Of a stretch of DNA of 64,000 nucleotides, positions 1-64,000 are shown piece by piece. The DNA comes from Atractiella rhizophila (lineage: Eukaryota). The stretch is taken from assembly GCA_021432655.1 (NCBI GenBank), contig MU271181.1, positions 15,189 through 79,188 of the forward strand. Direction: 5' to 3'. The translations under genes were made by a program, and so were the position numbers. The stretch's first letter is position 1; every line of letters begins with the position of its first letter. A model generated the notes under the pieces. It was not told the DNA's origin. It was given only the letters and a program-made list of their open reading frames with translations, and did not search any database.

Positions 1-519
1 CGACCTTTTTAGTCCGTGTTTGCATACTACCTTTACATTGGTCCACTTACCCGCGGCTGACCGTGTCTTGTATTCGTCCCCTGTCCTCCACATTTCGTCG
101 CTACCTCTCACGTTCATCCGTTACAAGTCCAAACGTAGAATATGTTTAGCCACGGGGCAAACGGCCTAACACAGAGAGTAGTGGGTAAACGCAAGGGACG
201 CTTAGCCGTGAGTAAACGTAGGCAGCGGTGAGACTCGGCCCAACGGGTAGGTGGGTAAACACGAGTGTAGTTTGTGAATCGGGTTAACACAGATAAGAGG
301 AGAATAATTGGGGTGTATTAGGGTGACAGTGAAAAGGGGAAAACAAAGAGAATGTACAAAGTGGACGAGAGGAGATGTGAAACACACGTCACAATAAGGC
401 GAACATATATCTAACTTCTCATCACCTCCACTGGAATCTCATAAGAGAATCTAAATAGAGGTGATGTCCAATCAGAGGAGTACAGTATAGCACGGGAATC
501 CAAATAGCGGTGATGTCTA

Positions 520-762
520 CGTAGTCGTTGACACGTATCACAGTCGGCATTGTCCGTTTACCGGCGGTTGCTCTGACACATTACCGAAAATGCACCAGTC
601 TATGTCACATGACCCACCTTCCTAGTCACATAGCCTACTTTCCTGCTTCACAGGTTCACGATTTTACCAATCACCGCCTTCATGGCGGTGCCCTTACACA
701 TGTATATATACATTGAGATGTAGTGGCGACCACAGAGTATTCTCTTAGGTTTATCTACTACA
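520..762 (+). repeat. Possible solo LTR (Copia-like)
   Basis: Runs from cgtagt to actaca (near-inverted ends), contains TATA-like tgtatatata, and is followed by ggtta. Flanks gtcta/ggtta match only 3/5, so this is weak. Confidence 0.25.
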
Positions 763-939
763 GGTTAGTCTTCTCATGCCATATTATTGCTTAGTTTTAT
801 TTCCACTGCAAACGTATTGGCCATAGGTGACTGGACATAGTGTCAGCCCTAACACTTGCTCCTTAGTTTGTTTTCTGTTTCTCCAATCACATATCCTTAC
901 TGTGCTCACACATGCTTGCTTATACATGATTGGGAAACA

Positions 940-1040
940 TGTTGAGACTGGGATTCTTCCTATCACATTGGGAAGCATGAAGAGAAAAAATCTTTGTGAG
1001 GGGATATATATGTCTTTTACATTGTGGGGCACTCATGGGA
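940..1040 (+). repeat. About 100-bp fragment of the Tc1/IS630-like element at 8061-9815
   Basis: gttgagactgggattcttcctatcacattgggaagcatgaagagaaaaaatctttgtgag aligns with about 8335-8440; peptides VETGILPITLGS and VETRILPITLGS. Confidence 0.8.
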
Positions 1041-2380
1041 CCATAGTTGTCATGGTTTGTCGCTTATCTCCAACGGAACATTAGGCAATACTGCAAAAAA
1101 GATATAAGCCACTATTTTCATTTGAAAGCCTTGATAATGCTTGGGTAATTGTACTCTCCTGCTTGAATTTTGAGGTAACCTAATCGATCCATGTATTCAT
1201 CCAAAGAATATAGACTCTGTACCAGTCTTTTCCTTCTCAGCTCAAGTACAAATAGCACAACACAATTGTGGAACCAACATTGTTGCATTATAGTAGTAAC
1301 AAGCACATGTCCTTTTCGTATTTTCAGGTACCTTGTATGGCCTGCTCTCTTCAACCTTGGCAAAAATGCAGCATGATCATCAAGCTTTTGCTGAGCATTC
1401 AAATGATGTTTCTTTTGTTCCCTCTCATTATTTCATGAGCATGTCTTTGCTTCTTCCTTGCAATAATTTTGGTAAGAGTTAAAGGGGCTGGAAAGAGAAT
1501 TCTGTACAATTCATGCCTGAATTGTGAGACACAAACTTATCAGTTTTGAAGATTTGAATGAACAAGACACTTGATCAGGAAGTTATCTTTTCATTTCTCA
1601 GATGTCACCTTTGCGTTTATGCTTAGAGGGCAGGTGCAGGTTGTAATTTTAGATTTTGGATGGGCAGAAGAAAAAGATGGGTTTGAGAAGCTAGTAGCCC
1701 CTCGAGGGGCTCGGATGTAGGTCGGTAAGTGCTGCATGTGTGCAGCAGGAATGTCACCGGATGATCGTGTTTGAGCTCGACAAAGACCCTCCTGAACTTC
1801 GTTCAGGTCGCGGATAAGGATAAGGATGACATATGCAAATTGGAAGATTGAAGGGCAAAGACGCACAATAAAATTATCCGTCGTTCGCATTCCCTGACTC
1901 TCTGTCACCGCACCTGAGCATGATTGCCTGAGTGGAAAAAGATGCAGAGGAGCGCACCACTCATAACTTTTAGAACATCCAATCCGGCAGCAGGGAAGCG
2001 GGAGGCTCTTCTTCCCATGCCCCTTTGAGTCCATGATGGGAGTCAAGCAGGGTGCAATCCATATCAAACAACCTGTGAAATAAAGTGACTGAGCATCAAC
2101 CAAATCATTTCCATTATAGAAGACGAACACGCCAGAGAACTCATATTCTAAAAGAGGAGCTTCGACATCGGGCATTCTGAGTGCCATGAGTGTTTGCGGC
2201 TGCTCGAGGAGATCAGGCGTTCTTATAAGTGCTGATGCACTGATCGCTCTGTTGTTTTTCTCTGCTGCTTTGTTAACCTCAAACAAATGCATTACGCTTG
2301 GCTGAGCTCTTGCAAACGCATGAGCAGCCGTTTGCAAGAGCAGCAGAAACACAAGAACAGGTGTTTATATACATGAGAGC

Positions 2381-3190
2381 TTGTGGCAAATAGAAACTCA
2401 CGCCCCGTCTCCTTCTGGGGCTCAAAGCGGTCTCACTGCTGCTGATGAAGCGGTTCAGCTCTGGAGCGACATTTATGAAAGCAATCTGCCTCCTCCTGAT
2501 CGCCCGCACTTTGATGGTCCTATCTTCGACGAAAAGTGTTGGGGCCTAGGCCACCTCTCTCCTCTTCAGCGATTAGAAGCGCTCTCGCTCGCAATCCAAA
2601 GGGCAAGTCTTTCGGCATTGACGGTCCATGCTCACCTACTCGCCACTCTCTCATGCTTCTCTTCTGATGAGGAGAAGGAGAATGCTCCCACCAGGTTCTT
2701 TTCTCTCACTGACCACCTCTCCTCCCTATTTCGCCTGGTTGCTGCTACTCGTCCTACTCCTTCACGATGGGGTGAACAGGTCATGCCCTTCATCCCAAAA
2801 GGCAAGGATCGTCCTCCAACCGCTGCTGATAGCCGCCCCCTGTCCCTCTTTGTTATGTTTCGGCGTCTTTGGGAAATCCTTTTCCTTCCCGCCCTTTCCA
2901 GCGAGGATCCCTCAAGCTGGAATTTCACACATATGGCCCAGGCTGGGTTCAAAAGAGGGTTCTCCTGCCTATCTAACCTCTTGATTGTCGACTCAGCCGC
3001 GAGAACTCGTCAGCGACCCATAGCGATTTTCCTGGACTTTGAACGCGCCTTCCCGTCAGTCCGTCACGACATTGCTGACGCTAACTTGAAGTCCCGCGGT
3101 GCTCCTTCAGCTATCCGCGAACTCTGCGTCTGAACCTCTTTCTACCATCTCAAGCCCTCCGACTCTTCTGCGGCTCTCGCCTCTGAAACG
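2381..3190 (+). pseudogene. Non-LTR retrotransposon reverse transcriptase fragment (N-terminal RT motifs)
   Basis: IPKGKDRPPTAADSRPLSL, QAGFKRGFSC and IFLDFERAFPSVRH are typical LINE RT motifs. The domain-0 motif KSFGIDG lies in another frame near 2603-2625. The fragment stops before the YADD motif, next to the hAT element. Confidence 0.88.
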
Positions 3191-3246
3191 TTGGCGAAGA
3201 GATTTTCGCCACGGAATAGCCGTGGAACTAGCTACACCAACACCCA

Positions 3247-6200
3247 AAGGGTGGGGTTCGATACGATGGGAGCTGCAGCTGTTGACCCGGAACGAGAGGA
3301 GCTATCGGAATCGTATCGTATCGGATGGGCATCAGTCGATACGCGGCGACTCCGAAGCCGTATCGTATCGTATCGGCACGGTAGGTCAATGTCAACCTCG
3401 TTCGACATGGGTTCCGATACGACTGAGGCGGCGTCAGTCGATCGGTTTACGGCGTCAAGAGAAGGTGGAGGGACAAATGCATGGCTAACTGGTTCAATGC
3501 AAAACTCATAATCATTCCACATCCCAACGGTGTCATGTTCCTGCTCTTCAAGTAACTATGCTCCGACAGTTTCCCCCTCTTTCTGTTTCCGGAGTTCCTC
3601 CAGCTTCCTCAACAGGGCTCTCCGTTCCCCTGTCCGATCTAATGCAAGCTTTGCCTTCGTGATAATCAAGGTCCCAATAGTAGATGGCATTAGGCGGTGC
3701 CTTCGGATCCCGATTGTGTCCCTTGCACCTGAGAATACTCGCTCAACACCAACGGCACACCCTTTGAAGCAATCGATGAGCTAGCAATCCAGTGGACACA
3801 AGAGAGGCATCAAAGGACAAACCAGGGATAGACAGTATATCTCTTGCCATATGAGATCATGCTGGCATTGCCTCTGCTCGATTCCGGTACCACTCAAAGA
3901 TGTCAGCTGAAGCAGGGAGTTGACGTTGTTGCATGTAGTACTCAACCTCTCGCCTCGCTTCGATGTCTGCTAAAGCATTCTGCCCTTCGAGGTCACTGTC
4001 ATTGATATGACTGTCATTAAAGGCGTCGTCGAGATAAGATCCGGTAGACTTCAGTTCTGTAGATGTGTTCGGAGGCTGAACAGAGAAGCCTTGGCCGTAT
4101 TTCGGAAAGTATTTGGTTTTGAATAATTCGATGAGATTGAGCTTGTGCTGCTCGACAGCAGCCTTTTCGAATTCGGTAAAAATTGAGCGCTGAAAAAATG
4201 TGGGCCCAAGTCGAGGATCAAGAACTACTCCCATTGTGAAGATCAGTAAATTGATGAATGGAGTAAGGATTATCAGCCACGAATGTATGAGCACTTACGA
4301 GCAGCATAAACATAGTAGGGGGAATCGTCTGAACGATAATGGTATTCGGCAAGCTTTGTGTGTGCTTCAACAAGACCAATTCGGTATTCCTTGGAGAGGT
4401 CAGGAGGGAAGGCTATGATTATCTTCTTTAGGTGATTTAGCAAGCCATGGTCCTGGAGGAGGGTGAATGAAAGACAGGGAGTTGAAGTTGTTGACATGCG
4501 AATTGTTGCATCTCTGAATGCCTGCAGCCACTTGCAAACAATCTTGACTCCTTCCCAATCAGCTTCAGACAGGCATTAATCCTTGTCCAGTTCATAATGT
4601 TTGCAATATCGGTCAATAGCAGGTCTGCATCTGTTAGCTAGATCCAACATCTCGTGGGTTGAGCCCCAACGAGTTCGGACATCAAGAATCAACATTCTCA
4701 GTGTAGTGCGGGACATACTCTCTAGCTCAGTTAAAGCTTTCTCAAGCTCCTGGAGCCAGCTGTTGCGACGATTTGGGGAACTACGGATGCCTCTTATTAA
4801 AGTGCGAAGGTGACAACTGGGACTCAGATTCACAGTTCAAATGGAAAAGGGAAGAAATGATAGACATACTTTAGGGATAGCGCCTTTGAAGGAACTGATC
4901 TCATCCTCCAAATACTCATCCTCCGCCCTTGCCGCATCATCGTGAACTGCTCCAACTTTCTCTGTTACACATTCTTGATAACCTTTGCTTCGCTTCTTCC
5001 TCTTTCCATCAGAATCAGGTTTAGCCCACACTCCAAGGGAATCAAGGAGGGCAAGGACAGCAAGATGGATGATGTGGGGGAAGCATCGAATCCGTCGCTC
5101 CTTTGCATCAAACGGAATGCCTCGAGAAGCAAATTTTTGAGCAAGAGCAGACATCATCGTGTTGTTGTTAGATGCATTGTCTGAGGTAATGCAACCAATC
5201 TGTTATTTATCCAATGCATCAGCGCATACAATGCGAGTGGAAGACAAACCTTTGAAGCAATTCTAAGTCCATGATGCATTTCCACACTACCTCTGCCATA
5301 TTCTCACCGGTATGCGAACCTTGAAGCTCTGCGAAGTCAAGAACGACTTCAACGAGGTCCCAATCACGGTTGATGTAAGTACCAGTGATGCAGAGAAAGG
5401 GAAACCATTCTCAGAGGTCCAGGCATCTAGAGCAAGATTGATCGTTGTGTCTGCCTCCTGTACCCACTCAATTAAAATAGCTCACAAACAGCTATGAAAT
5501 ACGCACCATTACCTCTTTCTTAAGATCACACATGACAGTGGCACCTTTTTTCATCACGTCCTCCCTCAATCTCTTCCTCATTGGCAGTTTCATGGACTTT
5601 GCATCCGCACCATTGAGATTTGCTTCTTCATCACTCATACCCCCCTCATCATCGCTATTCCAGGACAACACTTTAGGAAGTGTAACCTTGTGTTCAGGTT
5701 TCATGGTCGGGTAAGTGTACTGGAGGCAGTTGAGGAGGTCACGGAAGTGTGGATTTTCGACAAGCTGAAAAGGCTGATCGGTGGTTATGAAAAAATTAAT
5801 CAGTAAGTTTTAGAACTTTGTCTGATCGAAACCCTGTAACTGAGAAGTAAGTAAAAGCAGTGCACGATAGAGAGAAGAATGACGTACCTGATCCCCAAAG
5901 CGAGCCATGCCCTGCAGCTGATCAAGGATGTCAAGCTGACTCTCAGATCTTTTGTCCTCACCAATTGTTATCTGTCAAGGCATAAAGATAAGTATTGCGA
6001 TAAATAATGAAAGAATGCAGACCGGAATCTCATTGCCTGCCTTCTTCTTTTCCTCCTCCGATATTGGCACTTTGTCTTCATACTTTTTCTTTAACAACTT
6101 TAAGAGGGGACCGGTGGCCTTGACATGGCATGGGGATCCGGTAAGATGATCCTCGAGATGGGTGAGTTTTCCGTTGCTGCTTTTGGTGATCTGATTTGTC

Positions 6201-7595
6201 CACCGACAGTGCTTGCATTTGACGTAGGTTGTTCCTGTCTTGTGTCCATTTTATATGTCAGGATGCGCATCGGACTTTGAAATGACGGAGTAGAAGAGCC
6301 AGACAGGGTTTCTCCTCTTCGACTTAGTCTAAGAATGCATCAGAGAGATCATAAGCTAATATGAATAGAACTTAATTACTTGATTGTTCATTTGATTATC
6401 GTCTGCAGCGACTTCTCGTCCAAGCGGATTAAGTGTTGAGACTGATACCGTGTTAATGGTAAAAATCTGTTCCCAGAAACATTTCGTCAGCGAGCACAAA
6501 ACAAAGGGAAGACAAACCATTGTTCGGGTACTCCTATTGCCCTTTGGATTCACCTTCTTGTTCTGTTCCAGTGATTCTGCCAACTCAACATCATCAATCT
6601 CCATCCCAATGGGATCTTCCTCGTCCTCGCCCAAGGCATTGCTATCATCCTTTGCAGGATCATATTCTGTGTCACTCCCCCGACATTGTCAACCAGCCCT
6701 TCAGCAGCAAGTACTGCATGGATCTGATGTGCAACGGCACAGATAGAATCCTTTCGTGCATTGAGGAGATAGGTTGGTATGGAGGAGTCGTCAACTTGGA
6801 GGAGTTTCAGCCACAGGACTCGAAGCGCGATGAGTCCCTGTTTTCCTCCAATATCACCAAGACCGGGGCGCCAGAGAGAGAAGGTGTGATGAATGGGCTC
6901 CTCATCGTCCTCATGAAGCGAAGCAACTTGATGAATGAGATTCTGACAAGCAACGAAGAGCTTCGCCATGCTCTATAAACTCCTCATCAGCAAAGGAAAG
7001 GGTGGACATTGACAAAAACACACATATTTTGGGTCTGGTTGGAGGGTGTGCGAGGCTGCAAGCAAGATCTTCAGCTCAGCATAGCCTGGTATCTTTTGGT
7101 GCCTTCATGCACATATCAATCACTGAGCCTTTCAAGAAGGAAATAACAGCCTACTCTGATTCCTCATCCTTCCGCCTCTTGGACTGGCTCAGTGCAGTTC
7201 CATCCTCATTGTTCCTCTTCGCAATATCCACTGAAGTGCGGGACCGTTTTCCTAGCCCAAGAAAGTCCTCCAATGTTGCCATGAGCTTGAGATCAATTGA
7301 ATGGAAAGAGGCATATGATGGGGAAGAGCTATATAGAGCGGAGGATACAAAAAGGTCGTGACGACGGAAGTGAGGCTCAGTGAGGACTTGAGGACTTGTT
7401 ATTGATACCATCACCCAAAATCATGAATCGCGGATCGTATCGAATCGTAAAAAGTGTGGCCTGGCAGTTCGATGGATGCTGTGAATCGTATCGAGCCGAA
7501 TCGACAATCGCCATTCTTCAAAACCTTCGAACGATGTACGATAAGGCATCGGAGCTGGCGGAGCTGCTATGATTCGACTTCGATAGCCATCCCTA
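3247..7595 (-). mobile_element. hAT DNA transposon (hAT-1), near full length
   Basis: The right end at 7581-7595 reads tagggatggctatcg on the minus strand. The left end (aagggtggggttcg, about 3247) is degenerate. CpG-rich subterminal tatcg/gaatcg repeats occur at both ends, and the interior encodes a transposase. No intact TSD. Confidence 0.88.
3556..7282 (-). pseudogene. Multi-exon hAT transposase with BED finger, carrying in-frame stops
   Basis: BED finger CKHC...HLEDH; catalytic motifs LALDAWTS, TSDNASNN, RCFPHIIHL, DVRTRWGSTHEML and GCAVGVERVFSGARDTIG. In-frame TAA codons near 6251 and 4576. Confidence 0.9.
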
Positions 7596-8060
7596 GTCAC
7601 GGAAACCTTTAATACTGCTAATCCACCTGACTAGTGCCCCGTACGTTTTGTCTGTGGGTTCAGGGGATCCAAACTCGAATTTTATCGGTATGTGTGAAGG
7701 GTGACGGGTTAGGATTACTTGATCACCCCATTTGGAGAGAAGAACTATGGCACCTGTTGTCAGGATTTGGTCATGGCTTGGAGTGGTTGGTGTTTCTTGC
7801 AGGCTGACAAGACCTAGCCTCAAGAGATGCATAAGTTGTCGTCTGGTGTTGAGATAAATGAGCTAGAAATGGTTCTTAGACAATGATAATTTCCAAGTTT
7901 TGCCCATATCAGAGAAGAATTTTCATCGTTTCTGATCAAACACTTTGAGAGTCCTCATGCTTCTTTTGAGCTTGGACACCCTTGTCCATATATTATAATA
8001 ACCACAACACTGTCCGCTCTCTCTTCTTTAAAGTTGCTCAGTAAAAATTCAGTTTGCAGG

Positions 8061-9815
8061 ATGTCCAAGCGGCAACGAAACGACTCTAACAGTAGTCAAT
8101 CTTCAGAAGAAAGTCAAAGAAGACCCTATTCTCAAGCAATTGAGATAGATGATGATGAGAGTGATGCAGTTTAGCTGACTGCTCGAAAGTGCCACCCTGA
8201 TCTGCCCAAATCCGCTAACATCAAAGTTGATAAGACATTCAAGGCTTGGGAAGATAAAGACATCATTAGTATGTACTTGTTTGAAGTACGATTGTGCAGA
8301 GCATAAACTGATTAGATTTTTCTCAGACTTTGATGTTGAGACTAGGATTCTTCCTATCACACTGGGAAGTGTGAAGGGAAAAAATCCTTGTGAGGAGGGT
8401 ATATGTGTATTTTACATTGCGGGGCATTGCGGGGCATGGTCGATGGACCCAATGGAACTTGCTGGATTCCACGTTAACACGATGGTCCCACTTGCACTTG
8501 AGAAGTATGCAAAGCAAACAATACAGGAAGAGATACCGAAAGGATTGAGAAAGGACCTGGAAGTGGAGCTGTTTCCTCATATTCGATTCAAGCCAGGACC
8601 AAAAGGAATATCATTGAGGATGGCCAGGAGATGGCTGAGGAAAGAGGGATTTCAGTGGACATATTACAAGAAGGGTCTCTACTTTGAGTAAGCTCTTACT
8701 CTGTGTACAGCTTAGCTGATGTCTTCCAGTGGTCATGACAGACCAGATGTCATCAAGTATTGGCAGGACATCTTTATCCCTACCTTTGAAAGATACCTCC
8801 CCCAACTACGCTAGTATGAAGTTAGTAATATAATGAAGGAGGTCATCAAGGACCTTCCTCCAGATACATGCCAAGTTGTCCTTGTCTCTCACACTTCTCA
8901 TGGGTGCTGGATGGACAATCCCAATTCGGAAGAAGGGGCAAGGCCATGGTTTGCACCGGTCAGACTTCATCTAGGTGAGCAGTTAGAGTATGGGAAGAAT
9001 CATGAAGGATACTGGAATGCAGAGAAACTTGCTGAACAGGTCTATCTTCCTTGCTCTTGACTGTCCTTATTGATGATTAGTGGCATCCATCAGATACACA
9101 GGTTGTGAAAAAGGTCATTCCTGTTTTTGAATGATTGTATCCAGGAGACCAGGCTCTTCTAATGTTTGATAACTCAACTGGGCATGTAACCCTTGCAAAA
9201 GATGCTCTTAATACTAAGCATATGAATGTCGGACATGGTATGTGCTTCATTCACTGGAGGGATCTGCAGATATCAGGAATCACTGATCTTTTAGCAGGAG
9301 GTGCCCAAGCAAAGCTGAGGAATGGCTGGTGGGTGGATGTGAGGGGGGAGAGACATACTGAACAGATAGTATATGAAGATGGAACACCAAAGGGAATGAA
9401 GGTGGTCCTCCAGGAGAGAAACCCTGGCTCCCCAGCTTGTGAGAAAAGTGTAAAGAGGTTACCGACCATTGTGATGATCACATGTGTTGTGCAGGTGGGC
9501 CACATCCATTTTTCTCTGTGCTTTTGCTTACTATTGCATCAGAGAGATGGCTTGCTGCACAGCCTGATTTCAGGAGCAAAAGCCGCTTGTACAGGAGATC
9601 CTTGAGCAGAAGGGGACACCAAGCAATTTTCTTACTGAAGTTTCACTATGAACTGAATTTCATTGAATTCTTCTGGGGAGCAATGAAATGATACATCAGG
9701 GGTTAGCTGCATTCGTCTCCTTTCAGTTTCTAGCTGACTCAAGGGAGCAGAAAATTGTGATTATACCTTTGAAGGGTTGAAGAAGACAGTTCCAGAGGGA
9801 ATGTGCTCAGTGCCT
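8061..9815 (+). mobile_element. Decayed fungal Tc1/mariner (IS630, DDE_3-type) transposase
   Basis: RMARRWLRKEGF..YKKGLYF, GHDRPDVIKY, YGKNHEGYW, FDNSTGH, PKGMKVVLQER, KFHYELNFIEFFWGAMK and NCDYTFEGLKKTVP. The expected first catalytic HDE motif is missing after VLVSH, and there are several stops. Confidence 0.85.
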
Positions 9816-12800
9816 TGTTACAAACATATTCTTATGCTTCCTTCACAATTTAATTAGACTAATCTATTCTTGCAAAATTGTGCATCATAACATTCTTTCT
9901 TATGTACTTGAACAGTTTCTCGAACTCAAACTAGCCAAAAAAAAAAAAGGCTGGAAAATTTGGAACAAAATTCATCAACTATCATCAATGAGTCATACTA
10001 AAACAATGTTGTTCGGACTAGGTGACCTTCGCCATATCACACTGCTGACAGTGAGCATCAGCTAAAGTAAGATACCTCTAGTCAATGCTGTACAGTGTTT
10101 TTCTGAATCGAGTTGATTTTTGTACTCAGACTATTGATCAAACACTCGGACGAAGCGCCAACCACAAGTGGTAGACTGTTTCACACAACTTGACACAAGT
10201 TTGGGCCCAAACTGAACATATATGATTGCATTTGACATACTTAGACAATCCAGACAACAATTTAGTTCTCCATCGATGCTGCCTCTGGCAGCAACAGAAG
10301 CACCCCAGGCAAGTCACTTGCAAAGGTAATTGTTGTTATTGTAGAACGGGAATTATATTCTTCAGTGTTTTACAGGCTTTATATACTTTGTAAGACATTA
10401 TTCTAGAATCTTCAAGAAAAGTAAGATAAAGAAAAAGCGAGAACTTGTGGCAAAAGGGAACATTCTAGAATTGCCACTCAAGTGAGATGGCAGGATGAAT
10501 CATGAACGACAACAGTAATTCAACCACCAATCTTGCCCAAAGCAAAACTGGCGGCCTGGTTTTGATATGTGCTGACGACGACGAGATGGTCGTTGATGTT
10601 CCCACCCCGTGCGCTATTGCAGGGATCACTCGCTAAATTATTGAAGGGAGGTGGCGGTGGGAACGCACCAAACGGGATCATTCACCAGGCAGTAGCTCTG
10701 CAACACGGACGAGAAAGCATTCAGTGCTCCAGGGCCACGAGGGGAAAGCCAACTCCTGGTATATGGTAGGCGGCATCAGATTTGCGGGGAGATGTAGCGT
10801 TGCGCACCTTGCATCCCCCGTGCCAGCGTTTTAAGGTTGGTTCGCCGTGTGTGTTGGCTGAATTTGGTCATGTTAAGCCTTTCCTACGTACAAATAGAAG
10901 AAAGACTTACATCGGCGAAAAGTATAGCAGCTTTGACTGCCCCAGCCGACATCCATCAAGTATTGCGTCGTGAAGGAAGAACTATTAAAAACTTACTGAG
11001 ATCTGTTCCCGTGCTCCTTGATTGTAGCACATCAGCTACCACCTGCGCTCCTTGACTATAACCCATGACGACTATCTAATCCTCGATCAGTAGTAGGTAA
11101 ATGATTGATTAGAAAATCTATACTTTTTACACAGGGCAACTAGCCTTTGCGGTCGCTAATTGCGCTCTCAGCAATGCGACTCCCTGAGATTCAGACTGGT
11201 TGTAATTTTACCCGCTAGCGGGGTAAGGCACGTCGTAGATGGTAAAAGATTGCCTGGTCTGGCTATGGATGGCATTCTCTACTGCCCAGGTATGGTTTCA
11301 TCTGATCCTCGCAGCGCTGTTCCCATGTATCAGTATACACGAGAAAACTGAGGTGCAGGGTAACGTGCACAATATCTTCACTGCGGTGCAGCCCTGTCGC
11401 TCTTCCAGTTTGGAGGCAGGGTCAGCAGACGGAGCGCCGCTGCTGATTATGAGGATGGAGAAAACGCAGATAAGAGAGCGAAGAGACACCATGTTGTCGT
11501 TTGCTCGTTGCGGTGCTGCAGAATAGGCGAGAAAGTCGCTTTTATGCGTTTTTCGTCTCCTTACAAGGAAAAATGGAAGAACCATGCTCCAGCTCCCTCA
11601 TGCAGTCGAGAGTGTAGGCATGCGGTCGTCCCACCATCGCCATCACGACTTCTCATCGCTGGATGGGAAGTCATCTCTTCTGTTAGCTCGGAGTACTTGT
11701 ACACAGCGAGGTGACGGTGATCCGGTGGAAATGATTACCGGCTTTAGGGGTAGGAGCATGTTTGCACAATTGACAGCTGAAGCCATCGGGCTCGAGCTGC
11801 AACCATCGGCTGCAGCTGTACCGAGCAACGACTCCAAAGTGCCGACGTCACCCCTCGTTTTTCGTTGTGGATACAGATGGGACCCTTGCTGGTGCGCAAG
11901 GCGTGGAACACTGTGTGGATGGACTGAATGGAGGACACAGGCTGCCGAGTCGCGAAAGTGGGACTGAATATACGACTACCTCGGAAGCTAGCATTGGCAT
12001 GTGACCCCCTCGCTTCTCCACGATACTTGTGACATTGGATCAAGCAGCAGCCCTGTGGAAGTGAGGCATGTCGAGTCGACCATGTATTCGGTTGGATTGA
12101 GCGAGAGGTTGGGATAAATTACGGAGTAACCAATGCGGGACAAAGTCACGAATGATAATTGACCTAATCAAGCACCTCTCTTTCAAGACTTTTGCGCTCT
12201 AAAGATATTTCAACCTAAATGCGGAGAGGAAAACGGGGACTCACTGTAAAGGGCAGCCACATTGCAGCAGCAGTGCGGAGTTCTGCCACATTATTCCTGA
12301 CACTTCCTTGCAGAAGTCAGCAGGTTAAGGTCTCACAAGATACATGTCGAACCAACTCTGACCTCTGGGTTGCCAGACATGAGGACTTTATCCACGTTCC
12401 GATTCGCCCGCATATCTCTTTGAGATTTTGTCGGGCTCAGTGCCAGTTTGTTATGAGGCAATGCAAGCATGCAACAATTTCCACTTTCAGATAACACCAA
12501 GTGACGGTGGAAGTTATTTGCAGTCAAAACATGAAAGGCGTGGAAACGACGAACATAAATATATCTGGACATGAGTTGATGTCGTGCATGCTAGTAACGG
12601 TTGGAATCCTACCGAGCAGAGATGGTTACCATCAGGCATGATGTGAAGAGATTTGTACGCCTCCTCCCATTGCTGCTCGCGGACCTTCTGGATGCCTCAA
12701 TCGTGAGCCCAAACAATGAGGCTGACGAAACCACTCAACTTGGAAAGTTGAAATTGAGGAAATATGACACCCCGAGAGCTCACGCAAGAGCGAGAGCGGT

Positions 12801-13053
12801 AGCAGAAACTGATCAGATTGCTGTTCGCCGCGCCGTTCTCATCACGAAGTTACTCTCTTAATCAAAACAGCGGATAACCTCTACGACTCTAAAGTATCGG
12901 GTTCATCTAGATATCTTTTCTTCGTTCTGTCACTCTGATGAACCTCAGGTTCAACATATCTCTGTTTTCATTTCAATTTGAAGCCGTGCTCTTACATTGA
13001 GGTTTTGTCCGATCTTGATTTTGATTTATTGGTTTATATGCCCCTCCCCCCTT

Positions 13054-13228
13054 TAGCCATCGCGACGTCAGTCATCCCTTCATCGCAATTACGCTATTGG
13101 GTACTGCATTTGGTTTCGTTAGGGGGAAGTGATGTTGACCTTTGGTGATGTAGTTTACATTGGGTTCCCAGAGCTACGTTGACTACAGTCTGACGGCTCT
13201 TTAATATGACTACAATGACAATAACAAA
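13054..13228 (+). mobile_element. LINE-derived 3' end (stem-loop plus degenerate CAA tail)
   Basis: tagccatcgcga (13054-13065) and agagctacgttgactacagtctgacggctct..aatatga match the 3' UTR of the LINE at 35354-36730. Confidence 0.75.
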
Positions 13229-14335
13229 ATACTTATAACAAAACGGAATGTACTTTTCTGCTTGGAGTGGTGCCTTTCTGCGTTCAAATAAGACATGAAA
13301 GGGGAGGAAAACATATTTGTTGACGCGCATATCAACTTCACAGCATCTGAGGCGTCATTTCGCCGCCTATCCAACCATCAGCTCCGCTCCTAAGTGTAGA
13401 CAACAAAACGATTTACCCTCGCTCTCTCTGTGCATATCTATCAGAATTTCGGCTGTTCTCTTGACGATGTCTCCATCGGGCAAAGAAGCTGTATTGGCAG
13501 GGTCGAGGAAGAAGTCGCGAAGGTTTTCCCACGTTAGCAGTTGTACGTGACCACCTGGGTTGGATGGATAGACGTATATGCCTTCGTGGGAGAAAGACAG
13601 GGGAGAAGGTTCTGTTTCTACATATGGAAAAGAAACTCAGCTTTTTGAGGAGGTGGGACGGAAAAGGCTCGCGAGAAGACAAGCTCATGAGTTTTCAGTG
13701 GCTGGAAATGCCTTTGGTGGTTGATCTTGCTGATTGCGATGTTTTGAGAGGCAATAGATCGAGTAAGAGGCTGTTTATATCCTTCGAACTGCAGTGTCGC
13801 TCGTTGAGCTCGTCTACAGTTCGTACGGGAGCTACGCGTGAGCGAATCACAGACAACGTCAGCTGACAGGTACACCGCAGCAAACAAACCTCTAAACAAA
13901 CCTCTCAATGAAGAGAGCCTGAGTTGGGCTCATTACGTTGAATATGATAACCCCAAAGCATTAGTCTGTAAGTGTAAGATGCCAGAAGTGTAAGATGCCA
14001 GCGTGAGCTCACGCTGCATATCAACAACGGAGTGTGCAGACAAGTACAGAAGCAAAACTATTAAAGCGAAAATGCACACATACGCAAGAACAAACGTTGG
14101 GCGCCAAACGGTGCCCTCAGGCATCCCCCTGACGCCTGAAAGGAGTTTTTTGCCCCTTGAACTGAACCACAGCGCGACTGTAGGGAGCGAGAGCTCGCCT
14201 ATGGCGAGCACTATGAAAGAGAGAAGACATCAACATGGTGAATGTGTGAGCCTTACATGATAAAATGTATACTCTGACCAAGAGTCGAACCCCGTGAGCG
14301 GATTGCGTCGGGATCTGCCTCGGAGATGAACAGAC

Positions 14336-14447
14336 CAGGGGTCGGAGTCAGTCGGAGTTAAAACTGGTCGACCAGTTTTAGTTTTGCACTTCACAAACTG
14401 GTCGACCAGTTTTGGACCAGTTTTAACCCCGACGATCTCCTACCCTG
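14336..14447. mobile_element. 112-bp palindromic MITE-like element
   Basis: Imperfect TIRs of about 33 bp: caggggtcggagtcagtcggagttaaaactggtc versus the reverse-complemented right end cagggtaggagatcgtcggggttaaaactggtc. Flanked by ac on both sides. Confidence 0.7.
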
Positions 14448-14456
14448 ACGCGAATC

Positions 14457-15396
14457 ATGTCTGACGTTTGCTCAGTAGACACCTTAGCTGAACTCTCCAA
14501 ACTCGCAACCTCAGGCTCCCTTCAACCCCCTCGCAAGTTCATTCCTGTCACCCATCTCGACTTCTATGGTGGCGACTTGGAAGAAGCGGTCAATCCTGTA
14601 ATCGTCTGTGATGGGATGCACGCGTTTGGGTTGGAAGAGAAAGAGCCAGAGCAAGTGACTGGCACTAGGAAGAGGAAGAGGAGCACTGCAACTGTGCGAC
14701 AATCAAACACTCAGAAGTGGCGCAATAGCGTGAAGGACGATGGAGATAATACGAGGATGGTGAGAGGATTCAGAAAGATCGCTACTTTATTGACCATGAC
14801 GCGCCGACCGAAGCTAGGCGTGTCAGCTCTTTGTTCCCTTCACATGTGACTAACTTTTGTTCACAGGCTGCATTCCACTTGTCAGAATCCCGACGCTCAG
14901 ATGTACGCCTTTTCTTCCGTTCGTTCATTGGAAAGGCCAAGCACTCACACCCTTAATAGCGGAAATCCACGCAAGAAGCGATGCATGGTCAATGATCGTA
15001 CCGATGTCCCAACCGATGACTCATTACAAAGTTCGTCTCTGCTACCCCTTGATAGCAATTTGCAGCTGATTTTTATATATGTGGGAAAGTGAATCATTCC
15101 AATCGTGGAGATGACAGCAAAGAGCTTACTCGGTCCCTTGTATCCTCGATCGCGATCAAGCGGCAGCAGAACACGTTCGTCTTTATCCACGCATGCCCAC
15201 CAGATACTTATTTACAAATCTTTTCGGAAACAGATTGGCCGCTCGCCGATCATGTGCCAAGAAACAGGAACATATCAGGTCGCTCGAGCAGGAGGTGAAC
15301 AAGTTGATGCACGAGAGGGACACGTGGAAGCAGAAAGCTGAGATGTCCGAGGAGGAGTTACGGTGCGCCACTGGTGCAGACGCGCTCGGAGGCTGA
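14457..15396 (+). CDS. Hypothetical multi-exon gene, possibly decayed
   Basis: ATG-initiated 130-aa ORF with an NLS-like RKRKR, and a downstream coiled-coil-like ORF (KQEHIRSLEQEVNKLMHERDTWK). No recognised domain. Confidence 0.3.
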
Positions 15397-15691
15397 AGCA
15401 ACAGCTATATGGGATTTTTTTTCCTTATGGCGCGAGGACGCCATTTTGTCTCGTGAAGGACTTGGAGAAAGAATGGCTGTTTAACGAGCGTTTGTGTTGG
15501 TGGTGGGATTTTAGTGTAATAAGATGTACAACCCTCATCATTTCGAGCGATGCAGCCCTGTGCTCAATCCAAAGCGGGAGTGTGGTGCAGTCCCTCACAA
15601 CTGCAACCAGATGCCTTCCCTTGCCGGATGCCTTCCACAACAAACCAACTTGAAACCTCATCCTGATCCCATTCGCCGTTATGTCAACCCG

Positions 15692-16000
15692 TGTCAGAAA
15701 TTCACAAGCAGCCATGCCCCCTCCCACCAACGACGATTCAGTTGGCGGTCTCGTCCGACACTCCTTAACGTTCTGGCATTTGCCTGAATCTGCCCTTCGA
15801 GATGACGAGTAGAAACAGATAGAGGATGTTGATTCCGAGGGTCTAAAGGAATGCATTAATGCATTACAATGAAGTTATAATTGGCTTTTTATACCTTGAG
15901 GAACTTGGCAAAAACAAGAGAAACGGCAAAGGGGAAAGAAAACTAGAGCCACAAATGACAGTGGCACGAATGCAGCATAAAACGGTGCCAAACTCTGACA
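15692..16000 (-). repeat. LTR-like repeat, copy 1
   Basis: Bounded by tgtcag and ctgaca. About 15805-16000 is an inverted, high-identity copy of 43117-43294 and includes a TATA box (gtataaaaag). No TSD found. Confidence 0.6.
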
Positions 16001-17589
16001 GAGGATGGTACAATCGATTTCATGGTGCGGAAGCGAAAGAGACAAATTGCAGATAGCAGTGGAGAAAGAGAGTTTTTCGTACTCCTAGCAGACACCGATC
16101 CTCATCTCCACCGCTCAACTCTCCATCCGGCCCTCTCCGTCAAACTCCATACCATCCCACAACGCCAGCGAACAGCTCAGCATCGATTTCTTTTCGCTCG
16201 CCGCCTTTTAGACGTCCATGGCTCCATCAAACTGCAGCTATTATTGGATTTGCCACCTCAGGCCACCAACGCACTTGCAATGGGCAAGGCCCCTTGAACC
16301 CGACGCTAATTCCGGCCGCTCATTAGAGCGGGGTTCGAGTCCAGGGCCTCGCCGTTTGTACCAGCCTCCGCTTACACGGTCTGGGAAGCTGCAAGGGCGA
16401 CTGCCGCTGCACCTCTCTTCTTCCCTCCCATCAACATGGATTCCACCGAGTACGTTTCGCTGATTCACGACAATAGCTGTCGAAGAGACAAAGCGCATTT
16501 GGGGACGCAACTGTAAGATTGCCTGCGTTGTGTCTCTCGGCTCTGGAATTGCACCTGCCGTCAAGTTGGACAATGTCGAGCGAGCTTTGAAGGGCGATAG
16601 CTGCGGATTGCTCAAGGGTTGCAAACAACATCGAGATGAAGATGCAGCGAAGTCAGACGGGCCACTGCCACCGTCGTTTCTCGGTTGATACCTAGCCGGA
16701 ACAGGGCTCTTTTTGAGATCCTTGTCCAACCACTGCCAACGGTGAAAATCATCGACGTCGACCAAGCACCATTGCCTGGGATTGACAATATTTGGGCAAT
16801 GAAAAAACCATACTTCAACCATTCTGAGAGATAATGTATTAATCATCAGCGAGTGATGGCCAAGTAACCACGTCTTGGCAATGCTTTTGCGGCTCGACGA
16901 TGCTTGAACAAAGATTGTAGGAAACAGTTGTAAGATTATATAAAAACCGTGAAGCCACAGCATGAGATCCGAAATAACAATTTTCAAGATCTGATAATTT
17001 CTTAAACATTCGACTCCAAGATGGCACCAGCAGATTCAGATTTGGTTTAAATCGCTTGAATTTTTGTATACCACCTTTACTACAGCCTGTTTCTCTCCCT
17101 GTCGCTCTTCCCGTTCCTTACGTCCTCCTTCTGCCTCGCATCGCATCCCCTTCACGATTTCCCACCTGCTGCTTTCCTCCAGCCTCCAGTGGTCCGCACA
17201 ACGTCCCATTGTTACCAACTGTCGTGGAGATGTCAGGAGCCGAGCGGAGGGGATGCGAGTGGTCGTTCGAGTTGTCATTCGAGTTAGGTCGACAATAGCG
17301 GGGAATTAATGACAATAGACGGCTAATCAAGTGTTAGAAGTGCAAGGTAGGGCGAGGAAGCGACAGCGCACCTGTTCCTCTGCTGTGAGGATCAGTATTA
17401 TGTCGGAGGGACCTGTGGCCAAGGGAAATGGAAGGTTGTAGGTTCGCAGGTTGTGAATTTTCGGATCTAAAATGTGGTTCAGGAGTTTGCCTGGTACGTT
17501 CTTTAGCTTCGTGATATCTCTGTTTTGGGATGCTTACCTTTGACGCCTGGTGCTTCCAGGGTTTGAAACTGTGTTCAAATCAGCAACTG

Positions 17590-18540
17590 TAACCAACCTC
17601 TGATGGAAGGCCACGTACCTTGACAGCCTGATACAACCGGTTCAAGATATGAAGCACGCCGACCAAAACGGTAGGACGCAGGATCTGCATGTCCTCGACG
17701 AGCCGGAGTGTATCACCACAAGCGAAACCGAGCAGACATCCAGGGAGGATTGGGCAGGAAACAAAAGCAATGACTTTACCCAATACCTGCGTGTCGCCTC
17801 AGCTGAAGATTCAGGGCAGGGATGAAAGATGGGGGACTCACACATTGTGAACTCCTCGATGAACTGTTCATAGATGCGGGAGAGAGGGTTGAAACTGAGC
17901 GCAACGTCCTCGGCAGTGTTTATGCCGCCGCTGTAACGAACACGATTGTGAAGTCGTGATCCATCTAGTACAAAAGCACGACGAACTGCAGGTTTCCAAG
18001 AACCGCAGAGGTGACGCTGGCATGCGTGAGGATTGAGCCTTTTGGGGTACCGGTCGTTGCGGACGTGTAGCAGATGGAGACCATATCTTCTGGCTTCGGA
18101 GGGATGTGAGGAAAGGGATTGGCGGCGCCTAAAGCTTCGACTGATGACACCTTTGAGTCAGATATTCACCTCAGAAGAAAAAACGGAGCACAACGCACTT
18201 CGTCGAAGCCCAACACTTTCAGACCCACTTGCCTTCCCCATTCCTTCAACATGTCCCTCGTCTCATGGCTCCGACCTATCCCATTACGATGACACGCCTA
18301 ATGCCGTTGGTTAAAAAGGCTGATGAGTGGACCGGGAGGCTCACATTCCATGTTAACGGTGTGGAACATGATCCATTTCTACGAGGAGGCGTTACTAGAG
18401 CTATGTGAAACCAACAAAGATGTTACTTACACATGAAATCATAACCTTTGTCTCCGAAGTCCTAGTCTATGGTCAAATTCAGCTCAGCCTAAAACGTTAT
18501 AAATGAGACTGACGAGGCAAGTAGCAACAGTCGTTCCGTG
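17590..18540 (-). pseudogene. Long-chain fatty acyl-CoA synthetase (AMP-binding) fragment
   Basis: SICYTSATTGTPKGSILTH (AMP-binding motif, G replaced by A), LSFNPLSRIYE and GDTLRLVEDMQILRPT...LNRLYQ. The C-terminal half is absent and stops are present. Confidence 0.85.
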
Positions 18541-19944
18541 AAGCTATACTAGATAACTCGAGTGAGCAAGATCCTTTTGGTCATACAAAGAGATTATCGG
18601 AGAACTATTGACAGGAACGAATTCTGCAACCAACATGAACCAACGTGAGTGCCTGCTCTGATGACCTGATATTGTAGAAAGAACTCCAACCGCTGAAGAA
18701 ATGATACAGGATACAGTTCTTCGATATAATTAAGAAGAAATCCCCAGTGAGGACGTCGGATTATAATGTGAAAGATAAGAGGTAAGGCACGAACTGCTAG
18801 GCTATTCATTTAGGAACGCTCCAAGGCATCTAGAAAGGAGTCATTACAGCTGGTACCTTCGTGACAATAGGGAGATTCGCTCACGCTCAAGCTCTGTGAA
18901 TTTGGTAGAGAACTTACGGATATGTGGAATCGCACTCGAAGACATTGAACATCCATTTCATTTCTCTCGCCACAATATATCTTTTGTTAGCAGAGAAATT
19001 GAAGTCGGAAATACGTACATGCCGAAGATGTGGCAAACTTCAGCGAGTTTCACGCGTTGGTAATATGGCTTCGTTTGCCACCCATTCCGAAAACTCAGAC
19101 CTCAGCTTTTTGCTTCATTCCCGCACCACAGCCCATAGTACCACGCCTTCTCCATTGCATACTCCGCCCCCTACTAGCCAGACAATCTTCACACAGCTGC
19201 TCACCTACAGAGACAACTTCATCCTATCCAACCAGGATTTTGAGATAGACTTCGCTTCCTACCAGCTTCATCGCAGAGTCACACTGGCATTAGAGGGAAA
19301 ATCAAGAGTGGAAGGAATGGGAGAGGATCGTAATGGGGAGGGGTCGTCGTTTTGTTGACGTCAAACATCTGTGCGAATTAAAAACATAAAAATTGTGAAA
19401 CGATAATGACAAGAGTCTAAGCACTATTGCGGCAATTGTTACAACACTTGGGTACTTTTTATTCAGTGTTGTCTCTCAATTATTTCCCCGTGCACCATAT
19501 CATAACTGCTGTCATGCTTGTCATGCTTCGATGTTTGATTCATTCAAGCAATCTTGTGAGACTTGAATCTGCCAGTCCGAGTTCAATTGCCTTCAAATTT
19601 GATTCACAGGAAGAATATATTTAAACATTTGATGGTGGTGAAATTAAAAGGGTGTGTTTTATACTGGTGGAGCTGGAACAAAGTATGTGCGTATCATGGT
19701 GCAATTCGTTGCGGTGACAAATGTCTGGTGCCTCCCATGGCCAATGGGTTGCAATGGACCAATAGACCAGTGGTTCAGGACGCAATCACCCTAGTGCTAG
19801 CTCAAGCGCAATGTTGGGAGCAGCGGCCTCTCAGACTGCATTGTGTAAACTTTGTTTGTTATGCGTTTTTCCGTTGTAACAGTGCTAACAGCCTCCCAAT
19901 TTAGTCATGCCTTTCTTGCCTAATATTTTCCAGTCCGGTCTGTC

Positions 19945-22900
19945 TAGGGATGCTCAACGGGACGGGTCGGGTCGTAAACCCGTACGGGTTCGACGTCGTT
20001 TTTGACGTGCGGGATCTGAACAGTGACCCGTGTTACTCGCCCGCTTTGTTAATGGGACGGAGGACGTGCGTCGCGCCAAAGTTGTGTACCCCGTCTTCGT
20101 AAGTCCTTCGTCAACAGTCCAATAGGTTCTGACCTGACAACATTACATGGAAGCTCCACGATGTTCGTTCTGCCACCCATTCCCAGTCCTTGGACCTCCA
20201 GAACATTCTTCCCCAACAATGTTACCCCGGCCTCTCCTCTCGACCTGCCGTTTCCCAACCAAAAAGTCGATAAAAGGAGGCAGACCTCTAGAGCTTTTGT
20301 CATTCCCGCAAAACGGTCTATCAACATGGTGTCCAAAAGGCCAGCTCGACAAATCAAGATTGTAGACATGGTGAAGCGGAATAATGAAGAAGGAACTGCC
20401 ATCAGTAAGGCAGAGAAAAAGAAGCATGAACGAGAAGCGTATGTCTATGTCCCTTGACGATTTGTCCTGTTCATTGACTATTAATTGTGTGATAGGAACT
20501 CAGACATTCCTGGATACAAGGAGCTTGAGGTTTTGATGGCAGCCGCTACAACGATAGCACATGATCAAGATTATGTGTGTTATTTCACTTGATCCGGTAA
20601 TTTTCACACATCAAGTATAGACTACTTCCTGGCTTTATACAACATGCAAACACCTTCAGACCCAGCTGTCCTCCAAGGATGAAGACAGTGATTGCCCCTT
20701 CCACCGTGCCTTCTCTGGATACCGCCCCCAGTCTTCAGCAGATTCCGGTTTTCGACGTGGGCTCAAGAGCCTCAAATCTGTTTGGGATGGGCTGTGTGAA
20801 AGTCAAAAGACATATGGCATCCCTGACTACCTTGTTCGATCTCGAAAGGCTTCATTGTGTGCGGCTGCCATCCATTTTCACAACTTCCTCGCTGCGGATT
20901 TGATAGTTAATGAGATAGGAGGGGATGGCGGCCTTTTCGTCCTTTCTTCAGGTGAGGAAGATGCTTTGGAGATGGATATCAGTGAAGAGGGAAGCGGAAA
21001 GGGAGAAGATGAGATCAAGGTCTCAAACGAGGAGGTGGCCAACATGTTGCCAACAAAGATATTCAAGAAGTCATGGAAGCGCAGTCAGGTCCGTCCCCTA
21101 TTCTGCTCACAGTAAATTGAATCCTCTCACAGATCCAAGCACAGCTTGTCTCCACAATGACGCCTCACACTCCTCTTCAGATGTGCATTCAACAGCGTAC
21201 GCGCTCTAAGGTAGATACATCCTTTCCAGTATGGTTTGGTCTCTCTCACTCGTCTGATGTAGGCCAACATTCGACGCAGTGTCACCATCCACAATTTCTT
21301 CAAACAAGTCTCCCAAGATTCCGTGCCCAAATGGGTCAGGAAAGGACATGTCCAAGGAGACAAGTATTATCAATGCAATCACTGCGACTACATGTCTCGA
21401 GTGACAAAAGCAAGCCATAATAACTATTCTGTTCTCGAAAACCATCTGAAGACAGCCCAAAATCATAAAGGGGCTTATGCCCTTTACCAAAAGTTCAAAC
21501 TTATAGGAAAGCGGGAAGTTGATATTTCTCAGGAGGATATTGACAAAGCTGCAGGCCGCATTCCCGTTTGTTCTTCGTTTGACTCGTTGTTCTATGAGTT
21601 ATTAATACATTTGACAGATTACGGAGGCAGACAGGGAGAAAGCGAAATTACAGGCTTCATCAATTAAGAAGATGATGAACCGGCTGATGGAGGAGTATAA
21701 AAGCCAAGTATGTATTCTATTCCGCCTGATTCATGCTGACGATGTTTAGGCCTTTGATCAGCAAGTATTTGATGACCTTTTAATCAAGTATATTGTCAGT
21801 ACCGACCAACCATTCACAAGTGTCACCTCATCTGAATTCCTTGAGCTTCTCCTCTGCCTGCAGTGGACAATCCCGATCTCAAAACATCAAGAGTTTCCTG
21901 CTCTGATGGATGGCTCCGTTCTTGATGAGGATGCTGAGGATGAAGGTGAAGATGAGGTGATGGAAGTCGATGAGGAGAAGAAGGGATTGAAACTACCGAG
22001 CCGCCATACTATGAAACGAAAGGTTGTATTGATGGCGGAGGATGTTAAGGAGCATATAGGACAGAAGTTACAGGTATGTGCTTTAACTGAGAACTACGAA
22101 TGTGTACCATGTATTCATTGCTTGGTTTCTAGGCACTGAATACAAAGATACACCTGGCGCAAGACTTATGGACCTCTGACAATTGTTATGCCTTTTTGGC
22201 CATTGTCGCTTCATTCATCAACGATGACTGGGTCTTAGAAGTCCCAATTGATTTTCAAGAGCTTGAGGGATCACATACTGGAGAGGCTATCGCAGCTGCA
22301 ATCATGAAGACGGTCAATGATTACGGTATTGTTGGGCAGGTATAGACTCTCTTTATTTTACCAGCAAAATAGAATCTCATGGTGCTTTTCCAATCATAGC
22401 TAGGATGCATAACTGCAGACGGCGCATCAAACAATACAACGGCAGTCGAAGCTATTCAGTCCCGACTGCTTCACCGCAATATCCCCTTCAATGCAAAGGA
22501 ACGATGCATCTACTGTGCTCCACATGTCATCCATCTCGCGGCGCTGGAGCTCTTGGAGATTATGGGGTGCTTTTCCTGAAAAGGAGAATGAGGCTAAAGA
22601 TCTGGTCGCATGGCAAGCGGAGGTAACCAGGAAGGTCAAGATCGGCGGTGGAGGTCTGCCGTTTGAAGACAATCCGGATACTGGGGTGCAGGTCGGAATG
22701 GTGAAGGAAACCATTGCAAAGGTATGCCTTTACTCACTTGTTACATTGCTGAATGTGTTCCACTCCAGCTTCGATCTATCAGTAAACACCTTCGTCTAAC
22801 ACCTCAGCAACGTAAATCATGGTTCAAAATACTTGAGGAAACCCTTGATGGGCTTGGAAAATGTTCAGATGAAGAGCTGAAGATTCTCATCCTGGACGTA

Positions 22901-24253
22901 CGTGTTCGCTGGTCGTCAACACATGACATGCTTGTGCTTTGCCTTCGATATCGAGAAGCGATAGAGAAATATGTGGATCAGTGTGGGTTGGAGCGGCAAC
23001 GTTTGACGAAGGCAGAATGGGACGGGGTAGGGGTGGTTACTACCTGGCTCGAGTCCTTTCGTAATGCCACACTCGAGATGTCAACTACCTCCTCTCCATC
23101 CCTCTCTTCAACCCTAGGTGTGTATTAAGGGCTTATGGGAGAGCTTAAAGAGGCAATCACAGAGATGTGTCCTACTATTCCGGAGGTGTTCAGGGACGGC
23201 TTAGTAAATGCTCATACAAAGTTGAGCACTTACAACGCCCTCTTGTATCAATCTCCTTATCCACTGTGGTCTGTTTGTAAGTAGTTTTCTCTCTGCCCTC
23301 ACTTCCCACTCTCACGCTGTCCATCGTAGTTCTTGATCCTTGCCTGAATCACCACTTTTTTGCAAACTCTGTTTTCGACGAATACCGAAATGCAATTGAG
23401 GCGAGCAAAATGGCGTTGATCAACCATTTTAAAGTCAACTACCTGCGCAAAGGTCGTTCATCACCATCAAACAGCTCCTCTCCTACCGCATCCTCCAAAC
23501 AAATGACACAGCCAGCACTTTCTTACGCAGCAAAACTCATGCAGAAGGCCAATCAGCGAATCAAAGCAGTCCAGGAGGATGAGAACAAGCAACCCAATAT
23601 CTGGTTTAGCCTTCCTCTGCAGGACTGGACAACGGATCCCTTAGAGGTTTACCGAGTGAGGTCCAAGACTGATTTGAAAGAGTGGTCCCAAATGGCAAGG
23701 GACATTCTTTCTATTCCTGGTTTGACTTTTACTATTATCTATTCTGGGTTTCAAGCTGACCAACGTGATTGCACAAAGGATGCTCTGTTGCTGTGGAGCG
23801 TGTGTTCAGCGGAGCGCGTGACACGATCGGCATCCGTCGTGCACGCCTTAAACCGGACACCATTCAAGCTCTCATGGTTCTTAAGGCTCAGTTGAAGTTG
23901 GAGAGAGATGAGAAAACGAGGGAACTGAAGGTAGCCCTGGCTGACACTGCTAACGGATCTTAATCGACATTTATGAAGTTTATATCCATTGTGTCATTTC
24001 TTCCTCTTATTCTTTCGCTTCCTCTGCATCACGTTGCTTGCTTGCTTCAGCTTAATAAACTAGTACACATCTTCAAAATAGAATAGAGTATTGCAAGACG
24101 CGACACGTGAACCCGCTCTAGACCCGTAACCCGTCGACTTGACGTGTGACTCCACCTTTGGAACCCGTCTTCATGCACCTGCCCGCCTTCAGTCGACGTT
24201 GAGAAACGTACGGGTTTCCCCCTCGTCCCGTAACCGCACGTTGCCCATCCCTA
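19945..24253 (+). mobile_element. Complete hAT DNA transposon (hAT-2), 4309 bp
   Basis: TIRs tagggatgctcaacg and (reverse complement) tagggatgggcaacg match 13/15. Perfect 8-bp TSD ggtctgtc at 19937-19944 and 24254-24261. Subterminal cccgt/acggg repeats. Confidence 0.97.
20326..23963 (+). pseudogene. Multi-exon hAT transposase with BED finger
   Basis: BED finger CNHC...LENHL; LAQDLWTSDN, TADGASNN, PHVIHL, DVRVRWSSTHDML and SVAVERVFSGARDTIG. In-frame TAA at 23126-23128 (GVY*GL). Confidence 0.92.
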
Positions 24254-24852
24254 GGTCTGTCTAGCCGCCATTTTCCAGCTACATCTTATCTTCGATGCCA
24301 TCCATATTTTGAATGCAGCCATTGCAATCGCAGATATCCATATCCCTACGCCGTTATCAGTGTGCACCGTACTCTCTCATGTGCAATGTCTCAACGTCCA
24401 TACACATCATTTACTTTCGATTATGCCGTCGCCGTTACTTCGCTCAGCAGTGCAGCCATGACGAGGGATTGGTTTGAATTCTCTCCCATACTTTGCTTCA
24501 AGTTGTCTTTGTGATCTTGGTTACATTTAAATGCGATGGATTGGTTAAACACTTGAATGTTACTTTGACAGTTGAAAATGAGGCCCTCTGTTCATTTGAG
24601 CTCGGAAACTAAAGCTGGGAAAGAATAGGAGAATTTGAAGAGGGTTGCTTGACATCTTGAAATTTGGACGTGATGGCTGAGAAGAAATTTGGCTTGAAGC
24701 AACAACGTAGAAATGAAGTTAAACGTTGACACATTGTAACGAGTTTAGAACAACTAAGAGCATTTCCTGCTAATGAAACTACAAACGACATCAAACAACA
24801 ATCAGCCTAGAGTGACAGTAACCTCGCGATGGGGACTATGATGCGACTTAAA

Positions 24853-26761
24853 CTATACATCGTTATCGTCCTCTCCGTCTTCCATCATCTCAATGAGGAA
24901 GTCATCAAAGTCTTTATCGTCATGTTCGACTTGTCGGAAGCGTGCTGTCTTTTGCTTGTGGAAAGCTGGTGGCGGCAGCTGGAAACCCGCTCTTTCGATC
25001 TCAACATCGCTGTTATTTAGAAAGGCTTGGACGAGGTTGGATGATCGGACGTAGCCAATGTCCTATGACAGGATGAGATAAGGGTTCAACCGGGTAACAG
25101 AGACATACCATACTTCCCATCACAACCATACAGGCTTCAATCCTGACACCCATCAACGCCCTGTCTGCTAATAAATTTCCATTCCATTCCGCACTCCCCT
25201 CTTTGCTTTTCCATCCGTCCAGCACAGTTGATCGAGTTGAGTTCCTTCTCCAGCAATTTGGCCAAACGTTTTCATGATGAGCTCCTTTCCAGATAGAGCA
25301 AGACGATCGTCGCCCGTCTTGAGTGATTTTCGGCTAGGCAGAATCAGTTTGAACGAACTCTTCTTGGATTTGAGAGTGGTAGTCTGCCCATCTTTCTTCT
25401 TCGCCTTGTCAATGAGGTTCGTCCTATCCTAGAACCGTCAGCATCACCGTCTCTTTTCGGTCCAGATGCGACCTCACAATTCTGATTGGTAACCTTGACC
25501 AGTTGAACTAACAATCCAGCCTGTAGAAAGTAGGTAGAGTCGGCAGGCATTAAGGAAGATGTTCTGGTATTCATTTCTACGACAACTAATCTGGGAGCGA
25601 ATATTGTCCTATATAAAGCTGAGCAATCTTTAAGCCGAATAATGTAGGACATACGTAGAAAGACCCCCTCTCCGGGAATCCCAGAGCAACATGACCTTGC
25701 CCCTCCCCGATCTGCTGCAAGCTTCCGAGAGTTTGATCAACCCCTCCAACTTCATAAACAAATGTCTTTAGAAACATTGCCTTATTGAATGTTAGAATCT
25801 GTTCATTGTAGTACTGTTCCTGCTCAAGCCGTTAGCAGGACCAATATTAATAAAGAAAACTTACAGGCAGATAAACCTTTCCTTCCGTAAACTCCATCGT
25901 AGCCCTCCCACTTTCGTCTGCCCAGAATCCATCAAAATCTAAACCCTTCTTCTTCACCCCCTTCTTCAGCACCTGAGCAGGCGCATCCTCATTAGACTCT
26001 TCTCGCTGAGTTCGCGTGTTTGGCAATTTTTTGGTTGAGTTAATCTTCTTCCGCTTTCTCAACGGCATCTCCTCCTCCTCCTCCTCTGGTTCTGAATTCC
26101 CCTCCTCATCACGATCCCGTTGCATTCTTCCATGTTTCTTTGTAGACAAGGGCGGCGCTTCATTCCATTCGCCTCCTCTAGCTCCTGTAGTGCTGGCATG
26201 AACTGATGGTCTTTTGGCACCACCAAGATTGAGAGCAGCCTTTGGCGGCCGCCTCTGGAGTCTTTCGGGCTCCATGTGCATCTGGGGAACTTCTTTTGCT
26301 AGGAGAGATTGCGAGTTGCCGTCATCCTCTTCGAAAGATAGAGAGCGTATGCGTAGCTGACCCGTCTGGTACTCCGTGATTTGTTTGGTGTAGTGACTTT
26401 TGATTGACTGGTAGTAGACAGCAAACAGATTATTCAACTCGTTCTCTGCTTTGATAGCAGAAATTTCATGCGTTCTAAACATACTAACAATACTCTGAGC
26501 CTGGGAGTGAAAGCATCTTTCAAACCCTGTCATTCAACAGTAAAACGAGCTCACTGTTATAGTCTGTACTTGCATAACAAACTCTCCAATCTTGTCCTCA
26601 TATTCATCTCCAAGATCACGATAGAGGTCTTCAATATCAATAATGACATCCATCGCAGTGCAATCCTCCCCAGCGCCATCCTTCTCGAATTTCTTTACCA
26701 CCTTTTCTGCAGCCTTTTCGACCTCTCGAGGACTTGGGGTGTGATTCTTTTTTTTGCGCAT
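24853..26761 (-). pseudogene. Unknown multi-exon, probably nuclear protein, divergent from the CMC-like transposase
   Basis: Linked ORFs 26534-26761, 25847-26533 and smaller pieces, with plausible GT..AG introns (about 26569-26527 and 25107-25063). NLS-like LRKRKK and an acidic C-terminus ending DDNDV*. Frameshifts in the 3' half. Confidence 0.55.
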
Positions 26762-27198
26762 CTGCTAAGTATATAAAGGAATAAGAGACGCGTGAAGTGA
26801 GTGGTGGTTGCTGATGTTGACAAGGCGTGTCGCGCGTCATAGAACTAACAAGTTGCCATGATCGAGGAACACTTAGTGAAATCGGATGAGAGAGAAGATG
26901 AGATGATACGTTCCGAAAGCTCACACAATGGAAGGAGCATACATGGCAAATGCTTAGTTACAAGTTCTACAAGAAAAAAAGCCTTATGAGATAGTCGCAC
27001 AGACCGTGCTTCCCGTATTCGCAATATCGGCAGGATGGCAGCTCGTCTGTCGAAATCAGTCAAACGTGTCCCTAACCTACCTCGCTTTCGTGAGTTTTTC
27101 TATCTCCCATCCTGTGGTATCTTTAAAAGGTCGAGTTAGTGAAGAATCATGACACTGGCACTTCGCCAGCTCAAATACCTCCCTCACAGGACACAACA

Positions 27199-30100
27199 AT
27201 GCACAGCGCTATTGCTCTCGAAACTCCATCAGGCTATTCACAAATGTCATTCGACTCTGTTCACGCCTTGATACCTAGTGCTCAGCAATGTGTGGTTGCT
27301 GAAGAGGTGATCAGCGCCACAGCCATGCAGTCCGATACTTTCCAACCACTTGCGCAATTGCCTGTCGATGAGTCAATCTTCCTTGGATCCTTCCTAGCTA
27401 TTTTACAACAAGGTCCAACCGCACAGCAAGAGTTACAAGATCCACTTTTCACACCTACAATTTCAGATGCCAGTCTTTCAACGGAGTCACTCCCAAGCTT
27501 CCTCCAATTGCCAAATCAAAGCACACCTGCAAGCGTTTGCAACTCAACATTCTCTCGATCTGAACATGATGATCCTCATCCTGATCAGCATTGCCCTTCT
27601 CCTCCCAACGGTCTCCAGTAACAGGATCTTCTCATCCGCTTGGGTGGATGTACCTTGAGGAATGCCGTGATATCTCAGATGGTGGTTCACCTCTGACCAG
27701 TCGAGAGATCACGCTATTCGGCATGCTGACATGGTGCAAGCTTAATCATATGTCAGAGCAGGGTTACCAACAGCTACGAGAGCTCCTCCTCCAAGCCGAT
27801 TTCGATGCAAAACTGCTTCCCCACTCTATCAAAACAATCAAGAATCTAGAAACTTGTCTTCCACTGATTCCAATCCATCTCACAAATGTGGAGGCACAGT
27901 GCAAAAGCAGACAAATGGGCAGAGTATCGAAGTCACAGGTCAAGGCACCTTTCTACCATTTGCCGTCTCTAGTTCAGCAGCGAGTTGTCGAGGACCATGA
28001 GATTTTCTCGTCTCTGTGGACCGGATTAGGGACACGACCTCACCAGCGCTCCGAGATGTGGCACGGAGACTTTTGGCATGAGTCAATTGCAATTGCACGA
28101 CAGGATCTACCTTTCCTTGCGCAAAACCAATCGGCTGTGTGGCCAGGATCCTATATATGGTACTCTCGACCACAAATCAAAAATCACGACAGCAGTACTG
28201 TCATTTTCAATCCAAAATCAAAAGCCATTGGTCGTGTAGCAGGGATTTTTCGTGGAACTGGCCCTGATGGGAATGTGAGCGATGACATTCTGGCCAGAAT
28301 CCAGCCTGTTATATCCCTCGAAGACACTTTTAAGGCTCTAACTGTTCTCATACCATCCATTAATGTCGCTAAGGCGAAGAAACTGTGGAAGATCTACCTA
28401 AACGAATCCATGGTTATCGAATCTAGCCGGCGTCAGCTTCTGATCTTGGACTTTGATCATATCGTCAACCTCACCTCCATTACCAGCAGACTCGAGGACT
28501 CCGAACTTTTAATTTGGAAGAGGAACGTAAACTTACTCGAGATGACCTCTTGACTGGTGATAACCTCATCTTAGATACCGTCGTGTTGTTCGGAAAGCAC
28601 CAGACATCAACTCCCGAAACCCTTGGGTTCTCTTCGCTATTTCGGCTCCATCCGACGCTGGCAGAACTTGAGATCGAGCGAGGAGTAATTTCTGAAGAAC
28701 AGCTAACAAAAGGGTTTCCTAGCCCACAGAAGACCTTTGTCATACCTATCTCTTTCTACTTTGATAAATTTGGTGTTTTCAGGACCACCCATCGAACCTG
28801 TGGAGGCCTTTATGCCATGATTGCAGCTTCCCCAGCTTTTCAGCGAGAGCAGCTACGAAATCGAATTGTTTGTGGCATCGTACCATTTGGGACTCACCTT
28901 CGTGAGGCTGGAGCTGAATTTCTGCGCGAGGTTGTCCAGTACTCACGTATGCCATTTCAGCTGCAGCATTTTGATCGACAGACCAACAAGCGCATTACCA
29001 GCAACTTTGTCATGTTTTTCAGCCTGCGGGGCGACGTACCTCAGATGAACGAGGATGCAGGTACCAAGCTTCCTGGTGCGATCCATCCATGTCGCAAAGA
29101 TCTCTCTCTCTGTGAAGACGCCACCAACTTTGCACACAAACCAACAGCACTCTTTAACCTTCAAAGGTCGATCAAGGACTCAAGAAAGACTCGAGAGAAT
29201 GCTGAAACGGCAATGAATGCCACAACTCGAAGTCGCATCATCCGAGACTTTGGATTGTCCGATCTGGAATCAGCATGGACAAGTGCTGGGCTTGTCTGGG
29301 ATCCGTTTCGCCAGACCCCCTCCGACATTCCTCACCCCGAAGGTGCAGGTACCTGCAAGGATCGACTGATCGATCTGAGTTTGCGTCTCGTACTCAGTCC
29401 TGCTGGTCTCGAATGTTTATCTGAGGTTTGACAAAAGAACAATTTCCATCGCCGCCAGGTTACTCTTCTACCCCCAATCCTGTCGGGCACTCCAAGCGAT
29501 TGCAACAGCGAGACGCGTTCAACATCGTGAGTTACGGTGCACTAGCCTTGGATTGCGCTTTGCGCTTTAGATTGTCTGATCCTCGCCATACGTTTGGTAT
29601 CAAGAAGGATACATTCGAGAAGCTGAAGCTTGCTTACCCAGAGGAAATCAAGAACCATGAGCACTGTTTAAACCTCTTGATTGAAACTTGGACTGCCGTC
29701 GCAGAGAGCAACTTCTGCGTGCTCGCGCGCTCGATGGATGAGGAAGCTTACTCTGAGCTTCATGACAATGTCCTAGCAGGTCGACAGGCAATGCTGAAGG
29801 TGCGTAGGTATCAGACACTGATCTACCAGGGTCTGAGAGCGTATGCAGATGTTCGGCCCACTTACGGATGAGTTAGACAAACTCCCGAACATGCACCTCG
29901 CTCTGCACCTAGCTGACGATGCTCGTCTCTTTTCTAATTGCCTTAACTCTTCTGTCGCCTTAGACGAGATTCTGCACAAGGCACCGAAGACACTTGTGCC
30001 ACACACGAATTTCAAGGACATCGATGTCGCCTTCCTCGAGGACGATAATCTTCTCCAAACAATGCGGAGTGTGCTAGCTAGAGGGACAACGGAAGATTGT

Positions 30101-30897
30101 CCTCGCATATCTCGCATCTATACTGCTTTGCAGCATGGGACCCCAAAGTTGTTCGATGGGTACTATTTTGGCCATCACGTTGTGAATGTTGGTGCTTTGG
30201 ATGATCATTCTGGGAAGGTTGGAAATCTTTCACTCGAGCAAGTTGATATCAGGTGAAGAGGTCACTGCTGAGCATCAAGCAACCGATATTATTTAGACTT
30301 CTTGATATTCAGCTCTACTTAGAGCTCTCTGGAAAGGAAAGACGTTCAAGACAACTTATCCATTCGTTGGTGAACTGCGAACAGCCTTCAGTCAAAGAAC
30401 ACATTCGACTCCTCCGTTGCGCCTACCAAGAATGGTACACCATCCCTAATCCGCTAATTGCAGCTGATCACATTTCTAACGAGCTGAGACACTTCGAAAA
30501 ACTGATATATTTCGATACAATCCTCCAGCATAAACGTACGATCCGAGTGGGGGAGCATGTTGGGTGCAATGCACAAGGGCATGCGGGCCAGCTTGTCATT
30601 CGAACAGCACGAGTGGATGAGATATTTATCCATGCACAAAGCAGCCAACATCGCATCTTTCTCAAACTCACATGGTTCAAGGACATCTGAAGCTTCTCTC
30701 CTCTCATGCCATCAGTCCGCAAGTATGAGTTAGACAGGGCAGGGTTGATTTCTTCCATCGCAGGCATCGGCATTCTTTCAAGTTCTCGGGCAGCTCATTT
30801 TTTACCAAATTATAGGAAGCACAAATTCACCGACGTCGACACCGACTCTGTGATTTCAAGTTATCTATACAATCCATTAACAGTGGCAGTGGCATAG
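27199..30897 (+). mobile_element. CMC (CACTA/EnSpm/Plavaka-related) transposase-like gene with C-terminal BAH-like region, frameshifted
   Basis: SEMWHGDFW, ISFYFDKFG (candidate D1), RGDVPQ (D2), HPCRKD, DIPH, PNMHLALHL (H-x3-H), DEILHK (E), then IRVGEHV..ARVDEIFIH..FLKLTWF. Frameshifts near 27620, 28520 and 29428; introns near 29800-29848 and from about 30253. Confidence 0.7.
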
Positions 30898-31539
30898 TTG
30901 CAATTGATATTGTTAGTTAAGTGGTCCATTTGTGAACTAACATTCTGAATATCTTTCATAATACAAGTACAATTCATTGAGAGAAGCGGCGCAATTTGCA
31001 GTTCGTTTGTGACGTTTATGCGCTGTCGGCTTTTCCTGCCACCTTCCCCTTGGAACATACTTAGTTGTTTGTTTACTCCCACGGGCAAAGGAAGACTCAC
31101 GGGGTTCTTCTTCTTCCTTTTCGCAGGAGGATTCTCATCGTTAGTTGATGTTTCCGCTTCTTCAGACCTTGAGGCTTTTGCTTTAGGAGGGGCAAACTTC
31201 TTCAGATCCTCCATACTGGTACATACAGCCAGAAGGAATGAACTATAGTGATCCCCCATTCGATCTCGCCAAAAGCCCTATTGCTACCCTTAAATCTATC
31301 TCCCCATTCCAGGTATGAACAAGAACACTCACCAGCATCAACGTCTCCAAATGCTCCACCGTGCTCATCGGTGACATTACTCCCCTCCCCCCCTCCTCCC
31401 AGCTCCTCCTGAACATCTTCAATTCCTTCACTAGCATAGGAGGGTTTTGCAATAACTCCATCCCACCTTCACATATTTCCAGCGGAATCGCGCGCTCACA
31501 GGTTGGCTCCGTCTTCCCCCTTTTCCTTTTCGGTGACAT
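30861..31539 (-). pseudogene. Small NLS-bearing hypothetical gene, convergent on the transposase
   Basis: MSPKRKRGK... ORF joins by a frameshift near 31250 to an ORF containing PAKRKKK. Confidence 0.4.
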
Positions 31540-32479
31540 TGGGATGGCTTTGGATGCGGAGGTGTGGAGCACAATAGAGGGTCGTCGTTGATGTTTGACG
31601 TTGTGAGAACCGCGAGTCACGCTGATGTTACCAAAGTGAGCGACTGCCAGCCTGAGCCTAGAGTTGCAAACATACCAAACTCAAGCGCCTGCTCCAGTGG
31701 AAGCAGTGTTGCTTTACTTTCTCGTTGGTATCATCCTGCTTCAAAGACCTGATCAGCCAGATAACGGGATCGCTGCGAATGAGGTGGCTGGACTGCATAA
31801 TCACGCAAGAAATGACGGTACCCACTCCCCACTCCGATAAATCTAAGAGATAACATACCTTGGTTCCAGCACAAAGAAGAAGGTCGCTAACACGTGTCAC
31901 GACCTCTGTGGCCATTCTCCATCTACTCCGACATCTTTGCTAACCCTTAGACTATCCTCAAACTACTCACGCATCACAACTGCCCAATGGTTGACCAAGC
32001 GTTGTCGACAGCCGAACCAGATATCCCAGCATTTTCAAAGTTGCCAACGATGGCTCCTGCTTCTCATCAGAGTCAATATATAATCGGCAATGAAATGAAA
32101 AGCACTAAACATTATTGCTATTGTGGTCCACAGCTTCGTGAGGAGTGATGGAACATGGCAAAGTGCCAGTGCGATGTGACGCTCATGGATCGTTAATGGC
32201 CAATCTAAGCCGAATTGGCATTAATCTCGTTTCGGTTGGAGGACAATACGAAGGTTCTTCTCACCTCCTTGCCACATAAACTAGCATGCATGGAGCAATC
32301 GTCAACAAGCGAAGATAACTGTTGTTGCAGTCGACAATGATGGGACAATGATGCGACAAAAATTTGACAATGTCGGGACAGTCGTGGTTGGTTGCTGGCC
32401 AAGTTTTGTTTGTCCCCGACGATTGAGCAATGCTCAAGACATAGCGGTGTAACCATACGATTACGGTTTGGACACAGTG

Positions 32480-34551
32480 TTATGCCTTTTCAATCAACGT
32501 CCAGTACCTACAAGCATTTTACTGACATTGGACAAGAATCCTGAAAAGGGATCCTATTCCGGCTAGGTATGTTCGGAGATTTCAGGTGGGAAAAATGGGA
32601 ACGAAAGAATGAAGCTATGGGATGCACGAAGGCTTACATGGATGCGATGTGTTATGAAGTGCTTCTTGCTGCTCAATCGCTAGTGAAAGGTATGTTCCTC
32701 CTGGGTGTAATTTCATGCGCACGCTCACTTTCTACTTGTCAGCTTGCAACGATCGTATTGTAGTGTACAAGAAGATTCCACTACTCCTCCCGGCGCTTGT
32801 TACGGAAGAGAGGAGGAAGTTCAGAAAGCGATCGACTTCATTGTCACCCATCAGAGGCATGTCGCCATCATCGGCGGCGCTGGTAACGGCAAATCTACGG
32901 TCGCATTAGAAGTCCTGCATGCAGACGAGATCAGGAGAGAATTCACGACTGTGAAAGATGGAAAGGAACAAGACTTTCGTTTTTGGGGCCGATGTGATGC
33001 TTTCTACGACTTCTCCTCGCTCTCTGCCTACCTCTGCAATGACGTTTTGGGATTGGTTCCCCAACTTGCAGAAAATGACCTTGACGCCGTAGCGAGATAT
33101 TTCCAAGCGCACAAGCGCATCCTCTTCTTGGATAACTTCGAGACGCCCGCACGGTCGGACACGAATAACCTGCAACCATTCTTCCAATCCTTTCTTTCCA
33201 GAAAATGCTCCTTTGGATCCATTCTCGCCGTAGTACACCGCGGCCCTCCGGTGGAACGGGTGAACTCAACAGGAGTAAGATTTCAAGAGCTAGTAATTGG
33301 CGGCTTGCGCGACGGTGCGGTACTGGACATGTTCAATGATATGTACACTGCTGGGAGAAGATATTGCTCGGTCGGGAGCAGGTAGTGAAAATCATCGTCA
33401 ACAAGCTGGACCATCTTGCTTGTCTATCAAGCTCTTCATTCTTCGCGCCAACACGGAATCAACTAAGCCACTGGCAGTTTGGCCAAGAAGTGGGCAGAGA
33501 AGACGACAACTAATGTGAAACGAAGCTTGCGAAGAGACACTCAATCTCGCTACTTCGATATCTTTTTCGCTCGATTCACCTCTTCTCAAAGGAAGACCTC
33601 AGCACTTATATCCTTGCCCTATTATCGTGGACTCCTGACGGTCTCCTGGTGGAGGATATTGTCCCTATCGTGGATAACAGGTGTGCTCATCAATCGGAAC
33701 AGTCTTCCGTGCTCGTCACCACAATCTTAACCGTCGGACTTGCTGAAGACATCTTGGATGTCTTGACAAACTCGAAACGTTTGCGCATGGTGGCACCAAT
33801 TCGCGAACATATCAGTCGCTTGGTCCTAGGTGCCTTTCTACCTTTCAAAGGCACTACTTTATCACTTCAGCCATTGACTGAAGTTCTCAGAGAAGGCTCG
33901 TAAAAATGTACGACGATTCGAAGATGAAGCCGAGTGGATCGGACTGCTGTCGTTTCGCAATGATTATCCAAACCTTGAATATGTCCTTCTAGCTGCCTTT
34001 CAACACATGGATGATCGGACAACAGCATACATCTTCCTAGCAGAAACCTGGAATATCTGTCTCTTCACAGCCTTCTCTGCATAGCATTGTTTCAGTCTGC
34101 TTTATTCTACACAAGATCCATCTCTTCTACTTCATTGACAGCTCGATTGAAGCTGGCTCTTGGATCAGCCTTTCAACAGAAGGGGAACCTACAACAGGCA
34201 CTGATACAGTTTGAGGAGGCGAAGAAGCTGTATGTTATTGTGGAAGATCAGCAAGGCATTGCCCACTGCATTCGCGGTATGGGGGAGATCGAGCGGTGTC
34301 GTAGGCGTAATGAGGAAGCGTTGAAACGGTTCGAAGAGGCGAAGGAGCTGTATGTTGTTGTGGAAGATGTGGGAGGTCAACTTAACTGCCTTTCTAACAT
34401 GGCTTCTGTTTATGTTCAAGACCGCCAGCTCACTAAAGTGATCCATCTTCATGGGGAAATGGTCAATTTGAATGTGACAGTTGGAGGCTACTATGTAGCC
34501 ATGAAGCTCACAGCGGAGAGAAGATGGCCCAACTCTTTTTCGATCTGTTAA
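32480..34551 (+). pseudogene. NLR-like STAND ATPase (NB-ARC/NACHT-related) plus TPR gene, broken
   Basis: CYGREEEV, Walker A GGAGNGKST, Walker B ILFLDNFET, RMVAPIREH and 40-aa TPR repeats (ALIQFEEAKKLY; ALKRFEEAKELY). Multiple frameshifts; no N-terminus visible. Confidence 0.88.
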
Positions 34552-35206
34552 AGTACCCCGAGGCTAGGAAGGAATTTATGAGTGCAGGTCAGCTTTACGT
34601 GGAGTGCAGTGCAGCTTCAGAGGTTGATGATTGTGACAATTTACGGGGGGAATCGCTGTGAAGAAAAGGGTTCGGATGCAAGGGAAGAACCCCTAGTGGT
34701 CACGGAACATGTATCCAATGTGAGGGAGGAAGGTGTGTCTCCTCCAGGGTTGGCATCTACAGGGAGGAAAGGCGTATCACCACTGAAAAAAAACTTCGAA
34801 GCTGCGACACATGATTGGGGGGTTTCGGTACATTTCACCTCACAGTCTGATACAAACTAATTGGTAGATCCAGCTTGGCCTCACCGTCCTAAGTCTTTCA
34901 ATCAGCATGGAGGCCACAGCGCTCCGAAGTAAAAATGCCTTGGTTGGTCTTGGATTTGGCGCATAAGGACCAATATATCAAACCTGCTCCGCGGTTGTTG
35001 TCTCAGGGCTTTTCAGTGGAATTTTTTTTGCATGTTGACTTAATCAATGCAACTCACACTTTCAGTTTAGCAACCCGAAGGGCCGCTCGCTGAAAGTGGC
35101 TTTGCACGTCAGTTTTGAGAACATTTACGTAGGACTCCGATAATTCAAAGGGTAGGGGCGAAAAGTCTTTGTTCTGGGATCTATTTTCTCAGGTCGTCCT
35201 TTTGCC

Positions 35207-37050
35207 TAGGGATGGCTATTGTACCGTATCGTCATCTCAGCACCACTTCCGAACAGTACGTGTCCCTGTCTCGGCTCGTATGGTACCGTAACAAATTTTC
35301 ATTCTCAGATACACGGCGGAAAACGGGAGAATATGACGGATTACGGGTTATATTGTTGTTGTTGTTGTGATCATATTTCAGAGCTTTCAGACTATAGTCA
35401 ACGTAGCTCCACATTTGGGGATATCACATGTGAGAAAATGAAGATGTTAACAGTCCAACAAAGTAATCTTGGAGGTTGAATCAGAACCGAGAATATTGCG
35501 ACGAGAAAGTGTAAAGGATATGAGAAAAAGGCCCCCGGTAATCCCCGTTAAAATTTATATTAGCGTAGAACGAAAGAAGCGGATGGGGGGTTACTAAATC
35601 GCGATGGCTATTGTGTGGTTGGGTTGTACGAGATGGGAATTGACGATGTATTCGGTTCCTCCTTTGCTATAACCTCATGGTATATGTGTGGTGGTAGATG
35701 GTTGTGTTCCTAGGAGCAATACCTTAGATGGGTCAGTGATGAGATTGGACGTAACTCGTTTTTAGTCTTCCCACTCCTCCCTGAACTCTTCTTCCTCCCC
35801 TCTACTTTCCGCCATTTGCTTTCGCTTCTCCTTTCTTCTGTCCAAGACTCTTTGTGCCCTTTTGATCCATAGGTTGAATTTCCCACTCTTCCGGATGAAT
35901 TCCCACACTGCTTGCGTTGCCTCCGGTTCGCTTAAAAGGTCCTTCATGGATCGGAATCGAATGTCTTTCTTCCTGAGCCTGGCCCTGAGCTTCTTCCTTT
36001 CGTCTTCGTGTTCCTCGCATTCGAAAAATAGGTGGGTGACCGTGTCGTTCATTCCACAGAAGTCGCAGTATGGCTCGTCCATACCCCGATGCGGTGGAGG
36101 TATTGGTTGTTGGAGATGTGTCCGCTGCGGAGTTGTACGAAGATGGATGCTTGAGCTCGTGGCATCTCCTTAAGCATTTCGAAGGTCTGGTCCGAGGAGA
36201 GGTGACGAGATAGCGAGTGGTGGTGTTTGCCGGCAGAGAGTGTCGGGAGTTCGCTGGGTAGGAACCGACTGGTCGTTATTATGGCCTTCAGTGCGGATGG
36301 GCTTTTCGCAATGACGATGTGGCCTGTTGCTGATTCGGGATCCGTCGCGCTGTTGGCCGCCGTGTCCGCTAGCTCGTTGCCTTTGACGTTGTTGTGGCCT
36401 GGGATCCAATGGAGAGAGATGGAGCTGGTGGGGAAGAGCCTTCGGAATCTGTTTGCCAACTTGTTGATGTTGAGGATCAAGCCGACTCCAGGTTTGCATT
36501 TCGGTTTCTTCGATAAACTTTTGACTGCGGCCTGAGAATCTGTGAAAATGCGTATAGACGAGACGGTTCCTCTTGAGTTATTGAGCGCAATCCCCAGTGT
36601 CAAGGCTCGATCTATCCCCATTAGTTCCGCTTCGAAGATGGTGTTATCGTCTTGGTTGCTGATCCTGTATCCCGCTTTGTTCTCCGGTTCCGTCATCGCT
36701 AGCCCGTATGCCACTCCATCCTCCGTCCTTGATTACGGGTTATATGGCATATAGCAAGTTCATCGCATCTTAGGTGTCACGTGTCACACTTTCGTCACGT
36801 CTGACCCTCCGGCTCTGCAATGTCATCCTCCAATGTCATCAGCTCCATTTGCAACTCTGTAAGCTGAGATTTCCAAAGGAAGTACACAATGTGATCCTGA
36901 GCATGATAAGGTTGTGTATCTCAGTATCTAGACAATGACAGCAAATACCTACGGTATCACGAGCACCAGAGAAGATGTACTTGACTCCCACAGCACAACA
37001 TATAGCACTGAAAACCTGAAAATAAGTGAGAACACTTTGAGGAGACACGT
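35207..37050 (-). mobile_element. hAT remnant (hAT-3): 3' terminus plus dimerisation-domain exon, interrupted by a LINE
   Basis: TIR tagggatggctattg at 35207 matches the hAT-1 TIR 14/15. CCAVGVKYIFSGARDTVGICCHCL (about 36900-37000) is homologous to the hAT-1 and hAT-2 C-termini. Confidence 0.85.
35354..36730 (-). mobile_element. 5'-truncated Tad1-like LINE (RNase H, Cys/His finger, 3' UTR, (CAA)n tail)
   Basis: 15-bp TSD gattacgggttatat at 35339-35353 and 36731-36745. RNase H motifs TIFEAEL, IFTDSQAA and WIPGHNNVKGNELAD, followed by QLRSGH and CDFC...HLFFEC. A frameshift near 36080. Confidence 0.95.
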
Positions 37051-37070
37051 TCTGGGACGGTGCGATCCGA

Positions 37071-38417
37071 ATGCCATCCCTAGTTCTTACGAATCCTGTC
37101 AGTGAGGATGTCCTTACCTATTATTTTGACACTGCTCTCCTCTGGCGATCGATATATTGGACTTCATGGAATCATTGGTGCTCTCAACAGCATGAACATT
37201 CCTTTCGTCATCGAGTTCTATGGGATGTGATGTGTCGCCTCAATCCAGTTGGTGAAGCAGAGAGATGGGTCATTGCGATTGAGAGAAGAGTTTACTCGGT
37301 TCCTTTTCCCATGTCGCTTTGGCACATTGATGGTTAGTCATCTATTCACTTTGAGCATATCTGGCATTAATGTTGTTTGCAGGTGATGCTGCTCTGATCA
37401 ATTGGAAGCTTATGATTCATGGTGGAATCGATGGGAAGAGCCATCTCATAGTTTATCTCAAAGTTTCCAACAATAATCGTGCTGAAATGGTATTGGACTT
37501 ATTCTGGAAGGCTTGTAAGATGTGGGGTATTCCAAGTCGATGTCGAGCAGATTTTGGATGGGAGAACATGCCAGTGAAGCTGTTTATGGAAGTTTCAAGA
37601 GGGACTGCAAGAGGTAAGCGCCTCATATGTGTTAAGTGCACTGGGACAGAATATCTTTATTGTTTCAGGTTCTATGCTTCTTGGATCATCGACACACAAC
37701 CAAGGATTGAGCGTCTCTGGAGAGATATTTGGAATTGGGTTGTACAAGCCTATTACATTCTTTTCACTTTCACGGAGCAGACTGGTGTCTTGAATCGTGA
37801 GAATGCACTTCATCTCTGGGCACTGCACTATGTTTTCCTCCCCCGAATTCAGTCATCATTGGATCATTGTATACAAATGTGGAACAATCACCCTCTCTCA
37901 AGAGAGGGTAGTTGAAAACCTTTGCAGCTTTACTATCAAGGTAAGTTTTGTTCATCCATAATGTAAACTGTTACCAGCAAAGAATGCTGGTTTTTCCATC
38001 AATCTTGAGGATGCACGACTAGGAACAAGAAATGATGACCTTCAACCTGACGTTCAGACATTGCGACTTATGGATTTTGCAGAATATGGCATCGATTACG
38101 AGTTCCTCCAAGGTCACGAGCGAAATGAAGATGGGCCTTATATCCAAATTGATCCCATCCCTGATTTCCTTTCACCGGACGAGTATACATGGATAGCTCA
38201 TAGCGTCCCTGTTGTAGGAAGAAGAAATGATGATAGAATGGGACTTAGCCTATATTCCAGGAGTTCACAACCCAGACAGCCAGCCTGATCGTGCTTTTTA
38301 CTTGGTTTATGCGCATGCAGAATACGAGTTGCAGGGTCTACCACTTGCAACGCAGGGTCTACTGATGAATTGGGTGGGTCTACTCAGACAACTGTGGGGT
38401 CTACCGAAATATTCTGG
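37071..38417 (+). mobile_element. IS3EU-like (integrase-core DDE) DNA transposon fragment
   Basis: RRVYSVPFPMSLWHIDG, IHGGIDGKSH, SNNNRA, GIPSRCRADFGWEN, RIERLWRD and YVFLPRIQ..WNNHPL. Four gggtctac repeats at about 38334-38404 near the likely terminus. Confidence 0.8.
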
Positions 38418-40139
38418 GTTGCTGACCTTTGTCACACCCCATAGTCTTACAACAGTGTCCCTACCTGTAACATCAGCATATGTGTCGGCCAATATGTCTC
38501 TCTGAAGCCCAACCGCCGTGGATGCCTGAGAGTGAAAGACGATACTCAGCTCCTTGACCCACTCTGACTGCTTCCAGCTAGCCCAGGTATATTCTAGTTC
38601 CTTCCACCAGTGGATCGGCTATGTCTCTTATTTGACCTCACCTCCGATATGAAAGCTCCCAAACAGCCTCTCTCCGTCCCATCTGGACAGCTGCTCTGTC
38701 AACTTTAGCTAACAGGAACTCGTAGCCATCATCATAGTAGGGAACAATTGTTCTAGATCGCCGTCGTACAAAGGCTTCGATTCTTGGATAGTGTCTGAAC
38801 TCTGAAATTCACCAAAAACGTTTCCCCTCTAATTCACCCCAATAGGCTCCTCCATACATTCACTCCTCTTGTCATTTTCTTTGCGTTAGGGTTGTTGGAC
38901 GGTTTTGTAAAGAAATTAACGCTTTCAATGCCGATGGGAAATGGCTTCACATGTTACCTTTTATTATGTCTTCGCAACAGCACGATCTAACCAATCTCGT
39001 TGGCAACCTAGTGGTGCATCACTTCATTCACCTTTCGTCTTGGGAGTTTTGACTCTCAGCCAACATCTCTGAAGTCGAGGCAATCGTGGTGCCCGCCATA
39101 ACTGACAACGAAGAGACAGGGAGTTAGGTTGTAGGAGGTGTCGACTGGGGTATAACAAGGAGGAAAAAGAGGAGCTGTCATCTGTCGATGCTCCTCACGC
39201 CTTTATGAGCGGTTTCATGACTTTATAAGTCGCAAAAAGATGTATAATATGATCTCATCATCATCACGTCAAACACAGCAGTCCCCGAAATCACTTGAGA
39301 CATGATTCGAAGCTAGAGAGATGATAGCCTTGACCTTGAACAATGAACATTAGTTCAGGATCGCAAACTGCGTTCAGATCAGATGGCCACCTTTTGATAA
39401 CACTTGATCAAAATTTCATCAATCTAATCTCTGATGACGATGGACAATAAATAGAACAAGTGAGCTCAGGGCAATTTGCAATGAGTAACCTTCATTTCAG
39501 GCTCACATTTAGTCTCAGGGTGAATGCCGGCACATCCTCAAATGTCGGCTTACGAAAGCTTTGAGATTCTTCCTCTGCCCTTTCACTGCTAGACCTTTTC
39601 GATCCTTCTAACTGAGGCATCTGCGTCCGTAGCCAAGAAAAGGAAATGAAAACATTTCTCCTTGTATGCGATCCCTTCACAACATCCATCGAGAAAGTCA
39701 TTTACGCACTTTCCGCTGGAGACATCGATGACAATCATGCAGAACGCCATCTGAGAGGATGTCATGCGAATGTGTCATTTCATGATCTCTCAGCGAGTGG
39801 ATGACAAAGACTTAAGTACGGTCTTTAATATGGGCACGCAAAAAATTAGAGAATTTCAAGACCGACAAATAACTACTGGTGGGGAGAGGGGGCAGAGGCA
39901 AGTGACAAGATTGTATGCCTCCTCCTTTCACCACTTGCGCACTTGCGCGTTTCCACTTTCGTCGAGCGTGTTCTGGAACTGTGGCAACTTTTCTTTTGCC
40001 ACAGGGATCTTAGCTATAAAAGCCCTCACCTGCAAGCGCGAGACTCATACTTATCTGTTATCTCGCACTTCACAGCGCTCGCACATTTGTCAGCAAGGAG
40101 GAGGACGCCTAGAATCTAAGGACGAGATCATGTAAATAC

Positions 40140-40681
40140 CAGTGTTCGCCATTTATGGTAAAGCAACCCCTTTGCTGGTATACCTTACTAGTACAGGTAA
40201 AGTATACCTAGTAAATTACCAGTACACCTTTAGCATCATGTGACCTCTATGATTACCAATTCCCATGAGATAAATTATCGTAATGCTCTGCGACTGAGTT
40301 GTAAATAGGAGTTAAGGAGGAGTAGAATGTGCAAAATACTTCTATTAATGAAAATCAAACTAGAACAAAACATGGAAAAGACATCCATCCTCATCGTCGT
40401 TACCTGTGACCTGGCACCTCACCGGTGTCCATTGTCATTCTTAGTCTTTGGGACATCACATTGTAGAAGTAGTAATCGCAGATGAAATTCCACCTGTGAA
40501 AATTTGTTTTGAGACAGCTTCGGACTAAAAAGCTACTTTGCCTGCCTCTCAGGCAGTCAGGGAAACACTGAACCTTATTTCCTTTGCCTGGTAACGCAGG
40601 TCAGCGGCTTCCCTGACTAGTACTTTACTAGTATAGTAAAGCGTATAGTAAGGTAAAGTAAAGCAGTACTGGTGAACACTG
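40140..40681. mobile_element. 542-bp non-autonomous hAT-type MITE
   Basis: TIRs cagtgttcgcca and (reverse complement) cagtgttcacca match 11/12. Perfect 8-bp TSD gtaaatac at 40132-40139 and 40682-40689. Subterminal actagta/gtaaag repeats. Confidence 0.93.
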
Positions 40682-41944
40682 GTAAATACAGCTTAGCGAG
40701 GTTGACGCTGGACCCGCAACCTGAGTCACTGACGGGGGCAAACTGGTCGCCCTGAGGGGTTTGCGCAAGTGACCGGAGGCCGTGAGCGAAAAATGGTTTT
40801 GCGCTTCAATTTTGTCATTGTACCGTCTTACCATAGCCACATTAAAGAGTTGGCAGTGGAAGAGTCTCGAAGACAACAGAGTCTGAGCTGGATTGGGGCT
40901 ATTTCTTGTTGCCAAACTGAATGGTATGCATTTCTTAAATGTTGTGGCCTTTTCTAACATACCGTCAGGATTTGGTAACAACAAGATAATGAGGCTGGTT
41001 ATGTGCCGTCCAAAATGCTTTCAGAGTACCAAGATTACGAAACTGAATGAGGGAAATCAAAATTATCGTTTGCAACCTGCGATGGACATGGACGTGGTGC
41101 ACCAGTGTTGGAACATCCGAAGTACGACGTTCATCTCACATGAGAAGGAAAGGATAAAAAAAAATGACCACTATCTCCGGACATTATACTTAAGGAAATT
41201 TCCACCTTGTCCCAATCACACCTCTCCAAAATTCCGCCCAACTCATCCCCCTTCCAACTTTCTCAGATGCCTTCCCCTCCCGGCTCCCAGCTGGGCAGAG
41301 AAGAGCCTACATTGCCCTCCCCTGTAAGGGACGTTGAAGTAGATTCTACCTCAACTTGGACCTGATGTCAAGGGTCCCTGGCTATCAATCTAAGGCTTGT
41401 CTTGAGCCTCAGACACCTAAAGCCAAAAAATTCCTCAACGTACCCCTGCCAAATGTCCTAGATCAGGATGCTCCCATCAAGATACTCCAGCTACTGCTGG
41501 ACTTCCTTTATGATACACACAGACTCAAACGTAACCAGAACTCGATGACATTCAAGAATCACAAGTTCGACTTCTTAGACAGCCTGGTGAACCATCTGAG
41601 CACTTGCCTGAGCTCCCCAGAGGCAAGATACTCTCCATCATCAGTAGGGCTAGAGGTCAAGAGGCATATTGAAACCCTAAAAGGCCAAGTAGCAAACCTC
41701 AAAGACACAGTGGCTGGTTCCATGCCAGGCAACTTCTGACTGATATATCAAAATGCTCTCAGCTGCGAGTTTCAACGGGAGTTGCTCATTCGTCCGTCAT
41801 CTTCTCCAAAAACAATCGGTTTCTGACTAGTGATGCTAGGTGGTAACCCATAAAGAGGAAGGTAGTGAAAATGCAACAGAAAATTGGAATAAACCTTGCA
41901 AGGTGAGATAGGACGTCATGTACACTTTCGCGTTGATCTGATAG

Positions 41945-42819
41945 GTAGGCTGACAATGTCCTCGAGCACATCGAGGGCTGGGATCCCGCCCTTCGAGCTT
42001 TGATAGGTCATTTCAAAGAATGTCTGGACTGGAAGCTCTGCTTTCGTGATCCTTTACCGACATGGATCTCCAAGAATGGCAAGGTAAAGACTTCGTCTAA
42101 TTCCAATCCGTGCTTAAAACTCTCTAGATCGCTCTCTTAGGTGGTAGGTGTTGCTACCCCTTAACAAAAAATTTTGCTTACGATGATCCTCCAACTACTT
42201 AGACGGATGTGAGTCTGTTTCACATGGTTCTATTCTTACTAACAGAGTCCAGCACACCCCTTCCTTCCTACGAGCATTCAAGGCGCCGGTCAGGCGCGCG
42301 TCTCATTCGAAGACGCGGAAAGGTGATGTTGAGAAATATGCAGGCATTTGAGGATGGAACCACACTAGGCATTGTTCTTGCACTGGCGGGTGCAAAAGCT
42401 GAATCCGTTCCTTTGGCTTTGAAGATATTTGAAAAGCTACGATTTGAGCGAGTTCGTGTTGCGCAGAGGAGTGGTGAAATGCAGGTGTGCTGTTCTCATC
42501 ATATCCTTTCCTTTGTCCTACTAATCATTCTATATGCACCTAGCGGAAGAATTGGCATGATAGTGCGGATAAGGACAAGGAGGACCTCAAGCTATCTACT
42601 CGAGACTTCTGCGATCACGATACAGAGGAATACGCTTTGAAAAACTTTCAACAAGTGGCAAAGTCCCTTGATCCTAGTTTCAGCCTTGACTCGAATTTGT
42701 GGCAGACAGTCGTGGAGGCAACTGATCTTGAGAAGTGTAGGAGAGGAAACGGTCCACTCTCGCCAGAAGGACTGAAGACATTTTTTCGAGATGCTCATAG
42801 CGAAGCTTCGAAATTCTAA
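41945..42819 (+). pseudogene. FAD-dependent monooxygenase (salicylate-hydroxylase-like), C-terminal part only
   Basis: EGWDPAL, DWKLCFRDPLPTWIS, HPFLPTSIQGAGQ and AFEDG..LG..L...PLALKIFEKLRFERV, split by short introns. No N-terminal GxGxxG seen. Confidence 0.82.
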
Positions 42820-43116
42820 ACTAAAATAAAGCTTTGTATTTTTTTACAGATTAAGTATTAGCATATCTAAGAAGAAATGTGATTTCAAGGAAGCTCCACT
42901 TCAAAAGGCTTTCCATGAGGCAGTCTCCCCACTGATATCCATTAGCTTCTCCTCCCTGCTACTCCTCCCTTCCTCAAAGTCTCCCAGACCGTCGTCTCCA
43001 TCATCTAGAATCCAATCTTTCCAAAGATGTTTTGTCTTTCCATTTAACCGGATCCAATCGCGTCCGCTCATTTTTTTCAATTGTCCCTCCTTAATTTCTG
43101 GATAAAACCTAGTTTG

Positions 43117-43294
43117 TGTCAGAGTTTGGCACTGTTTTAAGCTGCATTCGTGCCACTGTCATTTGTGGCTCTAGTTTTCTTTCCCCTTTGCCGTTTCTCT
43201 CATTTTGCTGAGTTCCTCAGGTATAAAAAGCCCATTATAACTTCATTGTAATGCATTCCTTTAGACCTTTGGAATCAACACTTCCTTCTACTCG
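43117..43294 (+). repeat. LTR-like repeat, copy 2
   Basis: Starts tgtcagag, contains a TATA box, and is the inverted homolog of about 15805-16000. Confidence 0.6.
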
Positions 43295-44851
43295 AAGTCC
43301 TCTCTTGCTCCAAACTCATCCCCTCCAAGATCAAGACCAGCTTTCGATCTCCCTTCTGAGTTCATTGCCCTCAGCAGCAGCCTACTGTTCTTCCTGCCTG
43401 CCCTTCCAGTGCATCCTCACAAATGCCCCGGCTCCCAGCTTCCAGTGAAAGCACAAGCGAAGAGCGACTGCTCAATGCTCCTCCCGACACCTCCAAGTCC
43501 AGCCAAACCTACCTCAATGGAACAGAGCCTATCATTGTAAATTGCAATAGCTTCCTCTTCACAGGACGATCACACTCTGTATGGTCGTCGCATGTGCCTT
43601 GCTTCTTGCCTGTAGCAAGCATATTTTGCGGAGCATGACCCATTCCAAGGAATTGCTTTTGATTATTCGTTTCAATAAATGACACTGTGCTGATCACAGG
43701 CTTGGGCCCGGTCTTGACATTATCGAACTTGATCACGCACCATCTTCATGTAGATGCCAGTGTGTTTTCTCTTCGTGAGTATGCACTCCTTTATCCTCTC
43801 AGGCCCCTATTCAAATCTGGAGTTGGGTTCCTTTAAGGACCGAAAAGTTGATAAAACTCAAAGGAACAGAGATAACAGGCACGTTTCATCCTCAACCAAC
43901 TTGATCCTTCTCCCCATTCTCAACGACGGCTGCCATCGTCGAAGAGTGCGGAGGAAGCGAAGGAGACGAACAGAGAGACAGGGACGGGAGTTGCAGTCAA
44001 ACCTGCTGATAGTGGTCCTGCTGTGACTGGAGAACCTTCTCTTCCTGCCACTGCCCAGACGAAAGAGGCATCGATGCCGCCACCTTCATCTTGGTGGAGG
44101 TGGGGCACTTCCGATCCTCAGCCACAACCTCCTCCATCTAACACTCCAGCTCCTCCGCCTCCACTTAGACTGCCTCCGGCCAATGTGCAACGGATCCATG
44201 AAGCAGTTGGTTGTGAAGGGACTCATCTGGTGCGCTGTCTCCTCCTTCTTGCTCCTTCATCGATAATCGCTCTAGTTGTGGTGAATCCTTCTATGCCCCT
44301 GTTCTTTTGTTCCTACTTCTACACTGATCTGGAACAACTTTCATTTTGTCCACTTCTTGAGTGCCTCTTCCTTCTGTGATGTTGTCCCCAACCGATTCCC
44401 TTTCCTTAGAAGCTTATATCCTCATGCCAGCTGTCTCCTTCGTCTTCATGTATCGCTCTATCCGAAGCTGTGGATGGGGAGGGAGGACGAGATGGTAGTT
44501 GAGTGAATCACATCTGTTGTCTTGTTGTAACTTTTTGCGACCTTCATTCAATTTGAAGCTGGATTCCCCATCAGTTGAAGTCGACATTGGGACTCCCTCT
44601 ATAGATTCTAATGCTGGTGAGGCAGCATGTGCTTGTTTTGCTTGTGTTGTTCGTTGACTGATGATTGAAGGATCTTTGGCCATTATATCAATGTCAGTTC
44701 TCCCAGTTGGTGTTTCTGATTGCGCTCTCTGTCTGGGAGAGGTTGTCTGCGTGTCTGATGATATTTGAGGAGGGGATATGTCTCGATCTGATTCATTTGA
44801 GGTGATTGAGGTTGTGTTTTCTTTATCAGTACCTCGTTCTAAAATTACCGG

Positions 44852-45285
44852 TGAATTACTCACTCCCAAACCATTGCTCTTGCAAGGCTTAGACAAGAGC
44901 CTGTACCCTCCCCCCCAGTCATTGCCTGCTGGAGCTTCACTTGAACCTTCGACGGGACCTGAGCCACTAGGAGGGACGGACTCAAGGATTTGCCCTACAT
45001 CTTCTCTTTCTTTTTGCCAGTTACCTCTCCTGCATATTGATTTGTCACGTTGATGGTGACAAGTGTTGGTGACATATCGAATTTTGTGTGGATGCTAGTA
45101 TCGTCCTGTTGTTCAGTGGATGAATTACTCACTCACAAACCAATGGTTTGGGAGGATGTGCTCTTGCAAGGCTTAGACAAGAGCCTGTACCCTCCTCCCT
45201 AGTTGTTGCCTGTCGCAACTTCACTTGAATCCTCGATGGGACCTGAGTCACTAGAGGGGACCAACTCCAGGAATTTCCTTACTCC
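44852..45285. repeat. Local direct duplication of about 150 bp
   Basis: About 44852-45001 and 45121-45285 share tgctcttgcaaggcttagacaagagcctgtaccctcc and similar flanking sequence. Confidence 0.85.
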
Positions 45286-45730
45286 TTTCCTGTCCAACTT
45301 TTCTATAACTCCTCTCAGCCAGGCCAGGAACAAGCCAGGAACTTTTGTAATGAAGACGATTTGTTGAATTTATACGCACTAGTAACAACAGGCGTTTTCC
45401 TTATCTCCAGAATGCATGAGCATTCTACCCTCTCATCTATCTGTTCCTTGGATGCTAGACACCGGGAATGGTGAGTGGGCTGCATCACTTTGCAGGAGGT
45501 TAGTACTCACCTTTCTTCTTCATCATCGAGACTGAGCCGAGCCCCTTTTCCAATTCCTGAGCTATGAATGGGCATTCCCATCGTTCTGTTACTTCACTTT
45601 CTGCTCCTTTGTCTCCTTCCCATTCTACTGACCTCCTTTCTGCGTCTTGTTTATACTGTACTTTCTTTTCTCCATCCTTGTTCAAAATGCACCTCTTAGC
45701 TTAGACCTCTCCCATCCTCTGTCACATATT

Positions 45731-45836
45731 TTTAGTCACGATTTGATTACCTTTAACTTAAAACGATGCTCCCAGAATGTAGAGCTACATTGATCATAGT
45801 CTGATTGCTCTCTAATATGACAACAACAACAACAAC
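45731..45836 (+). mobile_element. LINE-derived 3' end with (CAA)5 tail
   Basis: cccagaatgtagagctacattgatcatagtctgattgctctctaatatga(caa)n matches the terminus of the LINE at 35354. Confidence 0.8.
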
Positions 45837-46329
45837 TCTGGAGATCTGGATATCTGGATGACGCATATGCAGAGCAGAGTACAAAGCAAGAGCAAGCTGC
45901 TTACTACAAAACATCACATTCATTGCAGTTATCTTCATCAGCAAACATTCCACACTCTGATTAGTTTAAGAGAGCAGGGATATGTAAGGCTGTGAGGAGT
46001 GAGACCAACCAATGAGAATGTTGTATTTTAACTATGTAATGGTGAAATACATTGCCTGCGAGGCGCGAGACCAACCAATGAGAATATGACCTCACACTCA
46101 CAGGGCAATTTGCTTTTATCAGAGGACAGTGCTGAGTAATGAGAAGGCATAATTGGAAGTAAAAAGAAAAACTTGAGCACACCAAAGTAAGGATACTAAG
46201 AGACGTGAATGCTCCCAGAAAGTAGGAGGAATGGGTGCTCTGGTCATCCCATCACACTCCACATCCTACATATCAATTCGAGTAGTACATCCCTGATCAA
46301 TCGCTCAGAGAAAGAAACTCGTTTCGACG

Positions 46330-47816
46330 AAGCGTTGACTCGTTAAGGAAGAAAAAGGATAAGAGTACATGAATCTGAAGAGAGAGGACAACCAAACTTC
46401 GTTTCTTCCTTCATATCTCGATTTCAACTCAAGCAACTTGCAGAGTTGGTTTCAAGCCACAATTGGAATCAATCCCAAGTTGCCAGGCTGGAGGCGGACA
46501 GAGAATCAGTCGATAGAGTCCTTGAAGTAACCGTCAATGGATGGCTTCAGGTGTCTGCATGCCAGACTCCCAACACACGAAAAAAACGATAGATGTTAGA
46601 TAGACCCTATGTCTTCAGCTTGTCTCCAAAATCGTCAGAAAACTTCATGTCCGTGAAATCAGCCACAAGCGTCATTGATCAGCCGGCAACGTTCAAGATG
46701 TGAAAGGACGCACAGTAAAAAATTCCGATAGATCCAGCGACTTCTTTATCCAACCCTGTATCCTTATAATAAGGAGGAGCAGAGTATCCCAATTGACAAG
46801 GAGCCTCGTATGTAGCTTTTTTTGCGTCGCTATAGCCCAAATGATTTGGCTTCGCCACTTCAGTCGCCAGCTTATAGTTTTCGTAACCTGGCCCAGCTGG
46901 GACGCTCTGGTACTTGGCTTTGAACCCATCGCCAGTTCGAACATCAACTTTCCCTTGAATGACAGGTTTGATGATGTCAATGGCAGGTTGGTAACTCTAA
47001 GACGAGCATCAGAAGTCCGTTCCAGACACAGCATTTGACATACCTCGGTTTCCGTGACGCGCACATCCTGATGCTTGATCTGACATATACCCCAGGAACG
47101 ACGATGAGGAATCGGGGGAAAGCAGTGGAGACCTAACCATCCAGCTTAGATCCCAATAAATAGAGAGGACCAATGCAAGTCTTACCTTCTGGTCAAGCCT
47201 ACAATTCTTCCTTATAGACGCTGCTATTATAGTAGCCCCACTCAAACCTCCTGTCAAGTCCTGCGACGTGACAGTAATGAGAACATGTACAGTTCGACCG
47301 TGAGAATATTAATGGGGGACAAAAAATATGAGTACACACCACATGTGGACACTGGAGGGAAACGTGGGATCTAATAAACATGTTATTATATCGCAACAAG
47401 GTCGGTGTCAAAGGAAACGTACCAGGCAGCATCTCCAGCGACACGATAGTTCGGCCCAGATCACTGTCGTACCTATTATAGAATATCAGCCTCTCAGCCT
47501 GTATGCAAAGGGTGACATACGAAGATGCTAGCAGATCTCAAAGGCTCGCTCGGGATTCAAGTAGCTGTGCCCAAAAGTTCCATTACTTAAGAGCCTCTTT
47601 AAGGACTGCGGCGCAATATTCTTTAGCACTGGTGAATTCCTTTCGTATCTTCTTGAACAGAACCTCATTGTGGACTAGTCCGACTGAGACCCTTCCTTGC
47701 AGAGGGATGTACCAAACTCTTCCCGCTCCATACGCCAGGGATTGGAAGTAAGGTGCATTCTCATGATCAGTCCCTAGTATCACATTAGAGTCGTACTTGA
47801 CAGCCTCTGCGTTCAC
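46330..47816 (-). pseudogene. Flavin-dependent halogenase (fungal Rdc2/ArmH-like), C-terminal half, decayed
   Basis: APYFQSL..GRVWYIPL..VSVGLV (degenerate WxWxIP), SGPNYRVAGDAA, FI/DPTFPSSVH and TGGLSGATIIAASIR. Frameshifts; the left boundary is approximate. Confidence 0.78.
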
Positions 47817-48421
47817 TTCGTTATCAAATGCACCAAAGGCTTCTTGATATGCTGGGACTATTCCCTTGGAACCAGCTCAAGTTCAGTAATCGCTTTCAGC
47901 TGGCTTCAGTCACTTCCATGATCAATATGTCTTACGAATAAGGGGAAATACAGACTGATTCGCACTTCCTTTATCCCTCTTGTCTATTGTCACTTGCAAT
48001 CACCTTGCCAGACGAGAGCGATAAATTTTGGGAACCGCTCATACGCAGTGCAAGCATTAATTTCCTATTAATCCACCATGGATGGCATGAAGTAGTGAAG
48101 GGTAGTAAGTTTAATTGAGTCAATTGCCAAGATGTTCAAACTGTGCTAAAACATGAGATAGTCTCCAATGCCCCTGACAGACTTAGACACAAATATGCTC
48201 CAATTCACGATTTCTTTACAACACCTTCATCTGATAAACGGTACTCTCTCTCGCTTTCTGGCGACACACCCTCAACGGCTTCAAGTCTAATTACGCATCA
48301 GGACTTGGAACAACATTCACAGTTGACAAGCAGATGGACCTCTTTTCCACATTTATCTCAGTCTCGACATCAACTATCACACCGGCATAACTGACTTGCA
48401 AACCTCCTTCCATTCGCCTTC

Positions 48422-49230
48422 CTACACTCTGAAGATGGACGTCTGGTACCGTAGATACATCACCATTCCGAAACTTTGGAACGATATTGCTGTGCCCAGA
48501 GGAACCACTGGGGCCGGTGTTTTGGCTATGACTTCCTGCAGCACAATGTGAGAAGCCATCATCGTCGTGAATGTGAGGGCAAGCGGTCCTTTCAAAGCCG
48601 GATTGGGTACCGTAGGGATGCTAAGTTTTAGGTTTGCGAGTTCAAAGAAAGGTCTGTTTGGAAACATGGGGATATGAATACAAACCTGAAGTAGATCATG
48701 TTGACCAGGTTGCAGAGGGACACGACGGTGAAGTAGAGAACGCCATCACGCATGAAGGTTGAGAGGACCTTCGAAAGTGGTGCGTTCCGCATGTGAGCGA
48801 CCAATGGCCTTCAATAAGTCAGCACCCAGTCAGATGAGAGTTCAGACGCGACGGACACAAGCATGAATATCGTTGCGGTCGCGTCATAAAGGAGAAGTGG
48901 AAGCCTAGCATTCCTCTCAGCGACCTGATTCAGAGTGTTAAGGGTACACAAACCAATAAAGCCATATGTATCTTTACAACAGTGTCAGTCTTGTTCATGT
49001 TGGTTGGAGAAACAAATCACTTTTCACCTGGTCGAGTAGAGTAGCATCCTCTCAACCCGGGCAGTCTATGGTCACATTAGCATATATCTTCTATATCTCC
49101 TGCAGTTAGAAGACCTACAAAGGTATGGGCTTGTTCCCAGAAAACGACCAGACCTGAACTGCTTTGCCAACTATGGCAAAGATTCCCAAGAAGTAAGCAA
49201 CCCATTGACGACAGTTCCACATTACCCAGA
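48422..49230 (-). CDS. Basidiomycete multi-pass membrane protein (DUF6533-associated type), 3' exons
   Basis: VWNCRQWVAYFLGIFAIVG, LLLYDATATIFML, STFMRDGVLYFTVVSLCNLVN and TFTTMMASHIVL on short exons. Integrity and the 5' end are unresolved. Confidence 0.6.
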
Positions 49231-50920
49231 CTCTTGTGCCAAGGAGGAACTCGCAGTTCACTGGATCCATATCATATATCAATCAATGCACCAACCATTG
49301 AGTTTTGGAGGGGTGGCGTACGAAAGAGAAGTGTAGTTGGGATAGGTTCGTGTTTTCGGGGTTATATGCGCTTCTGTTCTAGCTCACCAGATTCCTGTGA
49401 CAGGTCCAACCCGCAGGATTCTTGGAACACGACATTTGCTTCTGCTCTGTTACTGTCAGAACATCCCCATTGAGCTGTTGCAGAAGCCTCTGTGCAGGGT
49501 TAATGCTCACCCACTTTTTGAACCCGTTGAGGGTGGGATCAAAGGTGAAATACAACTGGTTTTAAAACCTTGAGGCCTAATCTGGAGCTGTGATCTGGAT
49601 CCCATTCGGATCGCAACTATAGGCATGTGGGCAAACGCTGTCACTTCCGACTAATGCATTGCAACGGAGGGATTCAGTGATGACAGCAGTGTCATCCTCT
49701 TCTGTGCATTTCATACGCTACGGGCTTCAGAAAGCGGAATGACACAAAGCTAGTAGAGTTAATCTCTTAGGCCCCAATGAATGACCAATCCTTAAAAAGC
49801 AGTATATAGCGAGAGTGTTGTGTATGACTGCTGCTGAGGCAGCAATGATGCCTGGGATATCATCCCTATTGACCTCCATTGCTGCCACAAACTATTGGAA
49901 ATCGATGTGCTGAGGAGCAGAGCTAAGTATGACTTGGTTATGTTTAGCTAAGCTCTTGCAAACACATGAGGATCAGGGAGTGGAATTCTATGTGTTACAT
50001 AGCTTACAGCAGTAGCAACTAGAAGTAGTAGAACATTCAAGAAAACTAAGGAACTTTGCCAGCGGGTGGCACAAAACTAGACTGCAATTTCCAACACATA
50101 TACATCATCTAAGCCACAGACAGAGTACTGATCACTGCTCACCACATCATGAGTACTTCACTTATCTGTAAAGAGTAGGAATGTAGGGAAGGAATAAGAA
50201 AGGAGGAACGTATGCTCTAATGCACCTTGAGGTCACAACCCAATGTCGGTAGGGGCGAGCAACTAGGGATGATATGGATGAGAAGATACTGTTTGGGGAG
50301 GAACAATTCCGTCCCCTACAACAAGGAGGTACAAAGCCAGCCACTTCCAGAGAAAGAGCCACAATCAACAGACTGAATTGTAGTGTGCGGGGTAATACCT
50401 TACCGTTCTGCCATTAAGGTATTGCCAATGTTCGCCACAGCAACTTTTTTTGTTCTGCCATTGTTCTGCCTGGCAGGCGGCCACATCGGTTAGCTGCCAT
50501 GCCACTTTGGGAGCTTAATTTTGAGCTTAACTTTGAAATTTTTTTTGAGGTGCTCTATTTTTATTATAATTGTTTTGTCTCGTGTTGTTCTTTTCGAATC
50601 GACCCCGTTTACAACAAATGCCAAAACAAGAGTATCCACTCACCGGTAAGGGGAGAGGAGTGCAAGGTAGTGAAATGATTCCACACTTTGAGCTGAAGGA
50701 AGAATTGAACCCCTGCAAAGGTGATCTGTAATACTGGTGGACTGGCAGAACCGGGAGATAAATATATAAGGGAGTAATAATTTATGTTCCTGCTGATCAG
50801 CATGTCCTCGTTGCATCGTTCAAGCTCCTTCCACCTGGTTTGTATTACCTCACCCTGCTCAGAAAATGCCATATGGTGCCTTTCCCCCTTCTTCCCAATG
50901 GCAGTGCTAAGGTGCCTCCT

Positions 50921-51420
50921 GTTGCACATATGGGGAGTAAGGTTAGAAAAAAAAAGGTTCACTTGTGAGCGGAGTACGTTGGTGGGAGTGGGATGCAATG
51001 TATGTTGACAAGAAAAGTTAAGAAAGGAAGAAATGTAATGAAGCCCCAGAACCACGTACAAGGAATATGACCGTTAAGAAGGATGACCATGAGGGGGATT
51101 CTAAGTTGCAATGGCTAAGTGAAAGTTTTTAAGACATTCTTGGAGAGGACTTACCTTAGAGGTGATTAGTCCTCCCAGTCCTCCCTTTTTTCCTCTTCCT
51201 TTCCACCTCCTATCTTTTTTCTCTCCTACTTTCTCCTATCTAACACCTTTGCAGCCTCTTGATCCATAAGTTGAACTTGCCACTCCTCCTAATGAATTCC
51301 CATACCGCTTGGATCGCCTCCGGATTGCTTAAGAGGTTGCTGAGAGACCTGAACCGGATGTCCTTCTTCCTCAGCCTGACGCTTAGCTTCCTCCTTTCTT
51401 CATCGTGTTCTTTGCATTTT
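50921..51420 (-). mobile_element. LINE 3' fragment related to 35354-36730
   Basis: About 51167-51420 aligns with 35762-36020 (LRKKDIRFRS...PEA.QAVWEFIR). Decayed UTR motifs ttgcaatggcta (51106-51117) and cacatatgggg (about 50925). Confidence 0.88.
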
Positions 51421-51499
51421 CAAAGAAAAAGTGGGAAACAGTATCACAAATCCATGGTACCAAAACAGAAACAAAATAAGAAATCGCAGCAGTAACAAC

Positions 51500-52735
51500 T
51501 CTGAACACTCCCCTTTAATAAAGTAGGCGCTCTGTGCTTTTGCTTGCAAAGATGACCCATTCAGTCCGAAATCACAAACAGAAACTATCATTCCCTGCCT
51601 CTGATCAACAATAAATCCTCGACATTCCTCATTCCACTGCACTCCGTAACCATTGCAGTGGACCACTCCATTCTTCGTAAACCAACGTGAGACTAGGCAA
51701 TACTGACTGTTCTTCAGTTGGATGACTTCATCCACAAAGTATTGTTGGCCTCCAACGACAATGCAAGGTGTAAGTAGGCGGGTATTCACTCCTTTCAGCC
51801 ACTTAGAGCTCTTGAATCACATCACCAATATCTTCAGGGAGAAAGGGTAGATGTTTCCGAATTAGAGGATTGGCAATCGACTATTCCTTTCAACAATGAT
51901 TAGTCAAAGGTAGTTATCACATAGCCATCAATCAATAAGCGCACCTCTGCAATCATAGTATTGGGATCATTCACATATACCAGGTTCCCCCAATAACCTT
52001 GATACTCATGTGTATGAGCTCCAACTCCAACTCCTTTCATTTCCTCTGCAAACGCTTTCATGTACTCCTTTGATGGTAGGTGGGCTTTAAAGAGGGAATT
52101 TTCTTGACCAAGCTTAGGTATTACCTTCCAAAGAGGCTTTCGAAGGGATTCTGGAATTTTATGTCACAAGAGGTTGAGGAGAAGATCACAGAGTGCATGC
52201 TGCTTCTGATTAGAATATTGCACCTTGTAATAATAATGACAGACCTGTTTATTCCTATAAGGAAACCACTCCTTGATTTCCTCTGAGATGGGAACTTGAG
52301 TCCTGTTGCACTGAGGCAGGATGTCTAAGAGAAACCTTGAGTGGAATTCATGTAAAAATGACCAATCAATAACACACCTTCTTCATCTGACAAGGACAGA
52401 CTGTCCACCTCTTCTCTATCAAACTCATCCCACTCAAGTTCTTCATCCAAGTGATCCAAGATGTACTTTGCATGCAAATACTCTTCAGGTGCCAGCTTAA
52501 GCAGCATAGCTTCTTCATCCTCTTCTTCAGCCTGCATTGGAATGCAACTTTGAACAACATCCTCCGATCCTCCCAGGACAAAAGGTGACTCCTGAAACAA
52601 AATGTCTGGTAGGGAATCTCCTTGTTGCTCGAATTGTGGAGGTATCGGAGGGAAGAATCGACTGCTGTCATAATCCGTGGCAAAGGGTTCGTCTTGAAAG
52701 GTAGAAAGCCAGGAGTTCCTCAACTGAGATTTCAT
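51500..52735 (-). mobile_element. N-terminal fragment of a second CMC/Plavaka-like transposase family
   Basis: GNLVYVNDPNTMIAE, IANPLIRKHLPFLPED and LTPCIVVGGQQYFVDEVIQL..CLVSRWF resemble basidiomycete transposase-like proteins. Ends beside the LINE fragment. Confidence 0.5.
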
Positions 52736-53656
52736 ATTTCATATAAAAGTCCTTGTTTCAGCGCTGAAGATTTTCAGGTCCCGTCTGAGATCATTGGAGA
52801 GACATCATGATGAGGCAGAACTCGCAAGCAACACAGGCAAGCTCAATCTTGGTTTTGAGCGCTCATCTTCGACAGTCCTCTTAAATCACATTAAAATTGT
52901 GCCTCCATCGCTAGCTCCAGCATAAATCAATCCAATACAAGCAACAATTTTCGGGAACAGTTGATCGAGTGCCCAAGGGCCCCAGCTTAAGGACTGGCAC
53001 TGCAAAATCCAAGTTCAAAACACAACGACATGACCCATCTCCTCATCGTATGAACTTGTTTCTTCTGCCTGATTCCGTCGCCCTGACTTCCTTGGACACG
53101 ATCAGACTCCAGGTTAGCATGTGAGCGGGCAATGATCATGACAGCCCGGATGGGAGTGTTGTGAGTCCTCTCATACTTTCCAGTGGATATGAAGGATGTC
53201 ATTCAACCTGACGTCCTTTCCAACCAAGTATCAGCCAATTCAGCTCAATTCATCTGCTTCGAATATACTACGGGTGTGTGGTTTTTCCTCTCTTACAGTG
53301 AATCAGATTTATATTCAACAAGTGTGTCAGTGCCCTCATCCCTATGCCCCTTGGACCCCAGCCTCCGGCGGCCACTGCGTGGAGCTGTACTGGAAGTCCT
53401 ACGGACGAAATGCAGCGCTGAGGAAATTAGGGCTTTTTGTTGAAATTGACACTGTACTTGACACGATTACACTGACAGATTAACGGAACAGACAGGTGAC
53501 AGGCGACACAGGCAAAAGTGCACGCATTTATCAGCGCAGGAAACAACGGCATTCTCCGTTCACTACATAAGAACCATCCGATATGTAAGCAGCAAGTTTT
53601 ATGGGGATATAGTAGAGGGAAGAGCTTACACACAGTATTGATGCGAAATGAAAAGA

Positions 53657-54757
53657 CTAGACGTGTGGATTGGCAGACAAGTCGAGCCTTGGCAGTGGAA
53701 CTGAATGGTGTGCAAGATCAAATTGCCGAGGATAGGGAGGGAGTGGGCGGGGTAGAAGGCGAGGTGTAGGGGGTACACAAAGGTCCGGGGACGGTTTGGC
53801 AGCCAGTGACTGAGTGGCAGTCGAAGCCAGTTCAGTAATAGGAATCGACAGCGACCTCGTCGTACGAATATGATGTCTCCTTCTGTTCGTGTTAGCATTT
53901 TGGCTCTCCAGCTCCTCCGCTCCCCCCTGGCTTCTGAGAAACGCCACCTCATAATACTGTCTGGCATTGTCGTCCCATAACTCGAAGTTACCACAACGAA
54001 AACGCACACAAAATTGCAGTCTCTTCTCCCACCACTTCCCACTGGCCTTCACGGTTGCATTTCTAGTTATCTCCTCCAATCCGATCTCAAACTCGAACTC
54101 CTCAAACGCTCGCCCCCTAATCGTTCTCAGGGACGTGGCCAACACTTCCGAATGGCTTTTCCAACTATCCACCGTCCATCTGATCAGCACACTTTTCCGC
54201 AAGGCGAGGTTTTGTACGGCGACACGCCCCCTCAAACAAGTCGGTGGACCGTCATGAAAGGCGGTAGGAGAGCAGAGCTCGATGGTTTCGACGTATATTT
54301 CGGAATCGAGAGCTTTTGAAGATGAGAACGGAGTAAAGTTGACGGGATGTGGCCGAATCAGCCATTTCTCGTCCACCTCGTCATCGGTTGACCATTCGTT
54401 TTCTTCCTCCACTGGCTCGGAAGGATGGTCGATCCCTTCTTTCTTCTGTTCTTCTGTGACCGCTGTCTGACCTATAACTGTTGGCTCGTCAGAATAGTGA
54501 AAAATTTTGATTTCTTGAGGGTTGGCATTAAAGTGTACTTGATGGCACATCGAAGACCGATCTGAGAGTTTCGAGGGCAAGGAAATGGCTCGATGAGAAC
54601 GCAAAGAGCTCTTGACTTTGAGGGGAGGAGGGGAGGTGTAGATGCGTCCTTCTGCTTCGCCAGGAGGAGATCCGGATTTGTAAGCTGTATGAGGCGGTGA
54701 GTCAGGGAATAGGAAACTGGCAGGGTACTCTACCACCTCATCCTTTATTTCGACCAT
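53657..54757 (-). CDS. CBM21-domain protein, putative glycogen-targeting regulatory subunit of protein phosphatase 1
   Basis: Uninterrupted 366-aa ATG ORF with an RVxF-like HQVHF and CBM21 motifs LRGRVAVQNLALRKSVLIRWTVDSWKS and LQFCVRF...WDDNARQYY. Confidence 0.85.
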   Translation of the reverse strand: MVEIKDEVVEYPASFLFPDSPPHTAYKSGSPPGEAEGRIYTSPPPLKVKSSLRSHRAISLPSKLSDRSSMCHQVHFNANPQEIKIFHYSDEPTVIGQTAVTEEQKKEGIDHPSEPVEEENEWSTDDEVDEKWLIRPHPVNFTPFSSSKALDSEIYVETIELCSPTAFHDGPPTCLRGRVAVQNLALRKSVLIRWTVDSWKSHSEVLATSLRTIRGRAFEEFEFEIGLEEITRNATVKASGKWWEKRLQFCVRFRCGNFELWDDNARQYYEVAFLRSQGGAEELESQNANTNRRRHHIRTTRSLSIPITELASTATQSLAAKPSPDLCVPPTPRLLPRPLPPYPRQFDLAHHSVPLPRLDLSANPHV

Positions 54758-56574
54758 GGTGTGAACCCTAGTTTCTCGACCCCAAAAGCCAGGGTATGAA
54801 GATTCCTGTCTGCAGGATCTGCAGCTTTCGTCCTTTCGTCCCCTTTATTAACTTTATATTGGAACAAGGTTCTCGGAAATTTTGAGCAAAGCCGCATTCA
54901 GAAAGGAAGGTGTGGCTTGTAGAATTCATTTTATCGCCGATTGCGGCAGGCGGCATACCTCGGCATCCTCATATGTACACAGTCTGAATAATCAGACGCA
55001 ACTCCTATTGCTCGCTGGTAAGGGAAAGAAGCGAGCGGAGTGAGCGTCTGACATTCGGCCCAAGGTCTGATTGCAAGCTCCTTTTTGCGTGGACTCGAGC
55101 TCCTGCTGAAATGCACTTGTTGCCTGCACCGCGTGGCAGCACTTGAACAATTTTCTCTCTGTCTCTCAGCAAACTCCATTAAACTTACATAATATTCTCG
55201 GAAAGGCATCAAGGCATTTGTTGCCTCAAGGTCTGCATAGGAGGAATCAGGCAGGCAAGCGAAGCTGGATAAGTCCAGAAAAACCGTTCATGCCAGCAGA
55301 TGCGGAGTCCGTTATTGTGGGTAAGAGCTGCCACCCGAGATTGCAACGTTTCAACTTCAACTTAACCCATCCCGCAGCAGCGCTGGCCTGGTTGATCGAA
55401 ACTTTACCATTGTCTCTGGATTTCACTTAACCTTGATTTTCATATAAGAAACGCGTTCTTTCACCACTCGCGTTCAACCATTGCCGCTTCATGGTGGTAA
55501 AAAGCGCGGAGGGAATTCGTCGATAGCTTGCTCACACCTCACCAATTTGTTTTTACTATGCGCTCACAATGACACTTAGAACGCACAGCGAGTCCGGCAA
55601 TAGGAAAAGGAAAAAGGTCGTGTATGTTCACTTCTTTGCGTCCTCCCAATTTACTGATCCCCATAGTCTGAAGGAGAAGACGGCGCGCCGAAGGCTCTTT
55701 CGATCACTAACCCTTCGAACTCTCCTACCAAAAACGGCAAGATGACGCCGACGGTGGATAAGTCACGGATCCTTTCTTTTCGACGGACGCAAGCGTCTCA
55801 ACACGTCTCAAAATGGATAGCAATTTTCCGGAGTACGACCTGTGGATACCGTTTCAGCGCAAGCAGCCTATGTTTCATACACAGTTCATTGCATTCGCAG
55901 CCAATGCGGATCATTTCTCGAAGAATGGAATGATGGGGATTGGATGCCATGACAAGCAAGCTGGCGAAGAGGTTCACGGCTTTGCAGAAGACGGGGAGAC
56001 AATTCGGCGCCAGTTGTACGAGTTTGCAATGACAAAGGGAGGCTTGGATCGAAAGAAGAAGGAGAGCCGAAGGAGGTGTTACCACCTGAAGGAAAGTGAT
56101 GCGGCAGAGGTTGGCGAGACGAAGAAAGTATGCTGTTTATTTTTCTGTGTATTCTATGTGTTTTCCAGTGAAAGTGAAATATTGGCATAGAACCCGTCGG
56201 AGTTGTGCATAGAATTGCTCGTGCATAACTTTCATTATATCACACGTTGTTGCATCTTCCAGAGCAGCCAGAAAGCAAAGCAAAATAGGAAACGAGAAAA
56301 GGAGCATACATTTTGCAAAGGTTTCTATCCAGGTTTAAAAGATCGGAGGGCCGTGGAGGCTGCTGGAGGCGTGCAGGCAAGGCAGAGTCACTAGGCACCG
56401 CCAGGAGGTGAATGGATTTGGATTTCTGGTGCGCACCTGGACTCGGAGGGACATATAGATTCCCAGCATCTGCCTCCCATGGGGTAATTGCCTCAGATGC
56501 CTCCTTGCTCTCTGGCCGGCGAATGGAGTAGAAAAGACATTTACCAATGAGGGTTACGTTACTTAGTGGCCACT

Positions 56575-56865
56575 CATAACATACAAGTGTGTCAGAGGCC
56601 TTTGTCCCTCAGGCCCCCACCCCACTCGCAAGGGGCATGGCTCCCTGAACCCTACTGTGACTCTTGGGAGGGTTCGAGTCCAGTGTGAAACATATTTTTT
56701 ACCCCCTTCAGAATAAAATTTCCTCACGGATTCAGAAAGGCGCAAGCATATGCAGTAAGATGGTGTAATTCATTTCTTTTCAATATCCCTGGTAAGGGAG
56801 GTATGAAGGCTCAAAAGTGTGTTTTATGACTCATGCCAAGAACTGATGAATCTTAGAAGAATAGA
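56575..56865. repeat. Dispersed repeat of about 290 bp, copy 1
   Basis: Colinear with 62172-62460 (ggcctttgtccctcaggccccc ... ttatgactcat.ccaagaactgatgaatcttaga). Confidence 0.85.
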
Positions 56866-57055
56866 TAAGGATAAATGGATCTATGAGATAATGTGGATTA
56901 GGATAATTCGCCGTTAGCGCAACATGTTCTTCATGACTTTCCTTGTTGAAACCCGAATCCCAAATTGCCTATCATGACGTCAGATCCAGCCTCTTCTTCC
57001 CAAGGCATTGTTCAGCTACGCAGCAGTGGATCTCCTGTGAAACGCAAGAACTGAG

Positions 57056-58260
57056 TCACACCACATCCGCTAAGAGCCAAGGTGAGTGACTGTGAGCATC
57101 CGAAAAAGCCCTCTTAACATCAGTTGAAGAGCTATCAGAAGATTTGTTAGAGTGATCACAAAGAGCCTTGAGGAAGGGTCTAAACACGGAATGGCAGAAA
57201 TGTCCATCGCAAGCTCCGCGAATTTCCTCTCCTGCTCTGACCCTGCTGCCTTCCAAGCCTTGTAGTGGTAGCTCAATGCATCTAGCTCATTTGTTGACCC
57301 ATCCTCTCGCGAGACCATGGCTTCTGATTTTGTATCTGAAAACTCCATAAAGAAGTCCACTTCAACAGGTGTTCCATTCAATTGCTTGATCATCGGATCA
57401 TACGACACCATTTTCATCTTCTTTCATGGATGTTGGTCCTAACCATAATTCAGTCAGGATTTGTTGATAACCAGTACACACTGTGTGGCCCATGTCAGTC
57501 TCTCCTGTCACGCTTACTGTATAATACTCTTCATAATACCCTGTTAGGCTGTTGACTGCATCCGTAATCCAAACTGTTTCCCAATCTAGCAACTTCAAGT
57601 AAGCCATCCTTCGATTTGGATGACGAACTGTGAAAATTGAGCAGCCAGGCAATAAGACAGAAAGACCAGGAGCATACAAAGCGCCGAAGTGCATATATGT
57701 GCCTCATCTGTTACCTTTAAGAACTACTTATCAAGCAGCTTGTGGGCACACTTGGCACCATTCCAAATAGCCATATGCGCCTCAGCGGAATGCCACTCAC
57801 TGTCCAACTGATAATCTTCATACAGCCGGCATAGGTGAATGCCAATGTTGTTGAACATTGGTATCACATGAGCAAGATTGGGCCTGTCAGATTGTGACAT
57901 TTTGTCTCTTGTCTCCTGAAAGAGCTCATTTCAGCCCATTGCTTCATGCTTATCACAAAAGGCAAAAGACTCATCAAACGACGGAACAAGCTCATGCATG
58001 GTCGACCACTCCATTCCTGTCAGTCGGCATTTCTCCAGCTTCAGCCTTGGCTCCCCACAGACATTTGGGATGGGCTCCATCAGCTGCAGAGCATAATTTA
58101 CCATTGCACCTTCACCATTCTCTCGGGGAGGGCAAGCATGAACGAGGTGGATTGTGGGCTTGAAGTGCTTGAGCACTCCGGCTGGATCATCTTTCTATGC
58201 TTGTAGGACTTCAGCCTTCAGGATCTTCAACCCTCTTGGCAAGATTAGCGACCCAATCCA
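57056..58260 (-). mobile_element. hAT transposase remnant (hAT-4, different subfamily)
   Basis: AMVNYALQL..LKLEKCRLTGMEW, VRHPNRRMAYLKLLDW and KFAELAMDISAIP match the C-terminal half of hAT transposases. Confidence 0.7.
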
Positions 58261-58309
58261 ATGGAGTGGCTATGAAAAATATAAGTTGTCAGTCAAAACA
58301 ACTAATCAA

Positions 58310-58500
58310 TAGGGATGGCTGTTGAAATCAGCTCAAACCCACGCTGGCTCCGATACCCCAGTTGGCATCGAATCGACCAAGCCCACCACTTCGATTCACC
58401 ATTCGACTCGAGTTTGACTTCTAAGGTGTACCGAATCCACCCCAGTCGGCTCTCTTTCAGGCCCACGAGACCGAGAAATGAAGACCAGATTCACAGCCCT
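58310..58500. mobile_element. Isolated hAT terminus of the TAGGGATG family
   Basis: tagggatggct at 58310 is followed by cgatac/cgaatcga/ttcgattc subterminal motifs like those of hAT-1. No partner end found. Confidence 0.6.
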
Positions 58501-60888
58501 CGAGACCCTGCCCCAGCCAATTCTCAAAACAAGTCTGAATTCATGAATTGGCAGTATCTTGGTCGGAAAGGTGAATTCCAAAATAGGAAATCACTAAAGG
58601 CGGGAAGGCACCTCTGTATCTGCCGCAATATATGTCATATCCCTCTGCTCCTATCCCTTAAGGAGTGTCCTTTATATTGACTCTGAATTGTATACTAAGT
58701 GGAAAACACATGTGATCCCACATATCTCTGTCTCTCCGCTTTAAATTTCACTGCCATGGGAACGTGAAGAAGAGAAGAAGCTAGGTGAAGTGTAATACAG
58801 AGCATACAGATGGCAAACCAGTACATCTTTCATTTGTGTCTGTGTAGAGATGTCTTCTATTGCAATTAATATCGTCGTCCCTCCCTGACGGTCTCAGAGA
58901 ATACTAGAAGAGACACCTCATCCATCATTGGTGGGCATTAGACGCATCCCTTTTCAAGCAATGGCCTCCCAGTGCATGCACCTTGAGCTGCAAAAGTGTC
59001 TTTCTCAAAACAGGATCTACATTTTCTTCATCACTGATGCTGTGTTATGAGTACTGAGTACTTAACGCTTTCAATTGAGCTGTAATATGCCGATGTATGA
59101 AATCAATTCAATGTCATTTACTTCATGAAAGCAGAAATAGAGAGAATGTAGGACGGTGTCGGTGTGGACTGGATCATTAAAGCCGTCATCAGTTCAGTTC
59201 AGTAGGCAATATGAGAAGACATACCTTTACTATCCTCCAACCATTGTTTCTTCCTACTACGCCCTGGTTTCTCCTGAAGGATGACATTACCTTGTTCTAG
59301 CTGTTCAATCAACACTTTTAGCCAGTTCTCATCTGCCCTTCACAAACCGGCTTACATGTGATTTACAAAGTCCTCTGCACTAATCACATGTCTGATTCCT
59401 CACAGTAGAAGCTCCATCCCTTGAAGATTATATCAAACTTTGCAACCGGCCATTCCTTGAAGTCTTGCTGCAATACATTACCTGTATTTTGAGTTTTCAT
59501 GAGTTCACATTTGTAACCAACCAGTAAAGTGCAACTCACTGGCAAGCTGTTTCAACAACTTTTTTGCATAAGTTTCGTTTTCATCCCGATACTGGCAATC
59601 ATCTAACGAGTGGAGTTGATCTACATAATATATCAGATGTCAGGTGATGAGATAGAATTGTCAACTGACCTTCATGCTTCTATAAGTGGTGCACGGCTCT
59701 CTCTTGTTTACTGCCTCAGATCGTGTAATTCTGCTAGGGAGGGTGTGTGGAGACTGTATATACACTGCTATGTAATTCAAAAATGAGAGACCGTGGGTCA
59801 TGCCCTTGGTTCGGACACAATTTTCCGTCAGGAGTGTATTGACAAAGCTAATTGCATTGTCAGATGAAGCTTCCATCTTGAATGCCCCATTTTGAGCCTG
59901 TGATGAAACACAAAAGATGACGAATTCACAGTGAGCAGTAGCAGACACATTGTTGATTTAGAGACATCGGTGAAATGAGCACAGTCGTAACGGTGACACC
60001 GAAATAGACTGACTTCTCTTTTCGCCTTCTGCACATGTGACACCTTGAAGCTGTGAAAGCTGCTTTCCGAAGCCCCTTTGATATTCTGAGCCTGTAGAAA
60101 CAGATGTTCTTTCCCCGCCTCATTGGCAGCAGCTTTCAACTCTTCGTACTTCCTGCCCAGCATCTTCCCCCTATTGCCACCGCTGTATACAGATCTAACT
60201 TATAAAACGATGTATTACCATATTTTTTGCAGGCTGAAGGTGTATAGCATATCACGTACACTGTTTGGATTGTGAAATTGCCTGGGCAGCCGGATGGTAC
60301 TTCACAAAGATGTTGTAGTCATTCAATTTTGTCTGTACAACGCTAGTACTCTCTATTAGTACTGCCATCCATCCTCACTTCAGATAAAGCACTGACCTAT
60401 AGTGTGGTGCACTGTCTGGATGAACACCAAGTTCAATTGCTTTGACAATCATTTCACGTTCTTACCACTCCTTCAAAGCTGAGAACTCCTTCCTTTGCAC
60501 GTTATTTAGCGACTACTCCCTCCGTTCAAGCCCTCCTCCCTTATTCCTCCCTCCTCACCCTCTCTAGTCCAGTGATTGTCGATTTATGAGATGAATAGAG
60601 TAATGAGCGCCTGAGATGGCTGGTTGGAGTGGAGTCTCCCTAGCATGAGAGGGTTGACGTGATGCGTGGGTGTTTTCCAACAACAAGGAGTGTGTGAGCA
60701 TGCTTTGTGGAGGTCGGAAAATGAATGAGGAGGAATAATGGGAAGGGAGGCTGTGGAAATGTAATGGAATAGTGTAAAAGAGTTGGGTAAAGAGATTCTA
60801 AAAAAGATTCTGAAAAAAGTGACTAAGGAGGTCCCTCAGAGGAGGTTTAGCCCACTCCTGTCCATCCTGCCAATGAGTGTGTGGTCTT

Positions 60889-61610
60889 CTACTTCTTCTT
60901 TATATAACGAAGAATCCTTTCGGTGGCACGGGTGTGGTGAGTTAACCTTTTGATGGCCCTGATGTATTTCCATAGAAGGGGCAGTGTATCTGGATTAGAG
61001 AGGACCGAGGCATTCCTTGTAAGCTGGGCTCCGATCTTCGCCAAATCTTTTTTGAGGGTTTCACCATAGGATCTGTATCTCTGACAGAATTGCAGATAGT
61101 GCTTGACCGTCTCTCTAGAGTGACAGAACTCACATGAGGGGGACTCCCATACCTTTCTGCGGTGCAGGTGGTCCCCTAAACCAACATGTCCCCACCTCAG
61201 CTGCACCACTATTGACGCTACCAGCCTGGGGAGTGCAGCAAGCATGCTGTATGTTTTCGCTGAAGAGAGGTCGCCCTTTGCCTTTGTGTGATGTTTGCTA
61301 CCGTTGGTGAAAGTGCCAGACTGAGGGAGTGAGTGGGAGCGGATAGCTTGGGCAAATGAGGAAGGGCTGAAAGGAAATACAGGTGGAAGAGGCACTCTTC
61401 TCTCTTGGCTGCTTCACACGCCGGAGAGTCCGCTGCCTCATTCCCTTCCACCTCAAGGTGCCCCGGTATCCACTGAGGTTGGATACGGACATTGGGTAGA
61501 AGGGTGGTGATGTCGCTAAGGCGAGAGTGGGACCGGGTCGGTTTTTAGGCCACCTCTCCAGAGCCTTTATAGCGCTCTGGCTATCTAGCAGGATTACCAC
61601 GTTTGGTGGG
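60889..61610 (-). mobile_element. Tad1-like LINE ORF2 C-terminal fragment (RNase H plus Cys/His finger)
   Basis: LDSQSAIKAL, WIPGHLEVEGNEAAD, QLRWGH and CEFC..ETVKHYLQFC. Frameshifted. Confidence 0.88.
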
Positions 61611-62171
61611 ATGTCTTTCCCTGTCAAATATACTGTCAGTATTGATCCTGAAAGTATCCGTGTATAGATTCCTAATGTAATCTTGATACATCCATATACT
61701 GTGATATGGCTATGCCAACGGCAGCTGATGCGGCCCAGACATGAGACGTCCAGATGATGAAACACAGAATGCAGAAACCACTGCCACTTGCATCAATAAT
61801 CATGGGGTAACCCGATTTCTTCTCCTTCTCATGGCTTCTTTCCGAATTCCCTAACATGTATGACCATTCGAACGAAGCTATAAAAGTATGTGGCGAACAC
61901 TCACTTCAACTCTCTCACACTGTCAAAGAGAGCAAGATATTGGACTGTTCCTGAGTTTTGTGTGTTTAGTGCCAACTTGAAGTGTCAGGTCTTCATAGAA
62001 TTGTCACGTGAACCTTGACTAAACTGATACCAAAGTTGCAGTGCTGAGTGGCAAGGAAAGCACAGTACACAGATTGCACAGGTACCAACAAAGGGTAATA
62101 ACAGATTGTCTATGGAAGCAGCACACATTTTCTGTTTTGCCATGAAGTATAGAGCATTATGACTTAGATCT

Positions 62172-62460
62172 TATAACCAACAAGTATGTCAACGGCCTTT
62201 GTCCCTCAGGCCCCCCAACCCACTTGCAAGGGGTATGGCCCCTTAAAGCCTACTGTGACCCTTGTAAGGGTTTGAGTCCAGTACAAAACACAATTTTCAA
62301 CCCTCTCAGAATAAATTTCCTTGCAGGTTCCAAAAGGGGGAAGCATATGGGATATGATGGTATAATACATTTCATTCTATTGTGCATGGTGAGGAAGGTG
62401 TGAGGGCTCAAAAGAGCATCTTATGACTCATACCAAGAACTGATGAATCTTAGAGGATAG
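62172..62460. repeat. Dispersed repeat of about 290 bp, copy 2
   Basis: Direct, diverged copy of 56575-56865. Confidence 0.85.
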
Positions 62461-63354
62461 GATTCTAATTCTGGATGCACCTTGAAGGCCATACCTGTGT
62501 AATATCTACTTAGAGGTATTGATCTAATATTAAGATGAGTTGTGTACTATCCAGCTCCAAAAAGATAACCACTATTATACTGCCATTGCTTGTCAGATAA
62601 TTGTGTCCATAGGAATTGATGGACATTTGCACATTCTCACTTCTCACATCCTACATCACTTTAGTCATATGACCTTTTCCCCTTTCTCTTTCTTCTTCTA
62701 TCGCTGATATTTGGCTCAAGGAACAGAAATGGGCTACAGTGATAATTTCTTGCAGATATACAAAACCCCTGCAGTGTGAGATCATGAGTGCATAGCGACA
62801 TACGAGACTGCAAGGTGCGAGACCAAAATAAGCGGTGGGTCTCGTACTTGCAAGACAATTCTTCTTATAGCAAAGAGAGTTGAATAATAAGAAAGTACAA
62901 CCACAAGTGACATAAAGGCTTAAGGCACACCACGGGTGATGGAAGGAGGAGGCACACAATGCTCCTATGGCCCATCACATTGCAAGTCCTGTCACTTTTG
63001 TGGCTTGCATTTGTGTTGTACCATCTTCAATGTCACTAATGCAGTTTGTGGTGGAAGAATGTTCTCATGCTAATCAATCATTCGGAACCTTGAATCCAAA
63101 ATGGGTACATCATCTCTTGCCTTCCCGACAAATGCTCCGTTCCATACACACCGTACCCTATCCATGCCCGGAGGCATCTCCCAGTTCTGTACCACAGTAA
63201 CCCCATGACCTTCTATCATATTCTTCATATTCTATTCCCTGAGTTGAATATCTGTATTCTTGGTTGAAAGAAAGAATCTACTTATCCTTATATATAAAGC
63301 ACGACGGGTTTTGACCATGACTCACACATGTACTTTTGAGCCCTTATATCACAG

Positions 63355-63625
63355 CCCACAACAGTCCTTTCAAAATTCTGAGCATACAGCAAGAATACAC
63401 GTGTCGGCGCCCTTCGAACCGTATACAGCAAAGCCCATTTGAAAGACGAAAAAAAAATTGTTTTCCCCAACTGACTCATGTGACTTCTTGGTCCACAACA
63501 ACCCCCTTAAAATTCTGAGCATACCACCAGAATACGCGTGTCAGCGCCTTTCCAACCGTATACAATAAAGCTTATTTAAAGGACAAAAAATAGTTGTCTT
63601 CCATGACTGAGTCAAGTGACTGACT
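63355..63625. repeat. Two tandem units of about 137 bp
   Basis: aaaattctgagcatac..agaatac.cgtgtc.gcgcc.tt..aaccgtataca occurs at about 63372 and 63509. Confidence 0.85.
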
Positions 63626-63683
63626 TCGGCACTTTGACAAAAATTTCCTTACGTACTCAAATAAGGCAACAACGTACAGAGGT

Positions 63684-63774
63684 TGCGCGATGGTGTAGTT
63701 GGTGTATGGTTGGGTAGTTGAGTTTTAGCTGATTGGTGTTGGTGTGGGTTCGATTCTCGGTCATGTCACATTTT
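63684..63774 (+). other. tRNA-like Pol III promoter module (pseudo-tRNA or SINE head)
   Basis: A-box tggtgtagttgg (63691-63702), B-box ggttcgattc (63747-63756) and tttt at 63771-63774. The acceptor and anticodon stems do not pair well. Confidence 0.5.
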
Positions 63775-64000
63775 GTCACTGCCAAATCCTATTGTGTGCA
63801 AACTGCGTGCCTGCAATTTCTAATTTCTTCAGAGCTTTCTGAGACTTCTCATGTCATGCGCCAAAAACTGTTGTTTGCCAACTATGAGGGAAAGTGAGCA
63901 AGCATTCATGCAAGTGAAACAGTTTCTTTCACCACAAATATGCTTCCTAACAGTCTACTATAATATCCCTCAGCCTGTTAACATCAAATCAAATCAAGCA

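Follow-up and report, generated by a model that had tools for sequence, protein, structure and literature searches.

An apparently undescribed, predicted helical domain precedes the BED finger in a clade of hAT transposases from Atractiella rhizophila

In studied hAT transposases like Hermes, the protein essentially starts with the BED finger, and lineage-specific extra domains are not rare on fungal transposases. Members of the hAT superfamily have short TIRs of 10–25 bp and a length of 2.5–5 kb, according to the available text of PMC3942097. In Hermes, the first 78 residues contain the BED finger and bind the subterminal repeats (accessible part of bioRxiv 10.1101/2022.09.16.508221). For Rover/Roamer and other fungal hATs, the available portions of PMC4316626 and PMC5751038 report an 8-bp TSD and the domains BED, PF05699, DUF659, DUF4371 and DUF4413. 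The hAT7 elements of rust fungi, also Pucciniomycotina, have a 7-bp TSD and extra coding sequence upstream of the transposase, a separate TET/JBP dioxygenase gene, in the text available of Kojima 2025 (PMC12730594). In another superfamily, Spm/CACTA, disordered linkers and exon junctions bound the modules, which in fungi usually form one protein with the transposase; the TnpA module is a DNA-binding domain made of a tandem HTH, and transposases are able to serve as sequence-specific activators (bioRxiv 10.64898/2026.08.24.746577, in the part accessible).

The window analyzed here is a stretch of 64,000 nucleotides from Atractiella rhizophila, a member of Pucciniomycotina. It consists of TE-rich fungal DNA with short GT-AG introns, and holds two hAT copies, referred to as hAT-1 and hAT-2. 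The hAT-2 element (19945..24253, plus strand) is 4309 bp long, with 15-bp TIRs that start with TAGGGATG and differ at two positions. It is flanked by exactly matching 8-bp TSDs on the same strand (19937..19944 on the left and 24254..24261 on the right), and ACGGG/ACCCG motifs are repeated subterminally. The TSD, the TIR length and the overall size are thus those of a hAT element. The CxxC...H...H of a BED-type C2H2 finger is visible in one exon (21263..21565), and the dimerization, RNase H-like DDE and C-terminal exons follow (21750..23927). The transposase is broken downstream of BED by frameshifts near 21665 and 22575 and by a stop near 23126.

The D, D, E, CxxH and RW motifs, which we take to be those of hAT transposases, are encoded in both copies. 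PF05699 (C-terminal dimerization) is matched at E 0.011 (15.9 bits, under the cut-off of 21.4), the domain being split by an intron. PF02892 (zf-BED) is matched by the relative P0011 at E 0.0016 (18.8 bits, under the cut-off of 20.6) and by neither hAT-1 nor hAT-2. All four matches of a core exon to PDB sequences are to Hermes, and they are weak (E 0.16–0.22). Among named proteins, one from Atractiella rhizophila itself is nearest to the transposase core (77% identity).

The order BED, dimerization and DDE, the RW and CxxH motifs, the short TIRs, the 8-bp TSD and the subterminal repeats are all shared with Hermes (PDB 2BW3/4D1Q/6DWW/8EDG). However, about 246 residues, including a predicted folded domain, precede the BED exon here, where the available account of Hermes places the BED within the first 78 residues. 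The 8-bp TSD is also shared with Rover/Roamer and the other fungal hATs, as are, putatively, BED and PF05699, but none of the domains reported in the portions available of those papers matches the N-terminal domain. The likeness to hAT7 lies in the host lineage and in the extra coding sequence upstream. Membership in hAT7 was considered and rejected, as the TSD is 8 bp rather than 7, and the upstream region is read in frame, is predicted to be all-helical and has no dioxygenase Pfam match. Neither 'Atractiella' nor 'NNEDG' occurs in the accessible part of a supplement to PMC12730594. No such domain is described in the available text of PMC5751038, PMC8097297, PMC3942097, PMC4316626, PMC4890040 and PMC5873905. 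The literature search returned no description of the domain or of Atractiella transposons; Repbase, subscription journals and bioRxiv supplements were outside its scope and may bear on novelty.

The hAT-1 element (3530..7595, minus strand) has a left end of TAGGGATG at 7595, and its transposase is broken in several places. A right TIR matching this left end was looked for and not found. The subterminal motifs, TCGAA/CGATA, are unlike those of hAT-2. An initial annotation of this DNA had proposed a TAGGGATG-ended fungal subfamily. This is partly borne out: the end is found on hAT-2 and at the left end of hAT-1, and the named matches come from one species. A 63-nt direct repeat (90%) flanks hAT-1 (939-1001 and 8333-8395), near transposase-like ORF fragments (8179-9605), and hAT-1 may be nested within another element.

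Other features of the window lie outside the two copies. A 1.9-kb segment (35207-37082) is bounded by TAGGGATG...CATCCCTA and contains what is left of a hAT C terminus (36944-36997, E 8e-6), along with an RNase H / zf-RVT fragment (35765-36732); its flanks have no matching TSD. Direct repeats at 56573-57423 and 62170-62457, with 76–87% identity and 5.6 kb apart, lie beside a transposase-C-terminus-like ORF that has no Pfam match and no tblastn match to hAT-2, and that probably belongs to another family. Long ORFs of up to 324 residues follow one another at 27585-30690 and look like a large CMC/Plavaka-type DDE transposase of basidiomycetes. At 32711-34551, a Walker A motif precedes TPR-like helices in ORFs that resemble a fungal NLR. 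An inverted duplicate of about 170 bp (15827-16000 and 43117-43280, up to 96% complementary) probably represents a small mobile element present twice.

The regions upstream of the BED exons of hAT-1 and hAT-2 are homologous, as the initial annotation had claimed. The spliced N-terminal regions share 62 identities over 153 residues (41%, E 2e-38), and the local alignment score of 302 compares with a maximum of 59 over 1000 shuffles. Both peptide pairs on which that claim had been based were located in the two copies. Four introns of 44–57 nt are found at matched places and in matched phases (2, 0, 0, 0), extending the single common intron position noted earlier. Within the window, the domain profile matches only the hAT-1 and hAT-2 copies.

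In hAT-2, exon 1 (20326..20438) encodes a basic segment with a conserved NNE[DE]GT motif and a helix predicted with low confidence. A bipartite-NLS-like pattern is present in five of the 22 collected proteins, in four of them at this motif. Intron 1 (20439..20495, 57 nt, phase 2) is followed by exon 2 (20496..20574), with an IPGY motif and the first helix of the predicted folded domain, and by intron 2 (20575..20620, 46 nt, phase 0), with a GTGTGT donor. The 5′ part of exon 3 (20621..20920) encodes the core of the helical domain. The 3′ part (20921..21088) encodes a linker, acidic and then basic, for which disorder is predicted in a relative. Intron 3 (21089-21132, phase 0), a putative exon 4 of 26 linker codons (21133..21210) and intron 4 (21211-21262, phase 0) provide an in-frame link from the domain to the BED finger. 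All of these features are on the plus strand.

The arrangement in hAT-1, on the minus strand, is equivalent. Exon 1 (7155..7282, with the ATG at 7282) is followed by intron 1 (7154-7103, phase 2), exon 2 (7024..7102) and intron 2 (7023-6973, phase 0), which has the same GTGTGT donor. In exon 3 (6518..6972), a frameshift near 6675 separates the domain core from the acidic linker. Intron 3 (6517-6467, phase 0), a putative exon 4 (6380..6466) and intron 4 (6379-6329, phase 0) lead to the BED exon (6023..6328), which has one stop codon inside. The acidic linker reported earlier after the domain is present in both copies, with D/E contents of 13/57 and 16/52 residues. The size suggested for this region, 200 or more codons, holds for the 246 codons that precede the BED exon in hAT-2; the conserved stretch, however, is limited to residues ~10–165, of which about 125 fold confidently in the predictions.

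The substitution pattern indicates selection on the protein. Over 151 aligned codons of hAT-1 and hAT-2, pS is 0.77 (saturated), compared to a pN of 0.39 (dN 0.56), and different codons are used at 38 of the 62 identical residues. By exon, the identity between the two copies is 38–56% for the N-terminal pieces and 32–65% for the core pieces. Among the ten sequences that have both parts, the domain core is the best conserved (median identity 0.40), ahead of the BED region (0.32) and the linker (0.25). The distances for the domain and BED are correlated (Spearman 0.72, 45 pairs, Mantel p 0.0005), a signal that comes mostly from within-clade versus between-clade pairs. At the sequence level, the domain is thus shown to be under purifying selection and to co-diverge with BED. 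A dN/dS ratio near 1, with nothing conserved beyond the two copies, had been named earlier as the result that would speak against a selected domain; it was not what we obtained, because pN is well below the saturated pS and the domain co-diverges with BED among the ten sequences.

These data also bear on whether the domain is a captured fragment of a host gene, carried along as passive cargo (transduplication). None of the 17 matches of the profile search described below is host-like, and conservation at the protein level is maintained across about five clades despite the saturated synonymous sites. This selection signal largely refutes passive carriage, and we consider such a capture very unlikely.

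A two-sequence profile (hAT-1 and hAT-2) was searched against 1.84 billion protein representatives, with a cut-off of E≤0.001. The 17 matches comprise 14 'hypothetical protein' models of A. rhizophila, the divergent Logan record P0018 (E 1.9e-4), which keeps the linker motif, and two unrelated repeat proteins. Three further A. rhizophila models are present as cluster members, giving 17 Atractiella models. The alignments exclude P0016, P0017 and P0022 as unrelated repeat proteins. The pairwise identity of the core ranges from 0.21 to 0.98, with a median of 0.41 (189 pairs), and the family tree has about five clades. The earlier proposal of a selected extra domain is therefore borne out by the saturated pS against a pN of 0.39, by a family of 17 or more gene models that fall into some five clades and by a confident predicted fold. 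One of the models, P0007 (KAH8923249.1), fuses to the helical domain a piece that we take to resemble a retrotransposon integrase C terminus; it is probably an annotation chimera of nested elements.

No named match from any other fungus was found in this profile search, which used two sequences; the searches with deeper alignments were limited to words or patterns. A word-based search of longer proteins for exon 3 gave none from 86 candidates, and the method is judged insensitive because known relatives such as P0003 were missed. A word-based search with alignment A3, covering proteins of 645–2000 residues only, gave 0 of 7997. None of the 368 and 171 matches from pattern scans of metagenomes was confirmed, nor was any of 124 for viral contigs. 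By these sequence comparisons, the domain is so far known only from Atractiella and one Logan record.

BED-exon sequence follows the domain in nine of the 17 Atractiella models, which are automated predictions from decayed copies; seven of the nine have most of the finger region and two have the tail only. The other eight have no credible BED match. A match of P0002 to the BED exon (E 0.003, residues 8–38) was treated as chance.

Reconstruction of the spliced protein of hAT-2, as had been proposed, gives a stop-free reading in frame from the ATG at 20326 to the end of the BED exon (347 codons). By itself, an in-frame join is weak evidence of fusion, since six of the 137 intron-pair combinations give a stop-free join from the domain to BED in hAT-2. 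The join chosen for exon 4 retains the ST motif of the family and agrees with the phases in hAT-1.

RNA evidence comes from X1, one listed sequencing run whose kind is not recorded. It behaves like a transcriptome because its contigs skip many GT-AG/CT-AC intervals. Between hAT-1 and hAT-2 (13000-18600), many intron-skipping X1 contigs are observed, i.e. expressed spliced genes. Intron 1 is supported by an X1 contig from a diverged copy, in which 20437 is directly followed by 20496. The alignment of a second contig, 693 nt long, begins exactly with exon 2 (20496) and breaks off at 21085, three nucleotides short of the intron 3 donor; 54 letters at one end and 45 at the other stay unaligned, a pattern that fits splicing of introns 1 and 3. 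This contig reads through intron 2 unspliced, and retention of this intron may be regulated. Joints from the domain to BED (introns 3/4) and across intron 2 are absent among the X1 joints listed. From the reading frame, the intron phases and the gene models, we infer that fusion of the domain to BED in the mature mRNA is probable.

The region could instead be produced mainly on its own, either as an accessory protein or in a short isoform that ends after the linker, and act in trans in the manner of TnpA, VANC or the hAT7 TET gene. If intron 3 is left unspliced in hAT-2, a stop is reached after about 228 codons, and the models P0002, P0006, P0015 and P0018 end at or before this stop. hAT7 also has a separate gene upstream of its transposase, in the available text of PMC12730594. 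However, the ATG at 20326 is the sole clear start near the left end of hAT-2, introns 3 and 4 are phase-matched in the two copies, and the small exon 4 retains a family motif. Moreover, the alignment of the 693-nt contig ends at 21085 with 45 letters left over, as expected of a splice. A separately translated accessory protein, which had been offered at the outset as the alternative to an extra domain, is thus not favored, given the in-frame reading of hAT-2 and the nine of 17 models that carry BED-exon sequence, and we consider it quite unlikely.

In a different reading, the domain and the acidic linker would act in cis to restrain the transposase: the acidic tract would mask BED, and transcripts that retain intron 2, with its weak donor, would yield a short non-functional product. 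A D/E-rich tract adjoins BED in both copies. Both also have the same GTGTGT donor, and retention would yield products of 69 (hAT-2) or 85 residues (hAT-1). In addition, the 693-nt contig starts exactly at exon 2 and keeps intron 2. The N terminus of Ac is dispensable, and Restless is alternatively spliced. Nevertheless, neither precedent was found in the literature search, the retention comes from a single contig of a decayed copy (contig assembly drops variants), and autoinhibition has no obvious need for a conserved fold of 125 residues. Self-limitation of this kind is therefore unlikely.

The predicted structure of the domain is all-helical. For P0002 (AlphaFold2, 20-row alignment), the pLDDT is mostly 88–96 over residues 41–155, and the predicted helices are 45–57, 68–77, 90–95, 108–129 and 133–162; residues 1–30 have a pLDDT of about 55. 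For P0021, from a second clade, the domain is also confident, residues 174–246 are below 50 and the finger region (~261–350) is at 80–94. In these models, the architecture is a domain, a disordered linker and a second domain. The homodimer prediction, with a score of 0.06, is not taken as evidence. The conserved positions (P0002 numbering) include NNEDGT, IPGY, D86/P90/H92/F95/S96/W98/P100, D105/G107/G111, W119, P132, K140, C144 and H151. They are mainly hydrophobic residues, Gly and Pro, together with a D-x3-P-x-H-x-A-F-S-x-W-x-P loop.

The checks proposed earlier with Pfam, AlphaFold2 and Foldseek matched no described family and predicted a helical fold. Pfam, NCBIfam and PHROGs have nothing near the cut-off for the N-terminal domain, and the two matches of a PDB sequence profile (E 0.065) are both outside the domain. 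ESM Atlas gave no usable match with exon 3, and the best structure row with P0002 has a TM of 0.44. A lead from ESM Atlas to DEAD_2 (PF06733) for P0002, with a score of 0.93, was rejected: 152 of 256 features are shared, under the guide of 170, the Cys in the CPF motif of P0002 is not conserved, and none of 20 members matches at E≤0.5. Foldseek found no match at E≤0.001 in PDB and BFVD. Its bromodomain rows are weak (E≥1.4, TM ~0.2), and no bromodomain is among the best 50 VIA-align rows. The best VIA-align rows are 5hiu (Z 5.7, rmsd 2.7, 79 aligned), 7dgy (Z 5.9, rmsd 3.9, 88 aligned) and 6u5b (Z 6.0, rmsd 5.0, 95 aligned). For a predicted model, Z scores of 5.7–6.0 are in the range of common helical arrangements, and are evidence neither of a match nor of a new fold. 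The sensitivity of the fold searches is limited, as a 455-residue model also retrieved no BED structure.

A second DNA-binding domain, or one that binds a metal or ligand, could help recognize the GC-rich subterminal repeats. The conserved D86, H92, K140, C144 and H151 and the aromatic F95/W98/W119 (P0002 numbering) would be compatible with this, as would the clade-specific subterminal motifs, ACGGG/ACCCG in hAT-2 and TCGAA/CGATA in hAT-1. The charge does not favor DNA binding, however, since four of the five members checked have a neutral or acidic folded part (K+R 5–16 compared to D+E 10–16 across the five), and P0010 is at +1. Only one basic residue is conserved at ≥70% in the folded core. 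Moreover, the domain is more conserved than BED even though the repeats differ, and a part that determines specificity would be expected to vary. Such a role is accordingly very unlikely. In being bounded by a linker and exon junctions and probably fused to the transposase, the domain resembles the Spm/CACTA module of the preprint cited above, as far as its available text goes, and the two may be functionally analogous; TnpA belongs to another superfamily, and its tandem HTH has no counterpart here, with no HTH match to the domain in the Foldseek or VIA-align searches.

We favor a selected, tethered protein-interaction or regulatory domain of the hAT transposase, and put the probability of this reading at about 0.55. 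A protein-binding role is the most economical one, because the domain lacks a net positive charge, matches no fold that looks catalytic and is conserved above BED. Probably, then, the domain is neither catalytic nor a second DNA-binding domain. The many short exons would be spliced to give a transposase consisting of a basic, NLS-like segment (~40 residues), the all-helical domain (~125 residues), an acidic disordered segment (~80 residues), BED, the dimerization region and the DDE core. By analogy with Hermes, BED would bind the subterminal repeats and anchor the protein at the element ends, presenting the helical domain on a long, flexible, acidic tether. There, the helical domain may bind either another transposase or a chromatin or transcription factor of the host, and would in this way control the place and time of the element's expression or movement.

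The domain is real and apparently undescribed, and marks a hAT clade that radiated in Atractiella. Its reach is limited, to one fungal species and one Logan record, and both copies in the window are dead. It is more conserved than BED and is kept across at least five diverged subfamilies, which argues that it does something the element needs. As it is small, predicted to fold well and easily expressed, tests of its structure, its partner and its deletion are straightforward. There is an outside chance that an undescribed fold serves as a transposase-tethered chromatin reader, or as an anti-silencing or targeting module. If so, no hAT transposase would previously have been described with a built-in module of this type; the module might be of use in retargeting hAT vectors, and it would have enabled the clade to radiate into many families in a TE-rich genome.
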